The notes beneath the pieces were generated by a model. The model had not been told where the DNA came from, did not search any database, and worked only from the letters and a program-made list of their open reading frames with translations. Shown here in pieces: positions 1 through 64,000 of a stretch of DNA of 64,000 nt. This DNA is from Eledone cirrhosa. Lineage: Eukaryota. The first letter of the stretch is position 1; each line of letters begins with the position of its first letter. The stretch is taken from positions 340,256,001 to 340,320,000 of the forward strand of contig OZ024743.1 of NCBI GenBank assembly GCA_964016885.1, read 5' to 3'. The position numbers and the translations under genes were made by a program.

Positions 1-805
<805 letters not shown>

Positions 806-1304
806 ATTTAAGTTTGTTGGTTCACCACTGGATAGAACCGGTCATTCCGTATGGTCAACCTCGATGTAATATTATGGAGAGCACTCAACGTAATGCAACT
901 CACCCGTCTTCGTTTGTGTAATTGGTGGTGCGAGTACGGATTAATTATTATAAAATAACAGGAGGCTGGACTGGTGTAATTCCTTAAAAGGTTAATATAT
1001 ATATATTTAGTTCAGAAATAGCCGTCGAAACGGCTTGAGCTCTGCCGTCGGGGTCATACTTTTTCCGATATATATATATATATACACAGATGCATTGTAG
1101 GTCGCTTTAACCCGTCTTTTATTATTCAAAAATCTTCTTGCCAATAAACATTAACCCTTTCAGCGCCATTCATCTAACTGTAGACCAACAAATACCAACT
1201 AAACGGAGCGTTGACAAGAACGATGGCGAATGAATCTTCGAGGTAAGCAGTTTCCTCCCGAGCTGTTAGTTCACGCGGGATTCTCTGCTACACCTTTTCG
1301 TAAT

Positions 1305-1492
1305 AATTGTTTCTACTTTTGGCACAAAGCCAGCAATTATTCCAGTACATTACTGGTACTTTATTTTATTGATCCCGTAACGATGAAAGGCAAAGTTAAC
1401 CTCGGCGGGATTTGAACTCAGACCGTAAAGAGCCGTAACTATGCTGCAAAGCATGGTGTCCGACTCTCTACCGATACTGCCAATCCACCGCC
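1305..1492 (-). mobile_element. tRNA-derived SINE (family 1)
   Basis: Minus strand: GGCGGTGGATTGGCAGTATCGGT (A-box-like), GAGTTCAAATCCC (B box), central GCCTTTCATC..GGG.TC.ATAAAATAAAGTACCAG domain, (TTA)n tail. Near-identical copies at 6867, 10560, 54689 and 57073. Confidence 0.85.
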
Positions 1493-1927
1493 AATCCACT
1501 TTTTCTTAATAATACCGAACAACGTACTGCTGGTCACTCCTTCCTCCAAAAGCCGAACAAAGCGGACATGTGCATCGGGTAGATGGATCGGGAGAAATTC
1601 GCAAGGGACTGCACCGAGAGGGATAGAGAGAAAGAGTAACTTAGTGGAAAGAGTGAGAATGAACTTTTGAGGTAAGTAGCCTACGCCTTACTTCTATGAC
1701 ACTGGAACCTTCTGCCAACTTAACCTGTGACTTTCTCTTTCACATTTACTCCAAAAGGGCCAAAACAGAGAAGTATGAAAAGAAGGGGCTCAACAATATT
1801 TCTATGAACAATGCACGTAGACAGCTAAACTGTACTTTCAACTTTCCTGTCGGTATATTTTCGTGAGTTTTTAATAGGCACCCACAAATAAACGTTTCTC
1901 ATTGGAGGTGCTATTACCAATGTTCTT

Positions 1928-1956
1928 ACCCGTGCAACGCCGGGATACACTGCTAG
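1928..1956 (+). mobile_element. Helitron-type 3' terminus (GC hairpin + CTAG)
   Basis: ACCCGTGCAACGCCGGG hairpin followed about 8 nt later by CTAG; the 5' end of the element was not located. Confidence 0.5.
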
Positions 1957-1959
1957 GAT

Positions 1960-3520
1960 ATTACAAAAATAGAAAAAAAGATTTTTGACCTTCGGAAAAC
2001 TATAGGATATGAGACAATGTTCTCCTCATGCAAACAAAAACACAAAAACTATACTCCTCCTTCGATACCAGATGAGGCTGGTTGAAAGAATAATAATTGA
2101 TAAAAGATTCAGCCGAAACTAAACATCAGCCTATAGAGATTTGAGGGGTAAAGCAACAAATGTCACTGAGGCCCCATCCCAGAAAGACATAGATTCTTTC
2201 TGGAGAAAAATATGGGGTGCGGAAAAGAACTTCAATCAAGATGTAGTGTGGTTGAAAAAGATAGAGACGGACTATTACCCCAGCACTACAACAAAAACAT
2301 GCAGCATCAATGACAATACCCTTGAGACTGCAATAAGAAAACTCTACGATGAGAAAACACCAGGAAGAGATTTAATTGCCAGCTATATATACTTGCAGTG
2401 AACCCTTTATCCTTTAAGATCAGGAAATCTTAAGCTTTTGTAAACGGAATACAGACATTTCAACACATACCCTCTTTGCGCTTGACCTGAAAATATATTC
2501 CAAAAATAGGAATGGCATGAAGAGGGTCTTAGCCTGGTTATGACATTCTCAAATGATACAGGTATAGATTTTGGCCAAGTTAAATGTTCCTATCTAATTA
2601 TGAAATACTGCAAACCAGTCTAATTATATCTCCATCAATGGCCTGGCTATTTTACAAATATCCAACGACGAAAGCTACGGATGCCGAAGGATGGCTGAAA
2701 ATAAAACGGATAGCACTTGTAGTAAGGAACGCGTTACAAAGGAGTATACAGTCTGAAAAAAAAAAAAATATATATATATATAGTCCTCAGAGTTCTCTGC
2801 ATACAATGAACCAGTGGTTCTCAGCGTGTTTTCTGTACCAAAAATCGTTCCGACATTAGGGAGTCTCGGATGGATATTAAACGATATCTCAGCCATTAGT
2901 AATAAAATCCGAATGTTATTAACCAAAATGAGAATTTCTTTAACCAATATAGATATCAGCTATTTCTACTTAAAACGAAAATACGGTGGCAGAGATATAA
3001 AAACGAATCAACACATCATACCCTTTCAACAAAATTTAGCAGCCAAGTGTCGAAGTGCGCCCATGGATATCTCAGGCAAATAGCTTCATTAGAGTTCGAT
3101 ATGAGCTCCTCGGAGAGTATTTGCTGACATATTACTAGGGTCACTCACATACACACACACAAATAAGGAAGGTGTACTGCCCTACCCCAGCAGAACATCT
3201 GACAAATAGAACATCAGTCTTTGTTTTGTGGAGGCTTCAGAGTAACAGTAACATAGATAACTAAAGTAGTCTGTTTTGGACCAACGACCGGTATATTATC
3301 TCTGGCTTTGATGGATATGTTTTTGGAATAGGACACGAAATAACAACAAAATACCTGGTTCACAAAAGACGGATAGAGATACCTAGAAGCGACAACTGAT
3401 GTAAATTATGTGGAATTAACATCGAACGTATTGTATAACCACTATCATAAGCAGCTGTCCGAAAATATCAAGATATTATTATCTATGAAGCATACTGTCA
3501 TCGCCAAAACGAAAAACTAT
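1960..3520 (+). mobile_element. Highly degenerate, internally deleted R4/Dong-clade non-LTR element
   Basis: ORF bits IDSFWRKIWG..KTPGRDLI and YLKRKYGGR match the element at 12288-16372; many stops and deletions. Confidence 0.75.
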
Positions 3521-3659
3521 GACAGATATAAATATATAATGTAGATTACATGACATACTCACTCATTATATGAAAGTGTATTTGAAAAATATTATTGTAA
3601 TATTGCATTACTACAGAATGTTGACCTATCAGACCATGAAAAATTGTTTAGGACCAAAA

Positions 3660-4255
3660 CCAAGTTTCACCGTGCAGAAGTGGTCAGGCGGAGTCTTGTC
3701 ACTATATTCTTTAATGATATATTCTTTAGTGATCTGCTGTCATTGATGAAATTGGATGCTAGGTGCATCAAGTTGTCCATTTCTTCAAGTTTTTTCTCCG
3801 TTCAGCATGACTATTAACCAGAATCTTGTTCTTTTCTGAGTTGAGCTCCATTCCGTATATTCACTTTCCAGTTTGGTAGTAAGCTCCTATAGTACTGCTT
3901 CACTGCTTCCTAACAGATCAATATCATCATCAAAGCGCAAGTTGGAAATGGGTCGTCCTCCAATGGAAACAGATATGTGGAAATCTTGGGGTGGCTCTTG
4001 CATGATGTTCTCCAGGAAGATGTTGAAAAGCACTGAAAAGAGGAGACATCCTTGTCGAACTCCAAATGCTATCCTGTAGAATTCTCCGATGTGGTTATTC
4101 AACAGAACTGCACTGTCTGAATTTTCGTGCAGTGCTTGGATTACTTGAATGAGATTGCTGTCGAAGTTGTCATGCTTCATCATTTGCCATGATGCCTCGT
4201 GCCAAATATGGTCAAGGATCTTTCTGACGTCGATTTAGTTGTGGTAGAGGTCAGA
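3660..4255 (-). mobile_element. RTE-clade LINE RT fragment (degenerate)
   Basis: ORF 3887-4183: GVRQGCLL.SVLFNIFLENIM..ISNLRFDDDIDL (RT domains 4-5, RTE-like). Confidence 0.8.
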
Positions 4256-4394
4256 TGTTTCTCGGTTAGGAAAAAGCTGACCCTAGTTTTCACACTGATC
4301 CCACACAGGAACTCGAGAAAAACGATGTGGCATGTCCCCAGTAGCAGAAATAACAACTAAATTTACTTCATCTTCGCACCTCAAAAGTTCAAGT

Positions 4395-5040
4395 CAAGTA
4401 TCAATAAGGCCAGAACTAGAACCTTCCCTTATGCGGATGTCAACAGGGATCATGATTTGTTTCTGATAACACCGACGCTTAAGCTGAAAAAGATATGTAA
4501 GAAAGGAGCCGCACGTATTATATGTAAACAAACTAAAAGATTCCAAACTTGGAGTAATGTTTGAAGCAAACATAGGCGGCAGGTTTGCAGCCCTCAACCT
4601 TCTGGATATAAACTTCCTGACCGATATCAAGAAAGCCTTTCATGTAACAGCTCCAAAAGGGAAAATAGACTATGCATCACTAATGACATCTTGGACCTAT
4701 GTGATTTAAGACGGGGTGTGAGGAAGACCAAACTAACTGTTCAGGAGGCATGGCAGCAATACAACGCTATGAATAGGAAGGTCAGCAAGAAAATATCGGA
4801 AACCAAAAAGAAGTTAATAAAAGGCCAGTGCACAAACATTGAAGCTGATATTAAAAAGGGCAACAGCAAGGCCGCATATGAAACCCTCAAAAGATTAACG
4901 AAAAGAAAGCAACACATTAAAGACAAAACAAGCTTGCTCCTCACAGACGAGTCTGATGTCATCAGATGATGGTGTGAGTATTACGAAGACCTTTATAACA
5001 ACAAACTCAGACATGATATCAATATCCTGGATAATTCTAC
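4395..5040 (+). mobile_element. RTE-clade LINE fragment (end of APE endonuclease + linker), inverted relative to 3660-4255
   Basis: Translates as RTFPYADVNRDHDL (EN C-terminal motif), IGGRFAALN, NSKAAYETLKRLT and WCEYYEDLYN. Confidence 0.65.
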
Positions 5041-5044
5041 CAAC

Positions 5045-5620
5045 AATGAGATAGCTACAAAATACCTAGTAAACAAATGGCACTGTAAAGCCTTTCAGCC
5101 TCCAAAATGCAACTGAAAATATCCATTATGTCTCATCTCAGATCAGTAACTACCTAAATATGTTATCAAGTAACGACATTTTCATGTATACAGCTTAAAC
5201 AATATACTATGCTATCTTCAGAAAAGACTACTCTGGAACAAATAAATATGAAATATATATTCCTAATGCTAAGTACACACATACGTTCAAGCACAAGCAA
5301 CATTAATACAACTTCCCCCTCAAAGCCTCTGTCATATACAAATATAACAAGCCTAATATAGTTGTTTGTGATAGAAAAGAAAAATTGCGTACAGTTATAG
5401 AGAACTATTACTCTGCAGATGTGAACAAGTCTTCAAAGTCATCGATAAAGAAAATATTCACATTTGTAAGCCTACGTGTCAGTGGAGTTATGTTACTAAA
5501 TATATAAGTGGTGATATTGGAAAGCTGGTATTTCAAGTAAAGTGACCAGTTAATACTCATTTTGCAAATACACTATGCAAGTAGAAATATGCAACCTCTT
5601 TTTGAAGTTCAACGAGCAAA
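5045..5620 (+). mobile_element. Degenerate R4-like RLE C-terminal remnant
   Basis: KPNIVVCDRKEK..TVIE..SADVN resembles the RPD(I)..D..E(I)SCP(D/A)DVN RLE motif of neighbouring copies. Confidence 0.55.
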
Positions 5621-6682
5621 TCTTCACTAAATTCCAGATTTGCTGAGCTTTTTTTCTTTATTTAAAAAATAGATCCTTCTTTACTGGAAGAAACCAAATA
5701 AATTAATACATGAAAGGTAATACACATTAACATATATAAGGGCTAATCCACTAGCATACTTTAAAATATATCACAATGTTTTCGCTGTTGTTCTTTAGCC
5801 CACGTTGACTCTGATCCTGTAGATCTATGGTCAAAGGTATTCCATCCATGACTACATGACTACTTCATTATAATAGGATATACTCAGAATCACACCATCT
5901 GTTGTATCTTTAATTAATTTAGAATTTGAGGACGATTTGGCTCCTATTTAGCGTGTCGAGATCCACGTACAAGCTCCTTCATTGAGCTTGAAAATAATAC
6001 AATATATTATATCAATGAAATAGATACGGTTTTCATGTGAAAAATATTCATGAAACCAAGCTTTTCTTTGATATATCATTGAACGAAGATATATTGCAAT
6101 GGAGATAACACTTTACTATCATTTCCTTTCATTTCAGATATAGAATATCTAAAAGAAATATGTCTGGGAAAATATATCTGAAGAAATGCAGCAATTCAAT
6201 GATTTAGTTAGTTATTGAAAATATCATAAGAATTGTTAGAAAAACTATATTCTGTTTTAGAGGTCAGCTGTCCTGTGGATATAAACATTTCTTTTAAAAC
6301 TAGCCAGGATAAGATGTTTGTGGACAATTACTTTTACAAGAACAAGTTCTCAAACTAGATAAGAAATGTACATTTCTGCCTACAATCATTAATAGACTTC
6401 GTTATGTTACAAACGGTCTACGTCGGATAGATTTTAACTTTCTTCCCCTCGATGCCGATAAAAAAAGTACCTGTCCGGTATTGGGAGTCGATTCTTCCTC
6501 TTTATATTTTTCTTACTTTCTGTCTATCATTCCCTCTCTTTCTCTGGAAGAAATCGACTGCGTTCAGACCTGTGGAAGGGATGGTCTCTGCCAGATTTAA
6601 AATGCCCAAGAATGGCCGTATGTCACTACGGCCTCCCTACAGCTCCACCAGGAGTTATACGGATCCATATATATATATATGT

Positions 6683-6742
<60 letters not shown>

Positions 6743-6866
6743 AAAATGTAAACAGAAATAACAAAGCAAACGACACAGTATGAAGAAATATATTGGTTTA
6801 ACACTTGATATAGTAGGAAAAGAGTCTTTTCGTTTCGGACACTAGTTCTTCCTCAGAAGATATAAT

Positions 6867-7052
6867 TGTTTCTACTTTTGGCACAAGGCCAGCAATTATC
6901 CCAGTGCATTACTGGTACTTTATTTTATCAACCCCGTAAGGATGAAAGGCAAAGTTAACCTCGGCGGGATTTGAACTCAGAATAGCAAGGGCCGTAACTC
7001 TATGCGTCAAGGCATGGCGTCCGACCCTCTACCGATACTGCCAATCCACCAC
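6867..7052 (-). mobile_element. tRNA-derived SINE (family 1) with 16-bp TSD
   Basis: TSD CCTCAGAAGATATAAT at 6851-6866 and 7053-7068; A and B boxes on the minus strand. Confidence 0.9.
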
Positions 7053-7246
7053 CCTCAGAAGATATAATGAATGAGAAGAAGACGCGACGGGAAAAATATA
7101 TGAGAAAAAAACGCATGCGTGTATTCAGTCAGCCATTTTGGGAAAACGCTGTTCAGTTGGTATCTTAGGTATTAGATAGGTTTATAAAGGGAGGTAATCA
7201 TTGTATATTTTGAGTAGACATGTGTATGCGTGCATGTGTGTGTGCG

Positions 7247-7336
<90 letters not shown>

Positions 7337-7543
7337 CATGTAGGTTAGTTCATTTGTTTGTGCAATGGTTTGAAGGATGCGCGTTGAACCGTGACGGAGC
7401 TGGTGGCTGTGAGATGTTGAGGTGTCAGTGAACACAAGCATGTGAACTGACCAGCGTAGGGGCTATACAGCTATGTATATGAAATTTTGCGTATACATAC
7501 ATATAGAAGCAGTCGCAAGGGGCTGGAGACAAATATGATATAG

Positions 7544-8967
7544 GTCCTAACACCAACGTTTGGAATACTCGATTGGACGATAGACGAAATCCTAGCAATT
7601 GATGTTAAAACTCGAAAAATTCTAAACATCACCGGAAACTTCCACATCAACAGTGACAGAGACCACCTTTACTTGAAACGTAAGCAGGGAGGCAGAGGGC
7701 TAACATCAGTTCAGACAGCATTTGAATGTCGCATCATATCCCTCCGACATCTACGAACCTCGAAACGTAGGAGCCCATGTATCGAGCAAGTCTGTCTGCA
7801 TGAAACAGATAAGATCATGAGAGTTGGGAAGGAGCTCCTTGAAAGATATTCCCTGCATGATAATCAAAAACTCACACCCAGGTAAATTATCCAACAATAC
7901 TGCAGTGAATCCATGAATGAAGACCTGCATACTTATCAGCAAAAAGTCATGCATGGATATGTTGCCATGAAGTTCTAGAGTGAGAGTAATATAGATAAAG
8001 AAAGTAGTTTATCTTGGACCAACAACCGCTATATTGGTTCCCATTTTAAAGGATATCCTTTTGCAATTCAAGAACAGAAAATCAACACAAAATACCTGAT
8101 TCACAAAAGAGACAGGGATACAGGCAAAACACCTAGATGTCACAATAAATGCAGACTCTGCAGAATTAACATCGAAGATGTCACCCATGTCATAAGCAGC
8201 TGTCCAAAGATGTCATCACGGTACAATCTACCAATGAGGCATGATGTAGTGGCCAAAACACTGTACAATGCAATTAATAGAAAAGACAATAAACATATTA
8301 ATAGCTAAAGCAATGTGGAAGACATACACATACATAATATGAAAGAGTACTGGTTGAATGGTCCAGTAAAAACCTCAATAAAATGCAGGCATAACAGACC
8401 AGATATAATATGGGACAGGGGAAAAGAAGGGATGCACGGTAGTGGAAGTTAGCTGCCCAGCAGATGCCAATATAATATCAAAGATTAGCGAAAAGGAGAA
8501 TATCTATGCAGAACTAATGAGAAATCTATAGATACTCCACCCTGACTATACCTTCAGATTTATGACTGTGGTTGTTTGGGCACTGGGATATGTTAGTAAC
8601 TGCCTCAATACAAATCTTGAGAAGCTAGGCTTCACAAAAAAGAAAGTACACGACTAGTTAGAAAATTACAAGTTCAATCCATTAATGGAACACTAAAAAT
8701 ATTTAAAACATTCCAAATATTTTGCATCTAATAACTGCATATACACATGTACAGATACAAAGCATATACACATGTACACATACAACTCAAAACATACACA
8801 TCCACACATACAATAACATCCATATCTACACATGCATGCATGCAGACATGCATACATATCTACCTAGTTGATGTTGTGTAAATTCCAATGAGAGAGTCTT
8901 GTATCTATGTTAGAAACCGGCTCTCTCTCTATTAGCAAACATTTGTGAAATTATAAAACCAGAAGAA
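7544..8967 (+). mobile_element. 5'-truncated R4/Dong-clade RLE LINE (same family as 12288-16372)
   Basis: YLKRKQGGRGL, CRLC..EDVTHVISSC, RHD, NRPDI..EVSCP; 3' end AAACCAGAAGAA runs directly into (TACA)n. Confidence 0.9.
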
Positions 8968-9137
8968 CATACATGCATACATAAATACATGCATACAAAC
9001 ATACATACATACAAACAAACAAACATACATACATACATACATAAATACATCCATACAAACATACATGCATACAAACAAACATACATACGTACGTACATAC
9101 ATACATACATACATACATACATACATACATACATACT
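8968..9137. repeat. (TACA)n microsatellite between two R4 copies
   Basis: Read directly. Confidence 0.95.
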
Positions 9138-9965
9138 TGAGGCGTAAAACACAGACCATAGAGGGGATAAACCACTCAAAAAGCCTGGCATGGAGTTCCG
9201 ACAAGTTTATGACATCACACCTTAAGGGATATCTCTATGCAATACAGGAACAAGAACTCCCTACCAAATATCTGCTGCACAAAAGAGGAGGGCCAGCAGC
9301 TGACAATAAATGTAGGCTATGTAAAACGAAGATCGAGGATGTAAGCCACATTGTTGCCAGCTGCGAAAGAATGTCATCTCGCTAATACCTCCCCATGAGA
9401 CACGATGGGATAGCTAGAACCATCTGGAATGCACTTCAGAAAACAAAATTAACAACAAACGAGGAAGAATATATTGAGACACATGGCACTAAGGAATACT
9501 GGTGGAACCTGAAAATAAAAACTGCCACCAAATTAAAGCACAACCGGCCTGATATTGTTGTTTGGGACCACACATTGAAAACGTGTTCTGTTGCGGAGAT
9601 CAGCTGCCCACTTGATGTAAACGTTGTCAGAAAAATACAGGAGAGGGAGGATATTTACGGACCATTGAGGAGGAGTTTACAAATCCAGTATCCAAGATAC
9701 ACCTTTAGCTTCATACCCATCATTATTGGAGCTACGGGTTATATACCAACCCGCTTGGACCAAAGTATGACTGAACTTGGATTTGCGGACAAAAAGCGCA
9801 GCTCCCTAATTCATAGTCTACAAATGGCTGCGATAGCTGGCACCTTCAAAATTTGCAAAACATTCTTGCGATTCAAGGGATGACAATTTCTTTTCTTTTA
9901 CAACCTTGCCACCAGGAAGGTGGCCCGTAAAAAAAAATATACTCGAAATTAAGTGAAAGAGATAA
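9138..9965 (+). mobile_element. 5'-truncated R4/Dong-clade RLE LINE, second subfamily
   Basis: AIQEQE, CRLC..EDVSHIVASC, RHD, HNRPDIVVWD..EISCP (PD..D/E RLE); flanked on both sides by (TACA)n. Confidence 0.9.
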
Positions 9966-10018
9966 CATACATACATACATACATACATACATACATACAT
10001 ACATACATACATACATAC

Positions 10019-10058
10019 ATGATGGCTGCCCCCTCGTTATCGAGTATGGCCATTGCAC
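10019..10058 (-). mobile_element. Isolated 3' tail of the RTE-derived family seen at 16431 and 17117
   Basis: Reverse complement TGGCCATACTCGATAACGAGGGGGCAGCCATCAT+(GTAT)n versus TGGCCGTACTCGAAAACGAGTTGGCAGCCACCAT+(GTAT)n at 17006-17039. Confidence 0.75.
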
Positions 10059-10268
10059 AAGAAAAAAAAAAAAAAAAAAAAATAATAATGATAATAATGA
10101 TTTCATTTATTAGCCACAAGGGCCGACATGTAGGGGACAATACAAAGACAGGGACAGTGGGGGTTCACAATAAGGTCGAGTAAAAGTGCACAATGGCAAA
10201 ACTAATTTAACAATGAAAATATAAAAATATAAAATAAACTATGCAAAATATAACAAAATACTTTCCCC

Positions 10269-10315
<47 letters not shown>

Positions 10316-10334
10316 AAAATAAAAAAAAAGAAAT

Positions 10335-10365
<31 letters not shown>

Positions 10366-10559
10366 CATACATACATATATACATACACACATACATACAC
10401 ATACACACACACATATACACACACACATACATTAATAACAATAATAATAATAATAATAATAGCAATAATAATAATAACGACAACAACAATATTAATATAC
10501 ATATTCATATATATACACACACACGCACGCACATAAGCATATCTACACATACACACACA

Positions 10560-10746
10560 ATAATTATTTCTACTTTTGGCACAAAGCCAGCAATTACCCA
10601 GTCCATTACTGGTACTTTATTTTATCGACCCCGTAAGGATGAAAGGCAAAGTTAACCTCGGCGGGATTTGAACTCAGATCGTAAAGGGACGTAACTATGC
10701 TGGAAAGCCTGTCCGACCCTCTACCGATACTGCCAATTCACCGCCC
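10560..10746 (-). mobile_element. tRNA-derived SINE (family 1)
   Basis: Same sequence as 1305-1492. Confidence 0.85.
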
Positions 10747-10759
10747 TCATTAATGTAAT

Positions 10760-10921
10760 AATGGTTTCTCATTTAGGCACAAGGCCAACAATTTTTTGGG
10801 GAAGGGTAAGTATGAAAGGCAAAGCTAAACTCGGGGGAGATTGAACTCAGAACGTAAAGGGCCGTAACTATATGCCGAGAAGCATGTCTGATGCTCTACC
10901 GATACTGTCAATCCCCCGCCC
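10760..10921 (-). mobile_element. tRNA-derived SINE (family 1, older variant), tandem with the previous copy
   Basis: Shares GGCACAAGGCC, ATGAAAGGCAAAG, TTGAACTCAG and CTACCGATACTG. Confidence 0.75.
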
Positions 10922-11689
10922 TTAATGTAATAGCGTCCACTGATTGTTCAAATAGTTCACTACAAATATTAATTATTTCTCCTCCAGTGACTAAATTAGT
11001 GATGGTGATGGTTGTGTTGGTGGCTGTAGCAAAAGTATAGTAGTTAAAGTAAGGAAAGTGTATAAATTCAGAGATGTGTTAGATAATTTGGTAACAAAGG
11101 GTTTCTTTCTCTGGAAACAAAGAAGCATATACATAAAACGACTTTTGGTGTGCAATAGAGGAGCATAAGAAATGATTGAAGAAGATCTGCAGAAGCAGAA
11201 GAAAAATGGGTTAAGAACGATCCGATTGAAAATAGAGTGATAACTATCACGAAGAAGAAAAAATACTATATTTCTAAATATTTCTCAGAAAATGTAATTC
11301 ACAGGAAAGAAAGATATTATCAAATATACATTTACCAAACAATCAATCATTGTTTATACAGTGACATAATGATATAAAACTTATCATCTTTTATAAACTA
11401 TAATGTAGATTAAAAAAGAAAGAACAAGAACAGCAAAAGCAACTAATTTTGATGAGATATCAGAATGATAGATTTTTACCGCCACAACTGAGAAAAATCA
11501 ATTTTACTCCTAGCTATCGAGAGACGCTCTCTACCATCTTGCATGATCTACAAGTAATAACAAACACATTTCTCTTAAATTCTTCTTAAATGAAAAACAA
11601 TACACTGGAGAAAGTAATCCTGGAGTTACAGAAAGCTAGGTTGGTCACACATAGAGTGGTTCGATCAGGGCTGATCTGGGCTAAACACA

Positions 11690-12135
11690 TACCGCCGCCA
11701 CCACCACCACCAGCACCACCATCACAACCACCAGCACCAGCACCATCATCAGCACCAGCACCACAGCCACCACCAGCATCACCACCAGCACCTCCACCAC
11801 CACCAGCACCACCAGCACCACCACCACCAGCACCACCACCGCCACCGCCATCGCCACCAGCACCAGCAACAGCACCACCACCACCACCACCAGCACCAGC
11901 ACCACCAGCACCACCACCACCAGCACCACCACCACCGCCACCACCACCGCCACCAGCACCAGCACCAGCAACAGCACCAGCACCACCACCACCACCACCA
12001 CTACCACCAGCACCAGCACCAGCACCAGCATGACCAGCATCACCAGCACCCCCCCCCCCCCCCCCCACAGCCACCACCACCACCACCACAGCCACCATCA
12101 CCACCACCACCTACACCAACAACAACAACAACACA
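11690..12135. repeat. (CCA/GCA)n trinucleotide low-complexity tract
   Basis: CCA/CCAGCA repeats; produces spurious Pro/Ala and Gly/Ala ORFs. Confidence 0.9.
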
Positions 12136-12136
12136 C

Positions 12137-12217
12137 ATTGTATTGAGGCAGTTACTAACATATCCCAGTGCCCCAATAATCACAGGCATAAATCTGAAGG
12201 TGTAATCAGGGTGGAGT
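12137..12217 (-). mobile_element. Short R4 fragment (paralog of about 12629-12709)
   Basis: ILHPDYTFRFMPVIIGALGYVSNCLNT; starts immediately after (TACA)n on its coding strand. Confidence 0.8.
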
Positions 12218-12287
12218 ATGTATGTATGTATGTATGTATGTATGTATGTATGTATGTATGTATGTATGTATGTATGTACGTATGTAT

Positions 12288-15200
12288 GTTCTTCTGGTTT
12301 TATAATTTCACAAAGTTTTACCAATAGAAAGAGAGTCGATTTCTAACAGAGACACAAGACTCTCTTATTGGAATTTACACAACATCAACTAGGTAGATAT
12401 GGATGTTATTGTATGTGTGGATGTGTATGTTTTGAGTTGTATGTGTGCATGTGTATATGCTTTGTATCTGTACATGTGTATATGCAGTTATTAGATGCAA
12501 ATTTTTTGGAATGTTTTACATATTTTTACTGTTCCATTAATGGATTGTACTTGTAGTTTCCTAACTAGTTGTGTAATTTCCTAACTAGTTGTGTTCTTTC
12601 TGTTCCTGTGAAGCCTAGCTTCTCAAGATTTGTATTGAGGCAGTTAGTAACATATCCCAGTGCCCCAATAGTCACAGGCATAAATCTGAAGATATAATCA
12701 AGGTGGAGTATCTGCAGATTTCTCATCAGTCCTGCATAAATATTCTCTTTTTCACTAATCTTTGATATTATATTGGCATCTGCTAGGCAGCTAATTTCCA
12801 CTACTGTGCATGTTTTCTTCTCCCTGTCCCACATCATAATATCTGATCTGTTATGCCTGCATTTTATTGGGGTTTTTACTGGAACATTTCACCAGTACTC
12901 TTTAATATTATGTACATGGATGTATTCCACATTGTTGAAGATTTTAATGTGTTTATTATCGGGGCTATCTTTTTTACGAACTGCATTGTACAGTGTTTTG
13001 GCCTCATAGGTAGATAGTACCACGATGACATCTTTGGACAGCTGCTGATGACATGGGTGATATCCTCGATATTAGTTCTGCAGAGTCTACACTTGTTATC
13101 ACATCTAGGTGTTTTGCCTGCATCCCTATCTCTTTTGGAAACAGGTATTTCGTGCTAATCTCTTATTCCTTGATTGCAAAAGCGTATCCTTCAAAGTGGG
13201 AGCCAATATAGCGGTTGTTGGTCCAAGATAGATTACTTTCCTTATCTATATTATTCTCACTCTGGAGATTCCTGGCAACATATCCATGAATGATTTTTTG
13301 CTGATAGGCATGCAGTTTTTCATCCATGGAATCGCTGCGATACTGCTGAGCGACATCCCTGGTGTGAGTTTTTGATTATCACACAGGGAATATCTCTCAA
13401 GGAGTTCCTTCCCAACTCTCATGATCTTATCTGTTTCATGCAGATAGACTTGCTCGAGAAACGGGCTCCTACGCTTCGAGGTTCGTAGATGTTGTCGTAT
13501 GCGACATTCAAATGTTGTCTGGACTGATGTTAGGCCTCTGCCTCCCTGCTTACGTTTCAAGTAAAGGCGGTCTATGTCACTGTTGATGTGGAAGTTTCCG
13601 GTGTTGTTCAGTATTTTTCGAGTTCCAACATCAACTGCTAGGATTTCATCTATCGTCCAATTGAGTATTCCAAACGTTGGTGTTAGGACAGGCACAGCAA
13701 ACACATTGTGAGCCACTGTTTTGTTTTGCGCAGAGAGTTCCGATGACCAGATCTTTCTTAATCGGGTGTAGTATTCCCTGGTTACGCGTTCTTTATTACA
13801 GATACCATTATAGGATATGTTCTCATCTATCCCCAGGTATCTGTAGCAGTCCTCATCAGATATCGGTGAAACAGTTAGACCATTGATGACAATGTTGCTA
13901 GATTGGGTTGTTGTTTTTCCCCGCTTTACAGTCATGTATGAGCATTTATCTTGGCCAAACACCATTCCTATATCCTTTGAGAATGTTGTAACCAGGTCGA
14001 GATTTTTCTTCATCCCATCCATGTTATTGGCATAGAGTTTCAGATCGTCCACAAAGAAATTATGGGTTAGGTTCGTATTTCTGTCCTCCTGTGAACCAAT
14101 GATGTATCCCTCACATTTCTTGAGCAGAAAGGACAAGGGGTTTAATGACAAGATGAATAATATCACAGAGAGACTGTCCCCCTGAAATATACCCCTGCAA
14201 TATTTTATTTTATCAGTGAAAATAGAGTCCTCCCTCTCTGTATTTAACCTTAGGATAGTAGCCCACTAAGAAGACAGCCTCTCTATGGCTCTGACAATAA
14301 TGTCTGGGACTTTAGCAAGTTGGAGGGCCTCTATCATCCAAGAGTAGGGAACAGAATCGAAAGCTTTCCTGAAGTCCAGCCAGACTGTAGTCATATTCCT
14401 CCTAAGTTGTCGCACCTCCGACATCGCAGTTTTGTTGATTAGGAGTTGTTCAGTACATCCCCAGACCCCTTTCTTTCCAGCTGCTTGTTCATCTGTGATG
14501 ATGTTATTTCTTTTCACAGTGATCTTGGAGGAATAGGTTCAGGCAGGCTGTATACATCTTATACATCAGGTTCTAGCATGCAATGGGTCGGTAGTTTTTT
14601 GCCAAGTGGTGTCTTTGTTTTGGGGGACCAGTAACGTTTGTGCTCATGTCAACCATTCTGGTATAAGTGTATCTCCCTGAAGAACTTGTTGGTAGAGGTC
14701 AGTAAGATACCTCCGATAGAATATTAGTTTTTTGTACCAGTAGCCGACAATCATGTCTCTTCCTGGTGTTTTCTTATCTTGGAGTTTTCCTATCACAGTC
14801 TCAAGGGTACCCTCACTTATTTCGTATGTTTTTGTTGTAGTGTACGAGCAATAGTTCTTTCAGATTTCTCTTAGCCGCACTGCATCTTGGTTGAAATTCT
14901 TCTTTTCACCCCATATTTTGCTCCAAAAGGAATCTGTCTTTCTGGGATGGAGCCTCAGTGACATTTATTATTTTGCCCTTCATATCTCTATAGACTGATG
15001 TTTGGTTTCGTCTGAATCTTTTATTAAGCACTTTTCTCTCATTACCTTCTTCAAGTATCGGCGTTTTTCGCTAACAGCTCTCAATTCTTGTTTGAGGGTG
15101 ATCAGTTTATATTGGAGAGTTCTGGTTCTACTGTTACCAAACATCGTCTCTATTTTATTTTTCACTCTTTGTTGGTGAGGAGTGAGGTTTTTTTGTGTTT

Positions 15201-16372
15201 GTTTGCATGTAAGGAGCATTGTCACACGTCCTATGTTTTTTCGTAGGTCGTCACTCTTTTTTTCTATTTTAGTTATATATGATGGTATTTTTGGTAGTGT
15301 TTTGTTATTGTTAATATCTCTGCTATCACCAAGATAATGCTTCACTGTCATTGCTAAGGCATATAACAGACGTTGATTTGCCAAAATGTTGGGGTTTTTA
15401 TCCCTCGTAAATATTCATCCCCTATTTCGTCAATAACACGTAGTATTTCATTATTTGGTTTTTTATTCACCATTGTTATTTTAACACGTTCAGCAAGAGA
15501 GATATTTATACATGAGTTAATTTCTCTCTGGAAGATTTCGTTGAGGGAAATTTTCAATTGTTTATACTTTTGATTATCATTATCGATAGTATTTTCCGCA
15601 ACAGTCGAAGTAGACTCAGATGGTATACGTGGTGTCACATTTATTCGATTATTATTATTATTTCTTCGATTATTATTATTATCGATAGTATTTTCCCCAG
15701 CATTCGAGGTAGACTTAGATGGTACAGGTGGTGTCAAGTTTCTTACAGGCATAGTTGTTTCAAGGCGCTGTTCGACCTGGCTGCTAGGAAGTCTAGTAGC
15801 ATGGCGACCTGTAGCACGTGTTGATTCCATGTTTGTTGTGTGGGACTTACAATTAATAATATTTATCTTATTTTTAAGTTCAACAAACGTCGCTTGTTGG
15901 CGTAATTGTTTCGCTGTGAAATAATTTAGCTCTGGGTGCATTTCGTCCCAGTGTAGCTTCATTCTATTCATATAGTCAATGGAGAGATTGTTTTTTGCCA
16001 TTTTATAACAATTAAATAAATCATTATTAAGTTCGCAACTCCAAGAGAAATGCGATTTATAATTTCGGTTTCTTCTGTAGCTACACCTGAATAAAGTTTG
16101 ATTACCTTCCTTGTTATTTGTCTTCGATACTTCCTTAATTCTTTTGTTGATGTATTCAGCAATGCTGTTTGTAGCAAATCCTTGTAAAATGAATTATGTA
16201 TTTAGTCGGATATCTCTACGAATTCGAATAAAAGGTGTCTTCAGAAGGGATAGTTAGAAGAATAACCAGTTATTCAACCTGGCTGTAGTTGTGGCATTAC
16301 TGTCGGAGATAGTATTCATCTTAAATTTAATAAATAGTCTCCCACGCCAAAATATGCGACTGATCGCGTTGA
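12288..16372 (-). mobile_element. Near full-length R4/Dong-clade RLE non-LTR retrotransposon, single ORF broken by frameshifts
   Basis: Order on the minus strand: N-terminal YMNRMKLHWDEMHP..QLRQQ, then WLDFRKAFDSVP, QGDSLS, FVDDLKLY (RT), CRLC..H..C, RPDI..D..EISC (RLE). Flanked by (TACA)n at both ends (12218-12287 and 16376-16430). Confidence 0.92.
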
Positions 16373-16430
16373 CGTACGTACGTATGTATGTATGTATGTA
16401 TGTATGTATGTATGTATGTATGTATGTATG

Positions 16431-17040
16431 TCAGGTCACCAGTTGGTGCTACTGGTAACATGTATCCCAGTACAACCTGTCTCATGGTCGGGTCGTTGGC
16501 GACTAAACTGGCAACCCCACCAAGGTTTCTTGGTGAGGAGGGTGACTTTGGACATCCTGCAGGACTAAAAACAAAACCTGTCAAAGGGCAAAGGAGCTCT
16601 TAAGAGTCAATGGCCATCCAAAATCACTGGGAGAGATGACCCCTTAGCCTTTGTCAAGGCAGAATTCTAGGAGAAGGAAAACTCTGATATAACACCTGCA
16701 ACCCTGATGGTATCCAATGATGTTGACTTGTTCTTCTTTTTGGTAAATATCATCTTGGTTAAGAGAGTGGGACTGGCTTTGTGCAGTGCCTTTGCTCACT
16801 ATAAAAGCTTCACGGCACAGGCATTGCTTTATATCTGGAGATCTCTCTGCACTTGTCGTCACATGGTACCATGGGCCCAGCACTATGTGTCAATAATTGT
16901 CACAGGTGTAGTGTTTGTACCAGAGTTTTCAAGTCTCTGGCTAGACTAAAAAGTCACACTCGTTCAGCGCATCGGTAGGGGTTCTCCTACATGGATATAA
17001 AGTAGTGGCCGTACTCGAAAACGAGTTGGCAGCCACCATG
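16431..17040 (+). mobile_element. Non-autonomous RTE-derived element, copy 1
   Basis: Contains the RTE-5'UTR-like motif CTAGGAGAAGGAAAACTCTGA, a C2H2 remnant (CSVCTRVFKSLARLKSHTRSAH) like an RTE ORF C-terminus, a 3' stem-loop and a (TATG)n tail; no RT. Confidence 0.7.
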
Positions 17041-17056
17041 TATGTATGTATGTATG

Positions 17057-17090
<34 letters not shown>

Positions 17091-17116
17091 TGTATGTATG
17101 TATGTATGTATGTATG

Positions 17117-17720
17117 TCAGGTCACCAGTTGGTGCTACTGGTAACATGTATCCCAGTACAACCTGTCTCATGGTCGGGTCGTTGGCGACTAAACTGGCAA
17201 CCCCACTAAGGTTTCTTGGTGAGGAGGGTGACTTTGGATATCCTGCAGGACTAAAAACAAAATCTGTCAAAGGTAAAAGGAGCTCTTAAGAGTCAATGGC
17301 CATCCAAAATCACCGGGAGAGATGACCCCTTAGCCTTTGTCAAGGCAGAATTCTAGGAGAAGGAAAACTCTGATATAACATCTGCAACCCTGATGGTATC
17401 CAATGATGTTGCCTTCTTTTTGGTAAATATCATCTTGGTTAAGAGAGTGGGACTGGCTTTGTGCAGTGCCTTTGCTCACTATAAAAGCTTCACGGCACAG
17501 GCATTGCTTTATATCTGGAGATCTCTCTGCACTTGTCGTCACATGGTACCATGGGCCCAGCACTATGTGTCAATAATTGTCACAAGTGTAGTGTTTGTAC
17601 CAGAGTTTTCAAGTCACAGGCTGGACTAAAAAGTCACACTTGTTCAGCGCCTCGGTAGGGGTTCTCCTACATGGATATAAAGTAGTGGCCGTACTCGAAA
17701 ACGAGTTGGCAGCCACCATG
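17117..17720 (+). mobile_element. Non-autonomous RTE-derived element, copy 2 (direct repeat of copy 1)
   Basis: Near-identical to 16431-17040 with the same first and last nucleotides; separated from it by (TATG)n. Confidence 0.75.
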
Positions 17721-18014
17721 TTTGTATGTATATGTTATATATGTATGTATACGCGTGTCTGTGTTTGCGTATATGTGTATAAAACAAAAATCCAATTCGA
17801 AAGCAATTATTATAAATTGTATGACAATATTGAGCAACTGTCTAATTCTTTTCTTTCTTTATTTATCATATTTATATATAGATCTATTTATATATATGTC
17901 TTCTTCTCTGGTTTCCATCCACATATTTTACATGCTGTCATGTATTTCTATTTTCATATTTCACACACTACAGTTTTCCTTAAATATGGACTTTTTCTCT
18001 GCTTTCTTTTCTCA

Positions 18015-18070
18015 ACCTACCTCCCTACCTACCTACCTACCTACCTACCTATCTATCTATCTATCTATCT
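18015..18070. repeat. (TACC)n/(TATC)n microsatellite at the 5' junction of Tx1 copy A
   Basis: Read directly. Confidence 0.9.
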
Positions 18071-18101
18071 CTGGGATGGACACACGCGTATAACTTGCTG
18101 A

Positions 18102-18168
18102 GTAAGTTCTGTTTAAATTTCTATAGAAATTCTTGTCTGATAACTTTAATTTTTGTACCATTTTGTAG
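18102..18168 (+). other. Putative 67-nt spliceosomal intron in copy A 5'UTR
   Basis: GTAAGT ... AT-rich ... TTTTGTAG; equivalent segments in copies E, F and G. Confidence 0.55.
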
Positions 18169-18286
18169 AGAGACTGCCAGGTCAAACTTTGATCTGGTCG
18201 GTCTCTCAAAATATTCTACGCCTTTAGGCGAAATAGTTAAACAAAAAAAAAGTTTTTTCTTGTTGAAAAGTCAATATTTTTTTTAA

Positions 18287-20078
18287 ATGGCCGAAGCTTC
18301 TTCACCAAAATTCGAAGGAGGAAAGGGGAAGATGAACTTACAGCTTCCCCCCTGCCACTGTCACAGTAGCAGAGGTCAAGAAGAAAGGTCAGCCAGAGGA
18401 AGAATTCTCTCCACCTGTTAACCGACAACTTGACGTTGCCATGGCAACAACCCAAAGAACCAGCAGCAACAGCAACAACAACAATCCAACGGACGAAAAC
18501 AACACCAATAACAATAACAATAACAACAACAAGACCAATAACGGTGACAACAACAACAATGATAACAACAACACCACCAACGACAACAACAACACAAACA
18601 AACAAAATTTCTCCTTCGCCGAGACGACAAGGAAAACCCTCGACTATCTGCCAGTAGATATAACCAAAGCGAAGGAGCTACTGGCGGATGCGAAAAAATA
18701 TATAGTGTACGGAGAAAATGGTTCATTCACAATCCATTCCCCCCCCCGGAACTAAAAAGCCAGAGACTCCTAAACACGGTCATGTTTAGGACAATCTCGA
18801 ACAAAAGTAAAAAACCAGCTCAACCATCACAGAGCGAGATAGAGCTGGTTTTAAAAGACGTCATGAAGGACATCACCTTCATTCAGAAGGATAGACTCTA
18901 CGGGAGTCTATCCATTCTCATGAAGGACAGGGACACAGCAGTGAAACTGTCCATCAAACCAATCACATCCACCGCATACACCTTCTACCCTACGTACATG
19001 GGTAGAAGAACACAAAAAATAAAAATCCACACCATCCTGCCGATTATGGACATATGGTGGGTTTTGACAGGTTTTCTGGACCTGGAGGATGACATGCTGG
19101 TGTCCATGGGAAAGGCATCGGGTGACGCGTTCAGTGGAACGAGCCTCGAACTTGTAGTTCAAATGAGGCCCGAAAGGATCGCCCAGATCCCTGAACGCGT
19201 CATACTGGATGATCTAACCTTCATCAACATTACCGTTGAGGGTAGACGGCCCTCGTGTTACCTCTGCGGAACCAGAGGTCACCTGAGGGCTGTCTGTCCC
19301 CAACTTAATAAGAAAACCCCAATCCTGCCTACACCACCAACAACTGCACAACCAACACAATCACCACAACTACCACTACATAAACAACCACCACAGCTCA
19401 AACCAAAACAAAACAATGTCCAACCCATCCCCTCCACTCAAAAAACAAAAACAATTTCCAAAACACCCGTACCGCAAACACAACCCGAAAATATACCCCT
19501 CCCCTCCAACGCGGAAGACGACCCTAGTTCGTCGTCAGACGAGGAGGAGCACTTCCACACAATCAAAAGAAAAAAAAGAAAACACACCTCAGACACACAA
19601 ATGAAAACAACCCCTCCCCAAAACATAACACTGACACCAACACAAAAGAGCTCACAACAACAGCAAACAAAAAACACCACACAAAAACAAAAACATGCAT
19701 ACACATACATAAACACAAGAAACAAAAAACTGTTAAACATTGTGTACAACAACAATCTAATAAAAACACAAGGGCCTAACTTCACCCAGGCAGGGGATTT
19801 CCCCCACCTCAAAATGATTAAGGCCCCACAGGACACCTATAAAACTTTAAAAAACAATTTTAAAGAGGACGTGGGTCCCCCCTGCGTCGGGCCCATTAAC
19901 CGCGTCCTCCTAAAAAAACTATCCCACCCCCTCCCCAAACACCCACACAACTCCAAGCTCCCCAACCACACAACACACTGATGCCCCTACACTTCCACAA
20001 ACCACCACCCCACCCAACAACCCATCCCCCACCCTAATGGAAATTGTGTAGCCCGATACCCGGGACGCAGAGAGGTAA
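18287..20078 (+). pseudogene. Copy A ORF1 (gag-like, Asn-rich N-terminus, CX2CX4HX4C knuckle), frameshifted
   Basis: CYLCGTRGHLRAVC; ORF pieces 18441-18755 and 18782-19981; C-terminal TTTPPNNPS..MEIV*PDTRDAER* is homologous to the copy D ORF1 end. Confidence 0.85.
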
Positions 20079-20102
20079 GTGCCTTTTCTCTTCACCACCA
20101 AC

Positions 20103-23100
20103 ATGGCTATGCTAAGAGTAGGCTGTTTAAATGCGCGTGGCCTGGGCTCAACTTGGAAGCAAGCAATGCTTCTAAATGACCTCAGGTCACAACGTATAGA
20201 TGTGATGGTTATTTGCGAGGCCCGGATCAGCAACGTGCGACAGCTGGCCCCCACCTTTGATGACTTTGAGATGCACGCATCTCTCTGTCAGCCCGGAGGT
20301 GGGGGTGGAGTTGTCGTTCTGCTGCAAAAACATCTGGGTCTCGCAACACAGATGGTACATTTGGACCCGGAGGGTCGACTAGTGGTTCTGGACCTTGGCA
20401 GTGGTAAAGGCGGAGCGTTTAGGTTGGTAGCCGCCTACGGCCCTTTCGGGTCAATGCGGCCGGACTTCTTCCATCGTCTGGAGACTTTTCTAGGGACGTC
20501 CCGCTCCTTGCTATTAGTGGGGGACTGGAATGGTATCCTAGATGCACGCTGGGACTACGTAGGGGCCTGTCCCGATAGAGAGGGGTGTAATAGCCTCAAA
20601 GGGTTAATCGGTCGATTTGACCTGGCCGATAGATATCGACTAGATTTTCCGACTGCGCCAACCTGGACTTGGGCAAATCGTAGCGGAACATCTAGGTCGT
20701 ACCTAGATAGGTTCTTAGTTAGAATTAAGGATAAGGACTTTTTAAGTTGTCCAAAAATGCGCATGGTTGGCTATTCAGACCACAAATTAGTGACCTGCAT
20801 GGTCAACCTTGACAGAACTCATAGACAGGGACCCGGTTACTGGAAGCTCAACTTGTCCTTACCGGCAAGTAAGGCTTACAGGAACCGGATTAGCACTTTA
20901 GTTAAGGAGCGGTTGACGGGCGCCATCGTCAACAGCAGGTGGTGGGGATCTCTCAAAAGAGAGATTAGAGTAGTCTCTATAGAATTTAGTAAGGAGTTAG
21001 CCTCCAATAGAAATAGGAAGGAAAGGGAGTTGGTAGATAGTGTAGAAGAGGCAATTAGAAGCGGCGACGTGGCCAGAGTGCTAGCGTCGAGAACGGCCCT
21101 GGGCCAGTTCTTCGACGCGAAACACGAAGGCTGCATCGTCCGAAGCAAAATACGTGCTCTGGGAAACGAGGGGACCAAAGCTGTTAGCTGGGCCCGCGTG
21201 ACAGAAGCCAAAAGAGGGAGCAGATCCACTATCCGGTCTTTGCGAGACCAGGATGGACGGGTGATCCTTGAACCTAAGCAGATGTGCGAGGCTTTTCAAA
21301 AGCACTTTGCCGAATTGTTCGGAAGGGGCGGGGGGCCGGTTGGGGACGTGGACTTCGGTCCATACCTCGACGGCCTGCCGCGTCTCTCGGACAGGGAGGC
21401 GAAGTCCTGCGAGGAGCCGATTTCAGCCGCTGAGATAGAGGACGTGCTGAGCCAATGCGGCAAACGGAAATCCCCGGGTCTCGATGGTCTTCCTTACGAA
21501 TTATATCTAGCTATGCCGGACTTGTTCCCCGATCTCATCGAGGCGGTCTACTGCAACTGGCAACAGAACGGGAGAATTCCCTGTACTGTGACCAAGGGCG
21601 TAGTCACGCTAGTGAGGAAGGACGAGAACAAGGGGGACGAAATAAGTAACTTCAGGCCCATAACTCTGCTAAATACAGAGTTACAGATTTTGGCCAAGGT
21701 GCTAGCAAAGAGGTTGGCGCTTGTCGTGGGCAACCTGGTGGGAGATGCGCAGACATGTGCTATCCCGTCCAGGTCCATCCATGACAACCTCCACCTCATG
21801 CGATACATCATAGAGAGGGTTGGGAACGAACCCGGCTTTGGTGGGGCTCTGATCAACTTGGATCAATCTAAGGCGTTCGATAGAGTCGACCATGGTTACC
21901 TGGATGCGGTGCTAGCGGCGGCAGGCTTCGGACCCGTTTTCAGGGGCTGGATCACTGCTATGCACAGCAGCCGCATCTGCTCTAGGGTCAAGGTGAACGG
22001 CTACCTCTCGGAGCCGTTCAAAATCGCGCGGTCAAGGGTGCCCTCTCTCCTCCCTTCTGTATTTGTTGACTCTCGAGCCACTACTGCGGAAGTTGGAGTT
22101 GTTGCAGGGCATCCCTTTGGAACCGGGATTGCGGAAAGCGGTGTCAGCCTACGCCGATGACGTGACAGTAATGGTGTCGACGGCCTCCGAAATCGAGGCG
22201 GTCGGCACCTTACTGGAGGAGTACGAAAAGTTCACAGGGGCTAAGCTGAACCGGGACAAGTCGATCGGTTTGCAACTCGGCACGTGGAGGGGCAGACCGA
22301 TGCCCTCCGATGGCGTCGTCGGACGCTGGACGGAGGGCCCGGTGAAGTTGCTCGGGGTCTGGTTCGGACCGAACCTCCAGGTGGAGAAAAACTGGGCGGA
22401 GGTTACGAACAGGGTGTTTGCACTGACCCAGAAGTGGGCCAGTTGCAAACTATCCCTGAAAGGTCGGGCGGAGGTGGCGAACACTTATATAGCGTCCGTC
22501 ATCTACTACCGCCTGACCGTAGTGCCCTGCCCAAGGGAAACCCTCACCAAGATGGAGCGCGCACTCTTCCAATTCCTTTGGAAGAGGCGGGCTCCTATGG
22601 TGAGGAGATCCATCTGCTGTCAACACCCTTCGAAAGGAGGGCTGGGGATGCCGTAGCTAATGGTGCGTAAACACGCATTAAGGCTACGGCACCTCTACGT
22701 ATTCCTCACCGGACAACCGGTGTGGGCCTCGTTTGTGAGACGAACCTTTCCCAGACTCGTCTCACTCACCGAGCTGCAATCCTGGGTCAAGCAAAGACCG
22801 AGAAAACTGGGCGCCTGGCACACTGAGTGTGCCCAGGCGCTCACCGCCCTCTGGCAGGCGGATCCGGTTATCAGTGGAGACTCCACCGCAACATTCTATA
22901 GAGGGCTGGTACGCAGCAGGTGCGACGACGCCCTCGGAGAAGCCCTAGACATGGAGGAGGACGAACTGGCCAGCCTGTTCGGTAGGACATTCATCCCGGG
23001 ACCTATGGACAACTTCCAGAAGTCCCTGGCCTGGCAGTGCTACCGAGCGGCTTTACCCGTTCGAGAAAGGCTCTACAGACACGGGCGCCCGGGTAGGGAC

Positions 23101-23532
23101 CCCGCCAAAAAGATCTGTCCCAGATGCGTGTGCGACGAGGAAACCGTTGCACACGCATTGGTACACTGCTCGGGCGTAGCCGATCTGTGGGGCTATGCCG
23201 AACAACTGCTGTCAAGGGTGGGACCGTTCCGGTTGACCACCGAGTCTGTTGTAATGATCAAGCCGCCTCCCCCCTTCAAAGATGAAGCAGAGGCGGTGTT
23301 TCTGTGCGTAATAGCCATGGCGAAAGAGGTTGTATGGTGGACGCGTCTGAAAGGACTGAGGTCAGGCACCTTTCTCTCTGGCCAACAACTGGTCCGTTTC
23401 TTCCGATATCATTTCGGAAGAAGGATCAGGATGGAGAGAGAGGTGCTGCACCCCAGTCGTTTTTATGAAAGGTGGGTGAAAGTGGCGAGAATGGCCCGTG
23501 TGAATGGGCCTTCTCTTTACATAAGCCTGTAG
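20103..23532 (+). pseudogene. Copy A ORF2 (APE endonuclease + RT + C-terminal Cys/His finger), one frameshift and one nonsense
   Basis: NARGL, ICE, GDWN, YLD, SDH; KSPGLDG, NFRPITLLN, LDQSKAFDRV, YADD; CPRC..ETVAH..C. Small deletion near 22033 and TAG at 22654-22656. Confidence 0.95.
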
Positions 23533-23780
23533 GTGGAAAAGAGGAAGGAACGAGGGAGCACCCCCTCTCTGTGCTCCTGAGGAAAAGGGGGTGTGTGTGC
23601 GACCCCCCAAGGCGCCTCCTCTCTATTGAGGATTTTGTTATAAATTTTATTTTTTGTTATATCTTATTTTATTTTTATATTTTGTTATTGCCTCCTCCTT
23701 ATTGAGGACGCCTTTTTGTGTAAACTCCCCCCTTTGTACTTGTCCCACTTTTGATGCCCTAGTGGCAAATAAAAGAAACA

Positions 23781-24088
23781 TATCTATCTATCTATTTATC
23801 TACCTACCTACCTCACTCTCTACCTATCTATTTATCTACCTACCTCACCGTCTACCTATCTATTTATCTACCTACCTATCTATTTATCTACCTACCTACC
23901 TACCTATCTATTTATCTACCTATCTATTTATCTACCTACCTCACCGTCTACCTATCTATTTATCTACCTACCTATCTATTTATCTACCTCCCTACCTACC
24001 TACCTACCTACCTACCTACCTACCTACCTATCTATTTATTTACCTACCTACCTACCTACCTACCTACCTACCTACCTACCTACCTACC
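23781..24088. repeat. (TATC/TACC)n tract between copies A and B
   Basis: Read directly. Confidence 0.95.
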
Positions 24089-26678
24089 TGACAGAAGCCA
24101 AAAGAGGGAGCAGATCCACTATCCGGTCTTTGCGAGACCAGGATGGACAGGTGATCCTTGAACCTAATCAGATGTGCGAGGCTTTTCAAAAGCACTTTGC
24201 CGGATTGTTCGGAAGGGGCGGGAAGCCGGTTGGGGATGTGGACTTCGGTCCATATCCTGACGGCCTGCCGCGTCTCTCGGACAGGGAGGCGAAGTCCTGC
24301 GAGGAGCCGATTTCAGCCGCTGAGATAGAGGACGTGCTGAGCCAATGCGGCAAACGCAAATCCCCGAGTCTCGATGGTCTTCCATACGAACTATATCTAG
24401 CTATGCCGGACTTGTTCCCCGATCTCCTTGAGGCGGTCTACTGCAACTGGCAACAGAACGGGAGACTTCCCTGTGCTGTGACCAAGGGCGTAGTCACGCT
24501 AGTGAGGAAGGACGAGAACAAGGGGGACGAAATAAATAATTTCAGGCCCATAACTCTGCTAAATACAGAGTTACAGATTTTGGCCAAGGTGCTAGCAAAG
24601 AGGTTGGCGCTTGTCGTGGGTAATCTGGTGGGAGATGCGCAGACATGTGCTATCCCGTCCAGGTCCATCCACGACAACCTCCACCTCATGCGATACATCA
24701 TAGAGAGGGTTGGGAACGAACCCGGCTTTGGTGGGACCCTGATCAACTTGGATCAATCTAAGGCATTCGATAGGGTTGACCATGGTTACCTGGATGCGGT
24801 GCTAGCGGCGGTAGGCTTCGGACCCGTTTTCAGGGGCTGGATCAATGCCATGCACAGCAGCCGCATCTGCTCTAGGGTCAAGGTGAACGGCTACCTCTCG
24901 GAGCCGTTCGAAATCGCGCGGTCCATCCAACAGGGGTGCCCTCTCTCCTCCCTTCTGTATGTAATGACTAGAGCCACTGCTGCGGAAGTTGGAGTTGTTG
25001 CAGGGCATCCCGTTGGGACCGGGATTGCGGAAAGCGGTGTCAGCCTACGCCGATGACGTAACAGTAATGGTGTCGACGGCCTCGGAAATCGGGGCGATCG
25101 GCACCTTACTGGAGAAGTACGAAAGATTTACAGGGGCTAAGCTGAACCGGGACAAATCGATCGGTCTGCAACTCGTCACGTGGAGGGGCAGATCGATGCC
25201 CTCCGATGGCGTCGTCGGGCGCTGGACGGAGGGCCCGGTGAAGTTGCCCGGGGTCTGGTTCGGACCAGACCTCCAGGTGGAGAAGAACTGGGGTGAGGTA
25301 ACGAACAGGGTGTTTGCACTGACCCAGAAGTGGGCCGAGTGCAAACTGTCCCTGAAAGGTCGGGCGGAGGTGGCGAACATTTATATAGCGTCCGTCATCT
25401 ACTACCGCCTGACCGTTGTGACTTGCCCAAGGGAAACGCTCGCCAAAATGGAGCGCGCACTCTTCCAATTCCTTTGGAAGAAGCGGGCTCCTATGGTGAG
25501 GAGATCCATCTGCTGTCAACACCCTTCGAAAGGAGGGCTGGGGATGTGTAAACACGCATTAAGGCTACGGTACCTTCACGTATTCCTCTCCGGTCAACCG
25601 GTGTGGGCCCCGTTTGTGAGGCGAGCCTTTCCCAGACTCGTCTCACTCACCGAGCTGCAATCCTGGGTCAAGCAAAGACCGAGAAAACTGGGCGCCTGGC
25701 ACACCGAGTGTGCCCAGGCGCTCACGGCTCTCTGGCAGGCGGACCCGGCTGTCAGTGGAGAATCCACCTCGTCATTCTATAGAGGGCTGGTGGTTAGCAG
25801 GTGCGACGACGCCCTCGGAGAAGCCCTAGGCATGGAGGAAGACGAACTGGCAAACCTGTTCGGTAGGACATTCAGCCCGGGACCCATGGACAACTTCCAG
25901 AAGTCCCTGGCCTGGCAGTGCTACAGAAGGGCTCTGCCCGTTCGAGAAAGGCTCTACAGACACGGGCGCCCGGGTAGGGACCCCTCGAAAAAGATCTGTC
26001 CCAGATGCGTGTGCGACGAGGAAACCGTTGCACACACATTGGTACACTGCTCGGGCATTGCCGATCTGTGGGGCTATGTCGAACAACTGCTGTCAAGGGT
26101 GGGACCGATCCGGTTGACCACCGAGTCTATTGTAACGATCAAGCCGCCTCCCCTCTTCAAAAACGAAGAAGAGGCGGTGTTTCTGTGCGTAATAGCCATG
26201 GCGAAATAGGTTGTATGGTGGACGCGTCTGAAAGGACTGAGGTCAGACACCTTTCTCTCTGGCCAGCAACTGGTCCGTTTCTTCCGATATCATTTCGGAA
26301 GAAGGATCAGGATGGAGAGAGAGGTGCTGCGCCCCAGCCGTTTTTATGAAAGATGGGTGAAAGTGGCGAGAATGGCCCGTGTGAATGGGCCTTCACTCTA
26401 CATCAGACTATAGGTGAGGAAGATGAAAGACCAAGGGAGCACCCCTTCTCTGTGCGCCTGAGGAAAAGGGTTGCACACTTTTTTTCGTGGGTGTGTGCGA
26501 CCCCCCAAGGCGCCTCCTCTCTATTGAGGACTTTGTTATAAATTTTATTTTTTGTTATATTTTATTTTATTTTTATATATTGTTATTGCCTCCTCCTTAT
26601 TGAGGACGCCTTGTTTTGTAAACTCCCCCAATTGTACTTGTCCCACTTTTGATGCCCTGGTGGCAAATAAAAGAAACA
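24089..26678 (+). mobile_element. Tx1 copy B, 5'-truncated (no EN), same subfamily as A
   Basis: Begins at the equivalent of 21199 in A; RT ORFs 24130-25056 and 24989-26209; same 3'UTR; followed by (TATC)-like repeat. Confidence 0.93.
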
Positions 26679-26738
26679 TATCTATTTATCTACCTATTTA
26701 TCTACCTAAATCACTATCTATTTACCTATCTATTTACT

Positions 26739-28935
26739 GCTGTTAGCTGGGCCGGAGTGACGGAGGCGAAAAGTGGCAACAAGTCCACGATTCGATCTTT
26801 GAAGGACCAAGACCGACGCGTGATAAGTGAGCCGAAGCAGATGTGCGCGGCCTTTCAGCGGCACTTTGCTCAACTGTTCGGGCAAGGTGGCGCGCCGGGA
26901 GGGGCTATGGATTTCGGTCCATACTTCGACGGCCTACCGCGACTCTCGGACAGCGAGGCGAAGTTTTGCGAAAGGCCGATTTTGACCGCTGAAATAGGGG
27001 ACGCGCTGAGCAAATGCGGAAAACGCAAATCTCCAGGTCTCGACGGTCTACTCTACGAATTTTGCGTAGCAGTGCCGGACTTGTTCTCCGGTCTCCTGGA
27101 AGCGGTCTACAGAAACTGGCAGCAGAACGGGAGAATTCCCAGTTCTGTGACCAAGGGCGTAGTCACGTTAGTCAGGAAGGACGAGAATAAGAGGGATGAC
27201 ATAGGCAATTTCCGGCCCATAACTCTGCTCAACACAGAGTTACAGATTTTGGCCAAGGTGTTGGCAAAGAGGCTGGCGCTTGTCGTCGAAAACCTGGTGG
27301 GAGAAGCGCAGACATGCGCAATCCCGACCAGGTCCATACACGACAACCTCCGCCTCATGCGATACATCATAGAGAGAGTAGGGTGTAAACCAAGCTTCGG
27401 TTGGGCCCTGATCAACTTGGATCAGTCTAAGGCTTTCGTTACCTGGATGCGGTGCTCGAGGCGGCAGGCTTCGGACCCGTGTTCAGGGGCTGGTTTGCTG
27501 CAATGCACAGCAGCAACATCTGCTCAATGGTCAAGGTGAACGGCTACCTCTGGGAGCCGTTCCATATCACGCGATCCATCCGACAGGGATGCCCTCTCTC
27601 CTCCCTTCTGTATGTACTGCCTCACGAGCCACTACTGCGGAAGTTGGAGCTATTGCAGGGCATCCTTTTGGAACCGGGACTGCGAAAAGCGGCGTCCGCC
27701 TACGCCGACGACGTGACAGTAATGGTGTCGAGCACCTCACAAATCGGAGATCGAATACGAAAGGTTCACAGGAACGAAGCTGAACCAGGACAAATCCGTC
27801 GGTTTGAAACTCGGAACGTGGCGAGGCAAACCGATGCCTTCCGATGGCGTCGTCGGATGCTGGACGGAAGGACCGGTAAAGGTGGAGAAGAACTGGAACG
27901 AGGTGACGGCCAAGGTGTTTGCGCTCACCCAGAAGTGGGCCGAGTGCAAACTATCCTTGAAAGGTCGAGCGGAGGTGGCGAACACTTTTATAGCGTCCGT
28001 CATTTACTACCGCTTGACCGTTGTGCCTTGTCCAGCCAAATCGCTCACCAAAATGGTGCGCGCGCTCTTCCAATTCCTTTGGAAGAAACGGGCTCCTTTG
28101 GTGAGAAGATCTATCTGCTGCCAACATCCTTCAAACCGAGGGCTGGGGATGCCGTGACTGACGATGCGCAAACACGCACTCAGGCTGCGGCACCTCCACG
28201 TATTCCTCACCGCACAACCGGTGTGGGCCCCGTCTGTGAGGCGAGCGTTCCCACGACTCGTCTCGCTGACCGAGCTGCAGACCTGGGTCAAGCAAAGACC
28301 GAGGAAAATGGACGACTGGCACATCGAATGTGCTCAGGCGCTCACTGTCCTGTGGGAAACGGACCCGGCGATCAGTGGAGACTCCACGTCGACATTCTAT
28401 TCAGGGCTGGTCCGCAGCAAGTGCGACGACGCGCTCGGAGAAACTCTAGGCGTAGAGGAAGACCTTCCGCCCGGGACCAATGGACAACTTCCAAAAGTCC
28501 CTGGCCTGGCAGTGCTACTGAGGAGCTCTACCAGTTCGAGACAAGCTCAACAGACACGGGCGCCCGGGCAGGAACCCTTCGAAAAAGATCTGTCCGAGAT
28601 GCGTGCGTGACAGGGAAACCGACGCGCACGCATTTGTACACTGCCCGAGCGTTACCAACCTGTGGGGCTATGTAGAACGACTATTGTTGCGGGTGGGACC
28701 AATCCAGTTGACCACCGAGTCCATTGTCATGATCAAACAGCCACCCTCCTTCAAAAAGGAGGAAGAGGCGGTTTTCCTATGTGTTACGGTTATGGTGAAA
28801 GAGGTTATATGGTGGACGAGGTTAAAAGGGCTGAGGTCAGACACCTTTCTCTCCGGCGATCAACTGATTCGTTTTTCTCAAATATCATTTTGGAAGAAGA
28901 ATCAGGATGGAGAGAGAGGTAATGTACCCGAGCAA
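26739..28935 (+). mobile_element. Tx1 copy C, 5'-truncated, 3' end deleted; subfamily of D
   Basis: Begins at the equivalent of 21180 in A; RT fragments with several short deletions; fused to copy D at CAAAATTT (28933-28940). Confidence 0.9.
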
Positions 28936-31900
28936 AATTTCTACCGGAATTTTGAATATAGCCAAAATGGCCAAATTCTTTGACCTCATCTTCACAAAAA
29001 ACACATCAGAGAATTGTAGAGATGGGCTGTCAATATCACCTTCCACAGCACTAGTAACAGGTGAAGGCTGTCTGCCTGCTGCTATCACCAACAACAGCAA
29101 CAGCAACAACAACAGCAACAAAAACAACAACATCAAATCTGTCAGCCAACAATTAGACAGAGGTGGTGGAGGGACGGTAAAACTGTCAAGCCAAGAAGCA
29201 GCTCGCACCGCCTCGTTGAAACACTTCGATATGTTTAAAACCCACCCTGACAACAACACCAGCACCACCAACACGAAAACTGTGAATGGCACAAACCAAA
29301 ACAACGCCATCAACAACAACAGTGACAACGAGAACAAGAAGAACAACAACGACAACAAAACCACAACCAACAACAACAAAAACAACACCAACAACGGAAA
29401 AAACGAAAACAACATCAACAATAAGAACAATAATAACAACAACAAGACCAATAACTGCAACAAGGAAGTAAACGACAAAATTTCATTTGCGCAAACCGTA
29501 AAGAAAACGGTAAGCTACACTTCGGTAGATATTTCAAATGCAAATGAGCTTTTGAATAACGCCAGACAATATGTAACTTTTGGGGAGAACGGATCATTCT
29601 CCATAAACTCTCCCCCAGATTTGCGAAGAGAAGCTGCCTTGAAAACTGTGATTTTCAGGACAATCTCAAATAAAACACGAAAACCGACGCAACTTTCACA
29701 AGGCGAAATTGAGTTGGCTTTAAAAAATACATTAAAAGACATTGCTTTTATTCAGAAGGAAGGGAAGTTTATCCATTCTAATGAAAGACCAATTGACGGC
29801 GCATAAATATTCTGTGTCGCCAATTGTGTCACCGCTGTTCACTCTTTTCCCCACTTACATGTGGAAAAAGACACAGAAAATAAAAATCCAAAGTATCACA
29901 CCAAATATTGACATTTGGTGGGTACTATGTGGATTTTTAAACCACGAAATAGACTATATAATATCGGTAGGTAAGACCTCTGGCGACCTGTTCAGCGGAA
30001 CTAGCCTGGAAGTTCTGGTCCAAATGACACCAGAACGAATAGCTAGGATCCTGGAACCTGTGTTGCTGGATGGGCTTATATACATAAACATTTCGGTCGA
30101 GGGTAGGCGGCCCTCATGTTACCACTGCTCAAGCAGGGGTCACCTGAGAGCTTCCTGTCCTCGGCTAACTAGACAAAAAAAGGCACTACTGCCAACACCT
30201 GCAACACCAGCACAACAATCACCACCACCACCACCACAACAACAACAACATAAAAAAATAGTGACAACAAAATAAATTACAAACACAGTGCCACCCAATC
30301 CTCCCCACCTAAAACAACTCCAGAAACACCCACACACATAACAGCTCGCCAAAACGTACCCCTCCCCAACAACACGGATGAGGCCTCATCATCGTCACCC
30401 AGTGACGATGAGGGAGAGACTTTCCGACCAGTAAAAAGAAAAAAGAAAAGACATAACACAAACAAAATTGCAACAAACACACAAATACCCACACAAGCGA
30501 TGCAAACAGCACAAACAGAAACACCCCCTCCTGAAAACAAAACACCTACTACAAAACGTAAACACACACAAGAACCACAGACAAAAAGCAACCCAACACA
30601 ACAAAAATGTTACACCTACATAAATACTAACAATAAAACTTTAAAAGACACCATATATAAAAACCCTTCAGTGGAGACCGAAGGGAAAACTTTTACACAC
30701 TCTTCGGAGAATCCTAATCTTAAAATGATTAGGACCTCCATGGACACACATAAACAGTTAAAAGAAAAATTTCCTAACGACGTAGGTAACCCCTGCGTCA
30801 AACCCTACAATCGAGTCTTGTTAAAATGTTTCCCCACCCCCACCCCCATCCCACCAGACACCTCCTCCCCACCAAACATCTCTGTCCCCTTCCCTCCAGA
30901 GACCACCACCCCACCAAACAACCCCTCCAACACCCCCATGGAAATTGTGCAGCCTGGTCCCCAGGAGACGAAGAGGTGAGTGATTTCTTTTCCTCTTCTG
31001 TTAACTTTTCAGCACCAACATGGCCAATATAAGAGTTGGATGTGTGAATGTACGCGGCCTGGGAATGCCCTGGAAACAGGGCAAACTCTTAAACGATCGC
31101 AGGTCGCACAGCATGGATGTAGTAGCAATTTGCGAGTCTAGGATCCACAGCGAGCGACAACTGGCCCCCATCTTCGACGACTTTGAGATCTACGCATCTC
31201 TGTCAGCCGGGAGGTGAGGGTGGGGTTGCCGTTTTGCTGCGGAAACACCTGGACCTCGTAACACCGACGGTACATCTGGACCCGGAGGGTCGACTGGTGG
31301 TCCTAGACGTTGACGGTAGTGAAGGTGGAGCCTTCAGACTGGTGGCCGCATATTCCCCATCCGGGACACCGCGGCCAGACTTCTTCAAACGTCTAGAGAC
31401 TTTTCTGGGAACGTCCCGCTCCCTGCTGTTAGTGGGGGACTGGAATGGAATCCTAGATGCAAGTTGGGACTATGTGGGAGCATGTCCCGATATAGGGGGT
31501 GTAACAGCCTCAAACAGTTATTCGGCCGATTTCAACTGGCCGATTGATATCGACTAGATTTTCCGACTGTGCCACTGTGGACGTGGACTAACCGCAGCGG
31601 AACATCTAGATCGAACCTAGATAGGGTTCTAGTTAGAAAGAAGGATAGGGACATGTTAAGCTGCCCACAAATGTTCATGGTTGCCTATTCAGATCACAAA
31701 TTAGTGACCTGCTTAGTCAACCTTGACAAAACCCATAGACAGGGACCCAGCTACTGGAAGCTGAACTTGTCGTTACCGACATGCAAAGCCTACAGTAGAC
31801 GGATTAGCACTTTAGTTAAGCAGCACTTGACGGGGGCCATTGTCAACTCTCTCAAGAGGGCAGTTAGATTAGACTCGATAGGTTTTAGTAAAGAATTAGT

Positions 31901-34597
31901 GTTAGATAGAAATAAGACCGAAAAGGAACTGGTAGATAAAGTAGAAGAGGCACTTAGGAGTGGCAACGTAGCCAGCGTGCTAGCGACGAGAACGTTCTTC
32001 AACGCAAAGCATGAAGGCTGCGTTGTCAGAAGCAAAATACGTGGTCTGGGAAACGAGGGAGCCAAAGCTGTTAGCTGGGCCCGAGTGACGGATGCGAAAA
32101 GTGGCAACAAGTCCACGATTCGGTCTTTGAAGGACCAAGACGGACGCGTGATACGTGAGCCGAAGCAAATGTGAGCGGCCTTTCAGCGGCACTTTGCTCA
32201 ACTGTTCGGGCAGGGCGGCGCGCCAGGAGGGGCTATGGATTTCGGTTCATACCTCGACGGCCTACCGCGACTCTCGGACAGCGAGGCGAAGTTCTGCGAA
32301 AGGCCGATTTTGGCCGCTGAGATAGGGCACGCGCTGAGCCAATGCGGCAAACGCAAATCTCCAGGTCTCGACGGTCTACCCTACGAATTTTACGTAGCAA
32401 TGCCGGACTTGTTCTCCGGTCTCCTGGAATCGGTCTACAGAAACTGGCAGCAGAACGAGAGAATTCCCAGTTCTGTGACCAAGGGCGTAATCACGTTAGT
32501 CAGGAAGGACGAGAACAAGGGGGATGACATAGGCAACTTCCGGCTCATAACTCTGCTCAACACAGAGTTACAGATTTTGGCCAAGGTGTTGGCAAAGAGG
32601 CTGGCGCTTGTCGTCGAAAACCTGGTGGGAGAAGCGCAGACATGCGCAATCTCGACCAGGTCCATACACGACAACCTCCACCTCATGCGATACATCATAG
32701 AGAGAGTAGGGTGTAAACCCGGCTTCGGTGGGGCCCTGATCAACTTGGATCAGTCTAAGGCTTTCGATAGGGTTGACCATCGTTACCTGGATGCGGTGCT
32801 CGAGGCGCCAGGTTTCAGTCCCGTGTTCAGCGGATGGATGCTGCAATGCACAACAGCAACAATGCTCAAGGGTTAAGGTGAACGGCTACCTCTCGGAGCC
32901 GTTCCATATCACGCGATCCATCCGACAGGGATGCCCTCTCTCCTCCCTTCTGTACGTACTGACTCTCGAGCCACTACTGCGGAAGTTGGAGCTACTGCAG
33001 GGCATCCCTTTGGAACCGGGACTGCGAAAAGCGGCGTCGGCCTACGCCGACGACGTGACAGTAATGGTGTCGAGCACCTCGCAAATTGGGGAGATCGGCA
33101 CCTTACTGGAGGAATACGAAAGGTTCACAGGAACGAAGCTGAACCGGGACAAAGCCGTCGGTTTGCAACTCGGAACGTATAGAGGCAGACCGATGCCTTC
33201 CGATGACGTCGTCGGACGCTGGACGGAAGGACCGGTAAAGCTGCACGGGGTCTGGTTTGGTCCTGACCTCCAGGTGGAGATTAACTGGAAAGAGGTGACG
33301 GCCAAGGTGTTTGCGCTCACCCAGAAGTGGGCCGAGTGCAAACTACCCTTGAAAGGTCGAGCGGAGGTGGCGAACACTTTTATAGCGTCCGTCATCTACT
33401 ACCGCTTGACCGTTGTGCCTTGTCCAGCCAAAACGCTCACCAAAACGGAGGGCGCGCTCTTCCAATTCCTTTGGAAGAAACGGGCTCCTTTGGTGAGAAG
33501 ATCCATCTTCTGACAACACCCTTCAAACGGAGGGCTGAGGATGCCGTGGCTGACAATGCGCAAACACGCGCTCAGGCTGCGGCACCTCCACGTATTCCTC
33601 ACCAGACAACCGGTGTGGGCCCCGTTCGTGAGGCGAGCCTTCCCACGACACGTCTCGCTGACCGAGCTGCAGACCTGGGTCAAGCAAAGACCGAGGGAAA
33701 TGGGCGACTAGCACATTGAATGTGCTCAGGCGCTCACAACCCTCTGGCAAACGGACCCGGTGATCAGTGGAGACTCCACTTCGACATTCTATAGAGGGTT
33801 GGTCCGCAGAAAGTGCGACGAGACGCTCGGAGAAAATCTAGGCGTAGAGGAGGACGAACTGGCCAGTCTCTTCGGTAGGACCTTCCGCCCGGGACTAATG
33901 GACAACTTCCAAAAGTCCCTGGCCTGGCAGTGCTACAGAGGAGCTCTACCAGTTCAAGACAAGCTCTACAGACACGGGCGCCCGGGTAGGGACCCTTCGA
34001 AAAAGATCTGTCCGAGATGCGTGCGTGACGAGGAAACCGTCGCACACGCATTTGTACACTGCCCGGGCGTTACCAACCTGTGGGGCTATGTAGAACGACT
34101 ATTGTTGCGGGTGGGACCAATCTAGTTGACCACCGAGTCCATTGTCATGATCAAACCGCCACCCTCCTTCAAAAACGAGGGAGAGGCAGTTTCCCTATGT
34201 GTTATGGCTATGGTGAAAGAGGTTATATGGTGGACGAGGTTAAAAGGGCTGAGGTCAGACACCTTTCTCTCCGGCGAGCAACTGATTCGTTTTTTAAAAT
34301 ATCATTTTGGAAGAAGAATCAGGATGGAGAGAGAGGTGCTGTACCCCAGCAAATTTTATAAAAGGTGGGTGAATGTGGCAAAGATGGCTCGAGGGGTTGG
34401 GCCTTCTCTCTATATAAGCCTGTAGGTTGAGGAAAAATAGGACGGGGTGTGTACAACCCCTGTGTAACACCTCACCCCTATTGGGGATTTCAATTGTTAT
34501 TTGTCACTGTATTAATGGTTTTATTTTCATACACCTGTAAGTAAACTCCCCATTTGTATTTGTCCCCTTCTTTTGTGCCCTTGTGGTATTAAAGAAA
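28936..34597 (+). mobile_element. Tx1 copy D, ORF1 + ORF2 + 3'UTR, 5'UTR mostly deleted
   Basis: ORF1 28967-30979 (CYHCSSRGHLRASC) and ORF2 31020-34425 with multiple frameshifts; ends ATTAAAGAAA then (TATC/TACC)n. Confidence 0.93.
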
Positions 34598-34806
34598 TTT
34601 ATCTATCTATCTCCCTACCTACCTACCTACCTACCTACCTACCTACCTACCTACCTACCTACCTACCTACATACCTATTATTTACATACCTACCTATCTA
34701 TCTCCCTACCTACCTACCTACCTACCTACCTACATACCTATTATTTACATACCTACCTATCTACCTACCTACCTACCTATCTATCTACCTATCTATCTAA
34801 TCTATC
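34598..34806. repeat. (TACC/TATC)n tract between copies D and E
   Basis: Read directly. Confidence 0.95.
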
Positions 34807-37800
34807 GGAATTAATCTAGCTGTCGTCTGTTCTACAGTGTGGATGTAATTCACTTCGCGCAGAAGTTTTGTTCAAATTTATTGCGGAAATTTTGTGAGTT
34901 CAAATTTAATTTTGATACTATTGTGTAGCTTGACCCCCCGTCTGAACTGTCAGGCGGTGGGTCAGCTCATCTTTACCCCTCCTAGAGGTGAAAAACCTGT
35001 TTTAAAAAATGTTATGGCAAAAAAAATTTCAATCGTCTGACAGAAATGTTAAACGAAACGAACGAAAATAGTGGTGGGGGGACAGCGGTAAGAGTTGTAA
35101 GCTCGCACGCTTTAGTCCCCCCTTCCTTCCCAACTAACGTCATAGAGAAGGAAGGAAAAAATAAAATAAAAACAGACGAATCTGCGGAGAAAAATGACGA
35201 AAACACAATTCTGGACATGGATTCCAACAACGGAAAAAAAAAAATTTGAAAAATTGCATGACAATACTAATACCACAAACAAAGACACAACAAACACAAA
35301 AATAACATTTGAAAATAACACCATAACAGAAAGCAAAGCAGACGACAGAGTCAACAAGATTTCATTTGCACAAAAAACAAAGAAATCTTTGACATATATA
35401 CCTGAAAATATTTCAGTTGTGGCACGAAAAATCACAGACGCCAAACAATACATAAGTGAAGGAGAGAATGGTATTTTATCGGTAAAAATGCCTCAAGAAC
35501 TCACCAAAGACATTGAAAGTCGAACGGTCATGTTCCGCACCATCAACAACACTTCAAAAAAACCTGAACAGCCAACTCAGGCAGATATCAAAACAGTACT
35601 CACAGAAGTACTTAATGAAACCACTTTCATAAGAAAAGACAGACTGTATGGAAGCCTAGCAATCATTATGAAGAACGAATCGGCGGCCAAAAAAATGTGC
35701 TTTGTCACCGATTCGTTCGAAAATTTTTACCTTTTATCCATCTTATATGGGTAAAAGAACTCAACGCATATGGCTGGATGCAATGATGCCAGATGTGGAC
35801 TACTGCTGGCTCATAGCTGGCTTCATCGATCCAGTGAATGACAACGTGATTTCCATTGGGAAAACCACAGGCAATGCGTTCAGTGGAACAGGTATAGAGC
35901 TGGTAGTGCAAATGAAGTCTGAACGCATCGCCCAAATACCCGACAGAATCCTATTAGAGGGCCACGGGTATATAAACATTAGCGTGGAGGGGAGAAGGCC
36001 GTCCTGTCATATCTGTGCAGGCAGAGGGCACCTGAAGGCCGCTTGTCCCCAACTCAACAAAAAGAAAACCCTGCTACCAACACCAGCTCCACCACCACCA
36101 CCTTTCAAAGGCACTTTGCCCGATTGTTCGGGGGAGGCGAGGGTCCGGGCGGGAACGTGGATTTCGGTCCATACCTCGACGGCCTGCCGCGTCTCTTGAG
36201 CGAAGAGGCAGAGTCCTGCGAGGGACCAATCTCGGCTGATGAGATCGGAGATGCGCTGAGCCAATGCAGCAGACGCAAATCTCCAGGTCTCGATGGTATA
36301 CCTTACGAACTTTATTTATCAATGCCGGTCTTCTTCTCCGAACTCCTCGAAGCGGTCTACTGCAATTGGCAGCAGAACGGGAGAATTCCTTGTTCTGTAG
36401 CCAAGGGCGTAGTCACGCTGGTGAGGAAGGACGAGAACAAGGGAGATAGTATAAATAATTTTCGGCCCATAACCCTGCTAAACACAGAGTTAAAGATTTT
36501 GGCCAAGGTGTTAGCAAAGAGGTTGGCGCTTGTCGTGGGTGGCCTGGTGGGAGATGCGCAGACATGTGCTATCCCATCCAGGACCATTCACGATAACCTC
36601 CACCTCATGCGATACATCATAGAGAGGGTTGGCAACAAACCCGGCTTCGGTGGGGCCCTGATCAACTTGGATCAGTCTAAGGCCTTCGATAGGGTCGACC
36701 ATGGTTACCTGGATGCGGTGCTAGCGGCGGCTGGGTTCGGTCCTGTTTTCAGAGGCTGGATCACTGCCTTACATAGCAACCACATCTGTTCTAGGATCAA
36801 GGTGAACGGCTACCTTTCGAAGCCGTTCGAAATCACACGATCCATTCGACAGGGGTGCCCTCTCTCCTCCCTTCTGTACGTATTGACTCTAGAGCCTTTA
36901 CTGAGGAAGTTGGAGTTGTTGCAGGGTATCCCCCTGGAACCAGGATTGAGCAAAGCGGTGTCGGCCTACGCCGATGACGTAACAGTAATGGTATCGACCG
37001 ACTCGGAGATCGAGGCGATCGGTACCTTACTGGAGGATTACGAAAGGTTGTCAGGAGCGAAACTGAACCGGGAAAAATCCATCGGGCTGCAACTCGGAAC
37101 GTGGAGAGGCAGACCGATGCCTCCCGACGGTGTCGTCGGACACTGGACGGCGGGCCCGGTATAGTTGCTTGGGGTATGGTTTGGACCGGACCTCCAGGTG
37201 GAAAAGAACTGGAACGAGGTTACGAACAAGGTGTTTGCACTAACCCAGAAACGGGCCAAGTGTAAGCTGTCCCTAAAAGGCCGGGCGGAGGTGGCGAACA
37301 TTTACATAGCGTCCGTCACTTACTACCGCCTGACTGTCGTGCCTTGCCCTAAGGAAACACTCACCACCATGGAACGCATGCTCTTCCAATTTCTTTGGAA
37401 GAAGCGCCTTCCTATGGTGAGGAGATCCATCTGCTGCCAACAACCTTCGAAAGGAGGGCTGGGGATGCCGTGGTTGATGATGCGTAGGCACGCATTAAGG
37501 CTACGGCACCTACAGGTATTCCTCACTGGTCAACCGGTGTGGGCTCCGTTCGTGAAACGAGCCTTTCCGAGACTCGTCTCGCTCACCGAGCTACAGTCCT
37601 GGGTCAAGCAAAGATCCGGAAAACTGGGAGACTGGCACACTGAGTGTGCTCAGGCGCTCAGGGCTCTCTGGCAAGCGGGCCAGGCCATCGGTGGAGAATC
37701 CACCTCATCATTCTATAGAGGGCTGGTGGCTAGCAGGGGCGATGACACCCTTGGAAAGTCGCTGGACATGGAAGAAGACGAACTGGCCAGCCTGTTCGGT

Positions 37801-38418
37801 AGGACTTTCGGCCCAGGATCAATGGACAACTTCCAGAAGTCACTGGCCTGGCAGTGCTACCGAGGGGCTCTACCCGTTCGAGAGAGGCTCTACAGACACG
37901 GGCGCCCGGGCAGGGATCCCTCAAAAAAGATTTGCCCTAGATGCGTGCGTCACGAAGAAACCGTTGCGCACGCATTGGTGCAATGTCCGGGCGTGGCTGA
38001 TCTGTGGGGCTACGCCGAACGACTGCTGTCGCGGGTGGCGCCGATTCAATTGACCGCCGAGTCCGTGATGACAATCAAACCGCCTCCCCTCTTCACAAAA
38101 GAAGCAAAGGCGGTTTTTCTGTGCGTAATAGCCATGTTGAAAGAGGTTGTTTGGTGGACACGATTGAAAGGTCTGAGGTCAGGCAACTTCCTCTCTGGCC
38201 ATAGTCTGGTCTACTTCTTCCGATATCACTTCGGAAGAAGGATAAGAATGGAGAGAGAGGTGCTTGGCCACAGGCAGTTTTATGAAAGGTGGGTGATAGT
38301 GGCGAGAATGGCTCGTGTAAATGGGCCTTCTCTGTATACCATCCTGTAGGTAAAGAAGTAAAGGAGAGGGGAGCACCTTCTCCATGTGCTCCCCGGGCAA
38401 AGGATTGCACACTTTTTC
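34807..38418 (+). mobile_element. Tx1 copy E: 5'UTR + ORF1 N-part (35014-36100) joined to EN-less ORF2 (36101-38349)
   Basis: CHICAGRGHLKAAC knuckle, then an abrupt switch to FQRHFARLF..RT..YADD..CPRC; 3'UTR cut at the junction to copy F. Confidence 0.9.
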
Positions 38419-39679
38419 GCGCTGGTGAGTAAATGTTTTAATTTCATTGGAAACTGCATGAACTGAATCTACATTCTTACACCATTTTGTAGATAAGCTG
38501 CCACCCTACACTTTGTAGGTGGTACCAACCCCAAATAATAAGCCCATCAGGGCGAAAAACGGAGAAATCCCACAAAATTTCTACCGGAATTTTGAATATA
38601 GCCAAAATGGCTAAATTCTTTGACCTCATCTTAACATGTGTCGCCAATTGTGTCACCGCTGTTCACCTTTTTCCCCACATACATGGGGAAAAGAACACAG
38701 AAAATAAAAATCCAAAGTATCACACCAAATATTGACATTTGGTGGGTACTATGTGAATTTTTAAACCACGAAACAGACTATATAATATCGGTAGGTAAGT
38801 CCTCCGGCGACCTGTTCAGCGGAACTAGCCTGTCCAAATGACACCAGAACGAATAGCTTGGATCCCGGAACCTGTGTTTCTGGATGGGCTTATATACATA
38901 AACATTTTGGTCGAGGGTAGGCGGCCCTCATGTTACCACTGCTCAAGCAGGGGTCACCTGAGAGCTTCCTGTCCTCGGCTAACTAGCCCCCAAAAAGGCA
39001 CTACTGCCAACACCTGCAACACCAGCACAACAATCACCACCACCACCACAAAATAGTGACAACAAAACAAACGACAAACACAGTCCCACCGAACCACTCC
39101 CCACCTAAAACAACTCCAGAAACACCCACACACATAACAGCTCCCCAAAATGTACCTGTCCCCAACAACACGGATGAGGCCTCATCATCGTCACCCAGTG
39201 AGGATGAGGGAGAGACTTTCCGACCAGTAAAAAGAAAAAAGAAAAGACATAACACAAACAAAAAGGCAACAAACACACAAACACCAACACAAGCGACGCA
39301 AACAGCACAAACAGAAACACCCCCTCCTGAAAACAAAACAACTACTACAAAACGTAAACACACACAAGAACCACAGACAAAAAGCAACCCAACACAACAA
39401 AAAATGTTACACCTACATAAATACTAACAATAAAACTTTAAAAGACACCATATATAAAAACCCTTCGGTGGAGACCGAAGGGAAAACTTTTACACACTCT
39501 TCGGAGAATCCTAATCTTAAAATGATTAGGACCTCCATGGACACACATAAACAGTTAAAAGAAAAATTTCCTAACGATGTAGGTAACCCCTGCGTCAAAC
39601 CCTACAATCGAGTCCTTCCTGTTAAACTCCCATTTGCATTTGTCCCCTTTCTTTTGTGCCCTTGTGGCTAATAAAGAAA
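38419..39679 (+). mobile_element. Tx1 copy F: internally deleted D-subfamily derivative (5'UTR + part of ORF1 + 3' terminus, no ORF2)
   Basis: Matches D 28933-28992, then 29813-30818, then the last ~60 nt of the D 3'UTR; AATAAAGAAA then TATC. Confidence 0.88.
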
Positions 39680-39703
39680 TTTATCTATCAATCTCGCACT
39701 CAC

Positions 39704-39793
<90 letters not shown>

Positions 39794-39802
<9 letters not shown>

Positions 39803-39879
39803 ATATTAAATAAATGGAAACTATATTTATAAAACCATATTTATAAATATAGTTTCCATTTATTTAATATCATTGTATA
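39794..39879. repeat. Perfect 40-bp inverted repeat with 6-nt loop
   Basis: TATACAATGATATTAAATAAATGGAAACTATATTTATAAA / ACCATA / reverse complement. Confidence 0.9.
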
Positions 39880-40464
39880 CTATACTCCAGAAAACTTGTC
39901 GAGTGCTCTGAATCAGATATAAACATTTATATTTGTTGATTTACCAACAAATTGAATATCCCTTTTACTTATATATATATATATATATTTGTGATATTTT
40001 GCATTCTCGCAATAATACACAACTGAATCATTCGCTTAATAGAGGTGTTACCTCCCTTGCTGAATCCCACGAGGGGTCAGTAATAGCCACACTATCTATA
40101 GCATCTTGGAGCAAAACCCGTTGATAACACGACTTCCTTGTTCATCATCTCACCAGAAGCCCAACATTCTTTATGTAGGCGGACAGTACCTGATTTGGAG
40201 TCGCAGAAACCAATACTGGATTTTACCATCAGTCCAGGGTCCGGGAAAGTATCAACACATATATTTTTATTGTTTGACCCGAATTACTTGGTCGTTTTGT
40301 TTTGGCTGTGCGGATGATATGTTTAACCATCATCTCAGTGTGTTTGGCCCTTAACGTATGTTGTAGCTCTGATTCATATGATTCATCGAGCGCTTGCCAC
40401 ACATATCGGACGTTGATTTTCGTTAATTCCTGAGCTGAAAACGATTCTCGCTAATTTATATTTG

Positions 40465-40538
<74 letters not shown>

Positions 40539-41215
40539 AATAAAGATTCAGCGAGAATCGCATTTCGGCGGGCAGGAAAGGCGAAACGAAACGCAAAAAT
40601 CAGAATATATGAATAAATACTTTAATAATTATAAGGGCATATAATTCTTTAGTCCGACACGATCAATAGAAAGAGGATTAAAAACGAAAATAACTACCAA
40701 GTTTGAAGCAACGATATAATAGTGATACAGGCACTGCTGAAACGGAGACGAAAATAAAATCAAGTTGCATATTGTAATAAATACACAATATATTCTATAT
40801 TTTCTTCGGACTTGACCGAGTTTCTTGTAGTCAGATCATCATAGAAATATATAAACACGTAATATTGCTTCCATCGGATTTACACACCCCCACACAAACA
40901 TATGTGCATTTATGAAACTAAAAAATATGCAAGCATATGTATGCATGTTTGTATGTATATATGTGTTATATACGTATGTATACGCATATTAGTGTTTACG
41001 TGTATATATGCACATACAGACACACGCACACGCACACACACACACACACACTCACAAAGACATATATGTATATACATGCATTTATAAATATACATGTACA
41101 TTCATACCTGTTAAACGAACAAACAAACATATCAAGAATATCATATAAAATATAAACTAATGGGAAATGGAAAATAAAATCTATTAAGCGGAAGGAGAGG
41201 GCGAAACCATCTTTA

Positions 41216-41312
<97 letters not shown>

Positions 41313-41322
41313 ATACAATAAT

Positions 41323-41358
<36 letters not shown>

Positions 41359-41599
41359 GCATATATGTTTTATTCTAGATATTATTCCAGAAAATATCAA
41401 TGTCAGTAGAAAAGATATGTATAAAATATCAGAGATGTGTCACATAATATATATCATACGTAAAAATTGAATATAATGAAATGGGAAAAACATATTAAAA
41501 CTGAATAGATTTTTAATATATAAATATAAGAAAAATGAAGACGAAATATCCACAGGGATAATTCTTTTTTGACTTTGGTTTTTAGTATATTATTTTTGT

Positions 41600-41724
<125 letters not shown>

Positions 41725-41838
41725 GTAGATATGGATATGCATGTATATATATAATATGGATATATAGTCAAACGGATTCAGTTTTCAAAATCTTTATGAA
41801 AGCAATATGAAGTAAAAAGATTAAAAAATATTTAGAAA

Positions 41839-41928
<90 letters not shown>

Positions 41929-41932
41929 GAGT

Positions 41933-41963
<31 letters not shown>

Positions 41964-42414
41964 AGAGAGAGAGAAAGGGAAAAAAGATTGGGAGTGGCGT
42001 AAAGAGAGACATTCAATAAAAAGTGTAATAAAAATTGTTTTATATAGAAGTCATTTGGACAACGTAAGTGGAAACATAATTTGCAAGTAAAAATCGAGAT
42101 TTATTTGTTATTTTGTGAAATATAATCATTCTGAGTATGAATACATATTTTGGAACATATACAATGGACATGGATGATTTATAACGTTCCACTCCCTTCA
42201 CATACACAGACAGCGCACACATACGCGAACACATACATATCTGTTACAAGGGTGAAAATATTTATGTATATTTATTCAAATGTAAGCTGAAGTCGATTTT
42301 ATAATTATCTAAATCATGGTTTCGTTCAATTTTGGTAAGCGAATGGAGGAGAAACGGCCAATAACAGATTAAATTGCAGTCACTGTGATTTGTAACTCTT
42401 TCAAATCAATTAGT

Positions 42415-42513
42415 TTTATCACAGGGCTACTTTGGAAATTTATCACAGGCCTACTTTGGAAATTTATCACAGGCCTACTTTGGAAATTTATCACATGTCT
42501 ACTTTGGAAATTT
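42415..42513. repeat. 24-bp minisatellite, 4 copies
   Basis: TTTATCACAGGCCTACTTTGGAAA repeated four times with minor variation. Confidence 0.9.
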
Positions 42514-43206
42514 GCGTAAAAGAATTTGGCCATGTATCTGTATGTCAGAATAATTGTTATTAGATAAGACGCGGACCCATTTATGAAACGCATCGTGGCC
42601 TGTAATTGAAAGTCAACAATTTGTGAAGTCTGGAGGGTGGTCATACACGAATGAAAAGACGAGTCATATGCCAAAGCCACTGTATCACCCCCAAACTGTT
42701 ATGGTTAGAGTTTGGTGGTCTTTTAAAGCAATTGCGCATTTATCATTATTTGGAATTTGTCGAAACAATAAGAATTCAATGATATTAACAACAGATTATT
42801 AAATGACAATCGCAATCATCCTTCAAATACCCCCCACTTAAGGCAGGAGACAGAAACCAATATTCTTCTTCGACAATGCCAGGAACCACTTATTTAAATG
42901 GAGAGTTTTTAACCTTAGATAATAGAAATATGAAGTATTGCAGCATCCTTCATATTTATCTGAGATTTCGCTTTCAGGTTTTCTTTTCAGAATTTTTAAT
43001 CAGGATTCAATAATCAATTATAGCGAAGCCATAATTAGTGCATTTCCTGAAGTTGGAACCGCTAAATGTAATGAGCTTTATAGAGATGGCATATTATCAC
43101 GAGAGGATTGTTAGAAAAAGAGTATTGCTTCAAAGTATCTACCTATTACATTTTGATATTAAAAATGTGACATTTCAAATATATATACATACACACGGAA
43201 ACACAC

Positions 43207-43305
<99 letters not shown>

Positions 43306-44039
43306 ACTTTGATACTTTGATAGGTTTCGGCGAGTATTGACCCAGGCCATGTCAAACTTAATAACACCACTTGGCATACATACATAAACACACACACACA
43401 CACACACACATACACACGCTCTACCGATACTGCCAACCCACCGCTCTTCAATAATTAATATGACACCGTAATATCTATACATCTTGTACACAGGAGATGT
43501 TCCTCTCCTTAATTTAATGTACATTTATGCTTTTTGATGTTTCTGAAGATGTAATCGGATAAAAAATTAATGAATGTAAGGAAATTTTCCTTTCTTTTAT
43601 AATATAATTTTTTTTTCGTTTTACCTTTTTTTAAAAAATATGATTACCTGTATATCGATTTACTTCCATATACTGGTATCGTATTAAATGATAAAAGAAT
43701 TCAATGCTCCCTATCTATAGATTTTTCTTCGATTGTTGAAACGTATGTAATGTTAATTACATATAAATTCTCCCTATATCCTTGGCTTAATTATTACTTA
43801 TTAGAAACAAATATTATTTAATTTAATAATTAGATAATATTTTTTTCTCATCATGTCTCATCGGGTATAAGTAACACATTACTTATACCTGCTCCGTGAA
43901 TTATTGGAATCTGAAAATATCCATGGATTAACACCTGGAATATTGTCTCGATGGATTCGATTATACATGTTGAGTGATCTATCTGGAAAGTTGCCACTTC
44001 ATTAATAGTTTCATAATCATTCTTCAGGTTATATATATA

Positions 44040-44150
44040 TGGCTGAGTGGTTAGAGAATTGGATACACAATCTTGAGGTTGTGAGTTCGATTCCTGGACC
44101 GGGCGATGCGTTATGTCCTTGAACAAGACACTTTATTTCACGTTGTTCCT
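44040..44150 (+). mobile_element. tRNA-derived CORE-like SINE (family 2), partial
   Basis: TGGCTGAGTGGTTAG (A box), GAGTTCGATTCC (B box), TGTCCTTGAACAAGACACTTTA. Confidence 0.7.
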
Positions 44151-45020
44151 TCTACCTGGAGTTGCGACCGATAGATAGTATTAGCAACTGGAAAGACCAA
44201 CGCAAACATTGTTTCCTCGGTCCGATTTGACGAAAGTCGATCGATCCTTTTTTTAAAATATATACATATAACTTTGATAACTTTGATAGGCTTCGACCAG
44301 TATTGGCCCAGGCCATGTCTAACTTAATAACATATATATATAAAAGGATGCAAGACAAACCACAAACCCTCCATCTCAATTCACGTTTGAAAAGCATAAG
44401 AACTGTGAAACCGGTAAAATAAATAAATAGATGTTCTTTAAAAGACTCCAGTTGCATTTTCGATTTCTTTCCCTTATACTTTTACCCGTGTAGGACATCT
44501 AATTTTTTTTTAATAAAAAAAACAACTAATTTTCTTATATATGTGTATGTATATAATATATATATATACGTATATATATATATATACATTAAAAATAACA
44601 GAAGGCCGGACTGGAAATTGACTTTCGAATTTTAATCCTGAAAAACACTGGATATATTTCGATGACCCAGCTTTATCATCCGATCATGATACAAGACTTA
44701 GGTGATATCATCAGGTGTTAATTGCAGAATTAGTTCCATTAGGCAATATGATTATGTCGAACACAAACTTATATATATATATATAGGAAAAGTGTCAGGA
44801 CCCCGACGGCTGAGCTCCGGCCCTTTCGACAGCTAGATCTACTCTACTCCCCTAAGTATCGAGTACACTGGTGTGTTATGGTCCACCTAGTTCCGTACAA
44901 CACTTTCTTTGTTATATATATATGGATATATATATTTGTTTTGCGAGGTTTTTGATATGAAATCGTGCGTCGAAACAAATATTGTTATACTTGGGGTTGT
45001 TTTAATAATATTGCCAGAAA

Positions 45021-45136
45021 TATACATTTTCATACTCAACTTATCTTTATATACTCACGTATAGACACACACATATATACATACATACTCTAGTCCATGT
45101 GTACACACATACACATACATACACATCCATATACAC

Positions 45137-45174
<38 letters not shown>

Positions 45175-45181
45175 ATATATA

Positions 45182-45227
<46 letters not shown>

Positions 45228-45832
45228 TACACATACATACATACACACACATATACATATATATATATATATAAGCACTTTAATACATGAATACACTTAC
45301 ATCTAACTATACACATCAAACATATATATATATTTACTTATTTATATACATTTTCACATATATATACATACTTATGGACGTTTTTAGACACATTCATTAT
45401 CGCATATTTGTACCTATTCTCATCAGCATATCTTTTCATTATTAGTATGGTAATTTAAGGTTATTAATATATGTTGAGAAGAGATTGTTTTTATATTTTT
45501 CTAACTAGATTAAGGTTTATATAGTTGGGGGATGTCCCTCTTTTATGTAATATTCGGCTTGTAGTGGGAAAAAAGGGTTTTAGTTCTGTGACGGCAGAAT
45601 AATGTTCGTTCAATTCTGTTATTAAAAGATATGCTGATGAGAATAGGTACAAATATGCGATAATGAATGTGTCTAAAAACGTCCATAAGTATGTATATAT
45701 ATGTGAAAATGTATATAAATAAGTAAATATATATATATGTTTGATGTGTATAGTTAGATGTAAGTGTATTCATGTATTAAAGTGCTTATATATATATATA
45801 TATGTATATGTGTGTGTATGTATGTATGTGTA

Positions 45833-45886
<54 letters not shown>

Positions 45887-45893
45887 TATATAT

Positions 45894-45931
<38 letters not shown>

Positions 45932-46047
45932 GTGTATATGGATGTGTATGTATGTGTATGTGTGTACACATGGACTAGAGTATGTATGTATATATGTGTG
46001 TGTCTATACGTGAGTATATAAAGATAAGTTGAGTATGAAAATGTATA
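45021..46047. repeat. Long inverted repeat: arms 45021-45436 and 45624-46047, 187-bp spacer
   Basis: Arms are reverse complements, including the unique (non-microsatellite) sequence; differences seen are in (TA)n length. Confidence 0.92.
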
Positions 46048-46745
46048 CACATGAGCGCGTATGTATGTACATAAATACATGTGTGTATATATGTGTATGC
46101 ATGTGTATATATATGTAAGTATGAATATGTGAATTGTGTGTATATGTATTTTGTAGAGGTGTGCAAATATATTTGTGTGTGAATGCGTGGGTGAAAGGAT
46201 ACGTACACTTGAAAGAAAAATTTAAGTCTGAATGTTAATTAAGTGCAAACACAAAACCAACCACGCATATCTTCACTATCTCTAATCCTTCTATAGATTT
46301 AAAAAAATAACCAATAATATATTCTATAAAAAATGTCAAAACAACAGATGGGAATCTAATTACTCACTGCCACCAAGAATTCTCACTGCTATCGAAAAAC
46401 CACTCCTTCAACTATTCTTCTAACAACTTCACCCCTCCCTCCTAATATTCTCTATAAAAACTAAATAGGTCCTCAGTAATATTATTCTGATGAAATGACA
46501 GTAAATAATAACATTGAAATATTGAATGTCTGCATAACTAAAAGTTTGTAGATAGCTGTTTTAGGTTATGTAACTGTTATAGAAACACGTGTCAATAAAT
46601 TCCTTTCAACTAAACTGTATCCATTCAAATCTTTCTATTTTTCTCCGGATTACTTTTGGAACTACAACTGGAACCGTCGAGCAAACTCTACGTGAGCTGA
46701 TAATCTACTGTGTGTAATATTTATATTACAACACAACGGAAAATA

Positions 46746-46813
<68 letters not shown>

Positions 46814-47254
46814 CGAAGGAAATGTGGTAAGGAACCAGATGGACCATAACAGAAATAGCCGTCGAAACGGCTTGAGCTCTGCCGTCGGGGTCATACATTT
46901 TCCTATATATATATATAATTATATACTCATGTAAAAATGTTTATTTCAACCATTCTTTTAAGACAATAACATTCGTTTGGAACAGTATATAATTGAATAG
47001 TCTCGGACTAAAGAAATCATAAGATTATGTTTTAAAAAAATGCTCCATTATAAATGAACTCGAGAACAGTATTTTCAATCACAAGTGTGCGTGCATACAT
47101 AGACACGCTTATTTATATAGACACACACAGACACGCTTATGCACACAGATACACACTCACACGCACCCTTACAATCTCCTTTTACTCCCTTAATCTCGCA
47201 GACATGACTAGTCTTAAACAACGTAACACAGTGAGTATCAAGGATGACCATTTG

Positions 47255-47391
47255 AATTAGATACATTTTTGCCAGCTGAGTGAACTGGAGCAACTGAAAA
47301 TAAAGTGTGTTATCCAAGAACATATCGCACAGCCAGGAATCGAACTCACGACATTACGATCGTGAGCTAAAGATCCTAATCACTTAGCCAC
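47255..47391 (-). mobile_element. tRNA-derived CORE-like SINE (family 2)
   Basis: Minus strand: GTGGCTAAGTGATTAG, GAGTTCGATTCC, TGCTCCAGTTCACTCAGCTGG. Confidence 0.7.
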
Positions 47392-49124
47392 TCATTTCAC
47401 AAACACCCCACCCCCACAAAGAGTATTCACGTTCCTGTTTAGAAATGCAAATGAAAAAGAAAGTACTCAATTCATATAGTAGAGTTGAGTCTATTTGTGC
47501 AAACCTAATGATTCGTTCCATAGCAACACGAAGTTTCACGCATGAATAGTAGAAAACAATATGTAGGATAGTTCGTGGTTGTCATTGGTTACTATGGCTC
47601 AAATTGTGGGTACAAATGCCTTCTCTTGGTATTGAAGACAGGGGAAGCTTATTTATAAGGCTCATTCATTTCAATTTTGTTTGTCAATGAATTGCGGAGA
47701 AATGTCTTTTGTGAAATAGTGTTTGTGACTGTAAATGACCCCTCGTAATTGAAAGCGATTCTGGAATAGAAAGAAAATCATTATTCCGTAATGGAGAATT
47801 TTTGGAAAATTCTTTAGCCGGTCTGCAATCTCAAATATTTTAAAAACAATATCACTGTTTCAACAGATTATCTGCTGTTCAGTGATCATTGTTTAGGGAT
47901 TAAGTTAAAATATTTCTAAAAAAACAACAACAATATTTTGTTCAATTGGAGGCACTATTTTACGAGAGCAAGTCCGCTTGACTGCCGAAACAAATGAATA
48001 ATGATACCTTCGTCTTTCACTGAAGCTCATCACCTGAGGCATAACGGCTATGAAAGCCACTAATCAGTAAACACTTTATTCGCCATCTTGCTTCCCATGA
48101 ATATTGCTACGAAGCCTAAACGAGCTAAACACTTGAAACACTGATTAACTAGAGAATGAATCATCGACTACACCCCCTCACATACACATGTCATACATAC
48201 TGTCATCCACATGCACATACACACTTACATACACACACATACATATTCCACATATCAATTTATAATATGCAGGTTCATCAAAACAAGAAGAACTTCAACC
48301 CAAATTAATTCAACGCTTTAAAGCTGAGCAGATAGAAATTGTGTGGGATTAGATCGTATTTTTTGTAAAGATACAGAGATAAAAAATGTTTCACTAAACA
48401 TTGAACGCAATATATGTAGTATCATTTTCTTGAAACCCGGATATTGTAAAACGTTAGCAGAAGGAGTTCTTATTTACAAAAATATAGCATGAGTTATGGC
48501 AAAAAAGTAAAAGAAAAAAATAAATAAAAGAAAACCAATACTAAGCTATCTTATTTATCCAGAATAGTGCCTGCCACCTTAATCTTGTAACAAAATGGTT
48601 GATTTTTCGCATGATGCACTGCAGGAAGTTTTCTTTGTTAGAATAGTTTTATTCTCCGGGTAACTATCGGTTATTAGAAGATTTTAGGATTGTGATTGTC
48701 AAAGGCTCAACAATATGGCTGGAAGATAAATACACCAGAGGAGCGCTCTGTTTACTAAATATATATACAGTACAATGGAGCTTTGTGCTTTCTAAAGATA
48801 CACACAGTGAGTAGAAAAACCTCGTTTAAGTGAGATCATTCATGTAATTAACAAACAGGTATGTTTAATATCTAAAAGAAAAACACATAAGAGAGAACAA
48901 GTAAAATCCCATAACAACCACAATCTCAAATTGTTGAAACAACAAATAGTCATGCTTATCAAGAATATACGTATTCCAACAATGGAAACTTATCTGAAGT
49001 GTATGATACAAAAAACAACAACAAAAAAACAACAAAAAAAAACAACAAAAAAAAACAAAAAAAACAAACAAAAAAAAAACAAAAAAAAACACAAAATCCT
49101 TTGCGGTACTTAATTACGACTCGC

Positions 49125-49545
49125 TACATTCTAAATTCAAATCCCGCCGAGGTTAACGTTGACTTTCAATCTTCTGGGATCGATAAAATAAAATAAAAGT
49201 TAAATACCGAGGGTCGATATAATTGACTTTCCTACTCCAAAATTGCTGGCTATACCGATGTTAGAAACAGTTATTTCTTTCTCCTTCGTAGTTCATGATA
49301 TACATATAATTAATAATTGTTTCTACTTTTGGCACAAGGCCAGCAATTACCCAGTACATTACTGGTACTTTATATGTGTGTGTGTATAATAATGGTTTCT
49401 GACATAGGCACAGGCCAGCAATTTTGTGGGAGGGGAAAGTCGACCCCAGCGCGTGGCTGGTACTTTATTTTATCGACCCCCGTAAGGATGAAAGGTAAAT
49501 CTAACTTCGGCGGGATTTGAACTTAGAATGTAAAGGGTCGTAAGA
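49125..49545. mobile_element. Cluster of three partial family-1 SINEs (+ 49125-49275; - 49315-49370; - 49390-49545)
   Basis: TTCAAATCCCGCCGAGGTTAAC, GGCACAAGGCCAGCAATT and TACTTTATTTTATCGACCCC motifs. Confidence 0.75.
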
Positions 49546-51085
49546 GTTGTTTACTGACACTAGTGCAACAATCACGTCTTTTGTTTATAGTTATGAAAAG
49601 CACCTCAGTTTGGCCAGTCTTCTAGTTTGATGTTGGTTGGTCACGTTAGTGTTGAAATAATAGTAACACAACTGACTGATGTGCTTAACGATTTAAACGA
49701 ATAGGTAAATCAATGGTGTCTGCATTCACTTTACGATTTCATTCTAGATACGTATCTGTTAAAAGTAATTGAGTTTATTCTTTTTACCATGTCTATAAAA
49801 AGAAAGTGAACACCATTAAAAATCCAACAGAAAAGCACGATTTTAGAGCGTTTGCGTTGTGATGAAATAGCATAAAATAGAGCACAAGAGTACATTTTAT
49901 TGAATGATTGGCATAAATTCTGAGTAAGCATGCATTTGTATGTAATTATGCTCAGAATGACTTCTTTTGCTTACAAACAGAATAGTTATCCGAACAAAAT
50001 ACCCCAGCCCGTTTCGTTCGGATTATCAAATATTAACCGATTCTAAAATGTATGTGTATATAATATATATGGTATAGCAGGGAACAATATGGAACATGTT
50101 GAAACAAATAAATAATCAAGTATATAATACATAAACACAAGTGCAACATGTTTATTCAAATACATAATAGATAAAACATATGTACAATATTTGGAAAAAA
50201 GGAATTCACCCATATAAAATTATAAATTGGGGTGGGTTAATTCAACATTCGTCCATTTTCAACTTAAGTCTTGAATTCTGGAATCAATTACCGACGTAAG
50301 GTGAAGTATACCTTATAAGTTTATATAATGTCAATATCGGACGTACGTTATCTAGGATTTAAAGAAACATTATTTCAAAGAGAGTGAAACGATTTAAAGA
50401 AACGTTATTTCAATAGTGGACATACCGTTATCTAACGTTCATTTGAAAATCGAGTGAAGTGACTTGAATCTCAGGATCACTTGGCTCCGACTAACTTTAC
50501 CTGAAATGGGATCCAGGTTTATGGCCCCCTCTTCATGACTTTGAAACGCTAGGTTAGTTTTCGGTCTGTGTTGTGAAAGGGAGAAGAGATGGAACATGAG
50601 GCTAGCAACCTTGCCCCCATTGATAACATTTGCCCTAAAACAATGAGCAGATATATGATTTGAGAACAAGTTTTTGACCAGACTTGCAACCGTGCTGAAT
50701 GGAGATCTCTCGTCGCCCAATGCTCCACAGGGAGCAAAAGGAACTCAGGAAGAAGTGTCAAATCGAAGGAGTTGTTGAAGATTGTGTTAAAATAAAGCAA
50801 AATAAAATAAAGTAAAGTAAATACAATTTAATATACTGATAGTTTAAGGAAAATGATTGTCTACAGATTGATTAATTGAATAAATATATTAAATGGTGTA
50901 CCAATAATTGAGTTCAAGGTCTGGGTACATTAGATACTATCAAGTTGTCTTTTGAAAGTGCTAATTAAGTGACGTAAAATTAATTTTGACGAAAACTTAA
51001 ACTGATTGATTTGTTAGAAATGTATCTTTTGATTTTCAAGGAATGAGTTCTTAGATTTAATTGACTGTAAACAAATAAACAAACG

Positions 51086-51148
<63 letters not shown>

Positions 51149-51273
51149 ACGCACACAAATCCATACATATATACATACACACATAAATAAATACACTCCC
51201 ACATATATATGTGTATATATATATGTATGCACAGACACACTTGTTTGTTTGTATATATATCTATTTATCTATC

Positions 51274-51347
<74 letters not shown>

Positions 51348-51639
51348 ACTTCAGAAAGCACTAATATTGTTATGCCATTTCAAAATTTTATGTGTAATGT
51401 ATAAGACGTTTTCCTAAAAATATCCAAATATATGTTTTAAAATACTCGTTGCTTCATTTTAAGAACAATCACTGAGAATATTACTTTCAATTTCATCAAA
51501 ATGAAACTTTCCTCCACATATCATCCATATTCCAATACGTATTTCAACACATCCTTTATTCTCATTTTCTACACATTTATTCTCATTTTCTTATCCACCC
51601 GAATAAATATCTTGTAACTGATCTCCCTGAATCTCAGAG

Positions 51640-53010
51640 TGATATCAGTTGTGGTAGAAGAATAAGATTGATGAAGAAGTGTCTACGAAAAGAGCATGGA
51701 TCTTATCCGGGTTTTCCTTGATGTCTTCGATGCTATGTATAAGGCACCCCTGTGGAAAATACTCTGAAAGAATAGTTGTTCAGATCACTTTGCATTGATA
51801 ATTAAATCATTCCACGATGAAATGGTAGCACGAGTCTTGTCAGTGAGATCATAGCGTAGAAAACGGAGTCAAACAATGTGACATCCTTGTTCAAAATCTT
51901 TCCCCCTTGTACTTTGCTGTTACTCTCATGCATTTGCCGTCGATTGCTCTTCTAGTATATACATGAGGAACCAAATGTTTAGTTGTTTAATTAATTTGCA
52001 GTATTTTGGTGCCCGTTCAACTCTAGTATATACATGAGGAACCAAACGTTTAGTTGTTTAATTAATTTGCAGTATTTTGGTGCCCGTTCAAATGTCTTTC
52101 AATATTTTATTTGGGATGTTCTTTATGAAAAGTATTGCGACTTAGTTACAAGTTTTTCAAATTCTCATGAATTATATTTCTACATCTAGTAAAGCATTTG
52201 AACTCAGTACTAGATTGATCAAGACTGTTATAATGCCCCCACCCCACACGCTATCTAAAAAGGCATACATATAAAACCGTCTGACTTAGTTACAGAAACA
52301 GAACTGAAAGTAATACAAGTTTGTCCAACTGGACAGCACATGCAGTCGTTCTTGCTCCTTACATGGGAGAAAATATCTCTAAGGCGCCAGAAAGTAACTG
52401 ATTCCTTTAGGAATATTAGGCTGCGTATCTGGTCACGAAATTAACAAAAGTTAATATATATTTTGCATGTATATTGGTCACTTTTCTTTACGTTTGTGAA
52501 ACATTTACAAACACTATGTAAAGGTTCTTGAGCGCTTTGATAAGAGATGTTTAAGGCATATTCAGAATGTCTGCCGGTCCTCGCAAACTCGAGATAAATA
52601 TTTTAGAAGTCGATGACTTGAACATTGAGACAATGGTAAATATGCACCATTTATGTTGGACCATCTACAGTGAGAATCAATGAGCAAACGATCCGGAATC
52701 AGACGTTGTAAAGTGAGCTTGCATGTAGAAAGCGGCCCCAGCACAGCTCAAGGCTGCCGTTTAAGGTCTGTATGAAGTTATCTTCGAAAGTATTTGAAAA
52801 AGTGAGATCAACTGTGAAAAAAATGTTTTTGATCGACGCCAATCGAGAAAACAGGTAATTAATGGTGTCGATATTTATGAGACATCACGCATTCTGTATG
52901 CAGAATATAAATGAAAAGAACGAACATACACAATTTGTAAAGCGGAATAGTTCTGTGATACTTGCGGTCGTATGTGAATTTCCAAGATTGATTTCATTGT
53001 AGTTGACAGT
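51640..53010 (+). mobile_element. Old degenerate RTE/BovB-like LINE 3' half
   Basis: Remnant peptides LWKIL, IIKSFHDEMVARV, GVKQ and terminal CDTCGR..SKI; contains a 71-bp tandem duplication (51951-52091). Confidence 0.65.
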
Positions 53011-53637
53011 TCATGAAAATGGATTGCAGTACATGTAGAAAGGTTTTGAAATCTATAGGCGGATCAAAATGTCGCGGAGCTATGCATCTATTTATCCGTC
53101 CATACATCATACGACATAATACTTTCTAGTTATCTTTTTTTATAAATCTTACGGTAAAATACGTTAACATTAACTTACCAGTAACAAATAAAAGTATGTT
53201 ACATGATATAAGCACTAACTAATATGATATCGATTGAAACAATCTTTGATAATTTTTGTTTTTCTTGAAATATCTGTGATATATCTACGCAAGATGAATG
53301 CGATTAAGCATTGGTCAGCCTTGGTCGAAATGACCTATGATCAGTTGTTCCAGCTAACATTGTCCCATTCTTTGCCAAGAATAATGTATCTAGGATTACA
53401 TTTCGTAATAAAAATGTTCATTATGTGACACAGTCAGGTGCAATTCAAGGAAGATTTGGGTTGGTATATTTAGCACGTTGTAGAACTGAGAAAGAGAAAT
53501 AGAGAAATAGAAGCTTGCTCGTGGATAGCATTATGTATATATATGTATATATATGTATATATATGTATATATATATATATATATAAAAAGGGGAAAAAAT
53601 ATATTTTTCTTCCTAATAATCGCCTGTTTCTCCCTGT

Positions 53638-53677
<40 letters not shown>

Positions 53678-53745
53678 TTAGAATTGGAGCTCTGAAATAG
53701 CAATATATATATGAATGTATATATAATGTATTTTGCAATTCTAAT

Positions 53746-53778
<33 letters not shown>

Positions 53779-53910
53779 AAGCAGAATCGATGTCAGTGTT
53801 GCAGCATATGTACAAACTTTATGGCATATTACAATTGCTTTGATATGGATCAGTTCAGGGTACGTGCACATATAAACTCGCATATTTGACGAGATATCGA
53901 AAAAGTGTCG

Positions 53911-53998
53911 TGCACCGTCATCAGCTCTCAAACCAGTAAAATGGTTTCGCACTACTTAATTGAGGCGAAACCATTTTGCTGGTTTGAGAGCTGGTGCA
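53911..53998. repeat. 29-bp inverted repeat (hairpin, 14-nt loop)
   Basis: CAGCTCTCAAACCAGTAAAATGGTTTCGC (53922-53950) pairs with 53965-53993 with one G-U; extendable by TGCACC/GGTGCA. Confidence 0.85.
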
Positions 53999-54330
53999 GA
54001 TGTGTGTATATAAACTTGTCTTGTACATCGCCTTTTTTATTTCCTTTTCCGATCACCTCTGTGCGCAAACACAAGTCTCCTTGTCCCTCCCCTTTCAATC
54101 TTTTCTATATTTTATCGGCATGCCACCCGCATTGTAGATTGTCTCTCTGTTGACCACTGGACGCTGGTCTCTGGCCTATGAGGCATTACTGCCCATCGCC
54201 TTCTTTGACAGCATTTAGCTATTTTAATGGCTGTTCCAGCGATGAGTTATCTCATTAATATATATATATATGTATGTAAATTTATATATATGTATGTATG
54301 TGTGTGCGTGTATATCTATCTATCTATCTA

Positions 54331-54413
<83 letters not shown>

Positions 54414-54464
54414 AAGGTCAACATGTAAAAACTACAAGAGAACAATAGAATAATGATATATTAA

Positions 54465-54670
54465 TTTGTAATTTAGGCACAAAGCCACCAAATTTGGCGG
54501 AAGGGCAAAGTTAATTAAAAGAACCCAATACTTGACTGCTACATCATTTTATCGACTTTGGAGGGATGAAAGGCAAGGTGGACCTTGGTGGCATTTACAA
54601 TTAGAACTTAGAAATTTTAACTAAATGCCGTAAGCATTTTGTCTGACGCTGTACTGATACTGCCAACCCA
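54465..54670 (-). mobile_element. Older family-1 SINE
   Basis: Diverged copy: TTTAGGCACAAAGCC, GATGAAAGGCAA, CTGATACTGCCAA. Confidence 0.7.
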
Positions 54671-54688
54671 ACACCTCAATACAATAAT

Positions 54689-54865
54689 TGTTTCTACTAT
54701 TGGCACAAGGCCAGAAATTACCCAGTACATTACTGGTACTTTATTTTATCGACCCCGAAAGGATGAAAGGCAAAGTTAACCTCGGCGGGATTTGAACTCA
54801 GAATGACAAGGGCCGTAACTCTATGCGTCAAAGCATGGCGTCCGAACCTCTACCGATACTGCCAA
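54689..54865 (-). mobile_element. Younger family-1 SINE with ~18-bp TSD
   Basis: TSD ACACCTCAATACAATAAT at 54671-54688 and 54866-54883. Confidence 0.88.
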
Positions 54866-57072
54866 ACACCTCAATACAATAATGATATATTAGTAGGATG
54901 CTTAATAGATATGGAAAAGATGTTATAAATTGAAAGAATATTTCACAAAACTATTTAGCATAAATAAGCATCAATATAAAGCTTAATACCTACAATGAAA
55001 GAAGGATCCTACTCAGGGACGCGTGTTCTGTCGTGCGCAGGAACATTCTAGACATTATTCAAAAGACTAACCTTCCTTTCCAGAGCCAGAAAATACCTCA
55101 GCCCTAAATAGATACTGACAACATGAATAACATAAGCGAATCCAATAATTGTATGCTGCTCCCACATCTATGACGAAACTGCTATTATATACACGAACGT
55201 GCTGAAGTACATCCAAAAGGCTGATCGTTCATTTTAGTACCCCCCCCCCCCCCCCCCCGAGAATATTGTGCTGAGGGAATAATGCTAACGTATCTGGAAC
55301 AATATTGCAGATATAAAGATAGACATACTCATTTATGGAAAGAAATGTCAGTTTTTACGATATAGAGTAGGATGTTCTTACGTGTAACAGCAGACCCATT
55401 CTACTACTCCATTGTAAGTTTCTCTTGATCTTTATATCGTGCTTTCATTTATGGTTTCTTTCAATTAATATCTTCAAAAGAAATATCTATATATATTTTC
55501 TTTTTCTTCAAAGAAACATTAATATATTAAAGAAGCTGCAACAAAATCAACGTTCATTCATATATAGGTCAGTATGGCAGATATAGACATAGACATTCCA
55601 AAACGCATTCACCAATACACTTCAAAATGTAGCCACAAACACGCAAACTTTTCACTCTACCTTTCATAATGCTACTACAATGGCATCTGGGCCCCAGAGT
55701 TAGATAGTTATATCAATATTTCATATATCAATATTTCGTGCCATATATACCACTTAGAAAATATAGAAGAGATAATGTTCAGCTCTAAATGCTAAAAGTG
55801 GTTGTTCTTAAAAGAGAGACAGTTTAGGTTTGTCTAAATGAACTTCTACATCAATATTACTTTATTCTTGGACAGTAGACCTTTCGAAATGTTATCTGTT
55901 TCTGAAAGCTTTTGTGATTGTTTGAAATTTGCTGTTTCAGTTAAATTTCTTTCTCTCTTCTGCTCTCTTTCTCACTCACTCACACACATAAATACACGCG
56001 CACACACACATAAACACACGAAAGCTCTTCATACAAACGTATGCAGACACACAAATAGCTGTTATACATCAAGTAATATATGTATTAAATTTTCTATACA
56101 AATCTGAGCTTCATACACTTTGATATAAGAAACTTACAAAATAATTCCTTTTGTAATGATATGGTTCTATCATAAATTCGTTTCTAAACAAGACTTGTAG
56201 AAGAAATTGATTAAAAGGAAAGTGTGAAAATTGTAGTTTAGGATATTCACAAGTATTGATACCTTACCGAGCGAGTATATTGGTTGTAGAGGTAACCTTC
56301 ACAATTGATAGGAAAGCAAAATGCCAGTACCAGCAGAAAACTAGTTCTTATTAAACATTATAAGTATTTATCTTCGAAGCAGGTTATATATAATGTTAAG
56401 ATGAAGTATAGTAATAAGTCCATCCACAGCTGCTTTAGGTTGTACTTAAAGCCGAAAGGGTTATATAACTCAAATAGGGCTATCATTATCAAAAATTCAA
56501 AAATGTCACAGAACAGTTAATATGTTAAGCGAGCAAATAGCTGAATATTAGTTACTGGATTATCTACGACCTTAACTCCTGATGGAGAAGTAGGTGCGCT
56601 GTCTTGACACAGGTCTGTCATAGGAGTTATAAACCAAGCAGAACACCTAATGTCTTCCAAAGAGAGAGAGAGAGAAAGAAAGAGGGGGGGGATAAAGTGA
56701 TAAAAACAGACAGGGGACGAATCGACCCCAGTATTGGTACTTTATTTATGGGCCTTGAAATATGGAAAAGCAGTTAATCTTTGCAGGATTTAAACTGACG
56801 CCCAAACGACTTTGCCAAATCACCATCTGTATATTAGTCATGACAAAATGCTTGTGTAAGGAATATTGCATATTTGAAATATCTCACAGCGATACCATCG
56901 TTTTCAAAACAATATATGTGAGCGTGTTTCAACAATGAGTTGAGGAGAACATACCCTAGGGTAGCGTTTTGCATGGTGTATGTATATTTTTTGTGTTCAG
57001 GGGTAAGTTAATCGATTTCATCAATTATTATTTATCGTGATCGACTATTATTATTATTATTTGGCATTGAAG

Positions 57073-57260
57073 GGCGGTGGATTGGCAGTATCAGTAGAGG
57101 GTCGGATGCCATGCTTTGACGAAAAGAGTTACGTCCCTTTACGATCTGAGTTCAAATCCCGCCGAGGTTAACTTTGCCTTTCATCCTTATGGGTTCGATA
57201 AAATAAAGTACCAGTAATGTAATGGGTAATTGCTGGCCTTGTGTAAAAAAAGTAGAAACA
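57073..57260 (+). mobile_element. tRNA-derived SINE (family 1)
   Basis: GGCGGTGGATTGGCAGTATCAGTAG..GAGTTCAAATCCC..(TTA)n tail. Confidence 0.88.
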
Positions 57261-57275
57261 ATTATTATTATTATT

Positions 57276-58321
57276 CTTTGAGTCTCAGTCATTGATGTTA
57301 TTTAACTGGAAAGTTTGTTGAAATGAATATCAGGCCGCTACCTGCAGCCTCAGATATTCAGGACGTATCGGAGGGTTCTTGCTGTTCCCAGCAAGCATGC
57401 CTTTTGAAGTGTTCCAAAAAGCGGGGCTGGACTAACTTTCTTTAACAATCCTTGGAAACTCTTTGAGATAGTACCTAGTGCGCCTATGACAATTGGGACG
57501 ACTCTGACTTCATGGCAGTTCCAAATCCTTTTTACCTCTTTAAGTCCTGGTATCGGTTAATTTTCTCCCTCTCCTTTTTTTGCACTCTCGTGTCAAATGG
57601 GCAGGCTACATCTACAATCAGGCACGATCTTTTTTTCCTTGTCCAAAACCACCAGGTCAGGTCTATTGTGTTCCAGTTTCTTATCCGTCTGTATCCTAAA
57701 ATCCCATAGCACCTTCACCTGATCGTTTTCTATCACCGACTCTGGCTTATGCTCATACCACTTCTCAGAATGTGGTAAATTATTTACTTTGCATAGGTGC
57801 CAGTGGTTCATCCTGCCCATCACATCATGTCTCCAGCCTTTATAGTGAGTCTGGGCTAGGTGTTTACACTCGGATACAATGTGAGCCAGTCTCCTCTCTC
57901 TCTCCACAGATCCTACACAGTGGGCTAGCCTCCTCATTGTAAATATGGTGTTTCACCCACTTCGTTTTGAGTGCCTGCTCTTGCGCAGCCATTAGCATTC
58001 CTTCTGTAGCCTTTTTAAGGTCTATTTTTAACCAGTTCCATGTCTGTGGATCTCTAAATTCAGTTTTCTCAAAGAAGGTACTATGAAGGGATTTTTCATG
58101 AAGGTTGGTCTTCCTCCTTATTGTTATTTCCTCCTTGGACATCCCCTGGTCTATTGTTCTCTCCTTCAGTACAATTCTGAGCATTGGCTCCCTACTCTCG
58201 GTCACGTATTTGTGCAGGTTGTTTTTCTCCATCTGAACACAGTCCTCTATGCTGATAAGACCTCTTCCACCTTCAGATCTCTTTAAGTAGAGTCTATCGA
58301 CATCACTCCTCTTGTGGAACA
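57276..58321 (-). mobile_element. 5'-truncated Dong-type (R4 clade) RLE LINE in (TAA)n
   Basis: DRLYLKRSEGGRGL, AAQEQAL, CRICGEREET..HIVSEC, RHD, LWDFRIQTD..HNRPDLVVLD; (TAA)n at both ends, the established Dong target repeat. Confidence 0.9.
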
Positions 58322-58326
58322 TGTTG

Positions 58327-58370
<44 letters not shown>

Positions 58371-58966
58371 GAATGCCATGGTTGACGGAGGCTCGGCTCT
58401 GTAAGGTATAGTAATTTTTAACCGCTATAACAATTGTAAATTGTTTAAAACTTTAACCAAATTGTAGATAAAAACACCCTCCTCCTCGTGAAAGGGGTCT
58501 TTCTGCCCGTTATTTGGCCCTTCAGGGTTAAATAATCGCTTATTGGGGTTTTGTGCCCAATATTCGTTTTAAACCCCAAAAAAACATGGCTACAAAAAAG
58601 AATTTTCACAAGTCACTCACACTCATTCCGTCTTCTTCTTCCTCAATCGTCACTACATCAGAGAGAAGATTGTCTCTCTCCCTCCCTTCTCTAAATGTGT
58701 CTCTCTCCCTCCCTTCTCTTTCGCAAGCGACGCCAGTAAAGAAAAAGAAAAATATAGTTTCTGATAATTTCCAAGAGCACGTGCAAACCGAGGAACATTT
58801 CTCCACGACGACGACAACGACGAAAAATGTGTGCGGTAAATACGGAAAGCCATTTCATTCGTCTGACGTCATGAATAATAGCAGTAGCAGCCGTATTAAC
58901 AGCAGCAGCAGCAACAGTGACAAGGAAAACAACAGTAGCAACCGCAATAGCATCAGCAGCAGCATA

Positions 58967-59012
<46 letters not shown>

Positions 59013-62000
59013 GCAGCAAGAACAGCGGCGGCGGCAGTCGTGGTACCAGCAGCAACAACAAAAGTAACAGCAGCTCTGACGACAACAACAACAACAACAA
59101 CAAAGAAAAACCAATCTCGTTTGCAGGTATCGCAAAGAACCTGAAAACCATCCTTATAACAAATGAGGAATTACAGGAAGCAAAGAAGATGGTGACGAAA
59201 ACCGGACACCGAGCAATCTGCAAAACAGCCGAAACATTTTTCGAAACCCAACAGCACTGTACGGTCACGTACCGTACAGTAAGCACAAAATCCCGTAGGG
59301 TTGAAAGAGCCACAGAGGCTCAAATACAAAAAAACCTTAGGGTCTGTGTGGCAGCGGAAAACGCATATCACCCGAGGCAAGAAATATGCCACCGTGGACG
59401 TGCTTTTTGCCACACCCCAGGAGGCAAAGGCTCAATCCTTAGTGACCCTAAGGAGCGAGGAAATGGTGTTGGTGCCCTTCTACTGCGGGCAAAAAATTGT
59501 GAGGGTCAAACTGACCCACGTCCTCCCCGGGAAGGCCCCTTCTTGGCTGGCCGCGTCTGTCCTCGTCGGAATCGAGGACAAAACAACTTTACTGCAAGTA
59601 CAGAAAAAAGTACGAGAAGATTGGGTTGGCACCTCCATTGAGATGTTAATCCAAACCAACCAGGAGTGCATCGAAGCTATCCCGGATGTGATAGACTTCT
59701 ATAACGGCACTCAACTGCCCATAAGTGTTGAGGGCAAATGCCCGAAATGCTTTCGCTGTGGATCGAAAACTCACCTCAGAGCTTTCTGCAATGAGAAGAC
59801 CCTGAGAAAGGAGAAAACCCCCCTCCTTCCGAAACCGGCTCCACTAGTACCAGCAACAGGACAAGCGGCAACCAGGAAGGATAGGTCCGTGGCACCCATA
59901 CCCACGCCACGGAAATCAAGAACAGCAGCAGCAGTGGAAGTATTAACAACAACAACAGCAATACCAAATGCAGCTGCAACAGAAACTCCACTGCAAATAT
60001 CACCAACAACAAGTGAAAGAGTGGAGCTGGTACCCCTCCCCGACCTCACAGAATCGGACAGGGAGTGAGAGGTGGGAGAGGGATGGCGAAAGGTAGCAAG
60101 AAGGCACACATGCAGAAGCAGCGCATCGTCGCCTTCGAAAAGGGAGGAAAGAAATGAAAAAAGGGTAAAGGCTACTGCAAAGAGACTTACAGCAGCAACA
60201 CCACCAACACCATCACCACCGGCGGCAACCCCACCGCAAACAACAACACCTTCAACACCACCACCACAAGCACCAACATCGCAAACACAACAACAAAACA
60301 CACACACCCTGCAACAACGACAAGAAAATTGCAGAACCACACCCCACCCACAGAAAAATAAATGCACAGCAATAAATACACGCAACAAGAAACTAATGAC
60401 TTACATAATTGAACACACAGACATTTGACAGCACGACTACATAATACCAGCACCAATCAAAACACCAACGAACTGGTAAGAATAGCACAGAAGCAATACA
60501 CAAACATTAAAACGAAATTACCCAACGCAATTGGTGAGTTCAGAGACCTAGGAGGGACACTCAACCGGCGAATATATTCGGATATACTCAGAGAAGAGCC
60601 GACGACCAGCCGAAGGGACGATTCAACGGTCCCTTCACCAGACGATCAAGTGAAATGGGATGGACAAACCATCCTTCCTCTACGAGAAGTAAGGTAAGTG
60701 GTCTTTCCCATCTTTTCCACTCCATTTCAACATGACCTCACTCAGAATAGGCAGCATAAATGCGCGTGGCTTGGGGTCGTCATGGAAGCAGGGCCACCTG
60801 CTCAATGACGTCAGGTCACTAAACATAGATGTAGTGGCGATCAGCGAGACCAGAATCTCCGAAGCACGGGCCTTCGCACCGATCTTCGGCGGCTACGATG
60901 TGTACGCATCTCCCAGCCGTCCTAGATCGGGGGGGGGGGAGTTGCTGTGCTTTTTCGGAGAGGTTTGGATCTCGCCATACGGGCCATCTTCCTGGACACA
61001 GAAGGTAAGTTGGTGGTGCTGAATGTGACCAGCGGAGATGTGCAAGCTTTCAGGCTAGTGGCCGTCAATGCCCCGACAGGAGAAGGGCGGCCTGATTTCT
61101 TCCGGCGTCTGGAGACCTTTCTTGGAACATCCTGCTCTTTAGTGTTAGTGGGCGACTGGAACGGGATCTTAGATGCACGCTGGGACTGTGTGGGATTAGC
61201 GGATAGGGGAGGAGGGTGCAAGAGCCTCACCAACCTGCTCAGGCGCTTTGAACTGCCTAACATGTACCGATTGGATTTCCCGAATGTGCCAATGTGGACT
61301 TGGACAAATCGCACAGGGTCATCCAGATCATATATAGATAGAGTATTTTGTAGGGAAATAGATAAATCTAGCATAGGAAGTCCACAATTCAAGATAGTCA
61401 GCTACACGGACCACAAATTCGTGATCTGTGTGCTTGACTTAGATAGGCTTCATAGACGAGGACCCGGCTACTGGAAGCTAAACGCGTCCTCACCAGCGCG
61501 CAAGGCCTACAGAGACCTGATTAGCGAACTAGTTAAGCGGGCGTTGACGGGGGCCATCGTCAACAGCAAGTGGTGGTTTGCTCTGAAAAGAGCGATTAGA
61601 ATAGAGTCCATTAGGTTTAGTAAGGCTTTAGCAATAGAGAAAAATAGAGCAGAGGGAGAACTAGTTAGAAAATTAGACGAGGCGTTTAGCAAAGGCATCG
61701 CGACCGACGTACTTGCGGCGAAATTGGCCCTTGACCAATTCTTCAATGCAAAGCACGAAGGCTGCGTTGTCAGAGCTAGGGTGCGTGCTCTCAGACACGA
61801 TGGGACGAAAGCCGTTCAATAGGCTCGAGTGGCGGAGGCGCGTCGTGGCAACAAAGCCACGATCCGGTCTTTGGTGGACCACGACGGGCGCATGCTACTC
61901 GATCCCGGGAAAATGTGTGAAGCTTTTCAGTGACACTTCGCTCAGCTGTTCGGGGGAAGCGGTGGGCCGGGTCGAGGGATGGACTTTAGTGTCTACCTCG

Positions 62001-64000
62001 ACGGACTGCCGCAGCTCTCGGCCACTGAGGCGGAGTGTTGCGAAAAGCCGATAACAGCCGCTGAAGTACGTGAGACAATGACTGGCTGCACAAGGGGTAA
62101 ATCGCCTGGTTTGGATGGTCTGCCTTCTGAACTTTACGTACAGATGCCAGACTTGTTCGGAGGCCTCTTGGCGGACGTCTACTGCAACTGGCAACAGAAC
62201 GGGAGAATTCCCGACTCTGTGAGCCGAGGAGCGGTGGAGCCGCTGAGAAAGGATCCGAACAAGGGGGATAACAGATAATTTCAGGCCCATAACTCTGCTA
62301 AACACAGAGTTCAAGATTTTGACTAAGGTGCTAGCAAATAGGTTGGCGCTTGTCGTTGGTGGTCTGGTGGGAGAAGCGCAGACATGCGCCATTCCCGACA
62401 GATCCATCCACGACAACCTCCACCTCATGCCATACATCGTAGAGAGGGTAGCTAGGGAACCTGGCACGGCTGGGTCTTTGATCAATTTAGATCAGTCGAA
62501 AGCTTTCGATAGGGTCGAAGGCGGCTTGCTTTGGGCCCGTCTTCAGAGGCTGGATCACTACCATGCACAGCGACATTTCCTCTGTGGTGAGAGTGAACGG
62601 TCACCTTTCAGAACCGTTCAACATCATGCTCTCGGTCCGCCAAGGATTTCCCCTCTCGTCCCTATTGTACGTATTGACTCTCGAGCCATTACTGCACAAA
62701 CTGGAGACGTTGAGGGGGGGTCCCGCGCGAACTAGGATGCGGAAGATCCGTGTCAGCATATGCGGACGATGTCACCGTAGTGGTGTCGAACGCCAAACAC
62801 ATCGAGGCGATCGGCACTACACTAAGAGAATACGAAGCGGTGACAGGAGCAATGATAAACCAGGAAAAGTCAGTGGGCCTGCAGCTCGGCACATGGAGAG
62901 GCAGGACCATGCCGTCCAACAGCGTCTTCGGGCGCTGGACGACGGACCGGTTAAATTGCTAGGGGTCTGGTTCGGTCCGGACCTCCAGACGGACAAAAAC
63001 TGGGACGAGGTGACGAGCAGGGTGGCTTCTCTCACCCAGAAATGTGCGGAGAGGAAGCTATTCCTAAAAGTTCGAGCGGAGGTGGCTAACGCGTACATCG
63101 CGTCCGTCATCCACTACCGCCTGACCGTCGTACCTTGTCCTAAGCACCGCCTGACTGCGCTGGAGCGTTTACTCTTTCGCTTTTTGTGGAAGGGACACGC
63201 TCCGATGGTCAGGCGGTCCATCTGTTGTCAACACCCGCAACGTGGGAGGCTGGGCATGCCGTGGCTGATGATGCGTAGACACGCGCTCAGGCTACGACAT
63301 CTCCACCTCTTCCTCGACGGTGCTCAGGTGTGGTCGCTGTTTGCTAGACGCGTCTTTCCCCAGCTCGTTTCCTTGACGGAGCTACAGTCCTGTGTCAAGC
63401 GAAGACCGAGAGGGAGCGCTTGGAGACTGGAATGTCTTCAGGCGCTCACAGCCCTCGACCTATCGGGCAATGTGATCGGTGGAAACTCAACCTTGGCGTT
63501 CTATAGAGGATTAGTGGAGGGGAAGAGCGACAACGTACTTGGGAAAACTCTAGGCCTCGACGAAAATCAACTAGCCAATCTCTTTGGAATAACTTTCGGG
63601 CCGGGGCCTATGGACAATTTCCAGAAATCCCTGGCCTGGCAGTGCTACTGAGGAGCTTTGCCAGTTCGGGATAAACTCTACAGGTATGGAGGTGCCGTCA
63701 GCCAGGCATGTCCGAGATGCGCGCAGGGCGACGAAACTGTCCTGCACGCACTCGTCCAGTGTCCGAGCATTGCTGACTTGTGGGTTTATGTCGAACACCT
63801 GCTGTCACGTGTAGGACGGATCCAGCTATCAGCTGAGTCCATCGTGAGGATTGCCCCGCCCTCTTACTTTAACCGGGAAGGGCAGGAAGTTTTTATCTGT
63901 CTGGTGGCCATGGCGAAAGAGATAGTATGGTGGACACGTTTGAAAGGGCTGAAGACGAGCACTTACTTCTTCAGTGATGCCCTGATTAAATTTTTCAAAT
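58371..64000 (+). mobile_element. Tx1/L1-clade LINE copy G (divergent subfamily), runs off the window
   Basis: 5'UTR after (TTA)n; ORF1 58586-60697 (CFRCGSKTHLRAFC); ORF2 from 60732 (NARGL, GDWN, TDH, KSPGLDG, KAFDRV, YADD, CPRC); frameshifted. Confidence 0.93.

What the first reader, a model, noticed from the sequence alone, without database searches (positions are those of the whole stretch)
18102..18168. Conserved 67-68 nt spliceosomal-type intron retained in the 5'UTR of four divergent Tx1 LINE subfamilies
Seen: copy A GTAAGT(18102)..TTTTGTAG(18168) = 67 nt; copy F CTG|GTGAGT(38425)..TTTTGTAG(38492) = 68 nt; copy G GTAAGG(58401)..CTTTAAC..ATTGTAG(58467) = 67 nt; copy E GAAGTT(34862; GTAAGT minus one T)..TGTGTAG(34928) = 67 nt. 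The interiors are AT-rich and only loosely alignable, yet ends and length are kept, which is how an intron evolves. Established: retrotransposition normally purges introns, and intron retention is best known for Penelope-like elements, not Tx1/L1. Inference: unspliced RNA serves as the transposition template while spliced RNA is translated, or the segment doubles as an internal promoter so that spliced copies are dead ends.
Basis: partly seen in the sequence, partly recalled or inferred. Interest (0 to 1): 0.85.

Follow-up and report, generated by a model that had tools for sequence, protein, structure and literature searches.

The report
Unremoved intron-like leader in cephalopod LINEs
Several distantly related families of a jumping gene in this animal genome, likely a cephalopod's, keep a 67-69 base intron-shaped stretch just after their start, yet no genomic copy lacking it was found, so it likely works while left in place, probably as part of the element's own promoter, rather than as an intron that is cut out.

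Summary
The four segments are at the stated coordinates, and each is a family-wide feature of young, high-copy, microsatellite-targeting L1/Tx1-type LINEs. Three further families found nearby (H, I, J) also carry GTAAG…TTGTAG of 67-69 nt about 30 nt from the 5' end. A and G share ends and length although their ORF1 cores are only 26% identical. So the module is real and selected.

The intron reading has four problems:
- Family E has GAAGTT throughout, with no GT, yet was recently active. Family K lacks the module.
- In A, E, F, I and J the interior is conserved in phased AATT blocks.
- Paired genome scans found 0 copies with the segment removed against 1,688 with it. Human L1 shows 1.8%, which would give about 30.
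- 67-69 nt is shorter than all 61 host introns inferred (shortest 89).

No run on record as RNA was available, so splicing itself is untested.

Best reading (0.5): an intron-shaped internal-promoter module that likely attracts splicing factors but is rarely or never excised. Main rival (0.27): a true Penelope-like retained 5'UTR intron. Precedents exist in Penelope/Chlamys and L1; I found none in print for Tx1.

The parts
18030..18069 (+). (CTAC/CTAT)n microsatellite next to the 5' end of copy A; likely the insertion target
   Evidence: microsatellite adjacent to 157 of 165 family 5' ends
18070..18101 (+). about 32-nt leader at the 5' end of family A element
   Evidence: family homology starts here in 30 loci; a 368-nt contig of run X1 also starts at 18070
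18102..18168 (+). 67-nt intron-shaped module of copy A: GTAAGT, phased AAATT/GAAATT/AAC/ATTTTT blocks, candidate yTnAy at -23..-19, TTTTGTAG
   Evidence: 376 genomic copies with it, 0 without
18169..18206 (+). strong hairpin starting at the first base after AG; a hairpin sits at +1 to +9 in all 7 families with unrelated sequence
   Evidence: MFE z -6.6 on A locus L002; F -3.3, E -6.2, H -4.2, I -6.2, J -5.9, G only -1.6; 8 of 10 predicted pairs with a two-sided change but covariation term only -0.04, one row offset
18287..19981 (+). ORF1 of copy A (frame-broken in this copy; N/T-rich N-terminus, CCHC knuckle)
20079..23532 (+). ORF2 of copy A: APE endonuclease, RT, zf-RVT (broken in this copy)
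   Evidence: Pfam; best PDB match L1 ORF2p E=8e-26
23768..23800 (+). 3' end AATAAAAGAAAC followed by a (TATC)n tail, next to which the following copy lies
34815..34861 (+). 47-nt leader of family E, containing GAT|GTAATT (GTCATT in a subfamily)
34862..34928 (+). 67-nt module of copy E; no GT at the homologous start in the family; internal GTGAGT/GTAAGT 36 nt before AG
   Evidence: 116 copies with it, 0 joined
35046..35048 (+). ORF1 ATG of copy E (copy is internally deleted from late ORF1 to RT)
38425..38492 (+). 68-nt module of copy F, CTG|GTGAGT...TTTTGTAG; this copy keeps only about 7 nt of its leader and is an internally deleted derivative of about 1.25 kb
   Evidence: 19 copies with it, 0 joined
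58371..58400 (+). 30-nt leader of family G after an (ATT)n tract
58401..58467 (+). 67-nt module of copy G, GTAAGG...AATTGTAG; interior not alignable to the other families above shuffled level
   Evidence: 1,023 copies with it, 0 joined
58586..58588 (+). ORF1 ATG of copy G

Best explanation
The 67-69 nt segment is a conserved intron-shaped module in the first ~100 nt of these LINEs that was present in every genomic copy the probes could score, and it likely works unspliced, as part of the internal RNA polymerase II promoter and leader. Shown: position about 30 nt from the 5' end, donor- and acceptor-type ends, near-fixed length, partly conserved interior blocks, a hairpin right after the AG, and no joined copies. 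Inferred: (i) the ends are kept because they recruit U1 and 3'-site factors near the start site, which would help transcription of a long, A-rich, intronless RNA; (ii) the interior AATT blocks, about one helical turn apart, act at DNA level; (iii) excision is rare or nil because the segment is shorter than host introns, has a purine-broken pyrimidine tract and abuts a stable hairpin; (iv) an efficiently spliced version would have been lost in one round of retrotransposition, so only a poorly spliced one persists. E and K show that the full set of signals is helpful but dispensable.
For: Joined against retained copies, same flank probes: A 0/376, G 0/1,023 (43, 49), E 0/116 (44, 60), H 0/154 (86, 88), F 0/19 (87, 89). 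Total 0 of 1,688; 95% bound about 0.18% by the rule of three; human L1 116 of 6,609 = 1.8% (PMC5860796, passages).

A-group acceptor scan: 800 copies read TAG|AGGG, and all 11 exceptions are unspliced point mutants.

E lacks GT yet has 97-99% identical copies, with ORF1 open for 501 codons in 5 of 30. K lacks TTGTAG in 25 of 25 loci.

Positions free in a splice site are fixed: G at -4 and A at -9 in 7 of 7 families. Pyrimidines in -14..-3 number only 6-8 of 12. The shortest of 61 inferred host introns are 89, 90, 93 and 115 nt. AA/TT power at 10-11 bp: H p=0.001, A 0.034, I 0.04.

Precedent: the L1 splice donor is kept because it overlaps a RUNX3 promoter site (PMC5860796, PMC5860798, passages).
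Against: No promoter or factor-binding data; steps i-iv are inference. The end profile is what real splicing would give, TGTAG is a used host acceptor (6 of 61), and a yTnAy sits at -23..-19 in several families. G keeps ends and length without a conserved interior, which is intron-like. Periodicity is not significant in F, G, E or J (p=0.07-0.24, uncorrected). The host intron sample is small (4 of 61 under 120 nt), was picked by a score that favours consensus ends, and includes a few low-confidence calls. Penelope and Chlamys-3 keep a 5'UTR intron after retrotransposition (PMC8557442, passage), so absence of joined copies does not prove absence of splicing. Donor-to-distant-acceptor splicing was not scanned genome-wide.
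Confidence: 0.5

Rival explanations
1. It is a true, regularly spliced minimal intron. Spliced RNA is exported and translated, and the proteins act in trans on unspliced nuclear RNA, which alone is reverse transcribed (Penelope-like retention in a LINE).
For: GTRAG with free +6 and free exon side; TGTAG in 7 of 7; length 67-69 across ORF1s 26% identical; ends more constant than the interior in the A-group; CTAAT at about -30 in an H subfamily. A 5'UTR intron overlapping the internal promoter is retained in Penelope and Chlamys-3_cRei (PMC8557442, passage).
Against: Needs more than 99.8% exclusion of spliced RNA, against the cis-preference of L1 proteins (PMC5860796, passage). E and K amplified without the signals. 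Splicing gives no common translational gain: only F has upstream ATGs inside the segment, and G's short upstream ORF stops either way (and sequence). Shorter than all sampled host introns.
Confidence: 0.27
2. It is a purely DNA-level promoter element (factor sites at fixed spacing, phased A-tracts) whose ends only resemble splice sites.
For: Conserved interior blocks, fixed -4 G and -9 A, no joined copies, E tolerates loss of GT.
Against: Donor variation matches the U1 profile position by position. G keeps both ends and the length while its interior is no more alike than shuffled. E has a perfect GTRAGT inside the segment where the others have none, as if replacing the lost site (rough chance about 0.03, my estimate from base composition).
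Confidence: 0.18
3. It is neutral shared ancestry or recent 5'UTR swapping between families, with no selection on the ends.
For: I and J share 92-95% of the first 60 nt after AG with A while their ORF1 cores are only 56-68% alike, which hints at 5' exchange, so the seven families are about five lineages.
Against: A against G: leader, interior and downstream parts are at shuffled identity (0.39-0.55) yet ends, length and AG-to-ATG distance are kept.
Confidence: 0.05

Closest known systems
Penelope (Drosophila virilis) and Chlamys-3_cRei 5'UTR intron (PMC8557442, passages read)
   Same: Intron in the 5'UTR overlapping the internal promoter, kept after retrotransposition; significance stated as unknown.
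   Different: Those are GIY-YIG Penelope-like elements whose introns are described as introns; here the element is an APE-RT LINE and splicing is not shown.
Human L1 5'UTR splice sites and SpIREs (PMC5860796, PMC5860798, passages read)
   Same: Splice donor within the first 100 nt of the internal promoter, kept for promoter function; most RNA unspliced.
   Different: L1 leaves 1.8% spliced genomic copies and has a ~525-nt spliced segment with cryptic sites; here donor, acceptor and a 67-69 nt length are kept together across deep family splits, with 0 of 1,688 spliced copies.
TART antisense introns; introns reported in Tad and kangaroo-1 transcripts (PMC1636488, passages read)
   Same: Short (53-104 nt) introns with similar size and spacing across divergent subfamilies of a non-LTR element.
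   Different: TART introns are on the antisense strand, so the template is unaffected; here the module is on the sense strand.
Microsatellite-targeting Tx1 families Kibi and Koshi (PMC4494074, passages); L1-Tx1 in Octopus vulgaris, 13 recently active families (PMC13282606, passages and supplement search)
   Same: Domain layout of the L1 group, microsatellite targets, cephalopod context.
   Different: Targets here are (CTAT)n and (ATT)n; the term searches in these two papers showed no mention of a Tx1 5'UTR intron.
Intron protection from HUSH without splicing (PMC8770142, passages read)
   Same: An unspliced intron can benefit a retro-type transcript.
   Different: Shown in human cells with longer introns and independent of splice sites; HUSH in cephalopods was not examined here.

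Membership tests
Tx1 clade (L1 group) non-LTR retrotransposon | ORF2 with APE endonuclease, RT and C-terminal zinc-binding region | tested here: met
   PF03372, PF00078, PF13966; L1 ORF2p is the best PDB match, E=8e-26 against 1e-8 for R2
Tx1 clade (L1 group) non-LTR retrotransposon | ORF1 with CCHC knuckle (feature recalled, not from a call) | tested here: met
   C-x2-C-x4-H-x4-C in A, F, E and K; first C replaced in the G copy aligned
Tx1 clade (L1 group) non-LTR retrotransposon | target preference, e.g. microsatellites | tested here: met
   157 of 165 5' ends adjacent to a microsatellite; criterion from PMC4494074
Tx1 clade (L1 group) non-LTR retrotransposon | RT tree placement with named Tx1 references | not testable with these tools
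   no named Tx1 protein among hits; the label Tx1 rests on the three features above
U2-type spliceosomal intron | GT donor with U1 match | tested here: inconclusive
   met in A, F, G, H, I, J; not met in E; K has only GTGAGC at +29 and GTTTGT at +44
U2-type spliceosomal intron | YAG acceptor with pyrimidine tract | tested here: inconclusive
   TGTAG in 7 of 8 families and used by 6 of 61 host introns; tract weak (6-8 of 12) with a fixed A at -9; absent in K
U2-type spliceosomal intron | branch point | tested here: inconclusive
   T at -23 in 7 of 7, T at -22 and A at -20 in 6 of 7, in AT-rich sequence; G's TTTAAC is variable
U2-type spliceosomal intron | length within host intron range | tested here: inconclusive
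   67-69 nt against a minimum of 89 in 61 inferred host introns; small sample
U2-type spliceosomal intron | excision from RNA | not testable with these tools
   no run on record as RNA; contigs show presence only
SpIRE-forming LINE | genomic copies lacking exactly the segment | tested here: not met
   0 of 1,688 (86/88, 87/89)
Penelope-like element | GIY-YIG endonuclease | tested here: not met
   Pfam finds an APE endonuclease and no GIY-YIG in 28 frames
Spliced-leader RNA | Rfam SL match and shared leader | tested here: not met
   SL2 at E=0.43 (21.3 bits, cut-off 41) in A only; none in G, E, F, H; leaders differ between families

The most novel reading that the evidence does not exclude
These LINEs carry a real or mimic first intron tuned to the lower size limit of the host spliceosome. 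It loads splicing factors beside the start site, so an intronless retro-RNA gains the benefits of an intron (transcription, escape from silencing of intronless elements), while the template RNA always stays unspliced. If any spliced RNA exists, it would be strictly shut out of retrotransposition, against the cis-preference rule for LINEs.
Probability: 0.3. Interest if true: 0.8.

Novelty: new variant of a known kind. Interest (0 to 1): 0.5.

Why it matters
Retrotransposition should erase a sense-strand intron in one cycle. A module with donor, acceptor and near-fixed length kept across LINE families whose ORF1s are 26% identical, with no spliced copy among 1,688, points to selection on splice-type signals without loss. 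Either LINEs can use an unspliced intron mimic, or they can separate template RNA from message as retroviruses and perhaps Penelope do. Both are testable with gonad RNA from the host group, and E and K are natural knock-outs. If no splicing factor is involved, it is a newly mapped internal promoter of a cephalopod LINE, useful but ordinary.

Tried and rejected
RNA evidence. No RNA holder was listed. Four runs were laid on 18066-18450. X1 (kind not on record, 88 M letters) gave one 368-nt contig that bridges the segment unspliced. X2 gave 252 contigs and one unrelated GT..TC joint at 18235-18301. X5 and X6 gave none. Contigs drop rare forms, so this is no evidence against splicing.

Relatives elsewhere. 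The metagenome scan with the ORF1 alignment found no relative (284 pattern hits, 0 confirmed), so conservation in other species is untested.

Other readings rejected. SL-RNA or Sm-site reading: one sub-threshold Rfam hit, not repeated; the SLIDR paper PMC7986045 has no mollusc terms. Conserved RNA structure inside the segment: the folds differ between families and are weak (-4.5 to -7.6 kcal/mol). Alternative E donor GTAATT: no joined copy and it varies as GTCATT; the internal GTGAGT donor 36 nt before AG was not probed. The internal deletion in window copy F does not have GT-AG ends; for E I only located the deletion. Splicing to remove upstream ATGs is not general.

Earlier findings. Nothing shown.

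Literature. Ten searches showed no report of a Tx1 5'UTR intron. Repbase reports and subscription papers are not covered. Reported splice sites in zebrafish ZfL2-1 are recalled only (one search found nothing).

Rows dropped. The variant at position 66 was left out of the Fisher test because those loci had been fetched for carrying such mutations. One search's totals of 2,123 and 2,007 use the looser 811 count, which includes copies truncated inside the segment; I report the stricter 1,688. The host intron sample is limited to 61 inferred introns.

Full report
Setting. The window lies in a 3.0-Gb animal genome. The nearest named RT homologs are from Argonauta (67%) and Sepia (49%), so the host is likely a cephalopod. 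From 18 to 40 kb and 58 to 64 kb the window holds a same-strand array of LINE copies. ORF2 has an APE endonuclease, RT and zf-RVT and is closest to L1 ORF2p among solved structures. ORF1 has a CCHC knuckle. 157 of 165 sampled 5' ends abut a (CTAT)n, (TA)n, (CT)n or (ATT)n repeat, and 58 of 165 have a Tx1-like 3'-end motif within 400 nt upstream. This fits the Tx1 clade; tree placement could not be tested.

Observation. All four segments are as described and are family-wide. The layout is: microsatellite, 27-47 nt leader, AT-rich 67-68 nt segment, TGTAG, a hairpin, then the ORF1 ATG 114-118 nt after the AG. In 664 kb around the window, tblastn with ORF1 cores gave 12 sites. Seven of them had GTRAG..TGTAG upstream by a regular expression, including three new families: H (67-69 nt), I (68) and J (67). 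The other five were copy E, two 5'-truncated copies, family K, and a hit deeper inside that same K copy. The pattern occurs by chance 7.4e-6 per site, so its repeated presence about 30 nt from the 5' end is not chance. I and J are close to A in the UTR, so by lineage the canonical form stands in four (A-group, F, H, G) of six.

What looks like an intron. Donor positions +1 to +5 are fixed while +6 and the exon side vary. In 71 A-group copies 0 of 11 end columns carry shared variants against 20 of 55 interior and 9 of 25 leader columns; the downstream hairpin is as constant as the ends, at 2 of 40 (p=0.026 for ends against interior). A and G are 26% identical in ORF1 and at shuffled identity throughout the UTR, yet share both ends and the length. 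TGTAG ends 6 of 61 inferred host introns. A yTnAy-like pattern lies at -23..-19.

What does not. Family E reads GAAGTT as a family, yet its copies are 97-99% alike and 5 of 30 have ORF1 open for 501 codons. Family K has no TTGTAG in 25 of 25 loci and gave 2,639 first-look candidates, which are not copy numbers. The interior is the only blastn-alignable part between the A and E UTRs, and interior identity among A, E, F, I and J is 0.65-0.82 against about 0.54 shuffled. The constant interior blocks are AATT-type tracts about 10-12 nt apart; periodicity is significant in H, A and I only, uncorrected. G at -4 and A at -9 are fixed in 7 of 7 families, which splicing does not require, and the pyrimidine tract is weak. 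The shortest inferred host introns are 89, 90, 93 and 115 nt. This sample is small and was chosen with a consensus-favouring score.

The genomic test. Using the same two flank motifs with a short or a 65-90 nt spacer: A 0/376, G 0/1,023, E 0/116, H 0/154, F 0/19. Zero of 1,688 bounds joined copies at about 0.18%. Human L1, whose 5'UTR is spliced at very low levels, leaves 1.8% (PMC5860796 and PMC5860798, passages), which would give about 30. A donor-independent scan of the A-group acceptor found 800 TAG|AGGG copies and 11 exceptions, all unspliced point mutants; donors ending in TAG would be missed. The probes are exact matches, so old diverged copies are not counted on either side.

RNA. No run on record as RNA holds the sequence. 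One run of unknown kind gave a single unspliced contig from 18070 to 18437. This shows the unspliced form exists in that run and says nothing on splicing.

Mechanism. An efficiently spliced sense intron would appear as joined copies unless spliced RNA is barred from retrotransposition. The simplest account of the kept ends, near-fixed short length, phased interior, dispensability in E and K and absence of joined copies is a module that works unspliced in the internal promoter and leader, and likely recruits U1 and 3'-site factors without completing splicing (0.5). A true intron with template/message separation remains open (0.27), because Penelope and Chlamys-3 keep such a 5'UTR intron over their internal promoter (PMC8557442, passage). 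A DNA-only promoter (0.18) and neutral ancestry (0.05) explain less. The roles of U1 near start sites and of phased A-tracts are recalled general knowledge, not results of calls. Protection by unspliced introns is from PMC8770142 (passages) and is shown only in human cells.

Novelty. Introns in non-LTR transcripts are known (L1, Tad, TART antisense; PMC1636488, passages). Ten paper searches showed none for a Tx1 5'UTR. Papers were read as passages only; the O. vulgaris supplement was term-searched; Repbase entries were not available and may describe such a feature. Verdict: a real, selected feature and a new variant of a known kind, with splicing unproven and somewhat disfavoured. Interest 0.5.

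Noticed in passing
window 23768, 26666, 39670 and 165 family loci: The elements end in AATAAA(A)GAAA plus a (TATC)n tail, and new copies sit next to such tails, building same-strand tandem arrays; 58 of 165 5' ends have such a motif within 400 nt upstream. The element appears to make its own target.
   Followed up: partly
window 18169-18230, 34929-34995, 38493-38555, 58468-58535: Two or more hairpins follow the segment in every family, with unrelated sequence but the same position, the second followed by GAAAA/TAAA; likely a conserved 5'UTR RNA structure.
   Followed up: partly
window 38418-39690: Copy F is an internally deleted derivative of about 1.25 kb (5'UTR, part of ORF1, 3' end); whether it is an amplified non-autonomous family was not checked.
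   Followed up: partly
window 34815-38417: Copy E jumps from late ORF1 (about 36102) straight into the RT region, lacking the endonuclease.
   Followed up: partly
G000:C4:340420981 (+) and 340454908 (-): Families I and J share 92-95% of the first 60 nt after AG with A while ORF1 cores are only 56-68% alike, suggesting 5'UTR exchange or strong constraint.
   Followed up: no
L192:2130-2400 (family K): (ATT)n-targeting family, ORF1 48% identical to G, with an AT-rich tract and donor-like sites at +29 and +44 but no conserved acceptor; a natural counter-example.
   Followed up: partly
window 34893-34898: E carries a perfect GTGAGT (GTAAGT in some copies) 36 nt before the AG, where other families have none; possibly compensates for the lost donor.
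   Followed up: no
window 7544-9040 and 12216-16193 (-): A different RT-bearing LINE family in inverted copies (84% alike over 1.5 kb), plus a ~190-nt SINE-like repeat at 1301, 6862, 10559, 54683 and 57073.
   Followed up: no
L343-L372: Many host kinase domains match Pfam over the whole length without introns (e.g. C11:42257468, C5:71454728); may be single-exon genes or retrocopies.
   Followed up: no

Follow-up and report, generated by a model that had tools for sequence, protein, structure and literature searches.

A U1-type donor at the ORF1 stop of Tx1-like LINEs and the possible removal of ORF2 as a single long intron

Introduction

LINEs are regarded as unspliced bicistronic RNAs. In Drosophila, the LTR element copia removes an intron of ~3 kb to yield a Gag-only RNA (PMC5580714; here and below, cited sources are drawn on from partial text). 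Spliced RNAs of human L1 have been described that are able to retrotranspose (PMC5860796). L1-Tx1 families have been recently active in Octopus vulgaris (PMC13282606). ORF1-only telomeric elements are reported in Drosophila, and the string "splic" is absent from the main text of that report (PMC13534243).

Here, we analyzed LINEs in a 64-kb window, by which we mean the whole stretch of DNA studied. A first-pass annotation had suggested that ORF2 in these elements may be one whole intron. Our leading reading, to which we give slightly less than even confidence, is that a donor at the ORF1 stop serves to remove ORF2 as a single long intron in the manner of copia, with an acceptor that differs between lineages.

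Results

The window contains the following elements and copies (positions are those of the window).

18015..18067, strand not assigned: (ACCT/ATCT)n microsatellite upstream of A
18070..23780 (ends approximate), + strand: element A, a Tx1/L1-type LINE, full-length but decayed, defined by a self-BLAST map, sequence, and Pfam
18288..20078, + strand: ORF1 of A, with a CCHC knuckle and an Arg-stop end, carrying frameshifts and one internal nonsense codon
20081..20102, + strand: inter-ORF spacer of A, pyrimidine-rich and without AG
20103..23532, + strand: ORF2 of A (endonuclease, RT, and C-terminal Cys/His region)
23533..23780, + strand: 3'UTR of A, with a single AATAAA at 23768
24089..26675, + strand: copy B, 5'-truncated, 93% identical to A; ORF2 stop at 26413, with a CAG ending at 26406
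26739..28932, + strand: copy C, truncated at both ends, without the ORF2 stop
28933..34600, + strand: element D, decayed, near full length; ORF2 at 31020-34425
30982..31019, + strand: spacer of D, pyrimidine-rich, with a strong acceptor-like CAG ending at 31012
34800..38430, + strand: copy E, the 5' part of ORF1 joined to mid-ORF2 near 36102/36103; ORF2 stop at 38349
38431..39695, + strand: copy F, in which a fragment of a D-type ORF1 runs into the final ~70 nt of the 3'UTR
58380..64000, + strand: element G, continuing past the window edge so that its ORF2 end falls outside, ~70% identical to A at the DNA level in ORF2; ORF2 start at 60732

Element A has the layout 5'UTR, ORF1, spacer, ORF2, and 3'UTR; its ORF2 is interrupted twice, by a frameshift near 22030 and by a stop codon at 22654-22656. 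Copy B lacks ORF1, and the end of ORF1 is deleted in copy E. The (ACCT/ATCT)n repeat found upstream of A also lies 3' of A (23781-24089), B (26679-26737), and D (34603-34799), and ATCT/ACCT repeats adjoin the 3' ends of A, B, D, and F. This microsatellite is likely the target of the window elements. No tRNA genes were found in the window, and an Rfam search of it gave no match.

These are non-LTR elements of the L1/Tx1 type: LTRs are absent, 5'-truncated copies are present, the 3' end lies in a simple repeat, and an ORF2 with endonuclease and RT accompanies a separate CCHC ORF1. In A, PF03372 (APE-type endonuclease, E 1.5e-08) is followed by PF00078 (RT, E 2.4e-10), and PF13966 was matched in the C-terminal part of E. 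The zf-CCHC matches in ORF1 of A and D were under the curated cut-off, and homologues have the same layout. The Tx1 label, as against the L1 clade, is presumed from the architecture and the microsatellite association, the trees (14 and 16 rows) containing no named Tx1 reference. A protein search with ORF1 of A alone gave 0 matches among 3633 candidates, a search of phage and plasmid collections gave none, and a first genome scan with the C-terminal part of ORF2 gave 59 pattern matches, 0 of which were confirmed.

A 5' splice-site match, AG/GTRAGT (the slash before GT marks the predicted boundary), overlaps the ORF1 stop codon in all three window subfamilies (A, D, and G).

20073..20080, + strand: AG/GTAAGT at the ORF1 stop of A, top U1 match, 1 of 286 GT sites
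30974..30981, + strand: AG/GTGAGT at the ORF1 stop of D, top U1 match, 1 of 272
60692..60699, + strand: AG/GTAAGT at the ORF1 stop of G, top U1 match, 1 of 275

Sites were ranked by duplex energy with the 5' end of U1, whose sequence was read from the remote relative L042; by this measure of U1 complementarity, the site ranks first in each of the three elements. Given a stop codon, the chance of AGG-TRA-GT is 1-3 x 10^-4 per element. The fourfold sites common to A, D, and G amount to 38% (23/61), and the ORF1 tail flanking the donor in G is unlike that in the other window elements. Across six representative elements, the 170 nt from ORF1 stop to ORF2 start contain GTRAGT 5 times (0.08 expected), versus 5 times in 32,356 nt of ORF bodies; its depletion inside ORFs was not significant against codon shuffling (3 versus 7.3, P 0.054). 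Arg as a general C-terminal residue of ORF1 was rejected, as it was found in 1/29 homologues with a long C-terminal part (25 of 148 matches, with several knuckles, were left out, and many others are fragments). A donor-compatible peptide ends 2/7 ORF1 homologues with a complete C-terminal domain (background, 9.5%). Both counts were weighed against the splicing model.

Distant relatives, with about 40% ORF2 identity to the window elements, were then compared. In the main distant clade, G/GTAAGT lies at most 2 nt after the ORF1 stop in 54/54 distinct copies, always upstream of the ORF2 ATG and separate from the stop codon. It is the top U1 match in three of the four representatives scored (L008, 1/370; L027, 1/353; L017, a partial element, 1/190) and third in the fourth (L032, 3/404). 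The sister family L001 has no donor at the ORF1 stop in 2/2 copies (best nearby GT, 51/393), nor has L042 (rank 100/302). In the tree, the window clade and the main distant clade are set apart by long, supported branches, and the donor recurs in two of three lineages of the clade. The earlier proposal of a donor at the ORF1 stop able to remove ORF2 gains support from the window and most main-clade representatives but not from L001 and L042.

The proposed acceptor is the ORF2 stop itself.

23511..23534, + strand: candidate acceptor TAG/GT at the ORF2 stop of A; a competing AAG ends at 23525

The ORF2 ends given in the first-pass annotation were confirmed at 23532 (A), 26413 (B), 34425 (D), and 38349 (E), each TAG followed by GT. 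The preceding triplet is CTG in A, D, and E and CTA in B, and the would-be intron ends in YAG/G in 4/4 copies. The pyrimidine-rich stretch that had been noted there is present (12-14 pyrimidines in 19 nt) but equals what synonymous recoding of the same peptide gives (11.6-13.1 pyrimidines, P 0.27-0.67); since the peptide alone predicts the tract, its use as independent evidence for an acceptor was rejected. Another AG lies 7 nt upstream of the TAG in 3/4 copies (AAG in A and D, CAG in B). Copy E alone is clean: there the TAG is the first AG after the tract, as it is not in A, B, or D, making this the cleanest acceptor-like end. The retention of TAG/GT across A, D, and E does not go beyond drift, 54% of fourfold sites (53/98) being identical in all three, and all four copies agree at 12 of the 38 UTR columns that follow. 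Among 24 YAG sites common to A, B, D, and E, the TAG site ranks first, narrowly (mean 13.0 versus 12.75 pyrimidines).

Joining these ends to the AG at the end of ORF1 does restore an Arg codon, followed by an immediate stop with the 3'UTRs of B and E and by tails of 31 aa with A and 37 aa with D. However, the immediate stops arise in cross-copy joins only, B having no ORF1 and E no ORF1 end; A and D, which hold both sites, give the tails. These tails of the plain join were counted against the splicing model.

Among 51 ORF2 ends of distant relatives, the stop is TAA in 7 and TAG/G with a weak tract in 44 (11/19 pyrimidines in the two relatives scored), which is what the first-pass annotation had named as counting against the ORF2 stop as acceptor; L041, whose ORF ends early, apparently by frameshift, was left out of the end counts. 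In these relatives the end of ORF2 itself carries a donor, GTRAGT within -3 to +41 of the stop in 51/51 ends, with only A or G at position +3 and variable positions -3 to -1. This second donor is superfluous to the splicing model, which we count against the model. Good acceptors lie 50-260 nt into the 3'UTR. That at +239 in L032 ranks 1/220 YAG sites and that at +184 in L001 1/187, and the site at +253 in L027 is tied first of 167; L008 has acceptors at +51 and +264. In eight aligned UTRs the acceptor TAG is invariant and the tract variable; the main-clade copies are closely related, with 83% mean column identity in the 3'UTR alignment. The strong acceptor follows the second donor by about 145 nt in L001; main-clade elements have 240-250 nt between the two. 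The donor is the strong half of the idea and the acceptor the weak half: the tract is predicted by the peptide, an AG lies 7 nt upstream, and distant relatives differ.

The first-pass annotation had also looked to retro-copies carrying the predicted junction, and none was found in the window or among the relatives. ORF1 stops joined to the 3'UTR numbered 0 of 54 in the main clade, where loci were picked by ORF2, a bias against such copies, and UTRs missing the segment after the second donor numbered 0 of 51 (4 cut short by locus ends). Copies E and F were rejected as spliced retro-copies, their junctions lying away from the donor and acceptor; that of F (39614/39623) falls about 160 nt 5' of the donor and lacks GT/AG ends. 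An ORF1-alignment search for spliced-tail transcript proteins gave 1 match among 7009 candidates, P0016 itself.

Discussion

What the DNA itself shows is a donor that ranks as described and recurs in two of three lineages, together with acceptor-like sites at the ORF2 end or beyond it. From these features we infer that U1 binds the donor, that splicing takes place, and that ORF1p is thereby raised over ORF2p. Under splicing, a short ORF1-only mRNA would be made beside the unspliced genomic RNA. In the window lineage the best acceptor candidates are the TAG of the ORF2 stop and the AG that precedes it by 7 nt; if the latter were used, ORF1p would, going by codon phase, terminate at the stop of ORF2 itself. 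The ORF2 stop may serve as acceptor in the window's lineage alone, and in the distant clades the strong 3'UTR site would take this role. In the main distant clade, where the donor is just past the stop, ORF1p would be unchanged. An exon junction this near the stop is no trigger of NMD under the 50-nt rule, so the junction there would be too close to trigger it. As ORF1-only RNA would make no ORF2p in cis, the proposal would account for the lack of genomic spliced copies.

A broader version, which we put forward more tentatively, is that a clade of Tx1-like LINEs has evolved a strategy resembling that of copia. ORF2 would be a facultative intron whose removal gives an NMD-immune ORF1-only mRNA, and the second donor would either compete for the same downstream acceptor or hold U1 on the unspliced RNA. 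Splicing would set the ORF1p:ORF2p ratio and part the mRNA from the retrotransposition template, and the window lineage would have moved its acceptor onto the ORF2 stop.

The main alternative, possible though on balance doubtful, is that the sites bind U1 snRNP but are rarely spliced, with U1 governing how a 6-kb transcript without introns is cleaved and polyadenylated or handled in the nucleus. It could, for example, favor the distal poly(A) site, so that the RNA retains the 3' tail on which reverse transcription depends. The missing spliced copies agree with this, as do the donor-like hexamers at both stops in the main distant clade, often found early in the 5'UTR too, and the U/C-rich tract found 3' of the donor, both in the spacers of the window elements and in the 3'UTRs of the relatives. 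Unspliced EVD RNA is described as protected by U1 from premature termination (PMC5580714), and both distant clades have two AATAAA after ORF2, near +440 and +690-730. However, AATAAA or ATTAAA within ORF2, 3' of the ORF1 donor, numbers 0 in A, D, L008, L001, and L027 and one in G, so there would be little downstream for U1 to suppress. The strong acceptors also stand at normal intron distances from the second donor.

Another reading, which we consider improbable, is that the window TAG/GT is no acceptor but corresponds, in weak form, to the second donor of the relatives, or is what a lost 3'UTR intron has left behind, the ORF1 donor then splicing elsewhere (to the next element or a host exon). 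The second donor in every relative end would fit this, as would the GT after B's stop, the second-best donor of 148, and the shorter window 3'UTRs (175-250 versus about 700 nt). Against it, the best donor near the stop ranks only 25 (A), 18 (D), and 15 (E), the site ranks 7/76 among common GT sites but first among the common YAG sites, and comparison of the window 3'UTRs with those of the main clade detected no homology, the one exception being a 30-nt match that D shares with L001.

It is similarly improbable that none of the motifs has a role in RNA processing, each being a by-product, inherited or coincidental, of stop codons and short spacers. The window sites do overlap stop codons, the ORF1 donor is absent in two families, and the close relationship of the 54 main-clade copies leaves two or three independent lineages, not dozens. 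Yet a clade as distant as the main one retains the motif where it does not overlap the stop codon, the donor is first among hundreds of sites, and the second donor toggles between A and G at +3 while its exonic positions vary.

Least probable is that the spacer in the window elements acts as a mini-intron and that splicing it out yields an in-frame ORF1-ORF2 fusion: spliceosomal introns of 37-42 nt are very short, A and G have their sites at one and the same Arg codon and so do not count independently, fusion is impossible in the main distant clade with its donor after the stop, and a fused RNA should retrotranspose in cis, whereas the longest of 10 close matches (proteins of 691-2000 aa) is at most 1155 aa. 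What speaks for a mini-intron is that the first AG past the donor is in frame in 3/3 subfamilies (42 nt in A, 37 nt in D, which also has one at 58, and 52 nt in G), that D's spacer CAG is in the top 3 of 363 AG sites by pyrimidine count, and that introns of 53-66 nt are described in TART antisense RNA (PMC1636488).

If splicing of ORF2 is real, LINEs, which need ORF1p in excess, would have another route to it through a donor fixed at the ORF1 stop throughout a deep clade. This would be convergent with copia-type LTR elements and a direct source of ORF1-only derivatives. Even without splicing, U1 sites at ORF stops would be a cis-element undescribed in these LINEs within the literature searched.

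Compared with known systems, HAL1 (PMC5753468) and the Drosophila telomeric ORF1-only elements (PMC13534243) are described as ORF1 plus a 3' tail without ORF2, of repeated origin, and copy F is such a deletion. Those are genomic elements, whereas no ORF1-only copy at the predicted junction was found here (0/54 main-clade ORF1 stops), F being a single deletion off the splice sites. Human L1 and its SpIREs (PMC5860796) likewise have splice donors and acceptors in LINE RNA; the events described there are in the 5'UTR or between 5'UTR and ORF1 and cripple the element, unlike a donor at the ORF1 stop that removes ORF2. The Tx1 clade, including the microsatellite-targeting Kibi and Koshi, shares with our elements two ORFs, endonuclease plus RT, a zinc-knuckle ORF1, and insertion beside a microsatellite, here (ACCT/ATCT)n; the portion of PMC4494074 drawn on describes no conserved splice sites.

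The closest parallel is Drosophila copia and the shGAG RNAs of plant Ty1/Copia (PMC5580714). Those are LTR elements with one gag-pol ORF, and their spliced RNAs have been demonstrated, whereas the present element is non-LTR, its ORF1 has its own stop, and its splicing is predicted from sequence. The likeness is thus one of working only: a conserved U1-type donor ends the structural ORF (here missing in L001 and L042), an RNA for the structural protein alone is formed in copia and shGAG, and the Drosophila copia intron ends near the 3' end of the element.

Donor-like site at the ORF1 stop

The window is microsatellite-rich animal DNA carrying six same-strand, two-ORF LINE copies (A to F) between 18.0 and 39.7 kb, partly divided by (ACCT/ATCT)n tracts. 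A seventh, more distant copy, G, begins near 58.4 kb and continues past the window end. Endonuclease, RT, and zf-RVT domains were matched in ORF2 and, weakly, CCHC in ORF1; every copy showed decay. An Argonauta hians gene model was the sole named ORF1 relative (29% identity), which makes an octopod host probable. From its architecture we take the family to be Tx1-like, named reference sequences being absent from the tree.

ORF1 ends in AG/GTAAGT in A and G and in AG/GTGAGT in D, with the stop codon inside the motif. When GT sites were scored by duplex energy against the U1 5' end (U1 sequence taken from locus L042), this donor was the top site of each element (1/286, 1/272, and 1/275 in A, D, and G). 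Given a stop, the chance of such a context is 1 to 3 x 10^-4 per element. The three copies are related, yet have only 23/61 fourfold sites in common, and a pyrimidine tract lies 3' of the donor in all three spacers. The donor, not the acceptor, is the strong signal.

The D spacer (window 30982 to 31019) also holds a strong acceptor-like CAG 8 nt 5' of the ORF2 ATG, which with a 5'UTR donor could yield an ORF2-only RNA; at a similar position A has CAC and G has no AG. A further strong donor was found in G, 273 nt into ORF2 (window 61005; rank 2/275).

ORF2 end as a candidate acceptor

The first-pass annotation had proposed that ORF2 may be one whole intron, spliced from the ORF1-end donor to its own stop TAG. 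The four ORF2 stops, their TAG/GT context, and the join products all match its description. The immediate-stop joins are cross-copy, since B lacks ORF1 and E lacks the ORF1 end; A and D have both sites, and there the join adds a tail of 31 residues (A) or 37 residues (D). The tract 5' of the stop has 12 to 14 pyrimidines in 19 nt, a count equal to that of random synonymous recoding of the same peptide (P = 0.27 to 0.67), and TAG/GT conservation is no greater than drift (53/98 fourfold sites identical across A, D, and E). The stop-codon YAG ranks first, narrowly, of the 24 YAG sites that A, B, D, and E share across about 2.3 kb, and in every copy the next base is G. Another AG lies 7 nt upstream of the stop TAG in A, B, and D, at positions 1 and 2 of a Ser or Arg codon; by phase, an ORF1p made from a join there would terminate at the ORF2 stop codon. 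Use of the exact junction proposed in the first-pass annotation is unlikely in the window lineage.

Conservation in distant relatives

Scanning the ORF2 alignment against prokaryotic genome records gave 43 loci, 41 of them (L001 to L040 and L043) from one record, CAXXMW01. Titled a bacterial MAG, it contains LINE copies in head-to-tail arrays, at least 51 of them over 16 contigs; most are intact, with an ORF2 identity of about 40%, and these arrays are likely animal DNA inside a prokaryotic genome set. The tandem arrangement is unusual, with 5' regions swapped. The tree groups the window family with the protein relative P0001; their sister lineages are the L001 family and a main clade, each of them supported.

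In the main clade, G/GTAAGT follows within 2 nt of 54/54 distinct ORF1 stops, before the ORF2 ATG, and ranks 1, 1, 1, and 3 in four representatives. Here the motif lies 3' of the stop codon and has therefore been retained even though it no longer supplies that codon. It is absent from the L001 family (2/2 copies) and from the remote relative L042 (29%). Because the 54 copies are closely related, the evidence amounts to two donor-bearing lineages and two that lack the site. A strong donor does occur within ORF2 of the L001 family, 216 nt from its start (L001:6217; rank 2/393).

The remote L1/Tx1-like element at L042:3036-10137 lies between two U1 snRNA genes and possibly belongs to a family targeting U1 gene repeats.

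Features of the L042 element (contig CBDHHR010000099.1)
3036 to 3199, U1 snRNA gene
3410 to 4924, ORF1
4933 to 8421, ORF2
9961 to 10137, U1 snRNA gene

As predicted, TAG followed by G recurred literally at the ORF2 end of relatives (44 of 51 distinct ends), but the other 7 end in TAA and the tract is weak, with 11/19 pyrimidines in the main-clade copies L008 and L027. The TAG falls within a short inverted repeat; in one subfamily (5 copies) it has become TCG, and the frame runs on to a TAA. The stop position therefore varies, the relatives' C-termini running 0 to 17 residues beyond a common terminal motif; at the protein level, P0001 ends where the window copies do.

A second donor, GTRAGT, was found at -3 to +41 of the ORF2 stop at 51/51 of the relatives' distinct ends. 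It ranks 1 or 2 in four representatives and is followed by a U-rich tract; its +3 alternates between A and G, and -3 to -1 are variable. Strong acceptors lie 3' of ORF2, at +184 in L001 and between +239 and +264 in the main clade; another sits at about +50. Two AATAAA sites are present in each of the distant clades, the first near +440 and the second near +690-730.

Near the start of the 5'UTR, GTRAGT is seen again in A (window 18102) and many main-clade copies (L008:3780), and it is also present at the E/F junction (38425); this suggests a third, 5'-proximal donor. Acceptor-like tracts occur further along the 5'UTR in some subfamilies.

Search for spliced copies and other window features

The predicted junction was found at 0/54 main-clade ORF1 stops, and the segment from second donor to acceptor was missing from none of 51 relative UTRs (4 incomplete). 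Since loci were picked by ORF2, ORF1-only copies could show up only as neighbors. Protein searches, which covered almost no close relatives, gave no ORF1 with a UTR-encoded tail. E and F were rejected as spliced retro-copies, as their internal deletions lie at positions other than the predicted sites. Copy F (window 38431 to 39695), a D-type element that retains only its 5'UTR, a piece of ORF1, and the terminal ~70 nt of the tail, is an ORF1-only-like deletion derivative.

A putative second retroelement family has related fragments at about 2.0 to 3.5 kb and 7.5 to 9.0 kb. Copies of a ~190-bp dispersed repeat are 87 to 95% identical to one another, and tRNA and Rfam searches of the window gave no match to it.

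Other repeats in the window
9386 to 9883; 13246 to 16193 (minus strand); 57864 to 58424 (minus strand), ORFs of the second retroelement family
1301 to 1492; 6862 to 7055; 10559 to 10747; 54683 to 54865; 57073 to 57267, ~190-bp dispersed repeat (partial near 49.1 to 49.5 kb)
16375 to 17099 and 17061 to 17780, tandem duplication of ~720 bp, 95%, immediately 5' of the LINE array
45021 to 45439 and 45621 to 46047, ~420-bp inverted repeat, 98%

Possible role of the donor

The reading of ORF2 as an intron is partly supported, and its weight has moved from the acceptor at the ORF2 stop to the donor. Joining the ORF1-stop donor to a site beyond ORF2 would splice ORF2 out. Judged from sequence, such removal has a little under an even chance. 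We infer every step past the motifs themselves. The argument also draws on general rules for NMD distance, for competition between AGs, and for the smallest workable intron. Binding of U1 to these sites with no splicing is unlikely on balance, and accounts better for the second donor and for the absence of spliced copies. Removal of ORF2 is favored because the donor, in every case, comes no earlier than the last ORF1 codon and stays 5' of the ORF2 ATG, good acceptors lie just past ORF2, and ORF2 carries next to no poly(A) signal that U1 might suppress. Fusion of ORF1 to ORF2 through a mini-intron, in frame in 3/3 window subfamilies, is highly improbable, as the intron would be very short and the fusion is impossible in the main clade.

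In the titles and abstract openings searched, no LINE with a conserved ORF1-stop donor or intron-like ORF2 was found. According to a study of TART (PMC1636488), transcripts of L1, Tad, and other elements can contain introns, whose importance has yet to be established.

Follow-up and report, generated by a model that had tools for sequence, protein, structure and literature searches.

A U1-complementary 5' splice site consensus at the ORF1 end in one lineage of Tx1-like LINEs

The window, a stretch of 64,000 nucleotides (64 kb) of Eledone cirrhosa DNA analysed at its full length, contains seven copies of a LINE. Six decayed copies (A to F) lie head to tail in TACC/TATC repeats between positions 18075 and 39690, and A to E sit in the TACC/TATC repeats of one locus. 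The seventh, copy G, is more divergent; it adjoins a TTA repeat, starts near 58380 and extends past the end of the window (Table 1). In copy A, PF03372 and PF00078 score above cut-off and place an APE endonuclease before a reverse transcriptase (RT) in ORF2. The CCHC family PF00098 stays below cut-off in A, D and E (E-values 0.005-0.04), and the C-C-H-C spacing is aligned across all ORF1s. By their architecture and microsatellite setting the copies are putatively Tx1-like. The best named protein match is GAB1601854.1 of the octopod Argonauta hians (61-63% identity). A search with a single ORF1 sequence gave no match. An ORF1 profile matched 596 proteins, and the best 120, which were examined, are mostly unnamed relatives of the distant family described below; none of these 120 has an alternative C-terminus traceable to splicing. 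Within the 64-kb window no Rfam family reached its gathering score and no tRNA was found, and Rfam matches in four loci were at chance level only.

Several other features of the window were recorded. Copies B and C and the ORF2 part of E start (24089, 26739 and 36101) within about 115 nt of one place in ORF2 (21180-21294 in copy A), which suggests a truncation or recombination hot spot. The internal join of copy F is a short-homology deletion about 160 nt upstream of the place of the donor and is not a splice product; in having no ORF2, this copy resembles HAL1, an ORF1-only LINE derivative. At 16375-17780, between TATG repeats, a 720-nt unit is duplicated in tandem with 95% identity. A 427-nt inverted repeat at 45021-46047 has arms that share 98% identity and are separated by about 180 nt, and a SINE-like dispersed repeat of 190 nt, 87-95% alike, is present on both strands (1301-1492, 6862-7057, 10557-10747, 54681-54865 and 57066-57267). 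Fragments of another retroelement family (1958-3510, 7544-9883, 12138-16001 and 57864-58379) contain ORFs with what we take to be RT-like and nuclease-like motifs; the two ORFs scanned gave no Pfam match at E 0.001.

Table 1. Positions of the LINE copies and of their splice-like signals in the window
Feature	Position	Strand	Remarks
Copy A 5'UTR, intron-like stretch GTAAGT ... TTTTGTAG	18102..18168	+	67 nt; acceptor ranks 1/371 AG sites; donor weak
Copy A ORF1	18287..20078	+	Putative CCHC knuckle; broken by frameshifts and in-frame stop 20049-20051
Copy A donor AG/GTAAGT, AGGTAAGT	20073..20080	+	Overlaps ORF1 Arg-stop; GT at 20075
Copy A spacer	20079..20102	+	24 nt, 75% pyrimidine, no AG; ORF2 in the frame of ORF1
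Copy A ORF2	20103..23532	+	APE endonuclease, reverse transcriptase, C-terminal zinc motif; broken; PF03372, PF00078, PF13966
Copy A ORF2 end, weak candidate acceptor	23507..23540	+	Pyrimidine run, stop TAG then GT; rank 25/264
Copy A polyadenylation signal AATAAA	23768..23773	+	
TACC/TATC microsatellite between copies	23785..24088		Further tracts 18025-18072, 26680-26735, 34600-34805
Copy B	24089..26690	+	5'-truncated; ORF2 end is TAG/GTGAGG
Copy C	26739..28943	+	Both ends truncated; fused to D
Copy D	28967..34425	+	ORF1 28967-30979 and ORF2 31020-34425, each broken
Copy D donor AG/GTGAGT, AGGTGAGT	30974..30981	+	Overlaps ORF1 Arg-stop; GT at 30976
Copy D spacer	30980..31019	+	40 nt; acceptor-like TTTTCAG at 31012, missing in A and G
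Copy E	34810..38420	+	5'UTR and first half of ORF1, joined at about 36100 to mid-ORF2; without junction region
Copy E ORF2 end, TAG/GTAA after pyrimidine tract	38324..38357	+	Best acceptor-like site of the E ORF2 part; rank 1/158
Copy F	38420..39690	+	D-type 5'UTR, part of ORF1, 3' end; without ORF2; join not at donor
Copy F 5'UTR, G/GTGAGT ... TTTTGTAG	38425..38492	+	68 nt; single AG, inside donor; acceptor 1/58
Copy G 5'UTR, weak donor-like sites and AATTGTAG	58401..58467	+	Acceptor 26/425
Copy G	58586..64000	+	ORF1 58586-60697, ORF2 60732 to window end; broken; most divergent copy
Copy G donor AG/GTAAGT, AGGTAAGT	60692..60699	+	At ORF1 end; GT at 60694
Copy G spacer	60698..60731	+	34 nt, 76% pyrimidine, no AG

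The U1-complementary consensus of U2-type 5' splice sites, AG/GTRAGT, is present at the end of ORF1 in copies A, D and G, and all three octamers lie where the original prediction had placed them. When all sense GT sites were ranked by pairing energy with the 5' end of U1, using the motif as generally known and a generic rather than species-specific donor consensus, the site at the ORF1 end came first in A (1/286), D (1/272) and G (1/275). The octamer is not rare in the window: it was found 8 times against a mean expectation of 4.2, and 8 was reached in 4 of 100 shuffles. It exceeds chance in its place and its U1 rank, not in its window count. The donor is kept despite a fourfold-site identity of 67% between A and D and 52% between A and G. 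A claim that the choice between TAA and TGA tracks the R position of the donor is true as stated, although the stop codon alone permits both.

Each ORF1 had been described as ending in Arg (AGG) and a stop codon, at junctions called intact. The ORF1/ORF2 junctions are intact; the elements themselves are decayed. In copy D, the homologous frame from the domain shared with A is unbroken to AGG TGA, so the Arg-stop is the ORF1 end of the family. In copy A, the long ORF1 frame ends at 19981 and its tail holds an in-frame TAG at 20049-20051, so a frame change is needed to reach the ORF1 end. That stop is absent from related copies, in which contigs from sequencing runs aligned to A have C at 20049 throughout the aligned depth; one base is missing at 19912 in some of them (200.9/295 in run X4, only 2999.5/32860 in run X1). 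Four of six sequencing runs, of unspecified kind, were aligned to A, and none of the 15 joints listed (of 342) or the 24 loose ends listed (of 2402) fell at 20074, a result with no bearing on splicing. The frame of copy G is weakly anchored, and a TAA in another frame lies one base before its donor. The ORF1 C-terminus of G had been called unalignable, which holds against A (130 of 1000 shuffles equally good) but not entirely against D, with which there is a weak alignment (6 of 1000).

The spacers that follow have a pyrimidine content of 72-76%, and CAAC stands at their end, directly before the ORF2 ATG (20103, 31020 and 60732), as predicted. The pyrimidine tract can pair with a purine run before the donor and so cover the donor (20066-20092, 30965-31001 and 60680-60716). 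This hairpin folds in A, D and G, with z-scores of 0.39, -1.08 and -0.45, none of them significant.

A distant family was found by an RT-motif scan of a genome collection, which gave 47 loci, 42 of them on eukaryote-like contigs binned into one bacterial MAG, G001. At least 16 such contigs (loci L081-L122 and L128-L162) carry head-to-tail LINE arrays with a period of 6.4-6.8 kb. These contigs contaminate the record of that genome and offer intact, young LINE copies. Eighteen contigs were examined, two of them in part only; their tandem arrays contain 68 ORF2 starts, and many copies are intact. The main family has 44% amino-acid identity to the window copies and belongs to the same RT clade. 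At fourfold sites its representative L089 is 29-36% identical to the window copies, which is near saturation. AAG/GTAAGT occurs at 65 of 65 ORF1-ORF2 junctions of this family, and in L089 it is the best U1 site of the element (1/369). The donor lies one base after the ORF1 stop, in a 14-nt spacer without a pyrimidine tract or CAACATG. The stop overlap, the tract and CAACATG had been proposed as general features, and they do not hold as such: all are missing here. Because the donor of this family lies outside ORF1, after the stop, it is the donor and not the stop overlap that is kept.

The 65 junctions should be counted as about one observation, since invariance within the family is itself not significant. 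Its seven subfamilies are 93-98% identical, 82% of their fourfold sites are invariant, and the chance of seven invariant positions among them is 0.25. The evidential weight lies in the distance between groups and not in copy number within G001. A second G001 family, L081 (a sister family with three copies), has an overlapping stop and start, and the junction donor is absent in all three. In L089, a second stop in the ORF1 frame overlaps the ORF2 ATG (TGATG at L089:4781-4800), as TAATG does in L081. In the main family the ORF1 stop beside the donor may be newer than the stop that overlaps the ORF2 ATG.

The relationships were examined in an RT tree of 45 rows (6 window copies, 28 of 127 loci and 11 proteins), which was unrooted, quickly built and supported by SH-aLRT only. 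One clade of 14 (SH-aLRT 100) unites the window copies, Argonauta, both G001 families and two unnamed proteins. As controls, 82 more distant loci were used, with ORF1 assigned mechanically; an ORF1 stop could be used in 33 and an ORF2 stop in 41, the rest being broken or cut off. GTRAGT was found near the ORF1 stop in 0 of 33 of these distant L1/Tx1 elements and near the ORF2 stop in 3 of 41, against about 2 expected. Near misses were CAG/GTGAGC 12 nt past the stop in L064 and a full donor at +157 in L018. Donor-like sites in two sister elements outside the clade, L023:5067 (after ORF2) and L064:1464 (after ORF1), are possible independent cases. The expectation that related families would carry GTRAGT at the ORF1 stop was thus borne out in the distant G001 family (65/65), but not in distant L1/Tx1 elements (0/33) or in the sister L081 (3/3 without it). 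The donor marks a lineage and not Tx1 as a whole.

The same consensus recurs elsewhere in these elements. In the main G001 family, GTRAGT lies at +14 past the ORF2 stop in 62 of 62 ends and is followed by a U-rich run; variation among the 62 is confined to the R position and the three preceding bases. In seven of them the usual ORF2 stop is lost and ORF2 ends inside the donor, as ORF1 does in the window. CAG/GTAAGT is found 40 nt past the ORF2 stop in L081, where it is the top donor site of the 3'UTR. The stop therefore moves around a fixed donor: it lies inside the donor (A, D and G; 7/62 G001 ORF2s) or 1, 14 or, in L081, 40 nt before it. The ORF2-stop donor is the best site of the 700-nt 3'UTR in eight of nine main-family copies scored. 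In all nine 3'UTRs an acceptor-like pyrimidine tract with TAG, at +253 to +277, ranks first or second on an acceptor score that is home-made and uncalibrated, in UTRs that are T-rich. The 3'UTR of L081 (L081:2069-2117) has a textbook branch point and acceptor, made up of TACTAAC, a pyrimidine tract and a TAG that precedes AATAAA by about 30 nt. Near the end of ORF2, AAG/GTGGGT falls in Arg-Trp-Val codons and belongs to the top U1 sites of four elements (23472 and 34365 in the window, 8166 in L089 and 8181 in L081); it reflects either coding constraint or a further donor.

The 5'UTRs also contain splice-like signals. They have GTAAGT or GTAAGA and several acceptor-like sites. In the window, a TGTAG site is common to the 5'UTRs of A, E, F and G (ranks 1/371, 5/235, 1/58 and 26/425); in A and F it follows a GTRAGT at a distance of 67-68 nt.

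No partner acceptor is conserved among the window copies. All ORF2 stops of the window are TAG followed by GT, with a fair donor only in B and a top acceptor only in E. Joining the ORF1-end donor to the AG of the ORF2 stop rebuilds the Arg-stop in B and E and gives a tail of 32 residues in A and 38 in D; if the AG that lies 7 nt earlier is used instead, the tail in A, B and D has two residues. The ORF2 stop as acceptor is weakened by its ranks (25/264 in A, 31/170 in B), by a second AG that A, B and D have 5 nt upstream of it, and by the length of the tail in A and in D. The ORF2 end of a further variant, seen in run X4, lacks a pyrimidine tract. In G001 none of the 65 ORF1 ends and none of the 62 ORF2 ends belongs to a spliced genomic copy, and copies E and F of the window are joined elsewhere.

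The donor consensus at the ORF1 end is real and lineage-specific, and it is very likely selected. The proposal of a selected U1-complementary site is supported by the 65 of 65 junctions in a distant family, and the site is probably a selected U1-type signal of some kind. What the signal does can be said with less confidence. Our tentative preference is for a selected 5' splice site that would remove ORF2 from part of the transcripts and so yield a predicted ORF1-only mRNA. U1 would bind the donor at the ORF1 end, and in some transcripts the donor would be spliced to an acceptor near the 3' end, with the loss of ORF2. The spliced RNA, an ORF1-only mRNA with a short 3'UTR, would supply ORF1 protein in excess. 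The unspliced RNA would be the source of ORF2 protein and also the template, so inserted copies would keep the signal. The candidate acceptor is the 3'UTR site near +255 in the MAG family; in the window families it would be the ORF2 stop itself or a place immediately upstream. A donor no farther than 50 nt from a stop codon agrees with the exon-junction decay rule, and positions of -3 to +40 from the stop would let the spliced RNA escape such decay. The pyrimidine tract past the donor may be a U1 helper of the TIA type and not an acceptor tract, since TIA proteins bound downstream of a donor bring in U1 (PMC2964331). From sequence, control of ORF1:ORF2 output by this predicted splicing is plausible.

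Two observations speak for this reading: the top U1 rank in A, D, G and L089, and a donor kept across near-saturated distances independently of the stop codon. The ORF2-stop donors with their acceptor-like 3'UTR site, and the 5'UTR donor-acceptor pair of A and F, suggest the same. Against it are the lack of a conserved acceptor in the window copies and of any spliced copy, and L081 without a junction donor. The spacer is also the sole non-coding room in the middle of the element, and position alone is no proof of splicing. A full exon-intron plan is predicted with considerable doubt. It would comprise an intron in the 5'UTR, an exon formed by ORF1, an ORF2 that is removed as an intron in some transcripts only, and an acceptor in the 3'UTR with two alternative stop-adjacent donors; genomic and subgenomic RNA would be split as in retroviruses and copia, and the unspliced RNA alone would be copied.

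The same conservation evidence (65/65, 0/33, U1 rank and fourfold distances) is explained if U1 binds without splicing, the main rival reading, which we think possible but less likely. Spaced 5' splice sites in the 5'UTR and at the ends of ORF1 and ORF2 would keep the polymerase running through an intronless 6-kb unit, or would retain the RNA in the nucleus. Window copies without a conserved acceptor and the absence of spliced copies in G001 agree with it, and there are precedents: unspliced 5' splice sites guard against termination by Restrictor (PMC12211998), and U1 blocks premature termination of unspliced EVD RNA (PMC5580714). However, Restrictor protection is reported to be stronger near the start site (PMC12211998), and it would be left unexplained why the 3'UTR donors stand 14-40 nt past the stop and are followed by an acceptor-like site. 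Protection from premature polyadenylation, part of the original prediction, has no evident target. Among canonical hexamers, the only ones scored, no AATAAA or ATTAAA occurs in ORF2 of A, D, L089 or L081, which counts only weakly against U1 binding without splicing, as about one is expected in each. Upstream hexamers, 188-398 nt before the donor in A, D, G and L089, are not conserved and are missing in several subfamilies, on which ground occlusion of an upstream polyadenylation signal was rejected as a specific model.

An improbable reading is that an element acting in DNA or in translation (a factor site, an internal ORF2 promoter or a re-initiation signal) merely resembles a donor. It has a precedent in human L1, where a donor is kept as a RUNX3 site (PMC5860796). 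In addition, the sequence next to the site has letters in common between A, G and the MAG family, and the motif stands 13-44 nt before the ORF2 ATG. Yet the same consensus appears again after the ORF2 stop and in the 5'UTRs, its variation is found only where donors tolerate it (the R position and exonic -3 to -1), and L081 couples its ORFs by an overlapping stop and start without the motif.

Chance or by-product, in which an Arg codon, a stop and GT look donor-like and are inherited without selection, is quite improbable and already largely refuted. AGG TRA does give six of the eight letters, only three window copies are concerned, two of them 76% alike, and the octamer occurs 8 times in the window. 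Nevertheless, in the MAG family the motif follows the stop codon, beyond the reading frame; the groups have diverged almost to saturation at neutral sites, 0 of 33 controls have the motif and it ranks top in four elements. A tiny spacer intron that fuses ORF1 to ORF2 is most improbable: the best acceptor-like site of D lies 37 nt past the donor and the join would put ORF1 in frame with the ORF2 ATG, but animal introns are seldom as short as 37 nt, the A and G spacers have no AG and the MAG-family spacer is 14 nt long.

LINEs are held to make both of their proteins from one unspliced bicistronic RNA. The elements described here resemble Tx1 elements (Kibi, Koshi and a crocodilian microsatellite-targeting Tx1; PMC4494074) in their ORF2 with APE and RT and, putatively, in an ORF1 with a CCHC knuckle and a microsatellite setting, and they differ in the ORF1-end donor, which is absent in 33 distant L1/Tx1-like elements. 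L1-Tx1 families have been recently active in Octopus vulgaris (PMC13282606). A search of the open literature, Repbase Reports excepted, found no account of a donor at a LINE ORF1 end.

Introns are kept in Penelope-like elements, whose RT class differs from that of these LINEs. Human L1 has donors and acceptors within its transcript, and most of its RNA is unspliced (SpIREs and SpORF2; PMC5860796 and PMC2896524). Its main donor is in the 5'UTR and removes promoter or ORF1 sequence, whereas the strongest donor here is at the ORF1 end and would spare ORF1. Splicing from the conserved L1 donor is uncommon; this donor is retained as a RUNX3 site, and L1 splicing is reported to be harmful (PMC5860796). 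SpIREs are recognised by genomic copies without the donor-to-acceptor interval, of which G001 has 0 of 65 and 0 of 62.

The closest likeness is to the shGAG of Ty1/copia elements (Arabidopsis EVD and Drosophila copia), which have a conserved U1 site close to where the structural ORF ends and need it for splicing as well as for full-length transcription; a spliced subgenomic RNA encodes the structural protein and the unspliced RNA is the genome (PMC5580714). The 3-kb intron of Drosophila copia is the closest in geometry (PMC5580714). Theirs is an LTR element with one gag-pol frame; the present one is a two-ORF LINE with an endonuclease, a polyadenylation signal and no LTR, and its splicing is a prediction. 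Premature polyadenylation soon after the intron, a trait of shGAG, has no counterpart in canonical signals here, as ORF2 of A, D, L089 and L081 lacks them. The predicted donor-driven ORF1-only mRNA would be a trick known from other retroelements. If true, it would be a third solution to the problem of the ORF1:ORF2 ratio, convergent with copia, or else a case of a LINE that recruits U1 for its transcription.
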